Assembly: GCA_030916545.1 (NCBI GenBank)
Contig: JAUPWI010000003.1
Span: 1 to 34,185 of the forward strand
Origin: Patescibacteria group bacterium
Lineage (GTDB): Bacteria > Patescibacteriota > Minisyncoccia > Moranbacterales > UBA1568
Direction of reading: 5' to 3'
Length of the DNA: 34,185 bases
This document shows positions 1 to 34,185 of this stretch, one piece after another; within the stretch, counting starts at the first letter, position 1; each line of letters starts with the position of its first letter. The notes under the pieces are model-generated. The model did not search any database. It saw only the letters and a list, made by a program, of their open reading frames with translations, and was not told the DNA's origin. The translations under genes were made by a program, and so were the position numbers.

Positions 1-78
1 CGTCTGTATAGCCGAGCTTTCACTCAAACGGAAGTCACTAATCTCTATAATCTCGGCCGCTAACTCCACCGACGACAT

Positions 79-98
79 GACAGCGGTTCAACCGCTAC
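79..98. repeat. 20-nt mini-hairpin repeat, copy 1 (GACAGCGGTTCAACCGCTAC)
   Basis: Identical 20/20 to 246-265. Internal stem AGCGG/CCGCT with a 5-nt loop. Lies 26 nt upstream of hairpin repeat A. Confidence 0.6.
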
Positions 99-123
99 AC
101 CGTTATACCCGACTTTTTTGAGA

Positions 124-208
124 GAATGGGAGAAGAAACTTCTCTTTTTTCTTGCGACGTGTTCGGAAACACCAGCATCAAAAAAAGAGAAGTTTCCTCT
201 CACATTCT
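124..208 (+). repeat. Long hairpin repeat A (apex variant 1a, forward)
   Basis: Arms 124-151 and 181-208 pair at about 26/28 positions. Apex 152-180 is CTTGCGACGTGTTCGGAAACACCAGCATC, flanked by T6 and A6 runs. Confidence 0.85.
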
Positions 209-245
209 TTTTGCAGAAAGACAGGTGTGATTTTTCAGTGGTATC

Positions 246-265
246 GACAGCGGTTCAACCGCTAC
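246..265. repeat. 20-nt mini-hairpin repeat, copy 2
   Basis: Identical to 79-98. Lies 53 nt upstream of hairpin repeat B. Confidence 0.6.
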
Positions 266-317
266 TGACCCCTATTGGAATAGGCTTTGAGCTTTGGTAT
301 GGAGCTTTGTGGAATCG

Positions 318-393
318 GGAGGGTGGCTTTGGCTTTTTTCCGATGCTGGTGTTTCCGAACACGTCGCAAGGAAAAAAGTCAAAACCACCCTCC
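318..393 (-). repeat. Long hairpin repeat B (apex variant 1a, reverse)
   Basis: Apex 342-370 (GATGCTGGTGTTTCCGAACACGTCGCAAG) is the exact reverse complement of the A apex. Arms GGAGGGTGGCTTTGGCTTTTTTCC and GGAAAAAAGTCAAAACCACCCTCC pair with 2 mismatches. A T-run follows at 395-400. Confidence 0.85.
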
Positions 394-450
394 TCTTTTT
401 TGTTGAGATGATGAGGGCTCTTTTTTGGACCGATATGGGTAGCAGGAGCT

Positions 451-1380
451 TCACAAAGGGATGCTCATAGTTTCTTTGGGATCTGATATCCAGGTGAGGG
501 TCGTTCCTTGGCGTTCCCAGCGGCGAAGCCAGGAGAGTTGCCGACGGGCGTAGTGCCAGATGGCGTGCTCGAGTTCGATCCGCATGGTCTCTTGATCAAT
601 GGAACTTTGGAGCAATTGCGCGATGAAGCGATACTCGAGGCCGAAGCTCTCGAGGCGTTCCCAATCGATACCTTGTCCGTGAAGCCCCTCGACTTCCTCA
701 ATCATGCCGGATGCGAATCGGTTGAGAAGCCGTATTCTGATGCGTTCGCGGAGGACGTCTTTTGGAGGATTGAGGACGAGAATCGTGGAATGGTTTTCAG
801 CGGTTGATGGCTCGTGTTGAGTAACCGAAGGGACTGTGCCGAGAGCGGCGACGATTTCGAGAGCGCGGATGAGGCGGATCGGATTTTTCTGGTCGATAGT
901 TGCGGCCCTGGTCGGATCCTGTGCTTCGAGCAGTGTGTAGAGCTCATCGGCGGTCTTGGTGCTGAGGTGGTCTCGAAGGACCGGATCGGGCGGAACAGCC
1001 GGGAAACTCGTTCCTTCGAGAAGTGCTTGGATCCAAAAATGTGTGCCGCCGCAGATGAGAGGCTGTTTGCCACGAGCGCGGATATCAGTGATCACACGAT
1101 TGGCATCACGGAGGAAATCTGAGATATTGTACGCTTCGTTCGGGTCGGCGATATCGATGAGGTGGTGGCGGATGCCGCCGGAGATATATTCATCATCTGC
1201 CACCGATTCCGAATCCCGGAGCACCTTACCAGTGCCGATATCCATGCCGCTGTACACCTGGCGGCTATCGGCCGAGATGATTTCGCCATCCAGCCGATGC
1301 GCGAGTTCGATGGCCAGATCCGATTTGCCCGAGGCGGTCGGTCCGGCGATGACGATCAGTTTGTGAGGGGGTAATTCCAT
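451..1380 (-). CDS. miaA: tRNA dimethylallyltransferase (MiaA)
   Basis: 309-aa ORF. N-terminal P-loop IVIAGPTASGKS followed by ISADSRQVYSGMDIGTGK, typical of IPP transferases. Confidence 0.9.
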   Translation of the reverse strand: MELPPHKLIVIAGPTASGKSDLAIELAHRLDGEIISADSRQVYSGMDIGTGKVLRDSESVADDEYISGGIRHHLIDIADPNEAYNISDFLRDANRVITDIRARGKQPLICGGTHFWIQALLEGTSFPAVPPDPVLRDHLSTKTADELYTLLEAQDPTRAATIDQKNPIRLIRALEIVAALGTVPSVTQHEPSTAENHSTILVLNPPKDVLRERIRIRLLNRFASGMIEEVEGLHGQGIDWERLESFGLEYRFIAQLLQSSIDQETMRIELEHAIWHYARRQLSWLRRWERQGTTLTWISDPKETMSIPL

Positions 1381-1428
1381 AGTTGATTGAATGAAAACGA
1401 TTGCTCAGTATCAAGTGTTCGATGAGTG

Positions 1429-1506
1429 AGGATGTGGTAAGGTATTCTTTCCCGATGCTGGTGTTTCTGAACACGTCGCAAGGGAAAGAATACCTTACCA
1501 CATCCT
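1429..1506 (-). repeat. Long hairpin repeat C (apex variant 1b, reverse)
   Basis: Perfect 24-bp arms AGGATGTGGTAAGGTATTCTTTCC / GGAAAGAATACCTTACCACATCCT. Apex 1454-1482 is GATGCTGGTGTTTCTGAACACGTCGCAAG. Confidence 0.9.
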
Positions 1507-1579
1507 GAAGCTTATATGAAGAGAGTACTCTGTATCGGGAGTAATATGATTTTTTAGGAATGTGTTGTTGGTTGAAGCT

Positions 1580-1655
1580 GGAAGGATAATTGCTCTTTTT
1601 TCCTTGCGACGTGTTCAGAAACACCAGCATCGGAAAAAAGAGCAATTATCCCTCC
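1580..1655 (+). repeat. Long hairpin repeat D (apex variant 1b, forward)
   Basis: Arms GGAAGGATAATTGCTCTTTTTTCC / GGAAAAAAGAGCAATTATCCCTCC pair at 23/24. Apex 1603-1631 is CTTGCGACGTGTTCAGAAACACCAGCATC. Confidence 0.9.
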
Positions 1656-1744
1656 TTCACGTTTCGGACACCTATCGTATCCCATAGTATCGTGCAGCAA
1701 TGCGCTGTTTTTGATACAGAATGTTCCTTCTAGTTGCTTTTTTG

Positions 1745-1799
1745 GCGCCTCGTATTTTTCTGAACACGTTGTAAGGGAAAGGATACTTTACCACATCCT
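1745..1799 (-). repeat. Truncated hairpin repeat E (paralog of C, left arm lost)
   Basis: The right half aligns to C (…TTCTGAACACGTTGTAAGGGAAAGGATACTTTACCACATCCT). No complementary left arm is present. Confidence 0.7.
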
Positions 1800-1900
1800 G
1801 AAGTGAACATAAAGAGCGCTCTTTACTGATGCATCAGGTCAGTAAAAGGAATATGATTTTTTCAGAAATGCTTTTCCTATGAGATTTGAGATAGATACTA

Positions 1901-1976
1901 AGGGAGTGAGGCTCCTCTTTTTTCTTGCGACGTGTTCAGAAACACCAGCATCAAAAAAAGAGAAGTCTCACTCCCT
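1901..1976 (+). repeat. Long hairpin repeat F (apex variant 1b, forward)
   Basis: Apex 1924-1952 is identical to the D apex. Arms AGGGAGTGAGGCTCCTCTTTTTT / AAAAAAAGAGAAGTCTCACTCCCT pair with about 3 mismatches. Confidence 0.85.
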
Positions 1977-2044
1977 CCATACTTGAGAAACCTTCTGTCT
2001 TAAAGTGTACGAATGATGGAGTGTAGAAATATATTCCTGATGAA

Positions 2045-2125
2045 GCGGAAGGCACTCTCTTGCTTTTTCTGATGCCCCGTATTTCCGAATACGCAGCAAG
2101 GAAAAAGGAAGAGAGAACCTTCCGC
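2045..2125 (-). repeat. Long hairpin repeat G (apex variant 2, reverse)
   Basis: Apex 2071-2100 is GATGCCCCGTATTTCCGAATACGCAGCAAG. Arms GCGGAAGGCACTCTCTTGCTTTTTC / GAAAAAGGAAGAGAGAACCTTCCGC. Lies 35 nt beyond the dnaE stop codon. Confidence 0.85.
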
Positions 2126-2159
2126 ATAGAGACCGTAAAAGGAACTTTTTGAAAATATG

Positions 2160-5100
2160 TTATCCGACTGATTCGACACCCTGGAGCGCACGTATCTGTT
2201 CGAGGGTCGCTTCTTCAGGATCTATGTAGAAGGGTGTATCGATGGTCGTGCCGTGTATCTTGACGAGGACTTTCGTTTCCCCTTTCGGAACGGTTCGAAG
2301 AAAAGCCGAGAGTTCACTGATTAATTTTGCATCTGTTTGTTCCTGAAGGGTAATCAGAAGTTTTGGAGTCGAGGTAGCATTTTCGTCCATTTGAGTCTTC
2401 TCTGAAGCAGATTTTTCACGGGTGATGCGTACGCGTTCGAATTGCGTCAGGGTATCGAGAGAGAGACGTTCAGCGCTTTCGGCAATGCAACGGAGTTGAC
2501 CATCCTTGTGTGAAACTCGGGCATCAATAAGTACGATATCATCTTCTTTCCAGAAACCATCGGTCTGCTCGGCCGTTTTGCCGAAGACGAGGACTTCAGT
2601 CCGACCAGTGAGATCCTCGAGACCGATGAAAAACATCGGATGACCGTTTTTGGTGATCATACGTCTGACTGATGTGACGATACCGCCGATACGGACCCGA
2701 CTTTCGTTTTCTTGTTTTTCTATGTCGATGAGAGCCGTGGTGGTTTCTTTCAAGTAATGACGGTAATCGGAGGCTGGATGTCCAGTAACATAGAGTCCGA
2801 GGAGTTCCTTTTCCCAGGTAAGACGTTGTTGTTTGGAGGCTGGGATAGCTCGTGCGAGATTGATTTTTGTCTTGGGAAGTGGCATAGAGCCAAAAAGACT
2901 GTCGGTATGTGTCTCGGCAAGAGTAGAGGATTGTTTTCCGTAGCGTATGATGGCGTCGATGCTCTCAAGAATTTGTTCGCGTTCACCCAGGGTGTCAAGT
3001 GCTCCAACCTTCGTCAGCGCTTCGACTGATTTTTTGTTAAGATCCTTGGTCTGGACGCGTTCGACGAAGTCTTCGAGACTTTTGAATTTCCCGCCACGCT
3101 TCCGTTCCTTGACGATCTCTTCCGCACAGACCGAACCGACATTCTTGATCGCCTGAAGACCGAACCGGATGCGCTCGATATCGTCGTCTCCCTGGATGAC
3201 CGCGAAGCTCTCGAAGCTTTCATTGATATCTGGTTGTAGAACATCAAGGCCGATTTCGCGTGCTTCTCGTACTTCGATAGCGATGCGGTCGGTATCGTTC
3301 TGATCGCTTGTCAGGAGCGCGGCCATGAATTCGGCTGGATAGTGGGCCTTGAGATAGGCGGTCTGATAACCGATCATCGCGTAGCAAGCGGCGTGAGATC
3401 GGTTGAAACCATAGCCAGCAAACGGTTCGATGAAGGCGAAGACCTGTTCGGCGACGTGTTTGGTGATGCCGTGCTTGACGCAGCCCTCGATGAATTTGAT
3501 GCGTTGTTCGGCGACGAGTTCTTTGATTTTCTTTCCGACGGCTTTGCGGAGCACATCGGCTTCGCCGAGCGAGAAACCGGCAAGGTCGCGGGCGATCTGC
3601 ATAAGCTGTTCCTGATAGACGGCGACGCCGTAGGTGTTCTTCAGAATCGGTTCGAGTTTCGGGTGGAGATATTCGATTTGTTTGGTGCCGTGCTTGCCGC
3701 CGATGAAATCGGGGATGTATTCCATTGGTCCTGGGCGGTAGAGTGCGACCATGGCGATGATATCCTCAAAGACCGTTGGCTTGAGCTGTTTCAGGTAGCG
3801 CTTCATGCCGGTCGATTCGAGCTGGAAGACGCCGGTCGTCCGGGCTTCCTGGAGCACCCGATAGGCCCCCTCATCATCGATCGGCAGCTTGTCCATCACA
3901 TCGGAAACGGAGGCGGTATCCGGGTCGAGCCCGAGCTCATGCGCCAGCGCTTCGAATTTGCCGAGCGCGCGGACGATGCGAAGGGTGTTTTGGATGATGG
4001 TGAGGTTTTTGAGACCGAGAAAATCCATCTTGAGGAGACCGATCTTTTCGACGGCATTATTCTTGGTCGAAGCGGCATACTGGGTGACGACGCCTTCGCG
4101 TGAACCGGAAATCCGTTGAAGGGGGGTGTATTCGGTGACCGGGTCCTTGGTGATGACGACGCCGCAGGCATGCATCGAGGCATGACGGGCCAGCCCTTCG
4201 ATCTTCTGGGCATTGTCGACGAGGCGGCGGACTTCGGCATTGCCTTCGTAATGCGTCTTGAATTCCGGAACTTCCTCCAGCGCCTTCCTGATGGAAGTAA
4301 ACATCGGGATCATTTTGGCGGTCTGGTCGCAAAGAGACAGTGGTATGCCGAGCGCGCGACCGACATCGCGGATCGCACCGCGGGCGGCCATGGTTCCGAA
4401 GGTGATGATTTGTGCGACGTGGTCGGCCCCGAAACGTTCGCGGACGTAGTTTAGGACGTCTTCGCGATGATCATCGGCGAAGTCCATGTCGACATCGGGC
4501 ATGGAGATACGTTCTGGATTGAGGAAGCGTTCAAAGAGGAGATCGTATTGGATTGGGTCGAGGTTGGTAATGCCAGTCAGATAGGCGACGAAGGAACCGG
4601 CGGCCGAACCGCGGCCTGGACCAACAACGACGCCGTTGTCTTTCGCCCAGTTGACGAAGTCCTGGACGATGAGGAAGTATGATGCAAAGCCAGTCTTTCC
4701 GATGATATCGAGCTCGTAGTTGAGGCGAGTGAGCTGTTCTTCCGTCGTCGGAGCATCGCCGAAACGTTCTTTGAGTCCCATTTCGCAGAGCTGGCGCAAA
4801 TAGCCATCGGGGGTGACGCCTTCCGGAAGCGGATACACAGGTAGGTGATTGACCCCGAAGGTGAAGGAGAAATGACAGGCATCGACGATTTTTTGGGTAT
4901 TCTCGATAGCATCCGGAAAGTCTTTAAAAATCTCAATCATCTCTTCGGAGCTCTTGAGTGAGAGGTCAAGCGACATCATAGAGAATCGGTCACGGTCCTC
5001 AACACGTTTGTTATCCCGGATGCAGAGGAGTGTGTCTTGGATACTGGCGTCTTCGCGGCGGACATAGTGCACGTCATTCGCAGCGACGAGAGGAATATTC

Positions 5101-5690
5101 GTCTCCCGTGAAAGCGCGATGAGGCCTTGGTTGACCGCCGCCTGTGTCTCGTGATCGAAATGCGGCTGGATTTCAAGGTAGAAGTTACCCGCTCCAAAAA
5201 TATCCTGGTATTCGAGAGCAGCGAGTTTGGCGCGATCATAGTCACCATAGATGAGCTCGGAAGGCACTTCTCCTTGAAGCGATCCGGACAAGGCGATGAG
5301 TCCCTCGCTGTATTGTCGGAGGAGTGCTTTGTCGGTTCGGGCTTTGTAGTAGAAACCGTCGAGCTGTGCGATGGAAATGATCTTGAGGAGATTTTTATAG
5401 CCGGTCTCGTTTTTGACGAGGAGCACGATAGTGTGCCGACGGCGGTCTTCGGCCGTATTGTTCTTACTGTGAAGATCGTGACAGACGTACATCTCGGCTC
5501 CGATGATTGCCTTGATTCCGTAATCCTTGGCTTTGGTATAAAACTCAACCGCTCCGTACAGAGCCGAGGTATCGGTCAGGGCGAGCGAAGTCTGCCCGAG
5601 TTCTTTGGCGCGTGCTAAAAGTTCTTCTGGCCGGCCGAGTGCGGTCAAAAGAGTGTAATGCGAGTGGACATGGAGGTGGGTGAAGTTCAT
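2160..5690 (-). CDS. dnaE: DNA polymerase III alpha subunit (DnaE)
   Basis: 1176-aa ORF. N-terminal PHP motif FTHLHVHSHYTLL, a Pol IIIalpha core (…MPDVDMDF…), and a C-terminal OB-fold region. Confidence 0.95.
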   Translation of the reverse strand: MNFTHLHVHSHYTLLTALGRPEELLARAKELGQTSLALTDTSALYGAVEFYTKAKDYGIKAIIGAEMYVCHDLHSKNNTAEDRRRHTIVLLVKNETGYKNLLKIISIAQLDGFYYKARTDKALLRQYSEGLIALSGSLQGEVPSELIYGDYDRAKLAALEYQDIFGAGNFYLEIQPHFDHETQAAVNQGLIALSRETNIPLVAANDVHYVRREDASIQDTLLCIRDNKRVEDRDRFSMMSLDLSLKSSEEMIEIFKDFPDAIENTQKIVDACHFSFTFGVNHLPVYPLPEGVTPDGYLRQLCEMGLKERFGDAPTTEEQLTRLNYELDIIGKTGFASYFLIVQDFVNWAKDNGVVVGPGRGSAAGSFVAYLTGITNLDPIQYDLLFERFLNPERISMPDVDMDFADDHREDVLNYVRERFGADHVAQIITFGTMAARGAIRDVGRALGIPLSLCDQTAKMIPMFTSIRKALEEVPEFKTHYEGNAEVRRLVDNAQKIEGLARHASMHACGVVITKDPVTEYTPLQRISGSREGVVTQYAASTKNNAVEKIGLLKMDFLGLKNLTIIQNTLRIVRALGKFEALAHELGLDPDTASVSDVMDKLPIDDEGAYRVLQEARTTGVFQLESTGMKRYLKQLKPTVFEDIIAMVALYRPGPMEYIPDFIGGKHGTKQIEYLHPKLEPILKNTYGVAVYQEQLMQIARDLAGFSLGEADVLRKAVGKKIKELVAEQRIKFIEGCVKHGITKHVAEQVFAFIEPFAGYGFNRSHAACYAMIGYQTAYLKAHYPAEFMAALLTSDQNDTDRIAIEVREAREIGLDVLQPDINESFESFAVIQGDDDIERIRFGLQAIKNVGSVCAEEIVKERKRGGKFKSLEDFVERVQTKDLNKKSVEALTKVGALDTLGEREQILESIDAIIRYGKQSSTLAETHTDSLFGSMPLPKTKINLARAIPASKQQRLTWEKELLGLYVTGHPASDYRHYLKETTTALIDIEKQENESRVRIGGIVTSVRRMITKNGHPMFFIGLEDLTGRTEVLVFGKTAEQTDGFWKEDDIVLIDARVSHKDGQLRCIAESAERLSLDTLTQFERVRITREKSASEKTQMDENATSTPKLLITLQEQTDAKLISELSAFLRTVPKGETKVLVKIHGTTIDTPFYIDPEEATLEQIRALQGVESVG

Positions 5691-5785
5691 GTAATGGGAG
5701 ATACTGGATTCTTGATTTTTGAATTTTTCTCAGGTTGAGTATCGAATATCAGAGTTTATTCGGTTTTGTGTCTAAAGGCCGAAAG

Positions 5786-5822
5786 GGGCTTTTTCTTTGC
5801 TGCGTATTGGTGAGGCACCGAC
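5786..5822 (+). repeat. Decayed hairpin-repeat remnant H1 (variant 2 apex with deletions)
   Basis: CTTTTTCTTTGCTGCGTATTGGTGAGGCACCGA aligns to the H3 apex but with indels. No 3' arm is present. Confidence 0.55.
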
Positions 5823-5855
5823 AATCTGATTGTGTCTTGAGAAGATTCAAAACAA

Positions 5856-5892
5856 CTTTTTCTGATGCTCCTGTATTCGATGACGCGAAGGA
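5856..5892 (-). repeat. Decayed hairpin-repeat remnant H2 (variant 2 apex, reverse)
   Basis: CTTTTTCTGATGCTCCTGTATTCGATGACGCGAAGGA aligns to the G apex, but the apical helix is disrupted. Confidence 0.55.
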
Positions 5893-5912
5893 TATCGGAA
5901 ATTCATTTTTAC

Positions 5913-5995
5913 TTTCGAAGAGTAGAAGTGACTTTTTCCTTGCTGCGTATTCGGAAATACGGGGCATCAGAAAAAGTCACTTCTACTCTTCGAAA
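5913..5995 (+). repeat. Long hairpin repeat H3 (apex variant 2, forward)
   Basis: Perfect 25-bp arms TTTCGAAGAGTAGAAGTGACTTTTT / AAAAAGTCACTTCTACTCTTCGAAA. Apex 5939-5968 (CTTGCTGCGTATTCGGAAATACGGGGCATC) is the exact reverse complement of the G apex. Confidence 0.9.
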
Positions 5996-6148
5996 CATTT
6001 TTTCAACAAAAAATCGCACCAAAATGGAGCGAAAGAGAATTCGAAACTGGGTATTCGAGGTTGGACATGATGATGGTTTCTCTCAGCGCCCGGATCGCTC
6101 CATGGGGTTTGCAGAGAAGCTTAGGATAAGCCCAGTATATCATTTTTT

Positions 6149-6193
6149 GAAAAAAAAGAAACCCCTGGCAGCGATGTTGCTGACTGCCAGGGG
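6149..6193 (-). terminator. Intrinsic terminator (minus strand)
   Basis: 10-bp GC-rich stem CCCCTGGCAG (6162-6171) / CTGCCAGGGG (6184-6193). On the minus strand it is followed by TTTCTTTTTTTT. Confidence 0.7.
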
Positions 6194-6456
6194 TGGGTAC
6201 TGCGAGAATACTACTAGAGAGTACTACTCTTCCCGAAACGCGCACTGGCGTCTGGGGGGGGGTGCTACGGGCGGGTGTTGCCATACTGCGTTTGGGTGCC
6301 GCCTCAGATATGATGGAGTGTCCCGGCACGGACTTCTCCAAAAAAACCTAATCGCTCTAAAAGGTATTACACTTTCTTGCGCCCGTTCCGTCCTTCGAGA
6401 CGTTCGGGGTGTTACGCCGTTTTGCGCCGCATCGCCAACTGAGTGAGCTTGACGAG
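6149..6456 (-). ncRNA. Candidate ~300-nt structured non-coding RNA of unknown class
   Basis: A GC-rich, hairpin-dense island in a 940-bp gene-free spacer. Minus-strand extended -10 TGGTATAAA (6462-6470) lies upstream and the terminator at 6149-6193 downstream. Local hairpins include GGAGAAGUCC…GGACACUCC and CCGAACGUC…GACGGAACGG. ORFs through the region look like nonsense. Confidence 0.35.
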
Positions 6457-6657
6457 CGGTATTTATACCAGATATTTTTTTAAGAATACCAGGAAGCCAG
6501 GAAACATTACGTCAGAACTTGAAAATAGCCCTGTTACTACCTTCAAAGGACATCCTAGCATATGGATGGATTTTTGTCAAGGGCAACTGGCAGTATTGGC
6601 TTATAGAAGGGATAATTTACTTTTTCAGAAAGCGTGAAGATACGGTATACTGGATAC

Positions 6658-7365
6658 ATGCAACAAACGACTTTTGAGATTGAACAGGAGAAATCAGCCG
6701 GTGGAAGTCGCTTCGTGATCGGGGTGGACGAGGTCGGTCGTGGTCCCTTGGCTGGGCCGGTCGTGGCCGCTGCGGTGGCGTATCGCGACCCGAGCTTTGC
6801 TATTCCTCCCGAACAGGAAAAGGTATTCGCCCTGATGCGGGATTCGAAGAAATTATCAGAAAAACAACGCGAACAGGTGTTTACAACGATAGAAGAATAT
6901 TTCGCTGTTGGGATTGGCATTATTCCGGCTGAGACGATCGATCGGGTGAATATACTCGAGGCGACTTTTCTCGCGATGAAGGCGGCGATATCGGATCTGA
7001 AACGGGTTTTCTCGGCCGGTGATATGCAACAGGCTTATTTCCTAATCGATGGCAATCAGCTGTTGCCGAATTTTTCGGGCGAGCAGGAGGCGCTCATCGG
7101 TGGTGACGGTATCGCCAAATCCATCGCGGCGGCCTCCATCATCGCCAAGGTGACGCGTGACCGGATGATGGATGCTTTCGATCGGGAATATCCGGTGTAC
7201 GGGTTCGTCCGGCACAAGGGCTATGGCACGAAAGAGCATCTGGATGCTTTGCGGAAGTATGGAGCTTGTCCGCTCCATCGGCAGTCGTTCCGTCCAGTAC
7301 AGCTTTCTTCTCCCGATGTCGTCAATCGGCGATTCGCACGCGATCTGCGGCCGAAGCGGAAGTGA
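6658..7365 (+). CDS. rnhB: Ribonuclease HII
   Basis: Motif VIGVDEVGRGPLAGPVVAAAV plus a C-terminal HKGYGTKEHL region. ATG at 6658 is preferred; an in-frame GTG at 6634 is also possible. Confidence 0.88.
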   Translation: MQQTTFEIEQEKSAGGSRFVIGVDEVGRGPLAGPVVAAAVAYRDPSFAIPPEQEKVFALMRDSKKLSEKQREQVFTTIEEYFAVGIGIIPAETIDRVNILEATFLAMKAAISDLKRVFSAGDMQQAYFLIDGNQLLPNFSGEQEALIGGDGIAKSIAAASIIAKVTRDRMMDAFDREYPVYGFVRHKGYGTKEHLDALRKYGACPLHRQSFRPVQLSSPDVVNRRFARDLRPKRK

Positions 7366-7423
7366 AGGACGGCGGACGGTCGTGACGAGGTCCGGGTCGG
7401 CAATCGGAAGCGGATGGTGTACC

Positions 7424-8992
7424 ATGGGAAGAGATAATCGGTCACCGGAGATGTGTATGATAGGACTCAGTTGGAAACAGACGCTCGGTATCGGGTGTAT
7501 CATCCTGTGTTTCGGGGTGGGAATCCGGGCCTATGGGTTGGGAAACAACTCGTTCGTGGCGGATGAGTTTCTCGATATGAACTCGGCGTATGGGTATTTC
7601 AAGACCGGGGAATGGAAGGCTTGGGACTTCAATCATCAGGAATCGAGCATTGTGAACCTGAATGGGGCGCGCGATGAGCGGGCGAATATCTATAAATGGC
7701 AGGTGGCCCAGTTGTTCCGCTTCCTCCCTCCGACTGAGGCAGTCGCTCGATCGGTGAGTGTTTTTTGGGGTGGCATCACGTTGCTCACGGTTTTCTGGAG
7801 CGCTCGGGTGCTGACGAAACGACGTGAGATCGCTCTCGTGGCGATGCTTCTCGCCGCGCTCTCGGTTTCGGAAATAGTGTTTGATCGTCGGTTGCGGATG
7901 TATGCGATGTTCGCTCCGGCGTATCTCGCTTTGGCGACAGTCCTCTTCCTCTGTCTTGAGCAGACTGTTTCGACACGCTGGCGTCTGCTTCGGAAGCTCT
8001 GGGAGCGGACGGGGATTCATATCGGGTACGCTCTCCTGTCCGGAATCCTGCTCGTCATCGGACTCTTGATTCATCAATTGACCGCGACCGTCATCTTTTC
8101 ATTGGCGGCGTATCTTTTGTGGGCTGGTGTGACGCGGTATCGGGAGACAGGCAATCGATGGAACCGGTACGTGGTGCTGCTCGGTCTCTTGGGGGCGGCT
8201 CTGGTGTCGATGCGTATTCTGGCGGGAGGTTTCTGGACTTCTTTCGTGGCAGGCCTTATCTGGTTTGATGATCACTACAGCTATCTCGGATACGCGATGC
8301 GGGACTATGCCCATCCGTTGCTCGCTCTCGGACTCATGGGATTTGGTGCGTATAGCCTGGCTATACGGGAACGTCGTCCGAAGGCGGCCGGGTACCTCGT
8401 CTTTTCCTTTATCATACCGCTTGCGTGCGCGATCTGGTTTTTCCGGCGGAATGCAGGTCCTCAGTATATCTTCTTCGCGCAGTCATTCGGGTTGATTCTG
8501 ACGGCGGCCGGCACGTTCGGTCTGTGGCAGTCGCTTCGGGAGCACTATCCCCGATGGAGTCGGAAGACTTCATTGATCATCCTCTCCGGTCTCTTCCTGC
8601 TCGTGCCGAATTTCGGCTATTTCCTCGAAGCAAACAATACGTATCACGAGACGTCTTCGGGCGAGAACCCGAATTATCGGAAGGTGTTCGGCTATGTCGT
8701 TAAGAACCGGTTGCCGACGGACGTCCTGGTCACGCGCAATGTCCGGAATTATTATTGGAGCGGAGCGGATATTCCGGTGTATGATCTCGGTGACGAAGTG
8801 AATCGGGAAAAACTCTCGCTCGATGCTCTCGAAAGAATCGTGAGGGATCACGGAAGCGGTTGGATCGTTCTTTCGGAAAACGACTATGATTATTTTTCCC
8901 AAGAGGCGGAAGCATACATGAAGCGACGGATGGAACGGGTGAGCAATCCGTTCGTCCGCGGTCCGATCGATGTCTACCGTTTCGGACGGTAG
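7424..8992 (+). CDS. Polytopic membrane glycosyltransferase, GT39/ArnT/PMT-like
   Basis: More than 10 predicted TM helices. The first-loop motif FVADEFLD matches the DE motif of GT-C enzymes. The ORF stays open back to 7172, but that stretch overlaps rnhB; ATGs at 7424, 7451 and 7457 follow the rnhB stop. Confidence 0.6.
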   Translation: MGRDNRSPEMCMIGLSWKQTLGIGCIILCFGVGIRAYGLGNNSFVADEFLDMNSAYGYFKTGEWKAWDFNHQESSIVNLNGARDERANIYKWQVAQLFRFLPPTEAVARSVSVFWGGITLLTVFWSARVLTKRREIALVAMLLAALSVSEIVFDRRLRMYAMFAPAYLALATVLFLCLEQTVSTRWRLLRKLWERTGIHIGYALLSGILLVIGLLIHQLTATVIFSLAAYLLWAGVTRYRETGNRWNRYVVLLGLLGAALVSMRILAGGFWTSFVAGLIWFDDHYSYLGYAMRDYAHPLLALGLMGFGAYSLAIRERRPKAAGYLVFSFIIPLACAIWFFRRNAGPQYIFFAQSFGLILTAAGTFGLWQSLREHYPRWSRKTSLIILSGLFLLVPNFGYFLEANNTYHETSSGENPNYRKVFGYVVKNRLPTDVLVTRNVRNYYWSGADIPVYDLGDEVNREKLSLDALERIVRDHGSGWIVLSENDYDYFSQEAEAYMKRRMERVSNPFVRGPIDVYRFGR

Positions 8993-9012
8993 GAAGAGAA
9001 AGGATTCAAATG

Positions 9013-9049
9013 AAAAATCGGATCAGATGATATCGTTGATCCGATTTTT
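9013..9049. terminator. Bidirectional intrinsic terminator between convergent genes
   Basis: AAAA-ATCGGATCA-(11 nt loop)-TGATCCGAT-TTTT. 9-bp stem flanked by an A-run and a T-run. Confidence 0.7.
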
Positions 9050-9099
9050 GTCCGGTGTATAGGTGAATACGGGAGGATTGGGATGGATTTCGCGTGAGT

Positions 9100-10569
9100 T
9101 TATCTTTTCCTGAGCAGCCGGGTGAGTGGGGCGATATCAGTATCTGTCAGTTCGCCCGAGAGACGAAGGAGGGTAAAGTAGAGGCAGGTGAGCAGGGTTC
9201 CTGAAACCAGAAAACCGTATGAGTCATCCGGGAGTACGCGCGAACAGAATACGAGAACGATAACGCTTCCGAAAGAGACAAGGAGGGTTCTTGGGGCGAG
9301 TCGGACACGGAAATGCCGCTCCACGGCGATGAGGATGGCGACGGTGACCGCGATGGAGATGATCGTGGTGGAGAGTGCGGCCCCGACGAGCGACCATTCC
9401 GGGATGAGGAGGAAGTTGAGTCCGATCATGCCGAGGAATCCGAAGAAGGCCAGCTTCAGAGGAATCTTGACGAGTCCGGCCCCGTTGAGCGCGAAGGAAA
9501 GAACGTAAAAAACGGTGAGGAAGCCGACTCCGAGCGCATAAACCTGGAGCGGTCGTTCGGCGGCGGCATATTGGCTACCGTAGAAGAGATGGAGCACCTG
9601 AGGAGCGTATATCATGAGGAGCGCGATCATCGGGGGTAGGAGGAAGACCATGAGACGGAGCGCTTTGTTGACGATATTTTCGGTTTCCTTCGTATCGCGT
9701 TCGGCGGTCGTTTTGGAAATGGCGGGGAGCAGGATGATGGTGAGGGCGTAGAAGAGGTAATAAGGGATGCGGCCGGCCGTGATAGCGGCATTGTAGATGC
9801 CGGTGAGGTAGTCGCTCCCGAGGAGGCTTTTGACGAAGTAGAGATCGAGAGTGAGGATGAACTCGTAGAAAAGCAGGAAGAGGGTGAGCGGTCCGGCATA
9901 GGTGAGAATGGTTTTTCCGGAAAAGGCGACCACTTCGGTTTTGGATTGCTTGACGTGCGGAAAGTAGCGGTGAGTGATGAAGATATCGGCCAGGAGACCG
10001 AGGGTGAAGATGAAGAGTGGCGCGGCGATATAGCCCGATACGGCGCCTTGGACGCCGAAGAAGTAGGCGAAACCGATGATGAAGACGACACGTCCGAGCG
10101 CGCGCATCATCTTGAGTCCTGCTTGGAGGCGGAAGAAATGCAGTCCGGTGTAGTAGTAGAAATAGAAGGACGCGGCGGCGAAGGCGGGAATGATGAGAGA
10201 GGAGAGGCGGAAGAGGGGGGTGAGGCTCGGGTCACGGAGGAGATGAGCGATGAGCGGCGCAGCAAGGAAGAAGAGCACCGTGACAGCCGACATGAGGAGG
10301 ATTTGCAGTCGCATGGCTTGGCGTTTGATGCCGAGTATCCTTTCAGGGGCGCTTTCGAAGATTTCTGCCAGGTATTTGGACATGGCGGTCGGAATTCCGT
10401 TGCCGATCAGGATGATGACCATGGTCGTCAGAGTCACAACGAGGCTGTAACGGCCGTAATCGGCCGGCCCGAGGATGCGGCCGACCGCCGACTGGATGAC
10501 GTATCCGGCCACCATGAAGATGACTTCGGAAACGGTGAGCCAGGCGAGCGCTTGCGAGAATTTTTTCAT
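9100..10569 (-). CDS. Oligosaccharide/polysaccharide flippase (MOP/Wzx family)
   Basis: 489 aa, highly hydrophobic multi-TM protein. The N-terminus (…AGYVIQSAVGRILGPADYGRYSLVVTL…) is typical of Polysacc_synt proteins. Confidence 0.75.
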   Translation of the reverse strand: MKKFSQALAWLTVSEVIFMVAGYVIQSAVGRILGPADYGRYSLVVTLTTMVIILIGNGIPTAMSKYLAEIFESAPERILGIKRQAMRLQILLMSAVTVLFFLAAPLIAHLLRDPSLTPLFRLSSLIIPAFAAASFYFYYYTGLHFFRLQAGLKMMRALGRVVFIIGFAYFFGVQGAVSGYIAAPLFIFTLGLLADIFITHRYFPHVKQSKTEVVAFSGKTILTYAGPLTLFLLFYEFILTLDLYFVKSLLGSDYLTGIYNAAITAGRIPYYLFYALTIILLPAISKTTAERDTKETENIVNKALRLMVFLLPPMIALLMIYAPQVLHLFYGSQYAAAERPLQVYALGVGFLTVFYVLSFALNGAGLVKIPLKLAFFGFLGMIGLNFLLIPEWSLVGAALSTTIISIAVTVAILIAVERHFRVRLAPRTLLVSFGSVIVLVFCSRVLPDDSYGFLVSGTLLTCLYFTLLRLSGELTDTDIAPLTRLLRKR

Positions 10570-10578
10570 GAGGATGAT

Positions 10579-10914
10579 TTAATGGAGATGTTTCGTTATT
10601 TCCGTCACGATCCCGGAGAGATTCTCGTCAATATCGTTGTTCCAGAACCGCAGGACTGTGTAGTCGAAACCGGAGAAGTATTCTGATCGGGCCTTGTCGC
10701 GTCCACCGTTGTCTCTTCGCTTCCAGCCGTCGATATCGATGATGAGTTTCTTTTCGACGCAGCAGAAATCGACCATATAAGGGCCATGGGTATGCTGACG
10801 AACAAAACGGCACCCGAGAGCCTGATTTTTGAGCCGAGACCAGAGCCTGTTCTCTTGAGGCGTGGAACGCTTGGCTCGCGCGCGTCGGGTATTTTTTTGC
10901 GTGGAGGTAATCAT
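10579..10914 (-). CDS. DUF559 (Vsr-like endonuclease fold) domain protein
   Basis: 111 aa. Contains the pattern …ENRLWSRLKN…GCRFVRQHTHGPYMVDFCCVEKKLIIDIDG… characteristic of DUF559. The stop lies 10 nt upstream of the flippase start. Confidence 0.7.
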   Translation of the reverse strand: MITSTQKNTRRARAKRSTPQENRLWSRLKNQALGCRFVRQHTHGPYMVDFCCVEKKLIIDIDGWKRRDNGGRDKARSEYFSGFDYTVLRFWNNDIDENLSGIVTEITKHLH

Positions 10915-10964
10915 ACTGAATATGGACAGGGATTCGGTTTTTCCCGCGGCGATTTTTTTCGGTT

Positions 10965-11597
10965 TTATTTCTCCCGGAGTATGGTGAGTAGGGAATCGAA
11001 GACGAGCTCTTTCGGACGATCAGCGGCGAGCACGTGCATATTCCAGGAGCTTACTTTCGCTCGGAAGAGGGATTGTTTCGCGTGTAGGTATTCGATGCCT
11101 TGTTCGGGTGTGCGTTCCCGGGACAGGATGATTTGCGGGTCGAGATCGAAATAGAAGGCGATATCCGGTTTCGGCAGAGAGGATTCAAGAAGATCGGCGC
11201 GGGTGCGCCACCCGAGGAAGCGTAACGCATTCTGGTGCGGGAGGGCGAGGTATTCCAGATGGATGAGACTGTCGAAGAAGGAACGGTCGGAGAGGAGATA
11301 GTCGTACTCTTCACGTTCCAGTCGGGCAAGGAATCGTCGGAAGCGGAAGAGATCAAGGAAGAGAAGTTTTTGGCGGAGAAGAAGCGTGAGAAGAGATGTT
11401 TCGGTGACAGCTTTCTCCTGACCGGGCTGGAAGTTTTTGGTGCCTTTGAACCGGCGGGCGATCCGATTGGCGAAAGAGAATTCGACTGCGTGAAAATAGG
11501 CGACCTTATGACCTTCGCTGATGAGGTGTTCTTTCAGAAGTTCGAGCTGGGTGGACTTGCCGCTCCCATCCACGCCGGAAAAGGTGATGTATCGCAT
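10965..11597 (-). CDS. Thymidylate-kinase-like P-loop kinase (divergent)
   Basis: 210 aa. Has P-loop FSGVDGSGKST and a DRS/F motif (LLSDRSFFDS), but lacks the canonical TREPGGT segment of true Tmk. Confidence 0.55.
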   Translation of the reverse strand: MRYITFSGVDGSGKSTQLELLKEHLISEGHKVAYFHAVEFSFANRIARRFKGTKNFQPGQEKAVTETSLLTLLLRQKLLFLDLFRFRRFLARLEREEYDYLLSDRSFFDSLIHLEYLALPHQNALRFLGWRTRADLLESSLPKPDIAFYFDLDPQIILSRERTPEQGIEYLHAKQSLFRAKVSSWNMHVLAADRPKELVFDSLLTILREK

Positions 11598-11692
11598 AGA
11601 CTGAGAGTATCAAAAAGTGCTATTCTCGGCAATGAGAGGCGATTTTTCGGTCATGAGACAGGATATCGAGAGGCGAAGATGAACTTTTGCAT

Positions 11693-13117
11693 ATGAAAAG
11701 CTTCAATATTTATTTGTTTTTGGTGTATCTTTTTCTGCTACCGTTACAAACGGTGTATTTGTTGCGTGAGCCGATGATTAGTGGGGAGAAGTGGCAGTAT
11801 GGGACTATTGGCATTTATGCTACGGATATTTTGCTGATTCTGATACTTGGATGGTATGGCGTGAGTCGATGGAAGAAGCAGGGTAATATTGAGGGACGAA
11901 GACGTTGGTTGGCGCGTTTGGCTGGAGCGCGAAAACAGCTTTTTCTGATGCCCTTTGCTTCCGAGCAAACAGCAAGGAAAAAGTTCGTTTTTGTGCTCCA
12001 GCATGCGCTGAATCCGTGGTCTCTGAAACGAAGTATCTTCTGTATCAGTTTCATTCTTTGGGCCGGCCTCTCGATATTTTGGGCGCCTGATCGGGTGTTG
12101 GCCGGATACTTTTTCGTAAAGCTGCTTTTGGCGGTCGGAGTCTTCTTTCTGATTCGTTCATTCGGCAGGCGGGAAATAGGCCTGATCATAACAGTGCTCT
12201 TCATGGGAGCGGTACTCGTGAGTGTGTTCGGCATCGGGCAATTCTTGCTGCAAGGCGCATTCGCTTCGTCGTGGCTCGGGATGAGTGGACAGGAAGCGTG
12301 GCAAGCCGGGACATCGGTACTCAAGAACGAAGCTGGTCGTTGGCTGCGGGCGTATGGTACGTTTCCGCACCCGAATATGCTCGGGGGGTATCTTAGCGTC
12401 GTCTTGGTCTTGGGAATAGGGTATCTTACGCAATCGGCACTTTCGATTAAGAAACGATTGCTTTTCGAGGGAGGGGGCATTGTCATCCTCCTTGGTCTCG
12501 TCCTCACTTTTTCTCGTACGGCGTGGCTGGGGATTGTACTCGGGATTACCCTGGTGGGATTTCATGCCTGGAGAGAGCGCGAACCCCGGATCCAGAGGCG
12601 GTTTTTGCAAGTCGTTTTCGCGCTCGGATTAGCCGGACTCGTTTTTGGATCCATTTTGCACGAGCAGATTTTTCCGAGATTCGATACTGCGACAATCGGG
12701 CAGGAAGGTTCGGTAGCGGAGCGGGTCGTATCGTTTCAGGACACCTGGACGCTTATCGGGAAGCACCCCTTCATCGGTGTCGGTGTCGGGAATTCCACGG
12801 TACAACTCATGAAAGAAAATCCCGGTCGTCCGATTTGGGGAATCCAGCCGGCACACAATGTCCCTCTCGTCATTTGGTCAGAGCTCGGCCTGATCGGACT
12901 CTTCCTGTGTATCGGATGCACAGCGTCTTTTTTATTTTCGCTTTCGAAATTTGCGATCTTTGACCTTCAGTCTGCGATTTTCATCGCGCTTCTCCCAAGC
13001 CTCTTCTTCGATCACTGGCTCTGGACCTCGCATTCCGGTCTCGTATTTCTTTTCTTGTCGTTCGGACTGATACGAAGCAGGCATGGTGGCGAGGGTATGA
13101 GACCGGATGGTGATTGA
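11693..13117 (+). CDS. O-antigen ligase-like (Wzy_C) membrane protein
   Basis: Polytopic. Has FSRTAWLG and PAHNVPL motifs typical of the O-antigen ligase family. ATG at 11693 (TTG at 11687 is in frame). Carries hairpin repeat I in frame. Confidence 0.75.
   Translation: MKSFNIYLFLVYLFLLPLQTVYLLREPMISGEKWQYGTIGIYATDILLILILGWYGVSRWKKQGNIEGRRRWLARLAGARKQLFLMPFASEQTARKKFVFVLQHALNPWSLKRSIFCISFILWAGLSIFWAPDRVLAGYFFVKLLLAVGVFFLIRSFGRREIGLIITVLFMGAVLVSVFGIGQFLLQGAFASSWLGMSGQEAWQAGTSVLKNEAGRWLRAYGTFPHPNMLGGYLSVVLVLGIGYLTQSALSIKKRLLFEGGGIVILLGLVLTFSRTAWLGIVLGITLVGFHAWREREPRIQRRFLQVVFALGLAGLVFGSILHEQIFPRFDTATIGQEGSVAERVVSFQDTWTLIGKHPFIGVGVGNSTVQLMKENPGRPIWGIQPAHNVPLVIWSELGLIGLFLCIGCTASFLFSLSKFAIFDLQSAIFIALLPSLFFDHWLWTSHSGLVFLFLSFGLIRSRHGGEGMRPDGD
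11921..12002 (-). repeat. Hairpin repeat I (apex variant 3, reverse) inside a coding sequence
   Basis: Apex 11948-11977 is GATGCCCTTTGCTTCCGAGCAAACAGCAAG. Outer arms GCTGGAGC…/…GCTCCAGC pair imperfectly. Translated as …ARKQLFLMPFASEQTARKKFVFV…. Confidence 0.75.
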
Positions 13118-13184
13118 CACCGTATTCCGGAGCGGAGTATGGTAAGGGCAAGTTCTTTTGTTTTTACGAAAGGGAGGCATTCCC

Positions 13185-13550
13185 ATGTTGGAATACTATT
13201 TTATCCTGTTTGAAGTGCGAGGTATCGGTCTGATGACCTGTCTTTCTCTCCCGAATCGGTATCAACATGAGGAGATTCTGCGTATCCTGAAATCGCAGTT
13301 TTCTTACGATGGATACCATTGTCTCGCTTCAGGAATCATCAGTTCCGGATCCAATGGGAATCGGCAGCGAGTCTTGGTGCATGAGTTCCGTTCTTTGCGA
13401 GACATCGATCCATTGCCTAAGGTAATGAGGCTCGTTCTTGATTTTTTTGCCAAAACGACCTTTCGGGCGATGGAGATGGTGCGGGAGAGATTGTCTGATG
13501 AGGAACATGAGGATCGCCGGCACCTGCATGAAGTCGTGTTCATGATCTAG
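13185..13550 (+). CDS. Hypothetical protein (121 aa, no recognisable family)
   Basis: ATG preceded by AGGGAGG at a 7-nt spacing. Ends at a shared bidirectional terminator. No TM segments or motifs recognised. Confidence 0.5.
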   Translation: MLEYYFILFEVRGIGLMTCLSLPNRYQHEEILRILKSQFSYDGYHCLASGIISSGSNGNRQRVLVHEFRSLRDIDPLPKVMRLVLDFFAKTTFRAMEMVRERLSDEEHEDRRHLHEVVFMI

Positions 13551-13577
13551 TAGGCCGGAATATGATGCATCGTGTCG

Positions 13578-13623
13578 AAAAAAAGTCGTCCCGCGCCGAG
13601 CAAGCGGGACGACTCATTTTTTT
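13578..13623. terminator. Bidirectional intrinsic terminator
   Basis: A7-GTCGTCCCGC-(9 nt)-GCGGGACGAC-TCA-T7. Sits between the convergent orphan ORF and rtcB. Confidence 0.8.
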
Positions 13624-13648
13624 ACCCGCGAAGGAACGAGAAGCACGA

Positions 13649-15154
13649 TCAGTACATAATCACCGAAATCGGCTGCATGCGAGCGACGGGTTTGACGATG
13701 CCGTTTTCTTTGACACTCGCGATGACGTCATCGGCGCGCTTGTAGTGAGAGGAATCCTGCTCGATGACTTTCGATGAACGGCCGTTGTAGAGACGGACGC
13801 CCTTCGTCTCCAACTTCCGATCGAGTTCGGTCTTGTTTTCCGGGGTCACGTCTTCCGTCTTGGTGGCTGATTTTCCGGCGCCGTGATTGCAGGAAAAGAA
13901 GCTGGAATCATTTCCGTCCTGTCCGACGCAGAGATATGCCTCGGTCGACATGGATGTCGGGATGAAGGCGGGCTCACCGGTTTCATGGAATATCGGATGG
14001 TCCTGCATGCGTGCCGGACCATAGGCACGGCTGGTGCCATTGCGATGTACCCAGACCTTCTTTCCGGCGTGTTCCTCCTGGGATACGAGGATATGTGGCA
14101 TATCATAGAGCAATTCGCATTCGGGATCGCGTCCAAGTACCCGTTTGATGGTTTTGGAGACATTGTGGGTGATGACGGCCCGGTTCGCGTGTGCGAAATT
14201 GGAACAGGCCTGACGGGCGGCCATGTAGAGTCTGCCATCCTCACCGTTGCCGTCGAAGGTGATGAGTGGTTCTTTTCGGCCGAAATCGGATGAGCGGATC
14301 TTAGCCGCGATCGATCGGACGGTTTTCTTGAAAGGAGTGCTCCAGAAGAAGCGACCGATATTCATGAGAATGGCTGTCGAAAGGTGTTCCCGCTTTTTGG
14401 CGGTATACATATACATGGTGTACTGGCCGAGTATGCCGGATCCGCAGTGCACCATGAAGAGATAGTCACCGTTTTTGACGCCCAATTTGGTCGCAGTCGT
14501 TTCGTCCTCGATACCGGTTACCTTCATGAGGTCGAGGAAGTGGTTGCCGGCCGCGCCGAGGATACCGGAACGGAATTGAGCGAAGAAGAGGAAAAGCGGT
14601 GGGAGAATATTAAGAATATCCTGGCGAGACGGCGCTTCCGGGAAAAAGTTTCCGCGGTCGAGTGAATTTTCGGCTTCATACTTTGTTCGGATGCCGAGAT
14701 GGTTGATGAGCGGGGCGATGCCGCGCCGGCAGATATCGACGACGACGCGGAAGGGGAGATACGTGCCGATATAGGCCTTGGTCGGAACGACTGGAACCAA
14801 AGCTTCGAAGAGCCGATGGAGTTCCTCGGGTGTCGTGTTGCTTTCGTTCAGGTTGGTACGGACAAGGCGCATGCCGCAGGCCGGATCGCTGTCGTTGAGC
14901 TGGGGAAGTATGCAGGATTCGGAGGCGACGGTGGTGCCGGTCGCGTTCTTGCGTCCGGGCTTGCTGTGGACATCGGCCATGGCGGCGATGTGGTCGAAAA
15001 TCCCGTTATTGGAGGCGACGCTTTCGAGCTGTGCGAGAGTTGCTTCGTTCGGCAGGAGAGTATCTTGTACGTGGAACACGACGGGCACTTTCATTCTTTC
15101 CGTCCGCATTTCGCTGCGGTATTCGGAGATCTTTTTGAGGGATTTCTTCAGCAT
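13649..15154 (-). CDS. rtcB: RtcB-family RNA 3'-phosphate ligase (divergent)
   Basis: 501 aa with RtcB motif equivalents: AMADVHS, DPACGM, AAGNHF, HCGSGILG, HRNGTSRA, and NHGAGK (the position of the nucleotidylated His). Confidence 0.8.
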   Translation of the reverse strand: MLKKSLKKISEYRSEMRTERMKVPVVFHVQDTLLPNEATLAQLESVASNNGIFDHIAAMADVHSKPGRKNATGTTVASESCILPQLNDSDPACGMRLVRTNLNESNTTPEELHRLFEALVPVVPTKAYIGTYLPFRVVVDICRRGIAPLINHLGIRTKYEAENSLDRGNFFPEAPSRQDILNILPPLFLFFAQFRSGILGAAGNHFLDLMKVTGIEDETTATKLGVKNGDYLFMVHCGSGILGQYTMYMYTAKKREHLSTAILMNIGRFFWSTPFKKTVRSIAAKIRSSDFGRKEPLITFDGNGEDGRLYMAARQACSNFAHANRAVITHNVSKTIKRVLGRDPECELLYDMPHILVSQEEHAGKKVWVHRNGTSRAYGPARMQDHPIFHETGEPAFIPTSMSTEAYLCVGQDGNDSSFFSCNHGAGKSATKTEDVTPENKTELDRKLETKGVRLYNGRSSKVIEQDSSHYKRADDVIASVKENGIVKPVARMQPISVIMY

Positions 15155-15228
15155 ATGTTTTGGATGGCGGAGTGGATAGAGAAGGGTTCTTGAAAATCAA
15201 GATAATACGGGTAATGAGAAGAGGGGAA

Positions 15229-16347
15229 TCAAAGCGAGGCGTAGAGTTGCTCGTATTCACCCACTGTCTTTCGTAGGTCGAAATGCGCTTCGACGAAGGC
15301 CCGGGCTTCCCGACCAAGTCTCGCTCTCTCGTTCGGATTGGCTTGTAGGGTAGTGATGGCTCGAGAGAGGGCGCCCGTATCGCCGCGAGGAATCGTAACA
15401 CAGATATCGTCGTTTGCGAACTCCCGGAAGATAGGGAGATCGGAGAGAATCACCGGCTTTCCGCAAGCATAGGCTTCGATGATGACGAGCGGGACATCGA
15501 ATTTTCCCCGCATGTCATTAACGGGAAAGACGACAATATCCGCGAGATTATAGAGTTTCGGCATGTCGGCGTAGGTATCGGTGAAGCGGATGTGATGGAG
15601 GACGCCGGCCTTCTCGAAGCGTCCGGTGATCTCGATTTTCTTGAGACGGTCATCCTCATGTTTCTTGACACGGCAGGCGAAGACGAATTTCATGTTCGAA
15701 TCCGGATGAGCCGTGAAGTACTCGATGAGCCAGTCCGTGAGCATATCGGTCGCTCCGAGACGCGCGTATTCACCATTGTAGGTGACGATGAAGTCTTCCG
15801 GAGTCAGGTGGAAATGCGCGAGAGTCTTAGGGCTCTTTTCGGACGGTTGGTAATACGTAAGATCGACTCCCGGATAGATACGGCTGACTTGGTTCAGGCC
15901 GATATCGCGGAGAAGCTTCTTCGAGTAATCGGAATAGACGACGATATGGTCGGCGAAAAGTAGCTGCTTCCACTGCTTCGGTCCGTAGAGGTCTTCGCGC
16001 AGGGTGGCGATGGTCTGGATGGTCCGGCCATGCGTCGGTCGGCTGAAGAAATTGATGAGCGAAGTGTTTTTGCGGGTCGGGGTGAAGAGGTAGTGAGTGA
16101 TGTCGAATTTCCCACGGAGACTCCGGAGCGCAGTGAGGAGACGGAGTTTTTCTGAGAAATCGAGCTCGTTTTTGGTATAGCAGGGAATCTGGGTGATATT
16201 GGCCGGGAGATCCGGAAGCCAGGTCGGCGTGGTGAGGATGCTGACGTGGTGTCCGCTGACCGATTTGGCAAGGAAGTAGGCGAAGTTCTTGGAAGCCTCG
16301 TCCCAAGGCGGAACCAGGGGGCGGGTTGCGAGCAGGATCTTTTTCAT
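15229..16347 (-). CDS. Glycosyltransferase family 1 (GT4-like, GT-B fold)
   Basis: 372 aa. The C-terminal half (…FPVNDMRGKFDVPLVIIEAYACGKPVILSDLPIFREF…) matches the Glycos_transf_1 nucleotide-sugar binding region. Confidence 0.8.
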   Translation of the reverse strand: MKKILLATRPLVPPWDEASKNFAYFLAKSVSGHHVSILTTPTWLPDLPANITQIPCYTKNELDFSEKLRLLTALRSLRGKFDITHYLFTPTRKNTSLINFFSRPTHGRTIQTIATLREDLYGPKQWKQLLFADHIVVYSDYSKKLLRDIGLNQVSRIYPGVDLTYYQPSEKSPKTLAHFHLTPEDFIVTYNGEYARLGATDMLTDWLIEYFTAHPDSNMKFVFACRVKKHEDDRLKKIEITGRFEKAGVLHHIRFTDTYADMPKLYNLADIVVFPVNDMRGKFDVPLVIIEAYACGKPVILSDLPIFREFANDDICVTIPRGDTGALSRAITTLQANPNERARLGREARAFVEAHFDLRKTVGEYEQLYASL

Positions 16348-16572
16348 AGATTTTGAGAAGGATACGTCTTCTTATAGGGTGGCGGGTGCGAGGATATACT
16401 TATCATACAAGAAGCCGGGATTTCGGTCATCTGGGTACCGTATGATGGAAGGGAGGGCACTCTCTTTACACACAGAGAGAATCCTGCCAGAATGAGTCGG
16501 TTTCTCTCCGTTCATGCCTCGTGGTACGATCGTGCGAGTGGAAATACCCCATCTTTCTTAATGTAAATCCCT

Positions 16573-17625
16573 ATGTCACTCAAAGTCGGAATCGTCGGGT
16601 TGCCGAATGTCGGGAAATCGACCTTGTTTAAGGCACTGACTCGGAAACCGGTCGATATCAATAATTATCCTTTCTGCACCATCGAGCCGAATATCGGCAT
16701 CGTCGAAGTGCCGGACGAGCGGCTCGGTAAGTTGGCCGCTCTTTCCGGGAGCAAGAAAATCATTCCGGCTGTCATCGAGTTCGTCGATATCGCCGGGTTG
16801 GTGAAGGGCGCGAGCGAGGGTGCGGGACTCGGGAACAAGTTCCTAGCGAATATCCGTGAGGTGGATGCGATCGTCGAGGTGGTCCGGGCCTTTGAGAATA
16901 CCGATATCATCCACGTGAACAATCGTATCGAACCGGAGGACGATATCGCGGTCATCAATACGGAGTTGATCTTGGCGGATCTCGAGACGCTCGCCAAACG
17001 CAAGATCAAGACGGCCAAGGAGGCTCGGGGGGGAGATAAGGATGCGCCGATCGAGCTCGCATTGATCGAGCGGTTAGAGCGCGAGCTTTCCGAGGGCGTC
17101 CTGGCGCACCAGATCCTCTTGTCCCTCACCGAAGAGAAAGAGCGGAAAATGGTGCGCGGATTACAGTTGCTTACCGCTAAGCCGTTTCTGTACGTGTATA
17201 ATATTTCGGACACCTATCAGACGCTGACCCCATCTCTTGAGGAACGACCGCACGTGAAGCTCGATATTAAGATCGAGGAAGAGCTGCTCGACATGTCTCC
17301 GGAAGAGATGGCCGAGATGGAAATCGTTTCGCATATCGGCGAATTGGCGCGTCAGGCCTATGCGCTTCTCGGCCTTATGACGTATTTCACGACGGGCCCC
17401 GAAGAGACGCGCGCCTGGACGGTGAAGCAGGGTTCCACAGCTCCGCAGGCCGGCGCGGCGATTCATGGGGACTTCGAAGAGAAATTCATTCGGGCAGAAG
17501 TCATTCATTGGGATACACTCTTGGCGGCTGGTTCCTGGAGCGCGGCACGCGATCAGGGGACGCTTCGTATCGAGGGGAGAGATGCCATCATCACGGATGG
17601 GGATGTCATCGTTTTCCGGGTCTGA
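16573..17625 (+). CDS. ychF: Ribosome-binding ATPase YchF
   Basis: N-terminus MSLKVGIVGLPNVGKSTLFKALT, a central coiled region, and a C-terminal TGS-like domain (…RAWTVKQGSTAPQAAGAIHGDFE…). Confidence 0.92.
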   Translation: MSLKVGIVGLPNVGKSTLFKALTRKPVDINNYPFCTIEPNIGIVEVPDERLGKLAALSGSKKIIPAVIEFVDIAGLVKGASEGAGLGNKFLANIREVDAIVEVVRAFENTDIIHVNNRIEPEDDIAVINTELILADLETLAKRKIKTAKEARGGDKDAPIELALIERLERELSEGVLAHQILLSLTEEKERKMVRGLQLLTAKPFLYVYNISDTYQTLTPSLEERPHVKLDIKIEEELLDMSPEEMAEMEIVSHIGELARQAYALLGLMTYFTTGPEETRAWTVKQGSTAPQAGAAIHGDFEEKFIRAEVIHWDTLLAAGSWSAARDQGTLRIEGRDAIITDGDVIVFRV

Positions 17626-17658
17626 GTTTTTGAGGCGCGAGACCGTGCAGGCAGCTTC

Positions 17659-17696
17659 AAGAGAGGATCTTTCCAGAGTCCTCTCTTGTTGTTTAT
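17659..17696 (+). terminator. Probable ychF terminator
   Basis: Perfect 9-bp stem AAGAGAGGA/TCCTCTCTT with an 11-nt loop, followed by the T-rich GTTGTTTAT. Confidence 0.45.
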
Positions 17697-17786
17697 CAGT
17701 CTGGAATTTGGTATTCTAGGGAAAGAGGATTTTTCTTTCGGGAGTCTCGCGGCATCCGGAAAAGTTTTCTGACAAGAAGAATATTC

Positions 17787-20700
17787 ATGCGTAAAGACGT
17801 CATGCGTTTTCGAGCGAACGGTCACAAAGAAATACCAAAAGCAAAAAAGTCATTCCTTTCTTTCCAGGAATATTTTTCGGTATTTATCAAGAAAAGAAGG
17901 GGGGAACGGTCGTCCAGTGTGGTACGTTCCCGTTTGAAGGCGCTGTGCCGGACACCTATCGGGCCGCGCTTTTCTGTTCAGGAGAAAGCAGAGCGGGCAC
18001 GTGTGGTCATTGAGGCTGAGAGTCTGGAAGAATTCCTGAAGTCCTATGCTGTTACTTCGAAACATAGTTATGGTACGGCCTACTGGCGTCGGCGATCTTT
18101 CTCGCTTTTGAGTGCCTTTGTTGCAAAGTACGCGGCATTTTTTGGAAAAGTGGCGTGGATGTTTTCGTGGCGGAGTAGTATCGCGGCACTGGTCGCGGTA
18201 TTGGTGGTGTACATCGGAGGGATGAATGTGTCGAGCGCGCCGTATGCTCGTACCATTACCACCAAAGCTGAATGGGGATTGGGAGTGACTGATAATCTCT
18301 CCCTTGACAGCGCGGCTGATTCCCTTCAGTTGGCTGGGGATGGAACCTGGTCGGCACGGACCTGGGCGGTGCCACCCGATACGGTCAGCGCCGGATCAAG
18401 CTCCATTTTTCTCGGGGATAATCTATATGTCGTCCGTGGGCTCTCGGACAAAGCGTTCTGGAAATACGATTCGGCACTCAACGTGTGGTCAGAGCTTTCT
18501 GACCTGCCGTTTCCGGTATACTATGGTGCTGACATGGTGGCTGACAGCGCCAACAATCTTATTTATGTTATCTTTGGTGGTTTTTCGAAAAAGTTCTATT
18601 CATACAATGTGGTGACGGACGCCTGGACGGAGCTCCCGGAACTCCTCGATACGCCTTGGACGGGAGCGAGTATTGGGTTTGATGGGACGAATCCTTTTGT
18701 TCTTCGTGGCAATAGCAGTACTGACTTTTGGAAATACAATGTGGCGCTTGGCGAATGGCAAAACTTGGCGCCGATTTCCGCGACGGTATCTGCGGGAGCC
18801 AGTCTCGTCTACGGGTATGATGGAAATTTTTATACGCCACGCGGTGTCAATACGCTGACGTTTTACCGCTACAATATTGCGAGCAATACCTGGAGTGCTC
18901 GTACGAATATCACTGCGGGGCAGCTCTTTAATGGGAGCCAGAAAGGCGCATATGCTAATGGCTATATCTATTATCCGCGTTCGACAGGAACTACGGGATT
19001 TCTCCGATACGATATCGTGGGAAATAGTTGGACGGTGCTTGCGGCGACACCTGCCGTGACAACTGACACCCCGGTGGCTTTCAATGCCAACGACAATAAA
19101 CTCTACATGCTTCGTTCAGCTGGTACCTATGATTTGTGGAAATTTGATCCGACAATCGGGGCAACAGGGGATTGGGTGGGACCACAGCAGGTCCTCAATA
19201 ATACCGGAACTATCGGGACAGGAGGGGATCTTTTCTGGAACGGAGTGACGGGCGCCGGATCATATGTCTATGCCATGCGCGGAGGAGCGGCGGGGTTTTA
19301 TCGTTACAATGTATCCCTTAATACCTGGACGGCCATGAATAATCCGGCGGTGGCTTCGACTACCGATACGACCGGAACATTGGTAAATGATTATGTCTAC
19401 TATCCGCTGGGCAATAACACCACGACGTTTTATCGCTATACGATCTCTACCAATACCTGGGGAGCGATGACGGTTTTGCCGGGTGCAGCTTCCAATGGAG
19501 CGAGCGCTGTATACAATGCTTCGGATAGTCGAGTGTATGTCCTGCGAGGAAACGGCACCTCGAATCTGTACAGTAGTCCGAATAATCCTGTGCTTGCGTG
19601 GACAACGCAGGCATCGACAGTGGTCAGCGGCGTAACTTATCAAGCGAATGTCGGTGCGAGGATGGTATCAGACGGAACAGACCTTTATGCCACAATGGGC
19701 GATGGTGAGACGGCCTTTCTTAAATACAATACGGCTGGCAATACCTGGTCAGCTCTGAAGCAGACTCCTTTTGCGCAGTACTATGGGACGAGCTTGACCT
19801 ATGCAGGCGGCAAGATTTATGCCTTGGCGGGGTATTATAAGGATGAGACCTGGGAATATACCATTGCAACCGACACCTGGAGGCTGCTGCCATCGAATCA
19901 AAAATATCTCTATGGCCGCGGACCTTACAACGGCGCCACTCTCGAATATGTCGGGGGAAGTTCATTTTATGCTTTGACGGGACAGGCGACGACGGATATG
20001 TGGAGCTATACTGCTGGGATGAATAATTTTGCGAGCTCAGGGAGCTATGTGAGTCAGACTCTCGATGTTTCGCAGGCGTCAACTTGGGTGTCGTTTGTGG
20101 TCAATGATGCTCAGCCAGCCAATACCAGTATCGTCTATGAGACACGAACCAGTACTGATGCGAGCTCATGGTCGAGTTGGGAAGCGGTAGTGGGGACGAC
20201 GATTGCATCCCCGGCGCAACGCTATATTCAGGTGCGAATCACGCTGGCTACGAGCGATGGAGTGAGTACGCCGACCGTTTCGGACTATACGATTACCTAT
20301 AATAATTCCGATACACCTCCGACCAATCCATCGGCCGTCAATGCCTATTCACAGGTTTCCGGCGGAGTTTCACTTTCATCAGGGAATACCTACCTCTATG
20401 AGCATCCTTATTTCACCTTTTCCGGCGCCAGTAGTCCTGAAGCGGGCGTGGAAGGGTATTATGTGTATTTCGGAACGAATGCCAGTGCTGACCCGGCGGT
20501 TGATGGATCCTATCAGACCAGCACGACGTATGAAGTCAACCATGGGCTGAATGCGGGTACCTACTATCTGCGGATCAAGACCAAGGACAACAATGGCAAT
20601 GTGAGTATCGGGACATATGCAGCCTTTACTTACATCTACAATGGCGTTTCACCCGCTCTGGTTGAAACCAAAACAAGCCAGGCAGATTTCTCGGCTGGGA

Positions 20701-23700
20701 CACTCAGCGATGTTTCGGCGGGCGATGTGGCTGATGCGATGCGTCTTTCGGCAAGTAGTGGGACGGGATTTTGGAATCAATCCAGGCTTTCGAATATCTC
20801 CGCGAGCGTCTTCTACGGAGGAGACAGTGTTCAGGTGAATTATGCCGGAACCGATTATATTTTCGTGCTTCGGGGTGGCGCCACGACCGGATTTTATCGG
20901 TACGACATTGCGAATAATACCTGGCTTGTTCGGCAGCCAACCCCAGGCAATGTGAGTTACGGTGGGTCTCTCGAGGCTGGACCTGAGGGGTTTCTCTATG
21001 CGACGCAGGGTGGAGGAGCATCGGCTGTCTTCTGGAAGTATGATATCGCTCTGAATTCTTGGACAGCGGTATCGAGCGCGCCGAAGAATTTCGCAGTTGG
21101 GGGATCGATTACATATGACGGGTCACGCTATATCTATGGTCTTCCGGGGAGTGATGACGCGTTTTATCGGTATGACACGACCACTGATTCTTGGAGTGCC
21201 CGGGCCAATGCTCAGTTCGGCAATCCGAATACGGCCGACGGTCAGACGGTGAATTATGATTCGGATAGCGTCTATGATGGACGTAACAACATCTATGTGA
21301 TACAGGGAAATTACTATCCCTACTTCGCCAAGTATTCCATCGCGACCGATGGGGCTTATGGTGAGACGGCCAATACCTGGACGATACTCGCATCCGCTCC
21401 GACCGGTGTCTATACCGGAGGGAGTCTTGCCTACGATACGACGACGGAGAGCGTCTATATGACACGGGGTAACTGGAAGAATAATTATTACAAATATGAT
21501 GTCGGTTTGAATAGCTGGTCGCAACTCCCTGATACGCCGGCAACCTTTGATCAGGGGGCTTCACAGGTGGTGTATAACGGGTATATCTACGCGCTTCGTG
21601 GGGCCAATCAGACGAATTTTTATCGGTACAATATTGCGGAGAGTTCGTGGGAGATTCCGACCAAGGGACTGTTCGGACCATCGATTCCTGGGGGAACGAC
21701 GTACTTCCCTTTTTCATCGGGAACCAATGTGGTAACGGATGGCGGCGAAAACATGTATATGATTCGCGGAAGCTATGACAACGTGTTTCTTCGTTACAAT
21801 GTGGCGACGGGAACGACGACGGAAATGGCCCGGTTGCCGGTCGGTGCTTGGGACGGGTCCAGTCTTGTCTATGTCGGCAACCACGATGAGATTTATTATT
21901 CTCCAGGGGCCATCCGGACGACGCGGAGCGGAGCGAGTAATTATTTCTATAAATATGATATTCCGACCAATACCTGGAGCGAGGTTACCACTGACCGACC
22001 ACCGCTTCAGGTGGGTACGGGATCGAGCATGACTTATGACGGATCGCGTTACATGTATCTGACGCGCGGAGTAGGGACGGCCACCTGGTGGCGCTACGAC
22101 CTTGATGCCGCGGCTGGTTCGCGCTGGTCGTCGGCTTTGTCAGCTGGTCTTGGTACCACGACGACAGGAGGAAAATTGGTGTATAGCGGCGGGTATGTCT
22201 ATGCGGTGCGTGGTGGCGCGGCGACTATCTATCGGTACGATCCGGTCGCGACGACCTGGGCTACGATACCGGCGCTGCCGGCGTCGATCAGCACGGGCGG
22301 CGGTATCGTCGACGGTGGCGATGGGTATCTCTATGTGACTCGGGGTACTAATACCGCGAATAATTATCGGTATCGTATCGCCGACGGACTCGCGGGGACC
22401 TGGGCGAGCGTGACGGATATCCCGGCGCAGGTCAATACCGGAGGGTTCCAGGAGCATGTAAGCAACCGGAACTGGGTAATAGCCGGTAGCGGCACCAATT
22501 CTTATCCGGATGGAGTGTATAGTTTCGTGGTGAGTTCGACCGGTAATGGCACGGGATTTCAAAAGACGGGAACGTATACTTCGGAAGCGCTGGATCTGGT
22601 CTCGGTGTATAAGTGGGCCAGTTTTTCAGCCAACTACACGCTCCCCGATAATACGTTTGTGGCTTTTGAAACAAGGAGTTCGGATGATGGGCTGGCATGG
22701 GATAATTGGGTGGCGGTTTCAAATGAGCAGGTGTTTGGAACAAACCATGTGTTTAAAATCAACTCCGCTCCCAATGGGTATATCCAAGTGCGAGCCACCT
22801 TGTCTTCGTCAGACAGGATCTTCTCGCCGCTGATCACTGAGTATTCGATCGGTTATTATCAGGATATGACCGAGCCGACCAATCCGAGTGCGGTCAGCGC
22901 TTATACGAGTGCCGCCAAGGCGACAGGCATAGCGACGAACACCTGGTACAATCATGCAGCACCCCATTTCGAGTGGCCGGCGGTTGACGCGGTCGGCGGG
23001 GCGACCGATGGTGTGGGCGGGTCGGGTGTGGCGGGGTATTATGTCTATTTCGGTATCGATAGTAACGCCGATCCGGTGACGTTTCAGACGACCAATACCT
23101 ATACGGCGAGCGGTTTGTCAGCCGGGCAAACGTACTATCTGAAGATCATGACTGAGGACAATGCCGGGATGATCACGGCGAGTTCGTACAGCGCCTTTAC
23201 CTATAAATTCGATAATATCGCTCCGACCAATCCGACCATTATTTCTGTCAATCCAACCGGATATACGGCGGTTGATAATTTTATTTTTACTTGGTCATCC
23301 GATGCTGCCGATTCGTTTTCCGGTATTTCCAAGCTGCAGTATCGGACCGATGGCGATGTGGCTGATACCTGGACCGATATCGCTAACCCTGCTGACATCA
23401 CGGTCACGTTGCCTAACGTGAATCATATTGTAGGTGCGTATCAGTCAGGTAAGAATAAATTTTATCTGCGGGTGGTGGACGGCGCTGGTAATGTGTCGAC
23501 TTCACTTTTGCAAGAGTATTACTACAGTGCGAGTGCTCCGACGCCGCCGCAGAACCTGACTGCCACTCCGGCGACGTCCACAGCCAACTCTTTTTCCTTT
23601 TCCTGGGATTCTCCGGCATCCTTTGCGGGGGACGAAGCCGCTATTGTGTATCATTATTCGGTCAACGTGCTGCCAACAGCCAATAATTCCGTCTCGACTG

Positions 23701-25367
23701 CCTTGAAGGCGGCTGGTCCGAGTGCCTTCGCGACCCAAAAAGGAGAGAATTTGTTCTTTGTGGTAGCCGAGGATGAGTCAGGGAATATCGAATACGGGAA
23801 TTACGCTGTGGTGTCGTTCGAGGCAGATACCAGTAGTCCGCCGATCCCGGGTACAGTGCAGATTTTTGATACTTCAGATCGGGAGAATTCCAAGTATGGC
23901 GTGGCGGTGAAGTGGGCGCGTCCAGAGGGGATTGATGCCGCTAACTTCGATGGCTTCGTAATCTATCGTTCAGCTGACAACGTGACATTTACCGAGATAG
24001 CGAAGACGACGGGAAGTGCATACGTCGATTCGGGTGAAATCCTTCTGGCATCGGGAGACACGACGCTTGAGAGCAAGTTGTATTATTATCACGTGAAGTC
24101 GAAAGATAAGACGAGTAATTATTCAGCCGCATCCTCAACGGTCTCAATCGTTCCGACAGGCAAGTACACGACGCCGCCGAAACTGGTAGGGACACCGAGT
24201 TATACGACCCAGGCCTTTCAGACCTCCTTCACCTGGGCGACCGATCGCGTCGCGAGCTCGTTCATCGAATACGGTAAAAGCATTTCGCTCGGGGAAACGA
24301 CCGGTCAGGTGGACTCTGTCACGACGCATGAGGTATTGGTCAAGGGATTGGATGCCGGAACGAAATATTTCTATCGAGTCAAATATATCGATCCGGACGG
24401 CAATATCGGCACCTCGAATATAGACACCTTCACTACGCTTCCGCCGCCCGTCATTTCTGAGGTCTTGGTGACAGATATCCAGTTGTACACGGCGTATGTG
24501 AGTTGGACCACGAATGTGAGCGCCACCTGTACCCTCAAGTACGGTTCCTTCAGTATCGAGGAAAAATCAAGCGGTTCCGGCCATGTCCAGAAGATCGATC
24601 AGTTGAACCCGGCTTCGGATTATCGGGCGCAGATCGACTGCATCGACGGTGATCTTAACTCGTTTTCTTCCGATGAATACGCCTTTAGTACACCGGAAGA
24701 GCCGGTCGTGTCGGATGTCACGGTAGAGAACAAGGCGGATGTGGACCTTCCGACCATCATCATCTCCTATCTTACCAATGTCCCGACCTCGACACTCATC
24801 TATTACAAGTCGGCCGGGAACTCCGAGAATCACACGTATCTGACTGAGGAACTTGTCACCGAGCATTCCGCCGAGATCTCCGATCTGGATCCGGCCGTTG
24901 AATACATCGTGAGCATTACCGGTATGGATACGCATAATATCCAGGCGAAGCCGTATGAACAGCGGATAACGACGCGGACGGATTCCCGACCACCGAAAGT
25001 CCTCTCAAACAAGGCGATGGGACGTGTATCGGGGCGGGGCAATAACGCCCAGGCTAGTGTCTATATCAAGATCGAAACCGATGAGCCTTCACGCCTGCAT
25101 GTGGCGTATGCCAAGGGTATCGTGACCAGGTCGTTCGAGCAGTCGACGAATGATGATTCTCTCAATACTTATCACCTCATCACGATTCCGGCCGAAGCGG
25201 GCGATGTCTATAGTTATCAGGTCGAGGTCTATGATGAGGCCGGAAACAAGACGACGACGGATCCGTCGACGGTCCCAGTCGAGCAGTCGAAGGCCAATGC
25301 GACGGAAGTCATCACGCGGACCTTCCTGAATAACTTTGGGTGGATGTCGAGGCTTGGTGGGAATTAG
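17787..25367 (+). CDS. Giant membrane-anchored surface protein (2526 aa) with Kelch-like beta-propeller repeats and Fn3-like domains
   Basis: One TM anchor around aa 130-150 (IAALVAVLVVYIGG). About two dozen repeats of F/Y-[YW]-[RK]-Y-[DN]-x4-[NDS]-[TS]-W. Two copies of a jelly-roll-like domain (…YIQVR[IA]TL…) followed by an Fn3-like domain. A C-terminal array of Fn3-like modules. The exact start codon is uncertain. Confidence 0.85.
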   Translation: MRKDVMRFRANGHKEIPKAKKSFLSFQEYFSVFIKKRRGERSSSVVRSRLKALCRTPIGPRFSVQEKAERARVVIEAESLEEFLKSYAVTSKHSYGTAYWRRRSFSLLSAFVAKYAAFFGKVAWMFSWRSSIAALVAVLVVYIGGMNVSSAPYARTITTKAEWGLGVTDNLSLDSAADSLQLAGDGTWSARTWAVPPDTVSAGSSSIFLGDNLYVVRGLSDKAFWKYDSALNVWSELSDLPFPVYYGADMVADSANNLIYVIFGGFSKKFYSYNVVTDAWTELPELLDTPWTGASIGFDGTNPFVLRGNSSTDFWKYNVALGEWQNLAPISATVSAGASLVYGYDGNFYTPRGVNTLTFYRYNIASNTWSARTNITAGQLFNGSQKGAYANGYIYYPRSTGTTGFLRYDIVGNSWTVLAATPAVTTDTPVAFNANDNKLYMLRSAGTYDLWKFDPTIGATGDWVGPQQVLNNTGTIGTGGDLFWNGVTGAGSYVYAMRGGAAGFYRYNVSLNTWTAMNNPAVASTTDTTGTLVNDYVYYPLGNNTTTFYRYTISTNTWGAMTVLPGAASNGASAVYNASDSRVYVLRGNGTSNLYSSPNNPVLAWTTQASTVVSGVTYQANVGARMVSDGTDLYATMGDGETAFLKYNTAGNTWSALKQTPFAQYYGTSLTYAGGKIYALAGYYKDETWEYTIATDTWRLLPSNQKYLYGRGPYNGATLEYVGGSSFYALTGQATTDMWSYTAGMNNFASSGSYVSQTLDVSQASTWVSFVVNDAQPANTSIVYETRTSTDASSWSSWEAVVGTTIASPAQRYIQVRITLATSDGVSTPTVSDYTITYNNSDTPPTNPSAVNAYSQVSGGVSLSSGNTYLYEHPYFTFSGASSPEAGVEGYYVYFGTNASADPAVDGSYQTSTTYEVNHGLNAGTYYLRIKTKDNNGNVSIGTYAAFTYIYNGVSPALVETKTSQADFSAGTLSDVSAGDVADAMRLSASSGTGFWNQSRLSNISASVFYGGDSVQVNYAGTDYIFVLRGGATTGFYRYDIANNTWLVRQPTPGNVSYGGSLEAGPEGFLYATQGGGASAVFWKYDIALNSWTAVSSAPKNFAVGGSITYDGSRYIYGLPGSDDAFYRYDTTTDSWSARANAQFGNPNTADGQTVNYDSDSVYDGRNNIYVIQGNYYPYFAKYSIATDGAYGETANTWTILASAPTGVYTGGSLAYDTTTESVYMTRGNWKNNYYKYDVGLNSWSQLPDTPATFDQGASQVVYNGYIYALRGANQTNFYRYNIAESSWEIPTKGLFGPSIPGGTTYFPFSSGTNVVTDGGENMYMIRGSYDNVFLRYNVATGTTTEMARLPVGAWDGSSLVYVGNHDEIYYSPGAIRTTRSGASNYFYKYDIPTNTWSEVTTDRPPLQVGTGSSMTYDGSRYMYLTRGVGTATWWRYDLDAAAGSRWSSALSAGLGTTTTGGKLVYSGGYVYAVRGGAATIYRYDPVATTWATIPALPASISTGGGIVDGGDGYLYVTRGTNTANNYRYRIADGLAGTWASVTDIPAQVNTGGFQEHVSNRNWVIAGSGTNSYPDGVYSFVVSSTGNGTGFQKTGTYTSEALDLVSVYKWASFSANYTLPDNTFVAFETRSSDDGLAWDNWVAVSNEQVFGTNHVFKINSAPNGYIQVRATLSSSDRIFSPLITEYSIGYYQDMTEPTNPSAVSAYTSAAKATGIATNTWYNHAAPHFEWPAVDAVGGATDGVGGSGVAGYYVYFGIDSNADPVTFQTTNTYTASGLSAGQTYYLKIMTEDNAGMITASSYSAFTYKFDNIAPTNPTIISVNPTGYTAVDNFIFTWSSDAADSFSGISKLQYRTDGDVADTWTDIANPADITVTLPNVNHIVGAYQSGKNKFYLRVVDGAGNVSTSLLQEYYYSASAPTPPQNLTATPATSTANSFSFSWDSPASFAGDEAAIVYHYSVNVLPTANNSVSTALKAAGPSAFATQKGENLFFVVAEDESGNIEYGNYAVVSFEADTSSPPIPGTVQIFDTSDRENSKYGVAVKWARPEGIDAANFDGFVIYRSADNVTFTEIAKTTGSAYVDSGEILLASGDTTLESKLYYYHVKSKDKTSNYSAASSTVSIVPTGKYTTPPKLVGTPSYTTQAFQTSFTWATDRVASSFIEYGKSISLGETTGQVDSVTTHEVLVKGLDAGTKYFYRVKYIDPDGNIGTSNIDTFTTLPPPVISEVLVTDIQLYTAYVSWTTNVSATCTLKYGSFSIEEKSSGSGHVQKIDQLNPASDYRAQIDCIDGDLNSFSSDEYAFSTPEEPVVSDVTVENKADVDLPTIIISYLTNVPTSTLIYYKSAGNSENHTYLTEELVTEHSAEISDLDPAVEYIVSITGMDTHNIQAKPYEQRITTRTDSRPPKVLSNKAMGRVSGRGNNAQASVYIKIETDEPSRLHVAYAKGIVTRSFEQSTNDDSLNTYHLITIPAEAGDVYSYQVEVYDEAGNKTTTDPSTVPVEQSKANATEVITRTFLNNFGWMSRLGGN

Positions 25368-25439
25368 GAGGAAATTAGTGGTATACTATAGAGAGGACTA
25401 TCGCACCCTGTTCCGAGTCGGGGTGGGTGTTTTCGATGA

Positions 25440-26237
25440 ATGAGGAAAGGAAACATAAAAAGAGAAGAGATGCCCGAAGAGAAAGAAATCGTCATCAAGG
25501 TGAGTGGGCTCAAGAAAAGCTTTCATGTCGGAGAGCAGGATATTCCTGTCCTGTTCGGTATCGATCTCGAGATCCGGAGGGGGGAATTCGTCCTTCTGGT
25601 CGGCCCGTCCGGTTGCGGGAAATCGACGCTCTTGCATACGATTTACGGCCTGGAGAGCCCGACCGAAGGGACGGTATTCATCGAAGAGGAGGACATTTGG
25701 GCAAAGACGAAGAACTGGAGGGCGAATTTCCGCAACAGATACATCGGATTCGTTCCGCAGCAACCGTTTTGGATCAAGTCGCTGACCGTCATCGAGAATA
25801 TCGCCATACCGGGGGTCATCGCGGGTAAGACGTTCAGTGAGAGTATTACCATCGCGGCGAAGCTGATTGAGCTTGTTGGGATGGGCAAGTGGGCGAATCA
25901 TCGCCCGTTCGATCTTTCTGGAGGACAGCAGCAGCGTATCGCGCTCGCTCGCTCGCTGCTCCTGAACCCGAAATTCATCATCGCGGACGAACCGACCGGA
26001 AACCTCGACCTGAAAGCCGGGGAGCAGCTGATGAGTCTGGTCGGAAGTATCTCCCGGCAGTTCCAGATCACGATCATCATGGTCACGCACAACATGGATC
26101 AATATAAGTTCGGATCGAGAATTATCAACATGGTGGATGGTAGGGTCACTTCGGACGCGATTAATCAGCAGTTCATCGGAATGATCGATGAAGCTACGGT
26201 TCAGCAGGCAATGCAGGAAGCATCCCAAACGATATGA
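25440..26237 (+). CDS. ABC transporter ATP-binding protein (MacB/LolD/FtsE-like)
   Basis: Walker A GPSGCGKST, signature LSGGQQQRIALARS, Walker B FIIADEPTGNLD. An alternative ATG lies at 25470. Confidence 0.9.
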   Translation: MRKGNIKREEMPEEKEIVIKVSGLKKSFHVGEQDIPVLFGIDLEIRRGEFVLLVGPSGCGKSTLLHTIYGLESPTEGTVFIEEEDIWAKTKNWRANFRNRYIGFVPQQPFWIKSLTVIENIAIPGVIAGKTFSESITIAAKLIELVGMGKWANHRPFDLSGGQQQRIALARSLLLNPKFIIADEPTGNLDLKAGEQLMSLVGSISRQFQITIIMVTHNMDQYKFGSRIINMVDGRVTSDAINQQFIGMIDEATVQQAMQEASQTI

Positions 26238-27580
26238 GCTTTTTTTCACGCATCAGGAAGGGAAAGGAAGGAGGTGCCCCCGAAAAGACGGTCCCACTCG
26301 GAGGGTCGAGGGTTTCTTTTTCTCCCGACATCCATTTTTCCCACATGCTGCTTTCGTCCGTCCTTTTCATCGGGTGGCGCAACATGTTCGCGAATCGGAT
26401 GCGGTCTGTGTTGACCGTCGGTGGAGTGGCGATCGGTATCGGAATTATCACATTGCTCATCGCACTCGGTTTCGGGGTACAGGGTATGGTCATCCGCGAG
26501 GTGACGAAGAACAATCCGAGTGACATCATCGATATCAGCAATAAGAGCCTGGATAATTTCGCTTTGTTAGACAAGGCGACTATCGGCAAGATGCAGAATA
26601 TAGACGGTATCAAGGAAGTCGAGGTTCGGGCGAGCATCGGAGGAAAGTTCGTGAGTGGTGAATCCCAGACTGACGTGACGCTCAACGCTATCAGCCGGCA
26701 TTTTCTCGATCTGGCGAGGACCGACATCCGTGAGGAGACGAGGGAAGCACTATTCGCTACTCCTCGCGCTATTCTCGTGACACCAAAACTGGCCTCTTTG
26801 CTCGGATATGAGAATCCGGAGGATATCATAGGGAGAGAGATTGAATACAGCGCGATTGTGACAAGTGACATGATTGCATCCGATCTCAAGGAGGGCGAGG
26901 AGGCGATTCCGTTGGATGAGAGCCAAAACAAGCTCAATATCGTGGGAGTCGTCAAGGATCCAACGAGAGACGATTCGGTATACGCCTATGTCCCGCTCGA
27001 GGTCATACGAGCCCGGTATGGAAATATCGCCGGACAATTCGCCAAAGCGAGAGTGGAGGACGAGTCCTCCATCGAGTCGGTCAGGTTGCAGATCGAACAG
27101 ACCGCCTTCGTGACCGAGAGTATCGTCGATACGATCGCGGATATCAATTCCTTCTTCTCTATCGTCCGTGGCATTTTGATCGTCTTCGGCGTCATCATTA
27201 TGTCCATCTCGGCGATGGGCATGCTCAATACGCTCAGCGTCTCTCTTCTCCAGCGTACGAAGGAAGTCGGTATCTTGAAAGCGCTCGGCGCGAAAAGATC
27301 TGATATTTTTAAGATGTTCATTTTCGAGGCTTTTCTGATCAGTTTTCTCGGAGGATCACTCGGCCTACTCTTTGGTTACGGCGGTGCGAAAGGGATTAAC
27401 ACCGGCGTGAATTTCTTGGCACAGAAGTATGATGTTGCCAGTATGAATTTTGTGCAGCTCCCCTCGGCATTCGTCATTTCCATCGTCGTCTTCATCTTCT
27501 TTCTGGGGCTTATTACTGGGATATTCCCCGCTCTTCGTGCTTCGAAGATCCATGCTCTCGAAGCGCTCCGATACGAATAG
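26234..27580 (+). CDS. ABC transporter permease, FtsX/MacB type
   Basis: Its start overlaps the ATPase stop in an ATGA junction. TM1, then a large extracytoplasmic domain, then a C-terminal FtsX 3-TM bundle (…VGILKALGAKRSDIFKMFIFEAFLIS…). Confidence 0.85.
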   Translation: MSFFSRIRKGKEGGAPEKTVPLGGSRVSFSPDIHFSHMLLSSVLFIGWRNMFANRMRSVLTVGGVAIGIGIITLLIALGFGVQGMVIREVTKNNPSDIIDISNKSLDNFALLDKATIGKMQNIDGIKEVEVRASIGGKFVSGESQTDVTLNAISRHFLDLARTDIREETREALFATPRAILVTPKLASLLGYENPEDIIGREIEYSAIVTSDMIASDLKEGEEAIPLDESQNKLNIVGVVKDPTRDDSVYAYVPLEVIRARYGNIAGQFAKARVEDESSIESVRLQIEQTAFVTESIVDTIADINSFFSIVRGILIVFGVIIMSISAMGMLNTLSVSLLQRTKEVGILKALGAKRSDIFKMFIFEAFLISFLGGSLGLLFGYGGAKGINTGVNFLAQKYDVASMNFVQLPSAFVISIVVFIFFLGLITGIFPALRASKIHALEALRYE

Positions 27581-27702
27581 GAGGTGCTTCTCCCGGAGTT
27601 GTGCCGACATATGTGGGGCTTCTTGATTTGGGCTGGGAATGGTCATTGAAAGAAGGGGAATTTTTGGTACCTCTTGCGGGATTTTTGGAAGAAAATGCTA
27701 TC

Positions 27703-27732
27703 TTGACATGCCCTGAATTAGCAATCTATAAT
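27703..27732 (+). promoter_or_regulatory. Sigma-70-type promoter of groEL
   Basis: TTGACA (27703-27708), 18 nt spacer, TATAAT (27727-27732). The -10 element lies inside the CIRCE spacer. Confidence 0.65.
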
Positions 27733-27744
27733 AGGGAGTGCTAA
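27718..27744 (+). promoter_or_regulatory. CIRCE operator (HrcA binding site)
   Basis: TTAGCAATC-N9-GAGTGCTAA compared with consensus TTAGCACTC-N9-GAGTGCTAA (one mismatch). Lies 97 nt upstream of groEL. Confidence 0.85.
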
Positions 27745-27825
27745 ATGGTAAACAGAATAAGAGACGAGATCATTCGCTTGCGTAGAGAACTCATTTTTTG
27801 AGAACGAACACAAGAGGATGGCTGA

Positions 27826-29490
<1,665 letters not shown>

Positions 29491-29513
29491 TTCACCCAGG
29501 AAAAAAGACGCGG

Positions 29514-29546
29514 AAAAGGCCCCTCCTGAAGAGAAGGGCCTTTTTT
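29514..29546 (+). terminator. groEL intrinsic terminator
   Basis: AAAA-GGCCCCTC-CTGAA-GAGAAGGGCC-TTTTTT. Confidence 0.75.
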
Positions 29547-29633
29547 CGTTGAAAGCGGGGGAAAATGAGAGTAAGATGAGAGAGTGGTTGATCCAGAATA
29601 CAATACGTCCGAGAGCGTGACCGTGAGATTTGA

Positions 29634-29939
29634 ATGAATAGTTTTCACGTGGATGAGATTCTTTTCGGGCTGGTTGGCTTTTTCTTTCTGATAAATGCAG
29701 GAGCTTTTTTGGGTATGGCTTTTGATAAGCATCGGAGTCGGACATCCGGAGCGGAACGGATTCCGGAAGGACTGCTGTTCTTTTGGGCGGCCGCGTTCGG
29801 AAGTATCGGGGTGTGGCTTGGTATGCTGGTTTTCCGGCACAAGACTCAGAAATGGTATTTCATCCTGGGTGTCCCGCTTCTGATTCTCGAGAATATCGTT
29901 TTTTTGGTGAGCGTTTCCGAATGGCTGGAGCGGATGTAG
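29634..29939 (+). CDS. DUF1294 family small membrane protein
   Basis: 101 aa with the pattern DKHRS…RIPE…GGxxG…FRHKTQK typical of DUF1294. About 3 TM segments. Confidence 0.7.
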   Translation: MNSFHVDEILFGLVGFFFLINAGAFLGMAFDKHRSRTSGAERIPEGLLFFWAAAFGSIGVWLGMLVFRHKTQKWYFILGVPLLILENIVFLVSVSEWLERM

Positions 29940-29974
29940 TTCCAGGTGAAGAAGGGGAGAGTGCCGGGTATCGG

Positions 29975-30010
29975 AAATAAAAAGGCCCCTGAATCGCGAG
30001 GCGACGGGGC
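29975..30010 (-). terminator. Intrinsic terminator (minus strand)
   Basis: The minus strand reads GCCCCGUCGC-CUC-GCGAU-UCA-GGGGC followed by CUUUUUAUUU. Confidence 0.6.
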
Positions 30011-30187
30011 AAGAGAGGAAAAAGGGAGAGAAACGTGTGTTGTGTTGTGGGAGACGAGTCGGGAAAGGGTTTTTAAAACCGCCTTCCCGACTCGGTCCTG
30101 GTGGGGATCGTCATCGATGTGAGATCCCTCTCGTCTCCGGTCGCCGATGTTTTGGCGCCCTTTTGCCGCTCTCCTTTGGATTTACTA
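29975..30187 (-). ncRNA. Candidate ~210-nt small RNA with a three-way-junction fold (unknown class)
   Basis: Bounded by a consensus promoter (30194-30221) and a terminator (29975-30010). Outer helix 30050-58/30130-38 (GGAGACGAG/CUCGUCUCC) encloses hairpins 30056-30093 and 30104-30128. A further long-range pairing is AAAGGAGAG/CUCUCCCUUU. A CA-rich unpaired tract is CCACAACACAACACAC. Confidence 0.45.
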
Positions 30188-30193
30188 TCTTGA

Positions 30194-30221
30194 ATTATAC
30201 TCTTTTCAGGTATTTTGTCAA
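30194..30221 (-). promoter_or_regulatory. Near-consensus sigma-70 promoter (minus strand)
   Basis: The minus strand reads TTGACA (30221-30216), 16 nt spacer, TATAAT (30199-30194). It lies about 100 nt downstream of the topA stop, so it is not a topA promoter. Confidence 0.55.
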
Positions 30222-30321
30222 GTTCAGTATTGATTGTGGCTTATTGAAAGGATTTATAAAAGAATTCGAACTATTGCCTGAGCTTTGGCCGTATCGAGGG
30301 TATCTGACGTTCAGCGGAGTC

Positions 30322-32481
30322 CTACTTCTTCAATTTGTCCGGACGATGGTTCGCGCAGGCTTTCTGGCTGCAGCGTTCGGGAATGGTTTTGGTGCCTTCC
30401 ATCATGAGCGCTCCGCAGAGCTTGCAGAGCGTGCCGGTCGGTTTGGCTTTGATCGCATTCTTGCAGTCCGGATAGTGGGAGCAGGAGTAGAAGAGGCCAA
30501 AGCGTCCTTTCCGTTCAATCATATCGCCTTTTGCGCAGACCGGACACCGGACGCCGCTTGAGACGATGGATTTCTCGTCGTTCTTGATGAATTTGCATTT
30601 TGGGAAATTGGAACACGCGATGAAGCCTCCATATTTCCCTTGGCGTTCGATGAGCTTCCCGTCTTTGCAGTCGGGGCAGGCCTCGCCGGTTTCCTTGGGT
30701 GGCTCGATGACTTTGCCTTCTTCGGTCAGGGAACCGTCGCAGTCAGGGAAGCGCGAACAGGAGAAGAACTTTCCGTTGCGCGCGAGCTTGATGACCATGT
30801 TCGATCCGCATTTCGGGCATACGGTGCCTTTCGGAGCATCTCCCATATTGGTGACTTTAGCGATCTTATCCTTGCTCTTGATTTCCTTGGTGAAGGGCGT
30901 ATAGAAATCCTTGAGGGTTTTCGCGTATTCGCGTTCGCCGTTCGCGATGTCATCGAGCTTGTTTTCCATGTCGGCGGTGAACTGTTCGGAGACGATCTCG
31001 CTGAAATGGGTGAAGAGGAAACCGTCGACGACGAGACCAGTGTCCGTCACCCGGAGCGCCTTGCCTTCCTTTTCGACATATCCGCGATCCTGGATGGTCT
31101 TGATGATGCTGGCGTAGGTGGACGGTCGGCCGATGCCTCTCTTCTCGAGCTCCTTGACCAGGCCGGCTTCGGTATAGCGCTTGGGTGGTTCCGTCGCCTT
31201 CTCTTCCGCATCGATACTCCTGAGAGTGAGCCGATCTCCGGTTTTGACTTGGGGTACTTCGACGTCGTCGCCGCGGGCCGTGGTGTCGAGAGCGAGCCAT
31301 CCATCGAAGAGCAGATGTGATCCATTGGCGGTGAAGTGAGGAAGGGATCGGTCGACGGTATTGGCGGTGATCTTGGTCCGGAGGATTTCGGCATCGGTCA
31401 TCTGCGAGGCGAGGGTCCGGATGCGAATCAGGGTGTAGAGGCGCTTCTCATCATCGGAAAAACCGGCGGTCTTTTTGCCCGGGTCGGTCGGCCGGATAGC
31501 CTCGTGGGCTTCCTGGGCATTTTTCGATTTGGTCTGGTAGCGGCGGGTGGCCAGGTACTTCTCGCCGAATTCCTTGTTGATGAGAGCGGCGATTTTGGGG
31601 ATGATTTCTTCGGAAATGGAAACGCTATCGGTACGCATATAGGTGATCGCGCCTTTCTCGTAGAGTTTCTGGGCAGCTCTCATCGTGCGGGAAGGAGAGA
31701 GGCCGAGGCGCGAGCTGGCTGCCTGTTGGAGGGTCGAGGTGGTGAACGGCGGATAGGGACGGCGTTTCGCGTTGGTGGCGACGACGTAGGCGATTTCCCA
31801 TGGGTTTTTCTCCGCGAGTCCGATGATACGATCGCATTCTTGCGTGGTCTTCGGTTGTTCGACACAGGTGAAAACGATCGATTCTTTCTTGGTCGTCTGG
31901 CAGTTGGCGGTGATGATGAAGTAGGCCTCGGGAACGAAAGCCTGGATGGCGTTTTCGCGTTCGGCGAGGATATGGAGCGCCGGCGACTGGACCCGGCCGG
32001 CGGAGAGACCATAGCGGACTTTTTTCCAGACGAGTCCTGAAAGATCGTAGCCGACGAGCCGGTCAAGCACCCGGCGGGCCTCCTGCGCTTTTCGGAGATT
32101 CTGGTCGAGGGGTCTCGGATGAGAGATCGCCTCATTGACCGATTTTTCAGTGATCTCATAGAAGAGGACGCGCCGCGGTTTCTTGATTCCGCAGGCGTCG
32201 GCGACGTGCCAGGCGATGGCTTCGCCTTCGCGGTCGGGGTCGGTCGCCAGGAGCACATCGCTGCTTTTTTTGACGAGCGATGTGATTTCGCGCACGATGC
32301 TTTCTTTTCCGGGACTCACGACATAGCGGGGGATGAATCCGGCTTCGATGTCGATCGCATCCTTATTCGATTTGGGCAGGTCACGCACGTGTCCGACCGA
32401 GGCTACGACCTTATACCCGCCTTTCAGGTACTTTTCGATGGTTTTGGCCTTCGAGGGGGATTCGACGATAAGGAGTTTCAT
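30322..32481 (-). CDS. topA: DNA topoisomerase I
   Basis: Starts at MKLLIVESPSKAKTIEKYL (TOPRIM domain). Active-site region ITYMRTDS. Four C-terminal C4 zinc ribbons (CPKCGS…CSRFPDC and similar). The ORF is open a further 30 codons upstream, but that stretch would overlap dprA. Confidence 0.95.
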   Translation of the reverse strand: MKLLIVESPSKAKTIEKYLKGGYKVVASVGHVRDLPKSNKDAIDIEAGFIPRYVVSPGKESIVREITSLVKKSSDVLLATDPDREGEAIAWHVADACGIKKPRRVLFYEITEKSVNEAISHPRPLDQNLRKAQEARRVLDRLVGYDLSGLVWKKVRYGLSAGRVQSPALHILAERENAIQAFVPEAYFIITANCQTTKKESIVFTCVEQPKTTQECDRIIGLAEKNPWEIAYVVATNAKRRPYPPFTTSTLQQAASSRLGLSPSRTMRAAQKLYEKGAITYMRTDSVSISEEIIPKIAALINKEFGEKYLATRRYQTKSKNAQEAHEAIRPTDPGKKTAGFSDDEKRLYTLIRIRTLASQMTDAEILRTKITANTVDRSLPHFTANGSHLLFDGWLALDTTARGDDVEVPQVKTGDRLTLRSIDAEEKATEPPKRYTEAGLVKELEKRGIGRPSTYASIIKTIQDRGYVEKEGKALRVTDTGLVVDGFLFTHFSEIVSEQFTADMENKLDDIANGEREYAKTLKDFYTPFTKEIKSKDKIAKVTNMGDAPKGTVCPKCGSNMVIKLARNGKFFSCSRFPDCDGSLTEEGKVIEPPKETGEACPDCKDGKLIERQGKYGGFIACSNFPKCKFIKNDEKSIVSSGVRCPVCAKGDMIERKGRFGLFYSCSHYPDCKNAIKAKPTGTLCKLCGALMMEGTKTIPERCSQKACANHRPDKLKK

Positions 32482-32527
32482 AAGATAAGACGATTCATCA
32501 GTGAACGTATCGACGCGCCGATCGGTA

Positions 32528-33691
32528 TCAGCGTATTCTCCTATAGTGCATGCCGCCGATATTCTTGGCAAGTCCTTTCATCTCGAGCAGAGTGAGAGCG
32601 GAGGTGATTTCGTTGGCGGAACGCTTTGCCTGTCGGATAATCTGATCGATATGAAGGGATTCATGGGTGAGAATCGACAGGAGAACAGTCTCGTTTTCCG
32701 AAAGCGGAGGGAGCGTTTTGTCGGTCAGTGGATCATCGACGGCGGCCACGGTCGTCGAAAGGGAAAACTCCTCGAGGATGTCCTCGAGGCAGGTGATAAG
32801 TTTTGCACCGTTCTGAATGAGTCGATGGCAGCCGACGGAACCCGGAGAGAAGAGGGACCCGGGGATAGCGAGGACGTCCCGATCGTATTCGAGAGCCAGA
32901 CGGGCGGTGATGAGCGTACCGCTTTGCTCTGTCGCCTCAATGACTAGGGTGGCAGGACTCATACCGGCCATGATGCGATTGCGGGAAGGGAATGTATGGA
33001 GTGCCGCTTGCGTCCCCGGGGCGAGTTCGGAGATGATCGATCCGCCTTGCCTGATGATCCGGTGGGCGAGCGGGAGATGGGACTGTGGTGAGATGGAAGT
33101 GTCATCGACGCCGCTTCCGATGACGGCGAGGGTCGGTCCGTCGCTGTCGAGCGCCGCCTGATGAGCGAGGCCATCGATACCGAAGGCGAGACCGGAAACC
33201 ACCACGAATCCGGCTTGCGAGAGGTGGCGCGAGAAGTCTTGGACGACCTGTCGCCCATATGTCGAGGGACGACGGGTGCCGACGATGGTGATCATCGGGC
33301 GATTCGCATGCCAATCGCCGGAGGTGCCGCGGACATAGAGCAGTATCGGTGCATCGGGTATTTCGCGCAGGAGTGTCGGGAAATCCGTATCGGTATACCC
33401 GATGATGCGGATATCTGGGAACGCAACGCGGAAATCATGCCAGAGAGATGCGGGATCGAGAATGGGGATATGGGTACGGAGGGCGGAGAGAGCGGCCGGG
33501 CGTACGCCGGGCAGCATTCCCTGCGTGTCGAGAACGGTTTGCCAGATAGCCTGTCCTGTTCCGAGGGATCGGAGCAGGGCGAGGAGTGTCTTGTTGCCGA
33601 TACCTGGGATGCGGGAGAGAGCGAGAAGCCAGGCAGCATCGGGAAGCGCCTTTTGATCGGGGACGGTATTCGTGTGTATTTCAGACGCCAT
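32528..33691 (-). CDS. dprA: DNA processing protein DprA (Smf)
   Basis: 387 aa. Contains IVGTRRPSTYG and VVSGLAFGIDGLAHQAAL Rossmann-like DprA motifs and a C-terminal winged-helix-like tail. Shows the conserved dprA-topA linkage. Confidence 0.9.
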   Translation of the reverse strand: MASEIHTNTVPDQKALPDAAWLLALSRIPGIGNKTLLALLRSLGTGQAIWQTVLDTQGMLPGVRPAALSALRTHIPILDPASLWHDFRVAFPDIRIIGYTDTDFPTLLREIPDAPILLYVRGTSGDWHANRPMITIVGTRRPSTYGRQVVQDFSRHLSQAGFVVVSGLAFGIDGLAHQAALDSDGPTLAVIGSGVDDTSISPQSHLPLAHRIIRQGGSIISELAPGTQAALHTFPSRNRIMAGMSPATLVIEATEQSGTLITARLALEYDRDVLAIPGSLFSPGSVGCHRLIQNGAKLITCLEDILEEFSLSTTVAAVDDPLTDKTLPPLSENETVLLSILTHESLHIDQIIRQAKRSANEITSALTLLEMKGLAKNIGGMHYRRIR

Positions 33692-33730
33692 ACGATACGT
33701 ACTTCATTGTAACACGCGAGGGCGTGCGTA

Positions 33731-33758
33731 TGGACAAACGTTCACATTCGGCTATACT
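33731..33758 (+). promoter_or_regulatory. Candidate promoter of the tRNA cluster
   Basis: TGGACA (33731-36), 16 nt spacer, TATACT (33753-58). Lies about 25 nt upstream of tRNA-Ala. Confidence 0.45.
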
Positions 33759-33782
33759 ATCGAGGTATTGAAGAAAAAAGAG

Positions 33783-33858
33783 GGGCCCATAGCTCATTTG
33801 GTAGAGCGCCTGCTTTGCACGCAGGAGGCGAGCGGTCCGAATCCGCTTGGGTCCACCA
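33783..33858 (+). tRNA. tRNA-Ala (anticodon UGC), CCA encoded
   Basis: Manual cloverleaf: acceptor GGGCCCA/TGGGTCC with G3:U70, anticodon loop TTTGCAC, and T-arm AGCGG-TCCGAAT-CCGCT. Confidence 0.9.
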
Positions 33859-33967
33859 CCCTTGATTTTTTCCGGTAGTTTGGGTATTATTGTCCTGTTG
33901 GCTCGGAGTCGGTTTTTTGTTTCTGGATGTCCGGTGGGATGTTTTTCGTTTCAAGAGGGAATCTTTT

Positions 33968-34041
33968 GGGCGATTAGCTCAGTTGGTTAGAGCGCGACAC
34001 TGATAATGTCGAGGTCCCAAGTTCGAATCTTGGATCGCCCA
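33968..34041 (+). tRNA. tRNA-Ile (anticodon GAU), CCA not encoded
   Basis: Acceptor GGGCGAT/ATCGCCC, anticodon loop CTGATAA, T-loop TTCGAAT. Confidence 0.9.
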
Positions 34042-34107
34042 CAGAACCGCTTCGGGTACCGGGAAGCAAGGGTTCCGGGTCAGGAAACAGGAAGAGAAGC
34101 TATGAAT

Positions 34108-34181
34108 AGCGGGGTAGAGCAGTCTGGCAGCTCGCTTGGCTCATAACCAAGAGGTCGGTGGTTCAAATCCACCCCCCGCAA
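34108..34181 (+). tRNA. tRNA-Met (anticodon CAU), initiator-like
   Basis: Very similar to bacterial tRNA-fMet (GCGGGG…GAGCAG…CTCATAA…GGTTCAAATCC…CCCCGCAA). Has a 1:72 A·A mismatch. Only 2 of the 3 hallmark G-C pairs are present in the anticodon stem. CCA is not encoded. Lies at the window edge. Confidence 0.8.
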
Positions 34182-34185
34182 CAAA

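Follow-up and report, generated by a model that had tools for sequence, protein, structure and literature searches.

The genomes of CPR bacteria (Patescibacteria) are tiny and contain hardly any non-coding DNA, and an intergenic region of 780 bp which holds five hairpins is therefore conspicuous. The region is part of the 34,185-nt stretch of DNA analyzed here (the window), and raises the question of what such hairpins are, whether mobile sequences, terminators, or signals acting once folded. To our knowledge, almost no regulatory RNA or repeat biology has been described in these bacteria. The hairpins are best read as a new interspersed structured-RNA element, featuring a putative protein-docking apex and a layout similar to that of REP/BIME sequences, of which they are not members; the function proposed below is inferred from sequence comparisons.

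Hairpin repeats in the window

The window contains eight intact hairpins, 76-86 nt each, and three decayed ones (E, H1, H2). The covariance model R1 detects exactly eight full copies, scoring 77-93 bits on the strand that reads GATGC..UCCG..GCAAG (the folding strand, which is the strand given for each copy) and 19-38 bits on the opposite one. Apex v1 is carried by copies A (123-208, minus strand; 80.4 bits, 31.9 on the plus strand), B (318-393, plus; 81.2 bits), located downstream of miaA, C (1429-1506, plus; 77.4 bits), D (1580-1655, minus; 78.9 bits) and F (1901-1976, minus; 77.5 bits). Apex v2 is found in copies G (2047-2125, plus; 81.8 bits; helix CGUAUU/AAUACG), just downstream of dnaE, and H3 (5913-5995, minus; 92.8 bits), in the divergent region upstream of dnaE. 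Apex v3 (helix UUUGCU/AGCAAA) is found in copy I (11921-12002, plus; 78.3 bits), which resides inside an ORF of the Wzy/O-antigen-ligase family (11693-13117).

In the six hairpins measured the arms are 91-100% complementary, and the hairpins of the preliminary description stand at the coordinates given there. Arms are 28 nt long and 93% complementary in copy A (123-150/181-208), 24 nt and 92% in B (318-341/370-393), 25 nt and 100% in C (1429-1453/1482-1506; 25/25 stem), 24 nt and 96% in D (1580-1603/1632-1655), 23 nt and 91% in F (1901-1923/1954-1976), 26 nt and 100% in H3 (5913-5938/5970-5995; 26/26 stem). Arms differ between most copies of the window, those of A and F having the proximal 14 nt in common. 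The 29-mer core CTTGCGACGTGTTCRGAAACACCAGCATC occurs exactly five times in the window, versus zero expected from 100 shuffles; the apex variant CTTGCTGCGTATTCGGAAATACGGGGCATC is found at 2071-2100 (minus) and 5939-5968 (plus), the variant CTTGCTGTTTGCTCGGAAGCAAAGGGCATC at 11947-11976 (minus). RNA folds of the copies range from -38 to -52 kcal/mol, with z scores of -5.5 to -12.3 relative to dinucleotide shuffles.

The three remaining elements are decayed partial copies, as already implied by the early survey of the locus. Copy E (1737-1800, plus; 13.8 bits over model positions 24-66) has lost the left half, retains half of the apex together with the right arm, and is equally decayed in L018. 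H1 (5786-5812, minus), read directly from the sequence, is what remains of a v2-like core, of which it keeps the 5' half, and H2 (5841-5885, plus) corresponds to a left arm followed by a decayed apex; the H2 arm matches intact copies which occupy the equivalent site in L054 and L143. Decay of E, H1 and H2 indicates that not every copy is maintained.

Structure of the repeats

Family units measure 76-100 nt, and have a conserved apex, a variable distal stem and a variable foot. The folding strand reads 5'-[purine-rich arm, 17-22 nt]-U5-7-(C)U-GA-UGC-YY-[5-6 bp helix + UCYG loop]-(Y)A-GCA-A-G(G)-A5-7-[arm']-3', the conserved module including the T5-7/A5-7 tracts and the U·G closing pair. Distal GGAGG or GGAAGG ends, first described as a mark of the stems, are present in only about half of the copies; what holds generally is a purine-rich 5' arm. 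The apical helix comes in at least ten forms (GUGUU, GUAUU, CGUAUU, UUUGCU, UACGCU, UAUGCU, UGUGUU, CAUGUU, GCGGC, GUGUUU).

Covariation is strong. In an alignment of 66 distinct copies, whose statistics, like many of the counts given here, are not phylogenetically independent as orthologous or recently duplicated copies are included, both partners vary in 28 of 33 pairs, 85.1% of cells are paired versus 64.9% in shuffles, and the covariation score is 0.573 versus 0.218, a value reached by none of 500 shuffles; slid-register controls are paired at 58% at most. The two strands are not equivalent. Mismatches in 38 copies read in the CTTGC orientation are 48 of the A·C type and 10 of the G·T type, and on the folding strand (GATGC…UCYG…GCAAG) the 66 copies feature 192 G·U versus 67 A·C cells, G·U exceeding A·C in 44 copies and the reverse holding true in 7. 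At pair 30-60, 43 of the 66 copies have U·G. U·G and G·U pairs arise from the P1 variants GCGAG and GUGAG; with GAUAC/GUGAG the path from G-C through G·U to A-U is complete. To judge from this asymmetry it is one of the two strands that folds, and most likely it does so as RNA.

Readings of the apex as a known motif were set aside. If UGAUGC…GA is taken as a K-turn, or box C/D, motif, its registers conflict upon inspection with the Watson-Crick pairs U-A, G-C and C-G. A GGA loop of the CsrA type and mimicry of a T-loop or anticodon loop both fit the non-folding strand only, and are broken by CAGA variants.

G·T is the mildest mismatch in DNA hairpins as well, and the folding strand may be single-stranded DNA serving as substrate for a Y1/HUH enzyme, in the way of REP-RAYT or IS200/IS605-like systems. 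The GATGC strand would fold during replication or repair, and a transposase encoded elsewhere would read the apex junction, mobilize the copies and maintain them. Folding is strand-specific, and the conserved irregularities are the type of feature that Y1 transposases read, irregular hairpins being recognized by the IS608 and RAYT enzymes. Yet the conserved T·G 'mismatch' and compensatory paths mediated by G·U are typical of RNA, the hairpin foot carries no conserved tetranucleotide, the conserved part being the apex, and REPs are only half as long. Location and turnover of the copies, which also bear on this explanation, are described below.

Distribution, conservation and turnover

At least about 85 copies were found when 360 kb of related loci were scanned with model R1, every one of them on contigs of the Moraniibacteriota type (MAGs and metagenome contigs); in the pattern search of genome contigs, true copies were told from chance matches by the complementarity of the arms. 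The features first noticed in the window (a conserved apex, copy-specific stems, a small helix varying by compensatory changes, both orientations) extend to these copies of sister genomes. When the window was searched against Rfam 15 at gathering thresholds, three tRNAs passed and no family matched the hairpins, a result in line with their preliminary description as an undescribed family; a permissive scan returned only sub-threshold look-alikes of miRNA precursors (37 bits at most versus thresholds of 72-142 bits), and nothing relevant was found in the literature on hairpin repeats of CPR bacteria or Moranbacteria. A phage origin was discarded, since the 120 matches to a loose pattern found in viral contigs are all due to chance, and the specific hairpin pattern has none. 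The idea of stems as guides or spacers was rejected too: arm 17-mers have no matches and arm 19-mers two matches in viral contigs, at chance level and outside any hairpin context, and the drift of the stems with compensation argues against targets in trans.

In orthologous copies the apex is identical, stems have changed with compensation, and flanks are unalignable. Where neighboring genes are only 60-82% identical, orthologous sites have an unaltered apex; its variants are locus-specific across genomes, which indicates that paralogues do not homogenize one another. Orthologues of copy B are found in L018, L121, L139, L054 and L142, and copy D and its L054 orthologue have homologous stems that differ by compensatory changes. 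Individual copies are long retained at fixed sites, and purifying selection operates on both apex and pairing.

Other copies come and go. The orthologous site of copy A is empty in L018, L139 and L054; copy C is missing in L018 along with ~150 nt, and is a paralogue of copy E plus its spacer. In L139 the right arm of F is joined to the left arm of D, the outcome of a deletion between two apexes, and the non-complementary arms of this recombinant copy have been left unrepaired. Near-identical paralogues are found within one genome (L003 and L097), and paralogues in a sister genome (JAGOBM β copies) share whole arms, even the flanking A/T runs. As arms are homologous between orthologues and some paralogues, the duplicated unit is the whole hairpin; copies are gained, lost, flipped and recombined. 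Comparison of the filled and empty sites of copy A reveals no clear target-site duplication, the junctions having diverged, and the A-run and T-run flanking JAGOBM-type copies are inverted, not direct.

It had been suggested that a mobile apex builds palindromic flanks by fold-back synthesis. The apex, ~45 nt long, would then be the only moving part, and the arms would be made out of the target DNA beside each insertion. In favor of this, arms of most copies within the window look unrelated, but orthologous arms evolve in place by compensatory changes, paralogues have arms in common (the proximal 14 nt of A and F, the whole arms of JAGOBM β), and the L139 hybrid of D and F keeps mismatched arms. 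The suggestion was abandoned, and we give it hardly any credence.

The family might alternatively be a selfish palindrome of the MITE type, devoid of host function. Its arms would be kept complementary by template switching or gene conversion in quasi-palindromes, and its apex would look conserved as the copies are young. Decayed copies, near-identical paralogues, insertion and deletion of copies between relatives, and apexes which flip and recombine with each other are all in keeping with this origin, as is the vicinity of copies to canonical terminators, where insertions are tolerated. Against this origin stand an apex unchanged next to diverged genes, locus-specific variants, and the sharp peak of third-position conservation over the copy lodged in an ORF (see below). 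DNA-level conversion of the arms would neither produce an apex-oriented bias of G·U versus A·C nor keep internal loops, and neither clear target-site duplications nor terminal inverted repeats common with a parent IS were seen. We regard this origin as distinctly improbable. Homology of the arms had been named beforehand as a sign that the copies are no more than decay products of one MITE: arms are homologous between orthologues and some paralogues, but decay of one MITE is not what is observed, because pairing and apex are actively maintained.

Gain and loss of copies between close relatives is also what a substrate of a Y1/HUH enzyme would exhibit. The deep conservation in place of single copies, synonymous sites of an ORF included, is in contrast unexpected for transposase substrates.

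A repeat within a coding region

Copy I is translated in frame within the Wzy ORF. Orthologues as distant as ~51% amino-acid identity keep the insertion, which is lacking in homologues further away; neither hairpin arm matches the insertion-free homologues, a further point against arms copied from the target. The hairpin is 85-95% identical at the nucleotide level versus 59-82% for the rest of the gene, and among identical amino acids the same codon is used in 89-100% of cases in the hairpin versus 46-73% elsewhere. Third codon positions, 28-66% identical between deep orthologues elsewhere in the gene, rise to a peak of 0.87-0.97 precisely over the hairpin. The Wzy copy, embedded in frame, is one of the copies retained under purifying selection. 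In one Wzy clade (L148, L124, L125) the apex runs opposite to the gene and is still conserved, which is awkward if function needs the sense mRNA.

Orientation and gene context

Adjacent copies are inverted relative to each other in 19 of 23 pairs, and neighboring copies often belong to two different subtypes. The order in the window is A-/B+, C+/D-, E+/F-, G+. Copies of the window split 5 to 4 between strands, and GC skew is positive throughout; association with a replication origin or terminus was dismissed on the latter ground. Of 32 copies situated between co-directional genes, 21 have the folding strand in sense orientation and 11 do not, a weak bias; for copies located in ORFs the figure is 7 of 9.

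Clusters alternating in orientation and often made up by two subtypes are reminiscent of the Y and Z REPs of BIMEs, and both orientations relative to genes are found, as may be expected for a Y1/HUH substrate. Orientation is nonetheless unrelated to the replication strand (5 to 4 split, uniformly positive GC skew), and no transposase, Y1_Tnp and RAYT included, was found in the window or among ORFs flanked by copies. The REP/RAYT likeness put forward at the outset survives as an analogy of alternating clusters only, given that a GTAG-type foot is missing, the size is wrong and a Y1 transposase was found neither in the window nor next to copies. All considered, a Y1/HUH substrate is an unlikely explanation.

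The hairpins could alternatively be unusually long intrinsic terminators, possibly bidirectional, or insulators. Many copies lie at the 3' ends of genes, window copy B is followed by the T-run TCTTTTTTG, and palindromes of the JAGOBM01-type subfamily are flanked by A6 and T6 runs. However, B is the sole window copy with a T-run after the hairpin, seven of eight lacking a 3' T-run on either strand; the boundary walk used for these counts absorbs paired A/T runs, and makes them uninformative for the JAGOBM subfamily. Moreover, copy H3 occupies a divergent promoter region and copy I an ORF, and a conserved apex is not needed for termination. JAGOBM-type copies adjoin canonical terminators, and would be redundant as terminators themselves. 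A terminator or insulator role is very unlikely. The ordinary terminators of the genome are short GC hairpins, such as the canonical one at 13578-13620, and differ in this from the repeats.

Proposed function

We favor a lineage-specific family of interspersed hairpins, found in a clade of Candidatus Moraniibacteriota (CPR/Patescibacteria) and acting as a folded single strand, most probably RNA, an account in which we place about as much trust as doubt. Among the three explanations offered by the preliminary description, a modular structured RNA or docking site fits best, on account of strand-specific G·U pairs, the conserved U·G pair, covariation, and conservation of synonymous sites in an ORF. 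The conserved junction (U/A tract, U·G pair, GA/A internal loop, UGC/GCA helix, YY/CA loop) may be the docking site for a putative trans-acting protein. The long stem, free in sequence, would be a stable duplex marking transcripts for processing or protection, for example through cleavage of the RNase III type or block of an exonuclease. Inverted pairs would provide transcripts coming from either side with a correctly oriented copy.

In a more ambitious version, which is possible but rather doubtful, the hairpins would be an undescribed class of cis-acting RNA signals in CPR bacteria, with an apex read by a dedicated, clade-specific protein and a sequence-free stem; distributed over tens of transcripts (one copy being coding) and set in inverted pairs, they would make up a genome-wide system of post-transcriptional punctuation or processing, derived from a domesticated palindromic mobile element. 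If the apex is a protein-docking site, a new RNA-binding or processing factor and a regulon would be implied in an uncultured lineage, and the family would be a clean case of domestication of a palindromic repeat.

Comparison with known systems

Intrinsic terminators have a GC-rich stem followed immediately by a U-tract, and in the window only copy B combines a hairpin with a 3' T-run. Integron attC sites, like the hairpins, conserve structure over sequence, fold on one strand and are located between genes. In attC the base is conserved (R''/R' RYYYAAC / GTTRRRY, L''/L' boxes) and the apex variable, the reverse of what is found here; moreover, attC arrays share one orientation beside intI, and in the window the copies alternate and no integrase is encoded. 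TIGR-Tas systems occur in CPR bacteria, and have variable, consistently palindromic stems with short conserved motifs; in their units, box C/D motifs of 2-3 nt enclose two variable spacers of 8-12 nt, and the units form regular arrays by a Nop-domain Tas gene (PMC12045711). CPR hosts, variable palindromic stems and motifs conserved inside them are common to both, but the hairpins are not TIGR arrays: inside each unit lies a conserved hairpin of 29-30 nt, the copies are scattered, and the ORFs of the window were found to include no Nop/Tas gene.

MITEs have conserved terminal inverted repeats common to a parent IS, whereas arms are similar here only within young subfamilies, and no IS was seen. 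Correia/NEMIS elements of Neisseria and ERIC/IRU elements of Enterobacteria are about 100 nt long, and their arms pair in the transcript to form a long hairpin, which is the working model for the present family. Both affect mRNA processing or stability, Correia elements being cut by RNase III and ERIC effects depending on orientation. They are distinguished by conserved terminal inverted repeats, target-site duplications (TA for Correia) and near-identical copies; the hairpins described here have arms varying by copy and the conserved structured module at the apex, and no clear target-site duplication was seen. The action of the stem on mRNAs may by analogy resemble that of REP/BIME, Correia and ERIC elements.

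Rickettsia palindromic elements (RPE) are the counterpart of copy I, being palindromes inserted in frame in protein-coding genes, translated, and kept in orthologues. Only one of the ~11 window copies is in an ORF, however, and the phylum is unrelated, as is, probably, the sequence; we know of no report of synonymous-site constraint as a property of RPEs.

REP/BIME sequences of Enterobacteria and Pseudomonas, REPINs and RAYT-associated repeats included, are likewise interspersed, extragenic, imperfect palindromes, clustered in alternating orientation and divided in two subtypes. Numbering tens or more per genome, they are transcribed within mRNAs, in which they act as stabilizers or terminators. 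REPs are 20-40 nt long versus the 76-100 nt of the present units, and have a conserved stem, a GTAG-type 5' foot and a variable loop, whereas here the apex is conserved, stems are free and a foot motif is missing. REPs are associated to RAYTs, of which none was found in the window or beside copies, and one of the copies is coding. The family unites features usually found apart, namely the clustering and alternation of REP/BIMEs, the in-frame residence of RPEs, and the signature of a functional structured RNA, made up by covariation, compensatory paths mediated by G·U, a conserved wobble pair and constraint at synonymous sites. Families combining a conserved apex with free arms escape repeat finders which look for conserved arms.

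Hairpin elements in the window

Direct reading of the stretches 1-2400, 5680-6120 and 11560-12160, combined with a scan for inverted repeats, confirmed the hairpin placements of the preliminary description. Full copies are A (123-208), B (318-393), C (1429-1506), D (1580-1655), F (1901-1976), G (2047-2125), H3 (5913-5995) and I (11921-12002); E (~1737-1800) is degenerate, and H1 (5786-5812) and H2 (5841-5885) are remnants. The arms span 23-28 nt, with a complementarity of 91-100%; folding energies range from -38 to -52 kcal/mol, and z-scores from -5.5 to -12.3. The 29-nt core CTTGCGACGTGTTCRGAAACACCAGCATC occurs exactly five times in the window and never in 100 shuffles, and two 30-nt core variants account for G/H3 and I.

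A and B occupy the interval that separates a plus-strand gene upstream from the 3' terminus of miaA (451-1380, minus strand), and the 780 bp from miaA to dnaE (2160-5690, minus strand) are filled by C to G. H1-H3 reside upstream of dnaE, in a divergent region, and I within an ORF of the Wzy_C (O-antigen-ligase) family. An ordinary terminator of this genome (13578-13620) combines a short GC hairpin and A/T runs, quite unlike the family. That the elements themselves serve as terminators ranks third among four alternative explanations. The 5' arm of copies A, F and G folds on its own into a small hairpin followed by a T-run, a terminator-like arrangement (128-146 and 1902-1916, plus strand; 187-201 and 2107-2123, minus strand); such sites number 12, against 7.2 ± 2.8 in shuffled sequences, no clear excess. 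Given these small hairpins, an alternative three-hairpin fold could be open to the element.

Other features were observed around the copies. Copy A is flanked by an exact 19-nt direct repeat (80-98 and 247-265; two occurrences, none expected by chance), itself a small hairpin, ACAGCGGTTCAACCGCTAC, with a 5-bp stem and a TTCAA loop, located just past the stop codon of the plus-strand gene upstream. Both repeats are present in the related loci L018 and L139, which lack copy A, and one in L054. Directly downstream of H3, a 140-aa ORF (6024-6446, plus strand) has no Pfam match; the region 6000-6260 is 78-87% conserved in L018, L020 and L054, and the true start of the ORF is uncertain because the gene call at this site in locus L143 overlaps the orthologous hairpin. 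At 10579-10914 (minus strand), between a polysaccharide-export gene and tmk, a 111-aa DUF559 protein with a Vsr-like endonuclease fold is encoded (Pfam E = 1.9e-27); since locus L144 has the gene at the corresponding site and L143 an unrelated 83-aa ORF, it behaves as an inserted, possibly selfish gene. A giant 2526-aa ORF (17787-25367, plus strand), kept in loci L145 and L149, features many Kelch repeats, with fn3, Big_3 and purple-acid-phosphatase-N-like domains, and probably encodes a surface protein. A spacerless 20+20-nt palindrome near the 3' end of topA (30055-30094; CGAGTCGGGAAAGGGTTTTT/AAAACCGCCTTCCCGACTCG, 85% complementary) was rejected as a family member, its match to the covariance model of the family, R1, being weak (18.6 bits), and is probably a terminator.

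Structure and covariation

Read from outside to inside in the GATGC...GCAAG orientation, the consensus opens with a variable outer stem (17-22 bp, the 5' arm rich in purines), which passes into a conserved U5-7/A5-7 tract, followed by a C-G pair missing in some copies and by a U·G pair. Next come a GA/A internal loop (2×1), the UGC/GCA helix of 3 bp, and a second internal loop, 2×2 in size (2×3 in apex variant v1) and mostly CC/CA, AC/CA or UG/GUC. An apical helix of 5-6 bp of free sequence follows, capped by a UCCG or UCUG tetraloop, which in a few distant copies gives way to loops of 5-7 nt. Across 66 aligned copies standard pairs make up 85.1% of cells, vs. 64.9% in column shuffles, and 28 of the 33 pairs changed on both sides. 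The covariation score was 0.573 vs. 0.218 in shuffles, none of 500 reaching the observed value, and all slid-register controls fell to 46-58% paired. The three compensatory variants of the apical helix noticed earlier are real, and part of a much larger set of at least 10 complementary forms.

Distribution of the family

R1, built from 66 distinct copies, recovers the eight full copies in the window and yields ~80 matches on the folding strand (that reading GATGC...UCYG...GCAAG) in 360 kb of related loci, for an overall tally of ~85 non-redundant copies. No match was found in 21 kb of L150, a more distant Moranbacteria relative also lacking the insertion found in the Wzy gene. A degenerate pattern, scanned in one genome per species, gave many chance matches, real copies being marked by complementary arms; among the matches listed, these were all from Candidatus Moraniibacteriota MAGs or MAGs labelled 'uncultured Bdellovibrionales'. 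The latter carry the same hairpins and are syntenic with the window (miaA-dnaE-rnhB...) at 70-88% nucleotide identity (70-86% for L002, L020, L022, L023, L028, L032, L054 and L107; CAYOHD01, CAYMZY01, CAZOKB01, CAZDRG01), and for this reason their label looks wrong. A stricter pattern matched 27 metagenome contigs, 19 of them with real copies, and no viral contig. Rfam holds no family matching the hairpins, nor were they described there or in the literature searched.

Strand asymmetry

In the CTTGC orientation, stem mismatches in 38 copies are A·C or C·A in 48 instances vs. G·T or T·G in 10; on the opposite, folding strand, mismatches of the former type become wobble pairs. In the 66-copy alignment G·U cells number 192 vs. 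67 for A·C (149 vs. 67 with pair 30-60 left out); 44 copies have more G·U than A·C, and seven show the opposite. Pair 30-60 is U·G in 43/66 copies, C-G in 18/66 and U-A in 5/66, which makes it a conserved wobble. The 3-bp helix varies in like manner: U·G and G·U result where the partners are GCGAG and GUGAG, and the combination GAUAC/GUGAG completes a path from G-C through G·U to A-U. R1 scores window copies at 77-93 bits on the folding strand vs. 19-38 on the other. A function exerted as double-stranded DNA or cruciform would be blind to the two mismatch classes, and the asymmetry thus implies single-stranded folding of the GATGC strand.

Structured RNAs typically show conserved G·U pairs and compensation by way of G·U, and we infer that the folded molecule is RNA. 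Single-stranded DNA is possible, and the first of the alternatives is that the hairpins are single-stranded substrates of an unseen Y1/HUH transposase; against this, no transposase was found in the window or beside the copies. Integrase and Nop/Tas genes were likewise not found there.

Neighboring copies less than 300 nt apart are oppositely oriented in 19 of 23 pairs, a pattern shared with E. coli BIME, and often combine two apex subtypes, β (ACUACGCU...) with γ (CCGAGAC..., with GCUGC/GCGAG). A simple cause would be that directly oriented copies delete, as observed in L139; in functional terms, inverted pairs would offer the folding strand to transcripts arriving from either side. Folding and sense strand coincide in 21/32 copies between co-directional genes, a mild bias, and in 7/9 in-ORF cases. 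Replication does not account for orientation in the window, since GC skew is positive throughout, with no origin or terminus, and copies split 5 to 4 between strands.

Evolution in place

In L018/L001 (~88% identity) B, D, E, F and G reside at unchanged sites, their stems showing few differences, including one G-C to C-G double change; A and C are missing. In L054 (miaA 70%, dnaE 82%) only two hairpins separate these two genes. The stem of the L054 orthologue of D is recognisably homologous, with compensatory A-U/G-C exchanges, and the apex differs solely at the R position of the loop, in intergenic DNA which is no longer alignable. C plus spacer is paralogous to E plus spacer, indicating growth of the array by tandem duplication of a ~321-nt two-hairpin unit. 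In L139 a single apex joins the D left arm to the F right arm, leaving the arms unpaired; this deletion arose by recombination between two apexes in direct orientation. The JAGOBM01 genome hosts many copies with near-common arms and flanking A- and T-runs, which directly adjoin canonical terminators. From these comparisons it follows that the multiplying unit is the entire hairpin, the arms diverging afterwards under pairing constraint. The 'mobile apex' proposed in the preliminary description, building its own arms by fold-back, finds no support here, and comes last among the alternatives.

The copy within the Wzy gene

Copy I is translated in frame (...RLAGARKQLFLMPFASEQTARKKFVFVLQ...). The insertion is found in orthologues down to ~51% amino-acid identity, in altered form in one clade, and is missing in homologues at ~50% identity, whose proteins are ~45 residues shorter. 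In six orthologues compared at the nucleotide level the apical hairpin (UUUGCU-UCCG-AGCAAA) is constant; the arms show G-C to A-U double changes altering amino acids on both sides (AGA...VLQH vs. TGT...TFQY), with G·U intermediates on the sense strand. In deep pairs the hairpin is 85-95% identical vs. 59-64% for the remaining gene, and identical amino acids share the codon in 89-100% of cases in the hairpin vs. 46-55% outside. Third-position identity is 0.87-0.97 at codons 80-109 vs. 0.28-0.66 elsewhere, immediately adjacent codons included. These patterns are direct evidence of long-lasting purifying selection at the nucleotide level on this one copy, and weigh against the second alternative, a palindromic repeat that is purely selfish.

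In the P0013-15 clade (L148, L124, L125 and an L001 fragment) the apex is flipped with respect to the gene, with arms still homologous and the frame open; flipping by recombination between arms therefore occurs. Flipped copies are still well conserved, and this is the main misfit for a simple 'sense mRNA' model. In L001 (JAYRFE010000070.1, 72-1298), the closest NCBI relative, a Wzy gene of flipped-apex type is represented by a 5' fragment of 72 aa that stops exactly at a hairpin, followed by an HD-domain gene and then by the full Wzy gene. This is a duplication or insertion with its breakpoint at the hairpin, a coincidence suggesting that the palindromes are recombination hot spots.

Relation to known repeats

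On the likeliest reading, the hairpins form a clade-specific family of interspersed elements acting as folded single strands, most probably within transcripts. The conserved irregular junction would provide a docking site for a protein, the long sequence-free stem a stable duplex, and the output would likely be transcript processing or protection, the way in which REP/BIME, Correia and ERIC elements are known to act. The data demonstrate structure, covariation, strand asymmetry, retention in place and selection; that the folded molecule is RNA, that a protein binds it and that transcripts are affected is inferred. The family is of the same kind as bacterial interspersed palindromic repeats, and is hosted by a CPR lineage, in which we know of no description of such elements. 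It differs from these repeats in its inverted layout, a conserved structured apex carried on free arms, in evolving with the hallmarks of a functional, structured RNA, and in having one copy under synonymous-site constraint within a gene.

Follow-up and report, generated by a model that had tools for sequence, protein, structure and literature searches.

A family of hairpin repeats in one genus of Candidatus Moranbacteria, with a conserved apex, copy-specific stems and an array probably shaped by recombination between apices

The window analysed here, a stretch of 34,185 nucleotides, is contig JAUPWI010000003.1 (C49) of a 904-kb genome in 92 contigs (G000), and the congeneric metagenome-assembled genomes (MAGs) belong to Candidatus Moranbacteria and come from wastewater-effluent metagenomes. 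The locus of interest is bounded by miaA (451-1380, minus strand) and dnaE (2160-5690, minus strand), both confirmed with Pfam, and the spacer between them carries an array of five elements, C, D, E, F and G, of which positions 1429-1976 form the middle (Table 1). G closes the array as the seventh hairpin, 31 nt past the dnaE stop codon. Beyond miaA, hairpin B lies 52 nt past the miaA stop codon and hairpin A starts 60 nt past the stop codon of a LamG-like gene on the plus strand, which ends at base 63, runs past the left contig edge and is full-length in the sister population L141. Hairpin A is present in G003 and missing from G008 and L141. It is bracketed by two copies of a small palindrome, GACAGCGGTTCAACCGCTAC, which occurs four times in G000 (window 79-98 and 246-265, C1:14958 and C18:103); in L141 the segment between these copies has only 29 nt, is apparently inverted and does not hold hairpin A. 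No conserved small ORFs or promoters were found in the array spacers.

Table 1. Hairpins, tandem units and related features of the window (bit scores are those of the covariance model of the family).
Feature	Position	Strand	Description
Hairpin A	124..208	+	Type-1 apex, CTTGC..GCATC on the plus strand; 85.5 bits
Hairpin B	318..393	-	Type-1 apex on the minus strand; 87.3 bits
Hairpin C	1429..1506	-	Type-1 apex; stem of 25 bp without mismatches; left end of duplicated unit 1
Tandem unit 1	1464..1756	.	3' half of the C apex, C right arm, spacer, D, post-D sequence, G-like left arm
Spacer motif AGTAATATGATTTTTT-AGGAATG	1540..1563	.	Conserved; paralogue at 1847-1871
Hairpin D	1580..1655	+	Type-1 apex; exact core match at 1603-1631 (+)
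E, chimeric joint	1734..1799	-	G-like (type 2) left half, C-like (type 1) right half; arms non-complementary
Tandem unit 2	1757..2078	.	3' half of the E apex, E right arm, spacer, F, post-F sequence, G left arm and 5' half of the G apex
Hairpin F	1901..1976	+	Type-1 apex, the same as that of D; exact core match at 1924-1952 (+)
Hairpin G	2045..2125	-	Type-2 apex (CTTGCTGCGTATTCGGAAATACGGGGCATC on the minus strand); 84.9 bits
Family member outside the array	5910..5997	+	Type 2; 92.7 bits
Family member in O-antigen-ligase-like ORF	11919..12005	-	Type 2; in frame

The original prediction, made by reading the letters of the window, had placed hairpins at A, B, C, D and F, and all five are real by several measures. 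The window contains five occurrences of a 29-nt core, CTTGCGACGTGTTCAGAAACACCAGCATC, when up to one mismatch is allowed, against none expected from shuffled sequences (the match in C, at 1454-1482 on the minus strand, is exact), and the arms are complementary at 100% of positions in C, 96% in D, 91% in F, 93% in A and 92% in B. These five and G fold stably over about 80 nt, with energies of -40 to -54 kcal/mol and z-scores of -7.3 to -11.3; E alone has no fold (z +0.8). A copy of the family is a palindromic interspersed repeat of about 85-100 nt, built from a conserved apex of 29-30 nt that is itself base-paired, a run of T5-6 on one side of it and of A5-6 on the other, and an outer stem of 16-20 bp that is specific to the copy; the conserved apex module measures about 43 nt. 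Four apex types coexist under the common pattern YTYGC..TCRGAA..GGCATC, and their inner helix of 5-6 bp covaries freely from type to type. In a 20-copy alignment, RNAalifold found compensatory changes in 25 of 31 pairs.

From the same alignment a covariance model was made and searched in the congeners and in other genomes of the taxonomic family. All nine congeneric MAGs contain the hairpin family, with 1-42 matches per genome, as does one (G029) of the 91 further genomes searched in the taxonomic family; G000 holds about 21-26 copies of two apex types. These copy numbers are underestimates because the repeats fragment short-read assemblies. Many contigs begin or end in or right beside hairpin copies, in G008 (C90, C83, C57, C25 and C40) and in G000 (C49, C63 and C30). 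At the gathering score Rfam returned only tRNAs and no match to the hairpin family, and below threshold (E<=5) just generic noise resembling miRNA hairpins; a literature search for the family gave nothing relevant, and a metagenome scan gave seven contigs. The exact type-2 pattern, searched across 185,579 species, is confined to these MAGs and to scattered unrelated genomes, where the matches look like chance. It had no match in viral contigs, and a phage origin of the family was rejected on that ground. Judged by these searches, the family is specific to one genus of tiny-genome Moranbacteria.

How the stems evolve was followed in 15-18 orthologue groups, in which the pairs of the outer stem were compared. 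Both sides had changed with Watson-Crick pairing kept in 48 pairs, one side had changed to give G.U in 21, and in 12 a one-sided change restored a mismatch to Watson-Crick; 31 pairs were broken by a one-sided and 8 by a two-sided change, so that 48 compensated double changes stand against 39 breaking ones. Divergence amounts to 14.1% in the stems (186/1321) and to 5.6% in the apex (47/838). The orthologue of B in G008 has compensated changes, and so do the stems of the D orthologues in G008, G003, G007 and G005. Among paralogues, D and F have identical apices and share 9 of 16 stem positions, in agreement with the expectation of identical apices on different stems. These counts uphold the prediction of stems that diverge yet stay paired, and they indicate that the two arms of a stem change together while the apex is held. 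Pairing would persist through selection for folding, through palindrome-templated (template-switch) correction or through both.

Within the array, C+D and E+F had been proposed as paralogous units about 300 bp apart, and the pairwise alignment suggested as a check bears this out as a tandem duplication: the units, together with their tails, match in the same order for some 300 nt and are about 71% identical, with a spacer similarity above chance. Unit 1, unit 2 and the single unit of G007 also align collinearly three ways, and it is on this alignment that the homology of the post-D and post-F sequences rests, the two being too diverged for direct alignment. The near identity claimed for the right arms of C and E holds at 85% over the 60 nt of half-apex and arm (1464-1523 against 1757-1816), and the right arm of E is 92% complementary to the left arm of C. 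As for the motif said to be shared by the spacers, its similarity exceeds chance (the local score is 31, whereas shuffled sequences averaged 14.7 and peaked at 27, so that 0 of 2000 reached it), but the pattern in which it had been written was off by one base, because the match needs a 1-nt indel. The idea that this motif is a decayed half-apex was not backed by the covariance model.

A different history emerges for E, which had been thought to have lost its left arm. Its apex is degenerate yet complete, T-run included (1734-1780), and gives a partial model match of 10.2 bits; its left half (TTGCTTTTT-TGGCGCCTCGTATTT) shares homology with the left T-run and half-apex of G, at a score that 0 of 2000 shuffles reach, and its right half does so with C. 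The tail of unit 1 in turn aligns with the left arm of G, and the boundaries of the duplication run from apex to apex, not from pair to pair. Because unit 1 ends in G-like sequence and E joins a G-type left half to a C-type right half, the array would have grown by unequal homologous recombination between apices, the conserved modules of about 43 nt in two different hairpins serving as the sites of exchange. These homologies make E a chimera, and probably the seam left where a C-type apex crossed over unequally with one of G type, an element that would never have had a matching arm.

The converse product appears in the sister population L141, where a single hairpin combines the left arm of D (GGAAGGATAATCGCTC) with the right arm of F (GAGAAGTCTCACTCCC) through their shared apex; the intervening 321 bp are deleted and the arms pair poorly. 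Its sequence identifies it as the likely deletion product of the same apex recombination, which, run backwards, would leave just such a chimeric hairpin. Other genomes display further variants of the array: G007 has a single unduplicated unit and keeps just the right arm of C, G003 has two hairpins, and the C unit is gone from G008 and L141. Another variable place is the spacer at C52:3966-4076 of G000, where a single arm similar to the G006 copy is all that remains; the orthologous spacers hold differing hairpins in G008/G002, G003 and G006, with different stems and opposite orientation, and such spacers are hot spots of turnover. In the array itself, GAGAAACCTTCTGTCT (post-F, 1984-1999) and GAGAGAACCTTCCGCAT (right arm of G, 2108-2124) are direct repeats, of which G007 has one copy, joined to post-G sequence; this hints either at a deletion scar or at a right arm of G that is native sequence.

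Taken as a whole, the best explanation, and one that we consider probable, is that of a genus-specific hairpin family whose array was recombined at the apices, in which the single hairpin is the dispersed unit and which represents selfish DNA of the REP/RPE kind. The last part of this account draws on the strand that folds. On the strand that reads CTTGC..GCATC, stem positions 6-21 contain 99 A.C mismatches against 38 G.U, and the complementary strand folds more stably in 95 of 122 copies, by 4.2 kcal/mol on average; these counts are inflated by copies related by descent and are not phylogenetically independent, and the mismatches that differ from one orthologue to another show a weak bias (33 against 24). 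The wobble and energy asymmetries point to one folded strand, GATGC..GCAAG. With gene contexts assigned by a simple ORF heuristic, no orientation bias was seen relative to genes in tandem contexts (32 copies co-oriented, 28 anti-oriented) or to GC skew (54 against 65), and 18 copies sit between divergent genes. Because folding is strand-specific and orientation is random, the single-strand imprint of a selfish repeat fits better than a role in mRNA, and we infer that the family is selfish DNA similar to REP and RPE elements. A single-stranded form with the polarity GATGC..UUUCCGAA..GCAAG would fold, and a putative factor would recognise its apex.

The hairpins could instead serve the host as cis elements of RNA or DNA (protein-binding sites, 3'-end stabilisers, insulators or terminators), with the array arising by ordinary duplication and being kept by selection. 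Orthologous copies do hold their apex and their pairing where the flanking genes are just 70-90% identical, the compensated changes are far above chance, and many copies lie 7-60 nt downstream of stop codons, while the subfamily of G009 has the A-run, GC-rich foot and T-run of a bidirectional terminator. The copy within the O-antigen-ligase-like ORF is read through in G000, G006, G008 and G005 (about 28 codons are missing at this site in G004, G007 and G009, and G001 is too diverged there to score), and its nucleotide sequence, at about 90% identity, has been preserved more closely than the protein that encloses it, at 52-73%; the long retention of intact, compensated orthologues, one of them within a gene, could equally reflect a function for the host. 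Against this, orientation is random with respect to transcription while folding is strand-specific, copies occur in places where termination would do harm, namely within a gene and between genes that diverge, and decayed half-copies and differences in copy number between close strains are common. As a general role, termination was rejected, given that U-tracts are absent from most G000 copies, that canonical terminators adjoin the hairpins and that one copy lies in a gene. A host-serving function of the family as a whole is thus unlikely.

For the family as a whole, no enzyme that would mobilise it came to light. A Y1 transposase (IS200-like, PF01797) is encoded in 3 of 10 genomes, and the covariance model found no hairpin copies beside it in these three; a RAYT/IS200 element as mobiliser was rejected on this distribution and for want of flanking hairpins. 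The copy in G000 (C4:2623-2970; L127 1450-1884, minus strand) is an intact transposase of 144 aa with HUH and Tyr motifs, and a fragment lies on C62. The genes bracketed by hairpin copies are housekeeping genes in a non-exhaustive genome search (miaA, a SufD-like gene, ruvA and mreB). Arm-like direct repeats (third arm copies), sought as target-site duplications, are no commoner in the flanks than in controls, and no clean pre-insertion empty site was found: G009 set against G004, and G000 against G008 and L141, yielded only diverged spacers or deletion products. Since target duplications and a clean empty site were not seen, transposition of the hairpins is something that we can only infer, from the related stems that occur at unlinked loci. 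Another repeat, of about 120-200 nt with inverted ends AAAGCAAGGATACTTT / AAAGTATCCTTGCTTT, lies beside a hairpin copy (L058 2650-2830, G009:C8), is found at no fewer than six loci in G004 and looks like a MITE.

One could also suppose that the apex module is the sole heritable core, and that each new copy gains its own stem at the landing site by recombination or by fold-back copying of the flank; the apex would come to lie by foreign sequence through apex-to-apex or illegitimate recombination, as in E and the D/F hairpin of L141. Two observations hint in this direction, namely that the right arm of G is collinear with native G007 sequence and that native bases may form the outermost pairs of A, but both can also be read as remnants of deletion. 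If true, such a process would amount to the propagation of a repeat without a transposase, with a new stem at each site; we regard it as quite improbable. Insertion of the apex into the loops of existing terminators was rejected, because the empty orthologous sites never have the same stem without the apex.

That two facing hairpins are the functional or mobile unit, as the original prediction had suggested, is very doubtful. By this account C+D and E+F would be two insertions or duplicates of a composite of about 225 bp, comparable to a REPIN or to a MITE with hairpin ends. A genome-wide survey of 122 distinct copies in 11 genomes, with neighbours defined as lying within 400 nt, found a neighbour for 38 copies (31%), and the clustering of the hairpins is real; the remaining 69% are singletons, and the 20 close pairs fall into all orientation classes (nine plus-minus, six minus-plus and five tandem) with gaps of 22-234 nt, the outcome that the original prediction had itself given as one that would refute the pair as the unit. 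Inverted neighbours are common (15 of the 20), a block copy of one pair occupies a second locus (G009, L035 and L057), and the layout of C (minus) and D (plus) between miaA and dnaE recurs in G003; however, the seven copies of the young G009 subfamily have only the single hairpin in common, their similarity ending at its foot (A-run to T-run), the unit duplicated between dnaE and miaA runs from apex to apex, and no RAYT-like gene is flanked by hairpins. The single hairpin, as these copies show, is the unit that is dispersed. In G009 neighbouring hairpins are almost always of different apex types. Instability of direct neighbours with identical apices would explain why those that survive are mostly inverted or of different types. 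An invertible apex was rejected as well: the stem asymmetries (bulges) follow the orientation of the apex, from which it appears that whole elements were inverted and not the tip.

That the repeated units are artefacts of short-read MAG assembly, by expansion or collapse of repeats, is hardly credible: contigs in G000 and its sister assemblies often end at hairpin copies and the repeats do disturb assembly, but the independent MAG G008 reproduces the D-E-F-G order at 94-97% identity, the paralogous units are too diverged for an assembler to confuse (only about 71% identical), and no internal contradiction appears in the variants that G007, G003 and L141 carry.

Proteobacteria and Rickettsia are the main groups from which interspersed palindromic repeats have been described; in the present family, tens of such repeats are tolerated by a CPR bacterium with a reduced genome of about 0.9 Mb. 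A conserved tip of 43 nt would suffice for unequal crossover, both products of which seem to have been caught, the duplication joint in G000 and the deletion joint in the sister population, each with mismatched arms. The family may mark variation at the level of strains, and it is one cause of the fragmentation of MAG assemblies. A factor recognising the tip, were one to be found, would establish in uncultured ultra-small bacteria a new system of the repeat-host or repeat-mobiliser kind.

Among known systems, the REP/BIME/REPIN-RAYT elements of Enterobacteria and Pseudomonas resemble the family in that they too are short palindromes outside genes, number in the tens and lie for the most part after genes or between convergent ones. 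Both often form clusters of alternating orientation, recombine readily and probably have one specific strand folded. The two differ in that REPs conserve the stem with a 5' GTAG foot and vary the loop, whereas the 122 copies compared here conserve only the apex and the T/A runs and have copy-specific stems; there is also no fixed spacing of doublets as in REPINs (gaps of 22-234 nt, 69% singletons), and the Y1_Tnp gene, in 3 of 10 genomes, is not flanked by hairpins as a RAYT is. The intrinsic terminator, with its hairpin and U-tract at 3' ends and never in genes, does not describe the family either, and the subfamily of G009 has A/T-run flanks. Rickettsia palindromic elements (RPE) are likewise palindromic repeats of about 100 nt in a reduced genome, with no known mobiliser, and have copies both between genes and in frame within genes, of which a single in-gene copy was seen here; the present family is set apart by lineage (CPR) and by design, since RPE families are defined by overall sequence. 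MITEs such as Correia/NEMIS share the small size, the non-autonomous dispersal, the inverted-repeat ends and the occurrence in either orientation, but have conserved termini and target-site duplications, whereas in this family the outer ends differ from copy to copy, a search for such duplications gave none and, in a non-exhaustive genome search, no parent IS is evident. Compared with REPs and MITEs the design is thus inverted, the structured tip being conserved and the stems free but paired. By analogy of design only, the family is also like the protein-binding hairpins of the iron-responsive-element type, which conserve an apical loop or the geometry of an internal loop on a free but paired stem; IREs, however, are orientation-bound elements of an mRNA regulon, whereas these hairpins are random in orientation, clustered, decaying and recombining.

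What the first reader, a model, noticed from the sequence alone, without database searches (positions are those of the whole stretch)
2045..5995. dnaE is bracketed by identical variant-2 apices in inverted orientation with unrelated stems
The G apex (2071-2100, 35 nt past the dnaE stop) and the H3 apex (5939-5968, about 250 nt upstream of the dnaE start) are exact 30/30 reverse complements. Their 25-bp stems share no similarity. An identical centre with unrelated palindromic flanks is hard to explain by duplication and decay. It argues for apex-specific copying or gene conversion, or for strong selection on the apex. The spacers flanking this essential replication gene (780 bp and 940 bp) are very long compared with the otherwise tight gene packing.
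Basis: partly seen in the sequence, partly recalled or inferred. Interest (0 to 1): 0.62.

Follow-up and report, generated by a model that had tools for sequence, protein, structure and literature searches.

The report
Hairpin repeat pair flanking dnaE
The two identical sequences either side of the DNA polymerase gene are two copies of a small hairpin-forming repeat found only in a few Moranbacteria (tiny-genome CPR bacteria); its centre is frozen by selection while its stem drifts, and the flanking of dnaE is a recent local accident, not a conserved device.

Summary
Window 2063-2107 and 5932-5976 are exact reverse complements over 45 nt, not 30. This covers the apex plus the inner 7-8 bp of each stem (CTTTTTC/GAAAAAG). 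Only the outer ~17 bp of the stems are unrelated, and stem G is imperfect (22/25 pairs).

Both are members of an ~80-nt hairpin-repeat family with no Rfam match. I found it in only ~7 Moraniibacteriota MAGs. Across 43 copies the outer stem and a 5-6-bp apical mini-helix covary strongly. A T-run, CTTGC, a CRGA loop, GCATC and an A-run are nearly invariant.

Orthologues explain the "identical centre, unrelated arms" pattern. The apex stays 29-30/30 identical between genomes whose dnaE four-fold sites are only 43-68% identical. Over the same distances the stems diverge, often by compensatory changes. In one relative whole 90-nt palindromes are the copied unit. The same centre is kept in genomes that hold only one of the two copies, so no apex-only copying is needed.

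The bracket is not conserved. Two genomes have both copies, others have only one, and two related lineages have none.

RNA contigs show H3 lies in an abundant transcribed stretch between a conserved dnaE leader and the start codon. G was not detected in four of eight RNA runs.

Inversion of dnaE could not be tested.

The parts
2045..2125 (-). Hairpin G, 34 nt downstream of the dnaE stop. Its forward (CTTGC..GCATC) reading lies on the minus strand. The stem has three non-Watson-Crick positions out of 25.
   Evidence: orthologues in L005, L033 and L034
2063..2107 (-). 45-nt conserved centre of G (T-run box + variant-2 apex + A-run box)
5913..5995 (+). Hairpin H3, with a 26/26-bp stem, 222 nt upstream of the dnaE start. 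A T6 run starts 2 nt after it on the + strand.
   Evidence: orthologues in L007, L014 and L034
5932..5976 (+). 45-nt conserved centre of H3, the exact reverse complement of 2063-2107
   Evidence: assembles as a separate 45-nt contig at about double depth
5786..5822 (+). H1: decayed variant-2 copy (keeps CTTTTTC-TTTGCTGCGTATT)
   Evidence: read directly from the sequence
5856..5892 (-). H2: decayed variant-2 copy in the opposite orientation. Its left arm (5836-5858) resembles the arm of the L014 H3 orthologue.
2160..5690 (-). dnaE (DNA polymerase III alpha, 1176 aa)
6000..6133 (-). Conserved dnaE leader: extended -10 (TGnTATACT), a ~45-nt hairpin and a terminator-like hairpin plus U6. It is present even in relatives that lack the hairpin repeats.
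5791..6009 (.). Stretch recovered as a discrete 219-nt exact RNA contig at depth 20 (strand unknown). It contains H1, H2 and H3.
   Evidence: X49; supported by X25/X26/X27/X47
123..208 (+). Family copy, variant 1
318..393 (-). Family copy, variant 1
1429..1506 (-). Family copy, variant 1 (C)
1580..1655 (+). Family copy, variant 1 (D)
1745..1799 (-). Half copy (E), a paralogue of C's right half
1901..1976 (+). Family copy, variant 1 (F)
11921..12002 (-). Family copy, variant 3, inside the Wzy_C/O-antigen-ligase-like ORF

Best explanation
G and H3 are the two intact survivors of a small local subfamily (variant 2; H1 and H2 are its decayed members) of a Moranbacteria-specific ~80-nt hairpin repeat.

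Shown:
- Whole hairpins are the unit that gets copied.
- The 45-nt centre is held nearly invariant. It comprises an A/T box, a CUUGC/GCAUC internal loop, a 5-6-bp mini-helix and a CRGA loop.
- The long lower stem only has to pair. It diverges, often by compensatory changes, until two copies share nothing but the centre.

Inferred:
- The centre is the part recognised by a trans-acting factor (protein or enzyme). The lower stem is a structural spacer.
- Arm-to-arm templating (quasipalindrome template switching) and/or selection keeps the arms complementary.
- Orientation carries no meaning. Inverting a palindromic element is the same as flipping its apex, and such a flip is seen at an orthologous site.
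- The elements act as transcribed stem-loops. H3 sits in an abundant RNA between the dnaE leader and the start codon, most likely as an RNA-end, terminator or processing hairpin.

The bracketing of dnaE is a by-product of local accumulation of repeats in two permissive spacers. It is not a device acting on dnaE.
For: - Family and structure. 43 copies from the window and ~7 Moraniibacteriota MAGs align with invariant central columns and variable arms. The covariation score is 0.553 against 0.17-0.19 for slid controls, and 0/500 shuffles reach it. Compensatory changes are seen in 17/20 outer-stem pairs and 5/9 pairs of the apical helix (TGC/GCA clamp plus mini-helix).
- Frozen apex. The v2 apex is 30/30 in L005_G and L033_G and 29/30 in L007_H3, L014_H3, L034_H3 and L034_G. 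dnaE four-fold identity to the window is 0.64, 0.61, 0.43 and 0.68 for L005, L007, L014 and L034.
- Stems drift. By my own reading of the alignment (not computed), H3 arms are ~65-70% identical to L007 and about half identical to L014. The D stem against L014 shows 3 compensatory, 1 uncompensated double and 3 single changes in 23 pairs. JAGOBM paralogue comparisons total 28 compensatory doubles against 15 one-sided changes with the apex unchanged apart from minor differences at its 3' edge.
- Whole palindromes are copied. L003, L004 and L021 share 92-96-nt elements with unrelated flanks.
- No donor is needed. Single-copy genomes keep the same apex (L014 H3 only, L005 G only). In L034 the two copies differ at 2 sites.
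- Local origin. The exact v2 centre was found only at dnaE flanks in the GTDB representative genomes and the JGI metagenome contigs. The best-matching DNA runs (X1-X3), presumably the source population, show only H3 and G flanks on the core.
- The bracket is not conserved.
- Apex flip. At the orthologous site in L001 the apex is in the opposite orientation.
- RNA. X49 gives an exact contig 5791-6009 at depth 20 with nothing else from the locus. X47 gives 5741-6148 at depth 9.7 and 5632-5770 at depth 20, against 2.5 inside dnaE. X26 gives 5692-6139 at depth 14.
- Templating mechanism known elsewhere: quasipalindrome template-switch mutation in E. coli (PMC7202029).
Against: - The trans-acting partner is unidentified and no function was tested.
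- RNA evidence comes from unstranded contigs of related strains.
- Among close relatives the stem changes are mostly single, pair-breaking substitutions. Stems at that scale differ by only ~6%. This may reflect recent recombination tracts: the hairpin-rich spacers are 96-100% identical between strains whose synonymous sites are 32-36% diverged. That makes the rate comparisons less clean.
- The stem > spacer > apex substitution gradient inside the window-L005 tract is not significant (10/166, 9/292, 2/122).
- Decay of H1, H2 and the L005 copy shows that not every copy is maintained.
Confidence: 0.68

Rival explanations
1. Apex-specific copying or gene conversion. The 45-nt centre moves or is homogenised between pre-existing, unrelated hairpins. 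In particular, G's centre was overwritten from the H locus or the reverse.
For: - The 45/45 identity is bounded exactly by the family-wide A/T boxes, which could delimit a conversion patch.
- Recombination within apices does occur. L033 carries a hybrid hairpin made of the F arm, an apex and the D arm, with the interval deleted.
- G's outer arm resembles arms that carry class-I apices (D, L008; z 3.5-4.8 before correction for ~40 comparisons).
- G appears to be absent from the outgroup L014, whereas the H locus is present there.
Against: - The same v2 centre persists unchanged in genomes with a single v2 copy, so there is no donor.
- In L034, G and H3 have different private substitutions and no shared derived ones.
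- No orthologous pair was found with the same arms but a different apex class.
- In JAGOBM the arms travel with the apex.
- 12-13 nt of flanking homology is short for RecA-type conversion (established knowledge).
Confidence: 0.12
2. The pair is a functional bracket for dnaE. It might be an invertible-segment switch using the inverted 45-mers. Alternatively it might be a 5'UTR-3'UTR pairing or insulating device that controls expression of the replicative polymerase.
For: - Inverted exact 45-mers flank a single essential gene.
- H3 lies in a transcribed leader region.
- Earlier unchecked notes report other hairpin families around rnhB-dnaE-miaA in other Moranbacteria. These are leads only.
Against: - The bracket is present in only 2 of the 5 lineages where both sides could be read.
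- All assembled relatives keep the same miaA-dnaE-rnhB orientation.
- G's arms were never seen flanking the core in four RNA runs that do show H3.
- No recombinase gene was noticed beside the locus, but most window ORFs were not annotated.
- Each centre is sequestered in its own very stable hairpin (-46 to -53 kcal/mol).
Confidence: 0.05
3. The elements are purely selfish miniature mobile elements with no host function. The centre is conserved only because it is the binding site of the mobilising enzyme (REP/RAYT-like or HUH-type). G and H3 are simply recent insertions.
For: - Dispersed copies in many intergenic sites, in both orientations and at both 5' and 3' gene ends.
- Near-identical copies in JAGOBM.
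- Decayed copies lie next to intact ones.
- A strand bias exists. G.T/G.U wobbles are favoured on the GATGC..GCAAG strand (53 vs 23; unique outer-stem events 32 vs 16, p=0.03). This is what a single-strand-specific enzyme would produce.
Against: - Element-level selection does not preserve individual old insertions. Yet orthologous copies keep 29-30/30 apex identity across saturated synonymous divergence.
- No target-site duplication.
- No transposase among the six L018 ORFs scanned between and around two copies there.
- No copies on viral contigs.
- Whether a Y1/HUH gene is present could not be tested.
Confidence: 0.1

Closest known systems
REP/BIME elements and REPINs with RAYT transposases (PMC3116915, PMC3337134; GTAG/CGTC-tagged repeats, PMC3733652)
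   Same: Short, dispersed, mostly intergenic palindromic repeats specific to a lineage. They often occur in oppositely oriented pairs, are transcribed with neighbouring genes, and are thought to act as RNA or DNA hairpins.
   Different: - The elements here are 76-96 nt, not 20-40 nt.
- Conservation is inverted. The apex and the inner box are invariant and the stem base is free, with no GTAG/CGTC tag at the stem end.
- No RAYT gene could be looked for.
Correia repeat-enclosed elements (CREE/NEMIS) of Neisseria (PMC2649163)
   Same: ~100-nt hairpin-forming repeats next to genes. They are co-transcribed, and their long duplex can bind RNase III and be cleaved or protected by it, which changes expression of adjacent genes. 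This is the most likely functional analogy for a 25-bp RNA stem with an internal loop.
   Different: - CREE have conserved 26-bp terminal inverted repeats, a TA target duplication and a variable or deletable core.
- Here the ends vary, the centre is fixed, and no target duplication is seen.
- There is no sequence similarity. RNase III action was not tested.
Rickettsia palindromic elements (RPE)
   Same: Hairpin repeats of small-genome bacteria that can sit in frame inside genes. The variant-3 copy at 11921-12002 lies in a Wzy_C-type ORF.
   Different: G and H3 are intergenic. RPE families are conserved along their whole length and lack a frozen apex with free stem (from memory, not tested here).
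ssoA-type single-strand origins of rolling-circle plasmids, and phage T7 RNase III processing signals (own knowledge, not tested)
   Same: Long hairpins in which short loop or internal-loop motifs are conserved in sequence while the stems are conserved only as structure. ssoA function is strand-specific, which echoes the wobble bias seen here.
   Different: No sequence match and no replicon context. These are analogies for how the element could work, not a claim of membership.

Membership tests
REP / REPIN-RAYT | 20-40-nt imperfect palindrome with a conserved GTAG or CGTC tag at one stem end | tested here: not met
   The elements are 76-96 nt. In the 43-copy alignment the only invariant or near-invariant columns are central (T-run, CTTGC, loop, GCATC, A-run). 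The outer stem columns vary.
REP / REPIN-RAYT | A single-copy RAYT (Y1 transposase) gene in the genome, usually flanked by the repeats | not testable with these tools
No transposase was seen among the few ORFs scanned next to copies.
REP / REPIN-RAYT | Copies organised as inverted doublets (REPINs) | tested here: inconclusive
   Oppositely oriented neighbours occur at 123/318, 1429/1580, 1745/1901 and H2/H3. Many copies in other loci are solitary.
MITE | Terminal inverted repeats conserved between copies, plus a target-site duplication | tested here: not met
   Arms differ between copies in the window's clade. No consistent direct repeat flanks the JAGOBM copies, whose ends coincide with the palindrome ends.
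Intrinsic (Rho-independent) terminator | Stable stem-loop immediately followed by a U-run on the transcribed strand | tested here: inconclusive
   - G has no T-run after the full hairpin on the dnaE strand. Only an arm-internal 6-bp hairpin plus T5 is present (2123-2107), and it is not conserved in L005/L033.
- H3 is followed by T6 after 2 nt on the + strand. An exact RNA contig ends at 6009, but its strand is unknown.
- JAGOBM copies are flanked by A6...T6.
Invertible DNA segment (site-specific inversion switch) | Inverted repeats flanking the segment, a nearby recombinase, and both orientations present in the population | tested here: inconclusive
   - Inverted 45-mers are present.
- No recombinase was noticed next to the locus, but most window ORFs were not annotated.
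- All assembled relatives share one orientation.
- Contigs built with 31-mers break at the 45-nt repeat, so minority orientations cannot be seen.
Any Rfam RNA family | Score at or above the family's gathering threshold | tested here: not met
   Only three tRNAs pass in the window. With lax thresholds the hairpins hit only generic miRNA-precursor models at 20-37 bits against thresholds of 50-170.
This Moranbacteria hairpin-repeat family (as defined here) | T-run + CTTGC + covarying 5-6-bp mini-helix + CRGA loop + GCATC + A-run, carried on a 20-30-bp self-complementary stem | tested here: met
   G and H3 both match the defining pattern and fold as predicted (z -7.6 to -12.9).

The most novel reading that the evidence does not exclude
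The frozen 45-nt centre is the docking site of an unidentified, lineage-specific protein or nuclease that reads one strand of the hairpin, and the repeats serve as portable RNA-end or processing modules. On this reading H3 is the terminal hairpin of an abundant ~220-nt RNA (5791-6009). That RNA lies in, or antisense to, the dnaE 5' UTR just downstream of a conserved attenuator-like leader. A mobile repeat would thus have been recruited into the control of the replicative polymerase in a CPR bacterium. New copies would regain perfect stems because one arm is templated from the other when the element is copied.
Probability: 0.15. Interest if true: 0.7.

Novelty: new variant of a known kind. Interest (0 to 1): 0.38.

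Why it matters
Small palindromic repeats are common in bacteria, but almost nothing is known about them in CPR bacteria. These organisms have tiny genomes and few recognised mobile elements.

This family reverses the usual conservation pattern: the apex is fixed and the stem is free. It also gives a clear natural example of a short helix and internal loop under strong constraint sitting next to a long helix that evolves by compensated change. This points to a specific but still unknown recognition partner.

For the finding itself the result is sobering. The striking "identical centres, unrelated arms" around dnaE follows from family-wide constraint plus local copying. It is not a dnaE-specific mechanism.

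The by-products may be more useful than the bracket. These are a conserved attenuator-like leader in front of dnaE and an abundant hairpin-bearing RNA beside it.

Tried and rejected
- **Exact-protein look-ups of the window's DnaE and MiaA.** Neither is on record.
- **Viral contigs.** No copy of the family was found.
- **Rfam.** No family matched the hairpins or the leader.
- **Known RNA motifs, by eye.** I considered a K-turn or box C/D reading of CUGAUGC, a T-loop reading of GUUCGGAAAC, and a GEMM-like reading of GCAAACC in the leader. None fits the consensus or the Rfam scans, so I dropped them.
- **Similarity of CTTG/GTTC to HUH/IS91 nick or target sites.** Noted, but judged coincidental.
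- **Target-site duplications.** None were found.
- **Homology between G and H3 outer arms.** There is only a weak CG(G)AAG match and a reversed AAGAG..AGTG match, not significant after multiple comparisons.
- **Inversion junctions.** The contigs, apparently built from ~31-nt words (pieces overlap the 45-nt core by 30 nt and one is a 31-nt contig), break at the core.
- **Flip-flop polymorphism at H2/H3 from contig joints** (5857->5934; loose end at 5868). This is equally explained by two neighbouring copies with similar arms, as in L014, so I make no claim from it.
- **Orientation relative to transcription.** It is mixed among gene-proximal copies (my hand tally gives about 7 reverse and 5 forward), so the orientation gives no RNA-strand rule.
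- **Stem > spacer > apex substitution gradient within the window-L005 tract.** The trend is in the expected direction but is not significant.

Full report
**1. The observation**

The 30-mer CTTGCTGCGTATTCGGAAATACGGGGCATC occurs exactly twice in the window. The copies are at 2071-2100 (-) and 5939-5968 (+), and none is expected by chance. dnaE is the 1176-aa ORF 2160-5690 on the minus strand.
- G (2045-2125) ends 34 nt after the dnaE stop.
- H3 (5913-5995) begins 222 nt before the start codon.
- The spacers are 779 and 943 nt.

- The identity runs for 45 nt (2063-2107 against 5932-5976). It includes the inner CTTTTTC/GAAAAAG part of both stems. In metagenome assemblies X2 and X3 this 45-mer forms its own contig at about twice the depth of its flanks. 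The only other flanks seen on the core are those of G. Thus exactly two copies exist in the best-matching DNA runs, presumably the source population.
- Only the outer ~17 bp of the stems are unrelated.
- H3 is 26/26 paired, but G has three non-Watson-Crick positions out of 25.

**2. What the elements are**

The window holds at least eleven related units. A degenerate pattern scan of one genome per prokaryotic species returned 32 stretches. Of these, 29 come from about seven Moraniibacteriota MAGs, four of which are labelled "uncultured Bdellovibrionales". The other three look like chance hits. Viral contigs gave nothing.

Forty-three copies align with an almost invariant centre and variable arms. 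The centre is a T-run, CTTGC, a 5-6-bp mini-helix, a CRGA loop, GCATC and an A-run. Two apex classes exist (CTTGC-GA... and CTTGC-TG...). In the second class the mini-helix covaries: CGTATT/AATACG, TTTGCT/AGCAAA, TACGCT/AGCGTA, CATGTT/AACATG and others.

A formal count supports this structure.
- The covariation score is 0.553, against 0.17-0.19 when partners are slid.
- No shuffle out of 500 reaches the observed score.
- Both-sided changes occur in 17 of 20 outer pairs and in 5 of 9 pairs of the apical helix (the TGC/GCA clamp plus the mini-helix).

Both strands fold into the same long hairpin (-46 to -53 kcal/mol, z -7.6 to -12.9). Rfam has no matching family. The lax hits are generic miRNA-precursor models far below threshold. 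A literature search found no description of such repeats in Moranbacteria.

**3. Comparative evidence at the dnaE locus**

Six related dnaE loci could be read.

| Locus | Source | dnaE four-fold identity to window | Elements seen |
|---|---|---|---|
| L005 | JAYRFE | 0.64 | G, same arms; H3 only as a remnant |
| L033 | metagenome contig | 0.61 over 101 sites | G; upstream side not covered |
| L034 | Logan contig | 0.68 | G and H3 |
| L007 | CAYMZY | 0.61 | H3; downstream side not covered |
| L014 | CAYOHD | 0.43 | H3; no E-F-G block |
| L035/L037 and L038 | CAZOKB and an ENA contig | DnaE 83-84% amino-acid identity | no family hairpin or other strong hairpin beside dnaE |

Sources. CAZOKB does carry the family elsewhere (L009, L032).

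- *The bracket is lineage-specific.* Both copies occur only in the window and L034.
- *The apex is frozen.* It is 30/30 in L005_G and L033_G. It is 29/30 in L007_H3, L014_H3, L034_H3 and L034_G. A neutral 30-mer would have changed at roughly a third to more than half of its positions over these distances.
- *The arms are not frozen.* By my own reading of the alignment (not computed), H3 arms are about 65-70% identical to L007 and about half identical to L014, yet each version still pairs. The D stem against L014 shows three compensatory doubles, one uncompensated double and three single changes in 23 pairs.
- *In the JAGOBM genome whole palindromes recur.* Elements of 90-96 nt appear at unrelated sites (L003, L004, L021). 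Diverged paralogues differ mainly by compensated doubles, 28 against 15 one-sided changes, with the apex unchanged apart from minor differences at its 3' edge.

**4. Against apex-only copying or conversion**

- Genomes with a single v2 copy keep the same centre (L014, L005).
- In L034, G and H3 carry different private substitutions (AATATG; TTTGC) and no shared derived one.
- No orthologous pair shows the same arms with a different apex class.

Recombination inside apices does happen. L033 has an F-arm/apex/D-arm hybrid with the interval deleted. At the orthologous site in the Wzy-like gene, L001 carries the variant-3 apex in the opposite orientation. For a palindromic element, inverting the whole element and flipping only the apex are the same event. 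The "inverted orientation" of G and H3 therefore carries no information.

The exact v2 centre was found only at dnaE flanks in the collections scanned. H1 and H2 are two more decayed v2 copies. Variant 2 thus looks like a small, locally amplified subfamily.

**5. Function**

Positions and orientations relative to genes are mixed. Many copies lie 10-70 nt past a stop codon, and others lie in 5' regions.

Wobble statistics show a strand bias.
- A.C on the CTTGC strand, which is G.U or G.T on the GATGC strand, outnumbers the reverse by 53 to 23.
- Counting unique outer-stem events gives 32 against 16 (p=0.03).
- Part of the bias comes from a recurrent A.C just outside the A/T box in class II.

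This hints that one particular strand is the one that folds. The effect is modest and the copies are not independent.

Metatranscriptome contigs of related strains cover the H region well above dnaE.
- X26: 5692-6139 at depth 14.
- X47: 5741-6148 at depth 9.7 and 5632-5770 at depth 20, against 2.5 inside dnaE.
- X49: a single exact 219-nt contig, 5791-6009, at depth 20, with nothing else from the locus. DNA contamination cannot explain this.

That contig ends 14 nt beyond the base of H3, next to the T6 run. In four RNA runs the only flanks seen on the v2 core were H3-type arms or arms of other, non-G elements; G's arms never appeared. In other runs, contigs abut G on both sides at ordinary depth.

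H3 lies between dnaE and a conserved leader. The leader has an extended -10 (TGnTATACT), a ~45-nt hairpin with one covarying pair (U-A to C-G in L035 and L038), and a hairpin followed by U6. It is present even in L035 and L038, which lack the repeats. The H copies were therefore inserted into a pre-existing dnaE 5' region.

My best guess is that the hairpins act as transcribed stem-loops, serving as end-protecting, terminating or RNase III-type processing signals as Correia elements do (PMC2649163). The centre would be recognised by an unknown factor. This part is inference. The strand, the RNA ends and the partner are all unknown.

**6. Caveats**

Hairpin-rich spacers are 96-100% identical between strains whose four-fold sites differ by 32-36%. 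Examples are window-L005 at 1600-2100 and window-L034 at 1901-2100 and 5901-6123. Either these segments were exchanged recently or they are constrained as a whole. This blurs short-range rate estimates. Within the window-L005 tract, stems changed at 10/166 positions, spacers at 9/292 and apices at 2/122, a trend that is not significant.

Inversion of dnaE between G and H3 could not be tested. The contigs, apparently built from ~31-nt words, break at the 45-nt repeat. All assembled relatives share one orientation.

**7. Verdict**

The pair is an ordinary consequence of an unusual, apparently undescribed repeat family, not a device built around dnaE.

The family is closest in kind to REP/REPIN, Correia and RPE elements, but it fails the defining tests for REP (size, end tag) and for MITEs (conserved ends, target duplication). 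I file it as a new variant of a known kind.

Noticed in passing
window 6000-6133 (minus strand): Conserved dnaE leader: an extended -10 (TGnTATACT), a ~45-nt hairpin CUUCUCUGCAAACCCCAUGGAGCGAUCCGGGCGCUGAGAGAA with one covarying pair (U-A to C-G), then a hairpin plus U6. It is found in all seven related loci examined, including those without hairpin repeats, and has no Rfam match. It looks like an attenuator or riboswitch-type leader of the replicative polymerase gene.
   Followed up: partly
window 5791-6009: In run X49 this stretch is a discrete, exact 219-nt RNA contig at depth 20, while the dnaE body and the leader have depth 0. Other metatranscriptomes also show 3-8x higher contig depth here than inside dnaE. 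The strand is unknown.
   Followed up: partly
L033 830-915: Hybrid hairpin made of the F-type left arm, a variant-1 apex and the D-type right arm, with everything between F and D deleted. This is direct evidence of recombination between directly repeated apices.
   Followed up: partly
window 11921-12002 vs L001 984-1061: The same variant-3 apex sits at the orthologous site of the Wzy_C-type gene, but in flipped orientation and with a largely different stem. Downstream of it the L001 sequence no longer matches the window gene, so this may be a rearrangement breakpoint.
   Followed up: partly
window 1580-2300 (vs L005); 1901-2100 and 5901-6123 (vs L034): Non-coding, hairpin-rich segments are 96-100% identical between strains whose dnaE four-fold sites are only 64-68% identical. 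This points to recent recombination tracts or to constraint on the whole segment, including the F-G spacer 1977-2044.
   Followed up: partly
L003, L004, L010, L015, L017, L018, L021 (JAGOBM genome): A subfamily of 90-96-nt palindromes with an A6...T6 outer frame and a constant inner stem. An ~8-10-bp window in mid-stem differs between copies, largely through compensated changes.
   Followed up: partly
family-wide, stem position just outside the A/T box (e.g. window 2062/2108 in G): Class-II copies with unrelated stems repeatedly show GAAAAAG-C on the 3' side opposite an A on the 5' side. This is a recurrent A.C mismatch, which would be G.U on the other strand, at the same position.
   Followed up: no
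window 6149-6470 (minus strand): GC-rich ~300-nt segment ending in a strong terminator (CCCCTGGCAG...CTGCCAGGGG + T-run). It is partly conserved in L014, absent from L005 and has no Rfam hit.
   Followed up: no
window 2107-2123 (minus strand): G's own arm forms a small hairpin GGAAGG-TTCTC-TCTTCC followed by T5 on the dnaE sense strand. This is terminator-like and was created by the same substitutions that weaken the long stem. It is not present in L005 or L033.
   Followed up: partly
L002, L007-L009, L011-L014, L023, L027, L032, L035: MAGs deposited as 'uncultured Bdellovibrionales' (CAYOHD, CAYMZY, CAZOKB, CAZDRG) share dnaE at 83-97% amino-acid identity, synteny and this repeat family with Moraniibacteriota MAGs. 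The taxonomic label is probably wrong.
   Followed up: no
L018 3048-3137 and 6150-6241: Two near-identical copies in the same orientation flank rmlC, rmlB and an unknown ORF, with rmlD after the second copy. No transposase lies between them.
   Followed up: yes

Follow-up and report, generated by a model that had tools for sequence, protein, structure and literature searches.

A dispersed hairpin repeat lies in frame in a Wzy_C / WaaL-like gene of a Moranbacteria genome and is probably conserved at the level of nucleic acid, not of protein

In-frame 'selfish' palindromes are textbook material for Rickettsia, where Ogata et al. reportedly described, in 2000 and 2002, Rickettsia palindromic elements (RPE) inserted in frame in protein genes. 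The small genomes of the Candidate Phyla Radiation (CPR) are assumed to be streamlined, and to our knowledge in-frame palindromes have hardly been examined in this group. Other dispersed hairpins include the REP/BIME/REPIN sequences of proteobacteria and the Correia (NEMIS) and ERIC MITEs; Correia and ERIC elements affect mRNA stability and mRNA processing by RNase III and RNase E. RPE have been summarised as dispersed palindromic repeats that are inserted in frame and translated as extra peptides, and intragenic in-frame cases have been recorded for ERIC as well (PMC10969869). In this study, we compared with these systems a hairpin inside a protein gene of a Patescibacteria group bacterium (contig JAUPWI010000003.1, positions 1 to 34,185; hereafter the window, meaning this whole stretch of 34,185 nt).

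A sequence-only reading of the window had proposed a hairpin repeat in frame in an O-antigen-ligase-like gene of 476 codons, and its main points held. The host protein scores 78.5 bits (E 6e-22) for Pfam Wzy_C (PF04932), whose cut-off is 31.7, and the top solved-structure match of its AlphaFold model is WaaL 7TPG (E 4e-5). Its 297 homologs bear names of the type O-antigen ligase family, Candidatus Moranbacteria. Near-identical database proteins measure 474 aa, which makes the ATG at 11693 the probable start. The protein has at least ten hydrophobic segments, among them residues 5-28, 38-61 and 113-136, and the long loop between the second and third of these (TM2-TM3, residues 61-113) is basic as claimed, with 12 K/R and 2 D/E; by the positive-inside rule, this hairpin-bearing loop is cytoplasmic. 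The AlphaFold model falls below a pLDDT of 50 over residues 78-113 and is of high confidence elsewhere.

The hairpin itself is closed by the pair G11921-C12002 and is far more stable than shuffled sequence (shuffle mean -27.3 kcal/mol, z = -6.98), with none of 200 shuffles folding as stably (Table 1). Position 11921 is base 1 of codon 79 and 12002 is base 1 of codon 106, so that the hairpin is read in the host protein as AGARKQLFLMPFASEQTARKKFVFVLQH; a tryptic peptide within this loop is QLFLMPFASEQTAR (residues 84-97), and the DNA directly 3' of 12002 is ATGCGCTGAATCC. The covariance model R1, whose seed alignment included this hairpin, matches 11919-12003 at 80.2 bits on the plus strand (E about 1e-16) and at 20.9 bits on the minus strand; the orthologous Wzy copies outside the seed score 80.0 (L124), 75.9 (L125) and 74.6 bits (L126). 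The core pattern is matched three times against 0.02 expected. This count and the covariance-model score together exclude a chance hairpin, and the complete anatomy of the repeat family is present: outer stem, T-run/A-run helix, GAU/AA internal loop, GC clamp, apical stem and UUCYGA loop.

Table 1 Coordinates of the host gene, the parts of its hairpin and the other repeat copies in the window
Feature	Position	Strand	Remarks
Host gene, Wzy_C / WaaL-like polytopic membrane protein	11687..13117 (ORF)	+	476 aa
Whole hairpin, in-frame family copy	11921..12002	+	MFE -49.9 kcal/mol; codons 79-106 of the host gene
5' outer arm GCTGGAGCGCGAAAACAGC	11921..11939	+	Pairs with 11984-12002; sequence differs among copies, pairing kept
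Conserved core	11940..11983	+	T-run + C, UGAUGC side of internal loop, apical stem TTTGC/GCAAA, GCAAGG, A-run + G
Apical loop TTCCGA (U-UCCG-A)	11959..11964	+	TTCYGA in 53/54 aligned copies
3' outer arm TTCGTTTTTGTGCTCCAGC	11984..12002	+	Three G·T wobbles with 5' arm, good on + strand only
Family copy, intergenic	124..208	-	78.9 bits
Family copy, 54 nt past miaA stop	313..397	+	80.0 bits; miaA 451..1380 (-)
Family copy, 45 nt upstream of miaA start	1425..1509	+	76.6 bits
Family copy, dnaE-miaA spacer	1576..1660	-	78.4 bits
Half copy, cut at apex	1757..1803	+	Outer arm is that of copy 1425-1509; direct repeat D7, 85% over 60 nt
Family copy, dnaE-miaA spacer	1897..1981	-	77.6 bits
Family copy, 33 nt past dnaE stop	2042..2127	+	81.0 bits; dnaE 2160..5690 (-)
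Half copies, cut at apex, near copy 5912..5997	5783-5819, 5841-5875		Repeats D13, I15
Family copy, 222 nt upstream of dnaE start	5912..5997	-	88.2 bits

The Wzy copy is one of eight full copies of an approximately 85-nt repeat family in the window, which also holds apex-cut half copies; that at 1757-1803 gives a weak covariance-model match at 1713-1803. The hairpin had been described as a third apex variant, and the apical stems indeed read GTGTT/AACAC in five copies, GTATT/AATAC in two and TTTGC/GCAAA in the Wzy copy. Its peptide had likewise been said to resemble the translation of other copies, and FFPMLVFPNTSQGKKS, the translation of the copy at 313-397 from base 334, is in the equivalent frame. 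Related contigs hold about 63 copies, all with the conserved core, which collapse into about 42 clusters of related copies. Family members are 82-86 nt long (73-97 nt among the copies traced) and have no coding capacity. In each, outer arms of variable sequence pair over about 17-20 bp, followed inwards by the T-run/A-run helix, the conserved GAU/AA internal loop, a 2-bp GC clamp and an apical stem that covaries (GC, AU, UA and CG pairs), spans about 5 bp and carries the UUCYGA loop. The conserved letters, TTTTT, GATG, TTCYGA, GCAAG and AAAAA, are all internal; the core columns 11940..11983 are invariant or almost so across 54 copies, and 22 of the 27 stem pairs covary across the family. Arms are shared between copies only in local duplicates and in one subfamily, that of genome JAGOBM.

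The family is strand-specific in its pairing. In the outer stems, 73 G·U pairs fall on the element strand versus 26 on the opposite strand (p = 2e-6), and the collapsed clusters show the same preference, 24 versus 6 (p = 0.0014). Its genomic placement follows gene ends: of the close gene contacts, 21/29 are downstream of a stop codon, most intergenic copies lie 14-95 nt past stops, and inverted pairs spaced 60-150 nt apart are frequent. Orientation relative to the nearest gene (13 opposite, 8 same) gives no bias in transcription sense among the family copies, and orientation relative to local GC skew (31:30) gives no replication-strand bias. Approximately one-third of the copies would be antisense to all adjoining transcripts, and this does not sit easily with a simple role as RNA. 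As far as sampled, the family is confined to a clade of Candidatus Moraniibacteriota. Viral contigs yielded zero matches to the core pattern, and a phage origin was dropped.

Compared with described repeats, the family resembles REP and BIME sequences in being multi-copy, non-coding imperfect palindromes with polarity, and in lying extragenically near gene ends as inverted pairs with short spacers. It is, however, more than twice as long as the 20-40 nt of REPs, lacks their GTAG-type 5' tetranucleotide and keeps its conserved parts in the apex and internal loop while its arms vary; the RAYT (HUH) gene of REPs is absent from the window, among whose genes no transposase of HUH/RAYT or other type was found. 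With Correia and ERIC elements, which are co-transcribed with adjoining genes, it shares the long near-perfect stem-loop. In those MITEs the terminal inverted repeats are conserved and target sites are duplicated, whereas here the arms vary and no consistent direct repeats were seen at the hairpin feet among the copies, about half of them, in which the helix was traced; the family is small, multi-copy and non-coding as MITEs are, without their conserved termini. Intrinsic and SPRITE-like terminators are similar in placing hairpins near gene 3' ends, and the JAGOBM hairpins, with an A-run on one side and a T-run on the other, look like bidirectional terminators. In contrast, the Wzy copy and most other window copies have no following T-run, and their internal T-run and A-run sit within the stem on the 'wrong' sides of the core; the Wzy hairpin was also absent from a terminator scan, and this identity was rejected.

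The closest parallel is with RPE. In both cases a palindromic repeat lies in frame in a housekeeping-type gene, leaves the fold undisturbed and is inherited vertically in a clade. The two are likened by mode of insertion and not by sequence, the hosts being Rickettsia on one side and a CPR bacterium on the other. RPE measure about 100-150 nt versus 82-86 nt for the Wzy element, and nearly half of them are genic. Here the only copies in homology-supported genes are those in Wzy, or about 1/42 independent copies, which indicates that in-frame insertion is no habit of this family. Constraint on the nucleotides and hairpin within the gene, together with a core flipped in one subclade, further distinguishes the present case. 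The kind of event is thus known, and the family itself matches no Rfam family: three tRNAs were the sole matches in the whole window at gathering thresholds, and a permissive search with the hairpin returned at best a generic miRNA-precursor hairpin (20 bits against a threshold of 100). Literature searches for such repeats, palindromic or of REP type, in CPR/Patescibacteria yielded nothing but unrelated papers, and the family is not described in the papers searched.

Alignment with orthologs identifies a lineage-specific segment, in agreement with the RPE-like insertion originally suggested. All relatives with RtcB at least 90% identical carry the Wzy copy, and the segment is present in 20/20 of the closest orthologs (P0001-P0020, 50-99% identical), in 17 of them in the orientation of the window and in three with a variant peptide. 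The next relatives, about 49% identical or less, lack approximately 35 residues exactly at the hairpin site. In carriers, the invariant residues D47 and W125 lie 77-80 aa apart, and in the flipped subclade 68-74 aa; for most other homologs this spacing is 27-56 aa, with 42-45 aa as the typical range. The insertion reading would have been undermined by the same loop in genomes free of the family; instead, the L008 and L009 loci lack both, since the covariance model found no family copy in the 17-21 kb around these non-carrier orthologs, nor in 77 other CPR Wzy_C loci. A search of close genomes for a clean empty site returned only rearranged or deleted derivatives with imprecise boundaries, and with an insert of about 35 aa around a hairpin of 28 aa, the insertion edges cannot be drawn. 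Gene order around the Wzy_C loci is conserved among the relatives compared. The segment is a translated, tolerated in-frame insertion, as in the RPE scenario.

In L006 and L125, the variant peptide is the family core read flipped, and the encoded peptide, SFSLLFARKQMASEKAV, is unrelated to that of the window. L006 carries, besides the flipped core, a new 3' arm; about 30 nt downstream, in another frame, is what is left of the old arm, TCGTTTTTGTG. In this subclade, the strand in the sense of the mRNA forms no G·U pairs and folds at -37 and -35 kcal/mol; its complement, antisense to the mRNA, forms three to four and folds at -43 and -48 kcal/mol. In other CPR Wzy_C genes (L132, L144, L201, L143, L171, L152 and L008), the same TM2-TM3 loop holds palindromes unrelated to the family, and a few other homologs with such palindromes have a D47-W125 spacing of 82-91 aa. 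The loop was considered as a unique hot spot, and this was rejected, as strong in-frame palindromes also occur near residues 255, 300 and 425 of other CPR Wzy_C homologs; these three further sites mark the loop as permissive rather than special.

Conservation within the gene points to nucleic acid as the object of constraint. Across the hairpin, codon positions 1/2/3 are identical at 0.87/0.89/0.89, whereas third positions average 0.57 in the remaining gene and protein-constrained segments show the usual codon pattern (e.g., 0.93/0.99/0.60); no other 28-codon window of the host gene exceeds a third-position identity of 0.71. Between the window and L007, third positions are 0.96 identical in the hairpin versus 0.42 in the remaining gene. 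Third-position identities of 0.52 in dnaE and 0.47 in RtcB between the window and L001 indicate that neutral divergence is near saturation. In the basal helix, formed by the outer arms and the T-run/A-run, nine pairs (20 cells) have changed on both sides among nine orthologous Wzy copies, compared with 0-3 pairs in slid controls, and 97.6% of structure cells remain paired. These compensatory changes alter the protein, from GARKQ to GIRKQ and from FVFVLQ to FVSVFQ. Judged from these substitution patterns, the hairpin appears to be conserved as nucleic acid and not as protein, and does not behave as a passively decaying insert. Some of this covariation and conservation could also arise if one arm templates the repair of the other, or by gene conversion from other copies; against this caveat stands the apex variant of the Wzy copy, which is kept in all carriers.

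We consider it likely that the Wzy hairpin is an RPE-like in-frame insertion of a dispersed REP-like hairpin repeat held by selection on nucleic acid. A family copy would have landed in the basic TM2-TM3 loop in the ancestor of the subclade with RtcB at least 90% identical, its inserted length preserving the host reading frame. Translation through the copy has since added about 28 residues to a poorly ordered loop, and the enzyme tolerates them. Three features would then reflect selection: compensatory changes hold the long stem, amino-acid changes notwithstanding; the unpaired bases of the internal loop (GAU/AA) and the bases of the apical loop (UUCCGA) are retained without change; and pairing is optimised on the element's own strand. 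Selection would act on the element itself, not on the peptide or on control of the Wzy mRNA. We infer that the element functions like its intergenic sisters, most likely as a single-stranded stem-loop, and RNA is somewhat more likely than single-stranded DNA as the acting form. A factor acting in trans would recognise the stem-loop, as for the hairpins of REP, ERIC or Correia elements, which stabilise, end or mark transcripts. Its presence in Wzy would be an insertion accident that is hard for the host to undo, and no device built for Wzy.

The evidence bears differently on the other readings. The sequence-only reading had offered, besides insertion, an mRNA hairpin serving as a processing or regulatory site. 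Selection for such a cis-acting element of the Wzy mRNA (a ribosome pause after TM2, an RNase III/RNase E site or an internal attenuator) would account for frozen synonymous sites being confined to the hairpin within the host gene and for unrelated palindromes in the same loop of other CPR Wzy_C genes, and the basal helix of about 27 bp is compatible with RNase III, for which that length suffices. We nevertheless regard it as quite improbable: the family is otherwise intergenic, in-frame palindromes occur at three other Wzy_C sites too, and the flipped subclade, by both wobbles and folding energy, pairs better antisense to the mRNA. A role for the inserted peptide itself, for instance as an amphipathic cytoplasmic regulator of the ligase with the hairpin as a relic of its origin, fares much worse. 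The segment is in frame and stop-free in all carriers, with an amino-acid identity of 0.77, but half or more of the six frames in family copies are open anyway, conservation lacks codon periodicity, compensatory stem changes swap residues, the flipped subclade encodes an unrelated peptide, and pLDDT is low at the segment; we give this reading very little credence. Palindromes can in principle cause misassembly, and a pseudogene would have undone the insertion reading from another side, yet either artefact is scarcely conceivable here, as the same hairpin occurs at the same place in contigs of at least eight independent samples from four sources, and the ORF is full length in nine orthologous loci (independent assemblies from NCBI, JGI, ENA and Logan) with the family-invariant residues of Wzy_C retained.

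Two further readings are possible, though we hold each to be rather unlikely. The element may work as single-stranded DNA: a hairpin would extrude while the DNA is replicated or repaired, and an HUH/RAYT-type enzyme or recombinase would recognise it, which would explain both spread and upkeep. Strand-specific pairing alongside an orientation indifferent to host transcription would fit, as would the palindrome dynamics recorded in the apex-cut half copies (1757-1803, 5783-5819, 5841-5875), the rearranged arms and flipped core of L006, and the BIME-like inverted pairs. On the other hand, the GC-skew bias expected for enzymes acting on the lagging-strand template is absent, the window has no HUH or other transposase gene, and G·U wobbles (mean 1.4 per copy) and a UCCG (UNCG-type) loop in 31/54 copies are more typical of RNA. 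Doubtful to the same extent is the broader proposal that the hairpin is a strand-specific structured module needed by the host, such as a small RNA or a protein-binding site in RNA or single-stranded DNA, with the Wzy_C loops of CPR bacteria serving as recurrent landing pads that couple such modules to cell-surface synthesis. A putative module embedded in coding sequence throughout the history of the clade would mean 84 bases bearing two codes at once.

The clear conserved loop motif of the family implies that a binding partner should exist. More generally, a coding stretch can bear a constraint that is stronger than, and differently shaped from, that on the encoded protein, and the combination of aperiodic conservation, compensatory stems and strand-specific wobbles is liable to be misread by annotators and by dN/dS-type analyses. 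Unrelated in-frame palindromes in Wzy_C genes of many CPR lineages suggest a general route by which repeats remodel loops in surface-polysaccharide enzymes.

Several other identities were considered and rejected. A hammerhead or box C/D k-turn, suggested by eye from 'CUGAUG', does not fit, as the partner GCAAGG lacks GA/CUGA and the motif is CCGAUGC in many copies. That the hairpin is cut out of the mRNA and the ends are re-ligated by the neighbouring RtcB is a remote idea, RtcB being syntenic in the hairpin-free L009 and RNase III ends being unsuited to RtcB. TIGR or CRISPR-like arrays were dismissed because family copies are dispersed and self-complementary, not tandem guides. Finally, several repeat-rich contigs carry the label 'uncultured Bdellovibrionales'; the DnaE of one of them, L066, is 94% identical to that of the window, which places it in the same Moranbacteria clade.

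The hairpin in the Wzy_C gene is a real, in-frame palindromic insertion, as the sequence-only reading had proposed, and every element of that observation (the hairpin, the intact frame and the basic loop between TM2 and TM3) was borne out. As a single strand, it forms one extended hairpin (-49.9 kcal/mol), an energy equalled by none of 200 dinucleotide shuffles (mean -27.3, z = -6.98). Its first base opens codon 79 and its last is the first base of codon 106, and it encodes the peptide AGARKQLFLMPFASEQTARKKFVFVLQH; the peptide quoted in that reading for copy 313-397 in the equivalent frame was likewise reproduced by translation. Judging by the 474-aa length of near-identical database proteins, the host ORF probably starts at the ATG at 11693; its product belongs to the Wzy_C/O-antigen-ligase family (Pfam PF04932, 78.5 bits against a cut-off of 31.7). 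Among solved structures, the AlphaFold model (pTM 0.78) is most similar to the WaaL ligase 7TPG; its confidence is high for most residues but falls to pLDDT <50 at residues 78-113, the inserted stretch. Hydrophobic segments span residues 5-28, 38-61 and 113-136, and the loop at 61-113, containing 12 K/R and 2 D/E, is predicted to be cytoplasmic by the positive-inside rule.

Ortholog comparison indicated a lineage-specific gain, the outcome named beforehand as support for an in-frame insertion. The segment is present in all 20 of the closest proteins (50-99% identical to the window protein), as the standard form ...KQLFLMPFASEQTAKKKFVF... in 17 and as the variant FSLLFARKQ(R/M)ASEKAVF in three, and is absent from the next relatives, at about 49% identity or less. 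The spacing between the invariant residues D47 and W125 is 77-80 aa in standard carriers, 68-74 aa in the variant subclade and 27-56 aa (typically 42-45) in most other homologs, with 82-91 aa in a few homologs bearing unrelated palindromes. The gene order flippase, tmk, Wzy_C, rtcB, GT4 and ychF is common to carriers and non-carriers; RtcB identity is 90-98% among the compared carriers (L001, L002, L003 and L005) and 72% to the non-carriers L008 and L009. With a covariance model of the repeat family, no copy was detected within the 17-21 kb around L008 and L009 or in 77 other Wzy_C loci of CPR bacteria. The segment is therefore a gain specific to this lineage, and it accompanies the presence of the repeat family. 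Misassembly is excluded because the same hairpin was recovered in different samples, assembled by NCBI, JGI, ENA and Logan sources. The dispersed hairpin repeat inserted once, into a permissive basic loop, and the insert is presumably translated, as the reading frame is unbroken in every carrier.

Coordinates of the hairpin repeats and other features (window positions unless a contig of a relative or other CPR bacterium, L-number, is given)
Feature	Location	Strand	Remarks
Wzy hairpin	11921-12002	+	GCTGGAGCGCGAAAACAGC-TTTTTC-TGATGCCC-TTTGC-TTCCGA-GCAAA-CAGCAAGG-AAAAAG-TTCGTTTTTGTGCTCCAGC
Host ORF (Wzy_C)	11687..13117	+	476 codons
Full family copy	124-208	-	
Full family copy	313-397	+	
Full family copy	1425-1509	+	
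Full family copy	1576-1660	-	
Full family copy	1897-1981	-	
Full family copy	2042-2127	+	
Full family copy	5912-5997	-	
Full family copy (Wzy copy)	11919-12003	+	model-match span
Half copies	1757-1803; 5783-5819; 5841-5875		each ends at or beside the apical loop
Flipped-core copies in Wzy gene	L006 5160-5270; L125 1386-1472	antisense to mRNA	proteins P0013-P0015
Palindrome, TM2-TM3 loop	L144 880-957		-42 kcal/mol; peptide IPGLTRD...VKPGMT
Palindrome, TM2-TM3 loop	L132 1393-1461		
Palindrome, TM2-TM3 loop	L201 974-1051		
Palindrome, TM2-TM3 loop	L143 3166-3369		peptide ...NQVQDDK
Palindrome, TM2-TM3 loop	L171 835-984		-77 kcal/mol
Palindrome, TM2-TM3 loop	L152		
Palindrome, TM2-TM3 loop	L008/L131/L128		A+T-rich type
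Palindrome near residue 255	L146-L148 (L146 3610-3729; L148 3565-3684)		
Palindrome near residue 300	L160 1799-1918; L149 2667-2786		
Palindrome near residue 425	L133 2061-2180		
Short hairpin repeat	78-98; 245-265		GACAGCGGTTCAACCGCTAC
DUF559 gene	10579-10914	-	Vsr-like endonuclease fold
dnaE-miaA spacer	1641-2160		three full copies, one half copy
dnaE-rnhB intergenic block	6003-6145		~140 nt
2526-aa ORF	17787-25367	+	internal repeats about 1-1.2 kb (D4, D5, D8, D11)

The window holds eight full copies of the family, as well as half copies whose ends suggest breakage or rearrangement at the hairpin tip. The 54 aligned copies share one architecture: an outer stem of ~17-20 bp, differing in sequence from copy to copy; a T5-6/A5-6 helix; a conserved small internal loop, 5'-GAU/5'-AA, with U·G, U-A or C-G as its outer closing pair; a two-pair GC clamp; a second small internal loop; and an apical stem of ~5 bp capped by the loop TTCYGA. 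The apical stem covaries (GTGTT/AACAC, GTATT/AATAC, TTTGC/GCAAA, TACGC/GCGTA, CATGTT/AACATG), and RNAalifold found double-sided changes in 22 of 27 pairs. The element has polarity, since full-length seed copies score 63-88 bits on the element strand but 21-36 bits when the complement is searched. The copied unit is the whole hairpin, beyond its core, with arms drifting later, because many copies in the JAGOBM genome have identical outer arms, and copy 1425-1509 and half copy 1757-1803 have arms and flank in common. Of one copy that is intact in both the window and L001, a relative (L002) retains just the 3' arm. Another, shorter hairpin repeat lies beside repeat copies at two places in the window, and a similar one (GATAGCGGTTGAACCGCTATC) occurs in L002 and L005.

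A pattern scan of species-representative genomes placed the family, among the matches listed, in several Candidatus Moraniibacteriota assemblies. Many copies were also observed on contigs labelled 'uncultured Bdellovibrionales' (L014, L036, L038, L039, L049, L053, L063, L064, L066, L071 and L081). DnaE of L066, the sole such contig checked, is 94% identical to that of the window and therefore places L066 in the same clade; the label is probably wrong, and those MAGs would belong to the Moranbacteria clade. No Rfam family matched the repeat, the core pattern was not found in viral contigs, and searching the literature for palindromic or REP-type repeats in CPR/Patescibacteria yielded no relevant paper.

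Among ~63 copies in all DNA examined, only the Wzy copies lie inside a long, homology-supported gene, the remaining 'genic' copies falling in short unsupported ORFs (about 100-190 aa). Where the neighbouring gene has 200 aa or more, 21 of 29 close contacts lie beyond its stop codon, up to 94 nt downstream, and one copy overlaps the gene end; 13 copies are oriented opposite to that gene and eight alike. Copies often form inverted pairs 60-150 nt apart, and their orientation showed no association with local GC skew (31:30). No target-site duplication was evident at the hairpin feet, with helices traced in about half of the copies, and the window encodes no transposase; its genes comprise miaA, dnaE, rnhB, a PMT-like protein, flippase, a DUF559 protein, tmk, Wzy_C, rtcB, a GT4 glycosyltransferase, ychF, a 2526-aa Kelch-like protein, macB/ftsX, groEL, topA and dprA. 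The DUF559 gene lies between flippase and tmk in the window and L007 and is missing from that position in L001, L002 and L005, and is therefore a presence/absence polymorphism.

Purifying constraint acts on the insert at the level of a structured nucleic acid with strand specificity. In a codon alignment of seven carriers, mean pairwise identities in the hairpin codons and in the rest of the gene were 0.89 versus 0.71 for nucleotides, 0.89 versus 0.57 for third codon positions and 0.77 versus 0.65 for amino acids. In the most distant pair, window and L007, third-position identity reaches 0.96 in the hairpin but is 0.42 outside it; neutral sites are near saturation, given that third-position identity between window and L001 is 0.52 in dnaE and 0.47 in rtcB. 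Any other 28-codon stretch of the gene reaches at most 0.71 at third positions. Codon periodicity is absent from the hairpin (positions 1/2/3, 0.87/0.89/0.89), whereas the protein-constrained residues 195-235 show the usual pattern (0.93/0.99/0.60). The stem is kept through compensation: in nine orthologous copies, 97.6% of structure cells are paired, and both-side changes affect nine pairs (20 cells), against 4.3 pairs in column shuffles and 0-3 when the structure was slid by 1-3 columns. From window to L002, for example, GGAGCGCGA...TTGTGCTCC becomes GGAATACGG...CCGTATTCC, altering GARKQ to GIRKQ and FVFVLQ to FVSVFQ. The peptide is thus a by-product, and what persists is the hairpin together with its unpaired letters. 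Paired changes could also arise without selection, through arm-to-arm templated repair (quasi-palindrome correction), but this process leaves the conserved unpaired letters and the long-kept asymmetry of the core unexplained. Gene conversion from sister copies could help to maintain the core, although the Wzy copy has its own apex variant in all carriers.

Strand polarity is visible in the wobble pairs. A G·U (G·T) wobble on the hairpin-forming strand becomes an A·C mismatch on the complement, so wobbles are tolerated only on the former. In the outer stems of the 54 copies, wobbles number 73 for the element strand but 26 for its complement (p = 2e-6), a count that may be slightly biased by the energy filter used to pick the copies. 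In a second set, picked by the model on the asymmetric core, with weaker copies added and related copies collapsed into 42 clusters, the excess lay on the element strand in 24, on the other strand in six, and was equal in 12 (p = 0.0014). The selected form is therefore single-stranded, with the polarity of the element itself.

In the L006/L125 subclade, the mRNA reads CCTTGC..TCGGAA..GCATC, with the family core at the identical place in the opposite orientation; the covariance model matches the minus strand at 76-77 bits, and the encoded peptide is unrelated, yet the reading frame is preserved. On the element strand, here antisense to the mRNA, these copies have 3-4 wobbles, whereas the sense strand has none. 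The antisense strands fold at -43 and -48 kcal/mol and the sense strands at -37 and -35. The loop of this subclade is 6-12 residues shorter than in L001. The L006 5' arm (TTCGAGGGACGAAAACGATC) matches the upstream flank of L001 (TTCGAGGGGCAAAGACATC). Because this flank is repeated directly, 27 nt further along, as the L001 5' arm, the match is consistent with the loss of 27 nt between the two repeats. About 30 nt downstream of the present hairpin, 11 nt of the former 3' arm (TCGTTTTTGTG) persist and are read in another frame. The flipped copy thus looks more like local remodelling of the existing element than a new insertion. Whichever its origin, it speaks against a function linked to the sense Wzy mRNA; the suggested processing or regulatory mRNA hairpin is not favoured, as the flipped core has its best fold and its wobbles antisense to that mRNA. 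A terminator role for the Wzy copy was also rejected.

The family would act as a single-stranded stem-loop recognised by some factor, and we lean slightly towards RNA as the acting form. Frequent wobbles, a UCCG (UNCG-type) loop in 31 of 54 copies and the position of copies just past stop codons, like REP, ERIC and Correia hairpins, which affect mRNA ends, favour RNA. Single-stranded DNA is possible, if rather less probable: copy orientation is indifferent to the transcription of neighbours, and the apex-ended half copies, the flip and the rebuilt arm are palindrome dynamics in DNA.

Among known systems, Rickettsia palindromic elements (RPEs), which are in-frame, translated, tolerated and vertically inherited (PMC10969869), are the closest analogue of the insertion event; however, the Wzy copy is not an RPE member in any tested sense, and unlike RPEs the family is almost never genic. 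In habit the family is closest to REP/BIME, sharing extragenic location, position past gene ends, inverted pairs and polarity, but its anatomy is not close to theirs. It differs from MITEs in lacking conserved terminal repeats and probably also target duplications. In the Wzy copy, a REP-like repeat of a CPR bacterium has inserted in frame in the manner of an RPE, and the evidence that this coding stretch is under constraint as a hairpin with a definite polarity is unusually clear.

Wzy_C genes of CPR bacteria seem commonly to carry palindromes in frame. Homologs of other CPR lineages contain unrelated, strong ones (-27 to -77 kcal/mol), with peptide types including PGLTRD../..VKPGMT, ..NQVQDDK and VILSE../..FAQNDG. 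The TM2-TM3 loop is a frequent landing place, not an exclusive one, because palindromes also occur near residues 255, 300 and 425.

Several other features of the window were recorded. The dnaE-rnhB intergenic block (TTTTCAACAAAAAATCGCACC...GGAGCGAAAGAGAATTCGAAACTGGGTATTCGAGGTTGGACATGA...CGGATCGCTCCATGGGGTTTGCAGAGAAGC) is almost invariant in five genomes, in which dnaE third positions are only about 0.5 identical. Its 1-nt indels mark it as non-coding, nested helices (ATGGAGCGA/TCGCTCCAT) are visible by eye, and searches for an Rfam match or a tmRNA were negative; it is a candidate small RNA. The dnaE-miaA spacer is 97-98% identical in L032, where the adjoining dnaE 3' end is only 76-85% identical, and L001 has just 104 nt at this position; the spacer may be either constrained throughout or recently exchanged. 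The 2526-aa ORF encodes a giant repeat protein whose orthologs give faint Kelch and fn3 matches and whose synteny downstream of ychF is conserved.

Follow-up and report, generated by a model that had tools for sequence, protein, structure and literature searches.

Gene setting and transcription signals

The window (the whole 34,185-nt stretch of DNA analysed) belongs to a Moranbacteria genome, G000, of 0.90 Mb and 96% completeness. Its minus strand carries dprA (32528-33691) and topA (30322-32571), and its plus strand carries groEL (27841-29490) and a gene for a DUF1294 protein (29634-29939). The ends of topA and of the convergent DUF1294 gene leave a spacer of 380 bp, which is filled by a separate RNA unit read from the minus strand. 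As the initial annotation had proposed, the unit begins with a consensus promoter. The –35 hexamer TTGACA (30216-30221, minus strand) and the –10 hexamer TATAAT (30194-30199, minus strand) stand 16 nt apart, match the consensus at 12 of 12 positions and are invariant across all homologues. This is the sole 12/12 match within the 2-kb region scanned, and by our own arithmetic a 12/12 promoter with a 16-18 nt spacer is expected by chance ∼0.01 times per 68 kb. Transcription is predicted to start at 30186-30188 on the minus strand.

The unit closes with an intrinsic terminator (29975-30010, minus strand), a signal that had also been placed correctly from the start. It consists of a two-part GC-rich hairpin (30010-29985), then CUUUUUAUUU, with the U-run at 29984-29975. 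The terminator sequence itself is kept in six lineages, and in the relative G007 the inner stem has changed from UCGC/GCGA to UCAC/GUGA, which is a compensatory change. From ∼30186 to 29975 on the minus strand, the predicted RNA is ∼212 nt long. The longest sense open reading frame in G000 has 13 codons, in agreement with the earlier view that the unit holds no plausible ORF. We also considered whether the RNA could be the leader of a downstream gene. This was ruled out because the next gene, DUF1294, is convergent. The unit therefore combines a promoter and a terminator of its own with the lack of a conserved reading frame and of a leader role, the features of a stand-alone small RNA gene.

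Fold of the RNA and selection on it

The minus-strand RNA folds at –84.8 kcal/mol versus –59.8 ± 4.8 kcal/mol for 200 shuffled sequences (z = –5.26, none of the 200 as good), and the plus strand reaches a z of only –2.27. The consensus fold is a four-way junction, in which three hairpins (H1, H2 and H3) lie inside a closing helix. The initial annotation had drawn a three-way junction with two enclosed hairpins, and this has to be corrected. Its helix GGAGACGAG/CUCGUCUCC does not hold either, as it overlaps the base of H3 and is not kept by the relatives.

The RNA starts with an 18-nt 5' end, AGUAAAUCCAAAGGAGAG (30169-30186, minus strand), that is identical in all seven full-length sequences. 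Nucleotides 1-11 have an unpaired probability of 0.7-1.0 in every homologue, and the first 9-12 nt form a predicted unpaired, invariant tail, AGUAAAUCCAAA. The invariant 5' end thus provides a conserved accessible element of the kind expected of a seed. Within the 18-mer lies the first of two GGAGA boxes (30174-30170, minus strand). Hairpin H1 (30139-30160, minus strand) is GC-rich with an 8-nt loop; it is found in six of the seven sequences and is absent from G007. The second GGAGA box (30134-30138, minus strand) is located at the junction of H1 and H2 and is present in all homologues, G007 included (UUGGAGAAU). Hairpin H2 (30104-30128, minus strand) has a 6-bp stem, a 3-bp extension with a bulged C (C or G among the relatives) and a 6-nt loop of the form C-N-N-Y-G-A, the 3' half of which, YGAUG, is conserved. 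Hairpin H3 (30050-30098, minus strand) is an almost perfect long helix (13-18 bp) whose tip varies and whose base, GAG(G)UCGG, is semi-conserved. We asked whether H3 could be a copy of the hairpin-repeat family of the window, but its sequence is different.

H3 is followed by a linker (30035-30049, minus strand) for which the earlier reading was right in part. The CA-rich tract that it described is present and unpaired in G000, and the linker is unpaired in all homologues, but its sequence is not conserved and is CA-rich in G000 only. Between the linker and the terminator lies a CU-rich tract, CUCUCCCUUUUUCCUCUCUU (30011-30030, minus strand), with CUCC-type boxes that supply the 3' strands of closing helices formed with the GGAGA boxes. 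Each homologue has 2-3 CUCC-type boxes in its 3' third, and their sequence varies among species. The closing helix pairs the invariant GGAGAG with this variable tract over at most 12 bp. Both GGAGA boxes pair with two CUCC-type boxes, and the choice of pairing differs by species and competes within one sequence. For GGAGA box 2 in particular, the CU-rich partner in the 3' part shifts between species, and the second long-range helix formed in this way is uncertain.

We compared the conservation of the RNA with that of neighbouring genes. At four-fold degenerate sites of topA and groEL, the identity of G000 is 0.70-0.74 to G008, 0.41 to G003 and 0.32 to G007 (saturated). For the most distant carriers synonymous sites are thus saturated (32-41% identity), yet the first 18 bases of the RNA are invariant. 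The 6-8 nt between the –10 hexamer and +1 vary freely, and conservation resumes exactly at the predicted +1, which argues that it is the RNA, and not the DNA, that is constrained. In the RNAalifold consensus, 94% of cells hold standard pairs, versus 41-53% when the partners are slid by 1-3 columns, and 13 base pairs show compensatory changes on both sides, versus 2-5 when slid. None of 500 shuffles reaches the observed covariation score. The relatives had been expected to conserve the helices, and H2 and H3 do carry compensatory changes there: both sides have changed in 4 of 9 pairs of H2, where 96.8% of cells are paired, and in 8 of 18 pairs of H3. In P1, 95% of cells are paired, the variation being mostly replacement of G-C by G-U and including no double changes; only the minus strand accommodates the G-U pairs of P1 and H2. 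Very little variation is seen in H1 and in the terminator stems, and H1 has no compensatory changes. The homologue set amounts to only about four independent lineages, so the covariation statistics are modest, though consistent. Overall, these comparisons point clearly to purifying selection on the RNA as RNA.

Range of the family and relation to known RNAs

Besides G000, six species-level genomes of a single Moranbacteria genus carry the RNA unit, and two further variants of it, L139 and L109, come from metagenomes. Full-length copies with the same layout are present in G008, G003, G002, G007 and both metagenome variants, which together with G000 makes seven sequences. Identity to the G000 RNA is 78% over the full length for G008, 72% for G003 and 71% for G002; in G007 only the 5' 50 nt are alike, with the same layout. 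The copies in the remaining two genomes are partial. In G006 the unit is cut by a contig end, and in G005 ∼100 bases, from just after the –10 hexamer to the middle of H3 (L007 1341-1440), are N, leaving the promoter and the 3' third for use.

Searches reached well beyond the genus. By blastn against 41 related genomes, the unit was found only within the genus of G000 itself. When 185,579 species genomes were scanned with the 5' 17-mer, 74 loci were obtained (∼70 are calculated by chance); four of the 74 are true, and the exact-pattern scans of these genomes (5' 17-mer and terminator) revealed no carriers beyond the known ones. In the metagenome pattern scan 5 of 60 loci are true and yielded the two variants; most of the matches come from an unrelated gene leader of gut bacteria that contains the 15-mer by chance. 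A covariance model, R1, was built from the seven sequences. Among 107 genomes of the taxonomic family it identified no additional credible member; nor did it find any at 65 Patescibacteria topA loci, or a second copy in the rest of the window with filters off. Two weak matches were set aside. One, in G060, appears to lie inside a coding sequence. The other, in G012 from another genus of the family (L150 1460-1625, E ∼0.007), is a different unit of ∼120 nt with no shared synteny; it has TTGACC-N17-TTTAAT followed by an intrinsic terminator, contains AGGAAAUCCACAC and is probably an unrelated small RNA candidate. No match was found by blastn against phage and plasmid collections.

Within the genus, the RNA is absent from three genomes (G001, G004 and G009) and is therefore dispensable. 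Beside the DUF1294 gene of G001 and G009 there are other genes and no RNA, and the same is true downstream of topA at 20 further Moranbacteria loci. More distant Moranbacteria keep dprA-topA with different downstream genes. Since the wider searches gave nothing beyond one genus, the RNA family is, as judged from the genomes searched, either young or evolving quickly, and its range is limited to a subclade within a single Candidatus Moranbacteria genus.

The neighbourhood of the RNA also varies in smaller ways. In G008 (L157 4547-4960), and in the same gap of G007 (L159), an extra segment that G000 lacks is placed between topA and the RNA promoter. The segment of G008 measures 630 bases, and its opposite strand has two adjacent open pieces of 41 and 75 aa, which by eye we take to be a broken YjbQ/UPF0047-like gene. 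In a distant Moranbacterium (L204 4660-4878), a short ORF after the topA stop repeats the last TopA residues (TIPERCSNKTCTNHNPHK) and looks like a duplicated topA 3' fragment; a pilin-like gene is found there at the place of the RNA and DUF1294.

We searched the locus against known families. At the gathering score, Rfam 15 recovers the three tRNAs of the window only, with no match on the RNA unit. At E ≤ 10, the region 29900-30330 gives noise only (E 1.3 to 10), for example miRNA-type hairpin models on H3. The statement in the initial annotation that the RNA resembles neither 5S, SRP, 6S nor tmRNA, nor a purine or TPP riboswitch, thus stands even at this permissive threshold. Domain IV of 4.5S RNA has a GNRA tetraloop and conserved symmetric and asymmetric internal loops. 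By inspection, neither hairpin of the present RNA agrees with this, H3 being uninterrupted with a non-conserved loop and H2 having the loop C-N-N-Y-G-A, and no SRP model (RF00169 or RF01854) matches the region at E ≤ 10. Over the 96% complete G000 genome, 74 candidates were scored with the small bacterial SRP RNA model (RF00169) and none had E ≤ 1; the SRP RNA of this genome either lies on unassembled DNA or is too divergent for the model. Elsewhere in the window (6050-6650), another candidate structured RNA has a GGAGAAGUCCG motif reminiscent of RNase P, and in Rfam at E ≤ 1 that segment gives one noise match only.

An anti-Shine-Dalgarno (anti-SD) small RNA with CCUCCU in a loop was also considered. 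No invariant CCUCCU is present in an open loop: CCUCCU occurs only in G008 and L139, the others having CCUCUC, GCUCCA, CCUCCA or CCCUCA, and these boxes fall in a stretch between helices. The invariant element is instead the SD-like GGAGA, which is complementary to CCUCCU. Among 79 loci, no anti-SD small RNA was found near dprA/topA besides this RNA in G008.

Several known RNAs bear partial likeness to the Moranbacteria RNA. The stand-alone small RNAs RybB and OmrA/B of enterobacteria likewise have their own sigma-70 promoter and intrinsic terminator, no ORF, and a most conserved segment that starts at +1 and is unpaired. However, the Moranbacteria RNA is far more structured, with its four-way junction and covarying helices, and is found in a CPR bacterium and in part of one genus only. 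The raiA motif (RF03072) and similar orphan non-coding RNAs share with it a length of ∼200 nt, covarying multi-stem junctions, a stand-alone position and an uninformative context, but the RNA described here has no covariance-model match and a very narrow range. In the literature searched on small or structured RNAs of Moranbacteria, Patescibacteria and CPR bacteria, we found no description of this RNA, nor did the papers searched contain any non-coding RNA of Moranbacteria. It is a new RNA family of a familiar kind and of narrow range, found neither in Rfam 15 nor in the papers searched.

Possible modes of action

In the flagged stretch we recognise a stand-alone gene that encodes a structured non-coding RNA, with a predicted transcript of ∼212 nt. 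The proposal of an orphan transcription unit encoding a novel structured RNA is supported by the lack of an Rfam match and by the conservation of promoter, terminator and helices in the relatives, and we are highly confident that the gene is real and non-coding. The GGAGA boxes and the 5' tail have stayed constant although the CU partners have diverged, and this makes a role of the 5' end beyond internal pairing likely. We suggest that the RNA might act in trans, with the invariant 5' end as its working site, that is, the single-stranded tail and the SD-like GGAGA boxes. The partner bound there would be a protein or a pyrimidine-rich RNA. CUCC-type boxes within the RNA itself also compete for pairing with the GGAGA boxes; they may act as a mask, and the RNA could alternate between closed and open states. 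This mechanism is possible but tentative. What counts against it is that scaffolds with so much structure and covariation are found more typically in RNAs that are catalytic or bind proteins than in small RNAs that simply base-pair. When the window (34 kb) was scanned for sequences complementary to the 5' end, the 16-mer had no site at ≤3 mismatches other than the RNA's own gene, and the one 8-mer complement seen is at chance level. The csrA gene is in none of the loci examined, which is uninformative as to a CsrA link. Taken as a whole, a structured non-coding RNA gene acting in trans via its 5' end is the best explanation, and in our estimate its chances of being right and wrong are about equal.

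The SD-like character of the invariant element leads to a different reading, in which the closing helix AAAGGAGAG/CUCUCCCUUU copies the duplex of an SD sequence with the 3' tail of 16S rRNA, and the RNA binds a duplex-recognising protein such as bS21 or, when open, acts as a decoy for the 16S tail or for small RNAs with CCUCCU loops. In all homologues both GGAGA boxes are invariant and are accompanied by 2-3 CUCC-type boxes, and at the gene starts of the window inspected by eye no obvious SD is seen upstream. Among the 16S genes of Parcubacteria, an anti-SD motif was found in only 48% (PMC9297842), and in OLE RNA bS21 binds an internal SD/ASD-like duplex (PMC12054373), which offers a precedent. 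The P6 stem of OLE RNA likewise sets an internal SD-like purine strand against a CUCC-type pyrimidine strand (PMC12054373). The two RNAs show no homology, and they differ in what is kept: the CCUCCU strand of OLE RNA matches the 16S tail exactly, whereas in the Moranbacteria RNA the purine strand is invariant and the pyrimidine strand drifts. The CU boxes are not conserved in sequence, with CCUCCU confined to the G008 lineage, and any purine-rich/pyrimidine-rich duplex looks SD/ASD-like. We consider such mimicry unlikely. A slightly less probable version would be an SD decoy in a bacterium almost without SD-led initiation, where AAAGGAGAG and GGAGA box 2 would capture the anti-SD tail of 16S rRNA with bS21, or else small RNAs with CCUCCU loops, and the RNA's own CUCC boxes would serve as a built-in mask. 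If this were true, the RNA would be half of an undescribed circuit between two small RNAs or between a small RNA and the ribosome.

Other readings have less in their favour than trans action through the 5' end. A convergent antisense or terminator module for DUF1294, in which read-through transcripts pair with the RNA or polymerases collide, is improbable. The RNA is convergent with DUF1294 in 7 of 7 carriers, with 3' ends ∼36 nt apart, and read-through from DUF1294 is plausible since the plus-strand terminator hairpin has no following U-run. However, the carriers are closely related and have the complete gene order dprA-topA-RNA-DUF1294-groEL in common, which may mean no more than that the linkage is recent; antisense action needs neither a multi-helix fold nor an invariant, distant 5' end, and G001 and G009 keep DUF1294 without the RNA. 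We are still more sceptical of a lineage-specific 6S-like RNA that sequesters the RNA polymerase holoenzyme. Size, strong promoter and stand-alone position fit 6S RNA (RF00013 and relatives), the ends pair, interior unpaired stretches occur on both strands, and the G000 genome as a whole has no RF00013 match at E ≤ 1. On the other hand, no 6S-clan model matches the region 29900-30330 at E ≤ 10, and the RNA is a branched, covarying four-way junction with a closing helix of ≤12 bp, not a rod with a central bubble; the 12 pairs with both-side changes in H2 and H3 speak against a rod fold, and three genomes of the genus are without the RNA. Least credible of all is a small-protein mRNA or dual-function RNA in which AAAGGAG is a true ribosome-binding site. 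An AUG does follow the SD-like box by 6-8 nt in G008 and L139, and a GUG by 4 nt in G003 and G002, but at this position G000 lacks any start codon. Lineages do not agree in their start codons, in their reading frames, which are shifted by 2-nt indels, or in their stops; the encoded peptides show no relationship, and the substitutions are compensatory for RNA helices. We therefore rejected the coding reading.

For uncultured Moranbacteria, the locus provides a clean promoter-to-terminator RNA gene with selection on its fold. Among the structured RNAs of CPR genomes that are not yet catalogued, it is a further member, young and restricted to its lineage. Its presence in some species of the genus and absence from others offers natural comparisons for function, and its invariant element is SD-like in a lineage whose inspected window gene starts show no SD. 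At present it is a catalogue entry rather than a mechanistic advance. With regard to translation starts, no recognisable SD is present within 20 nt upstream of the gene starts inspected, such as those at 27841 (plus), 33691 (minus), 29634 (plus), 17787 (plus) and 5690 (minus). The dprA start is located 13 nt after TACAAT and looks nearly leaderless. In the terminator hairpin of groEL (29500-29545), CCUCCU runs from the stem into the loop (GGCCCCTCCTGAAGAGAAGGGCCTTTTTT).
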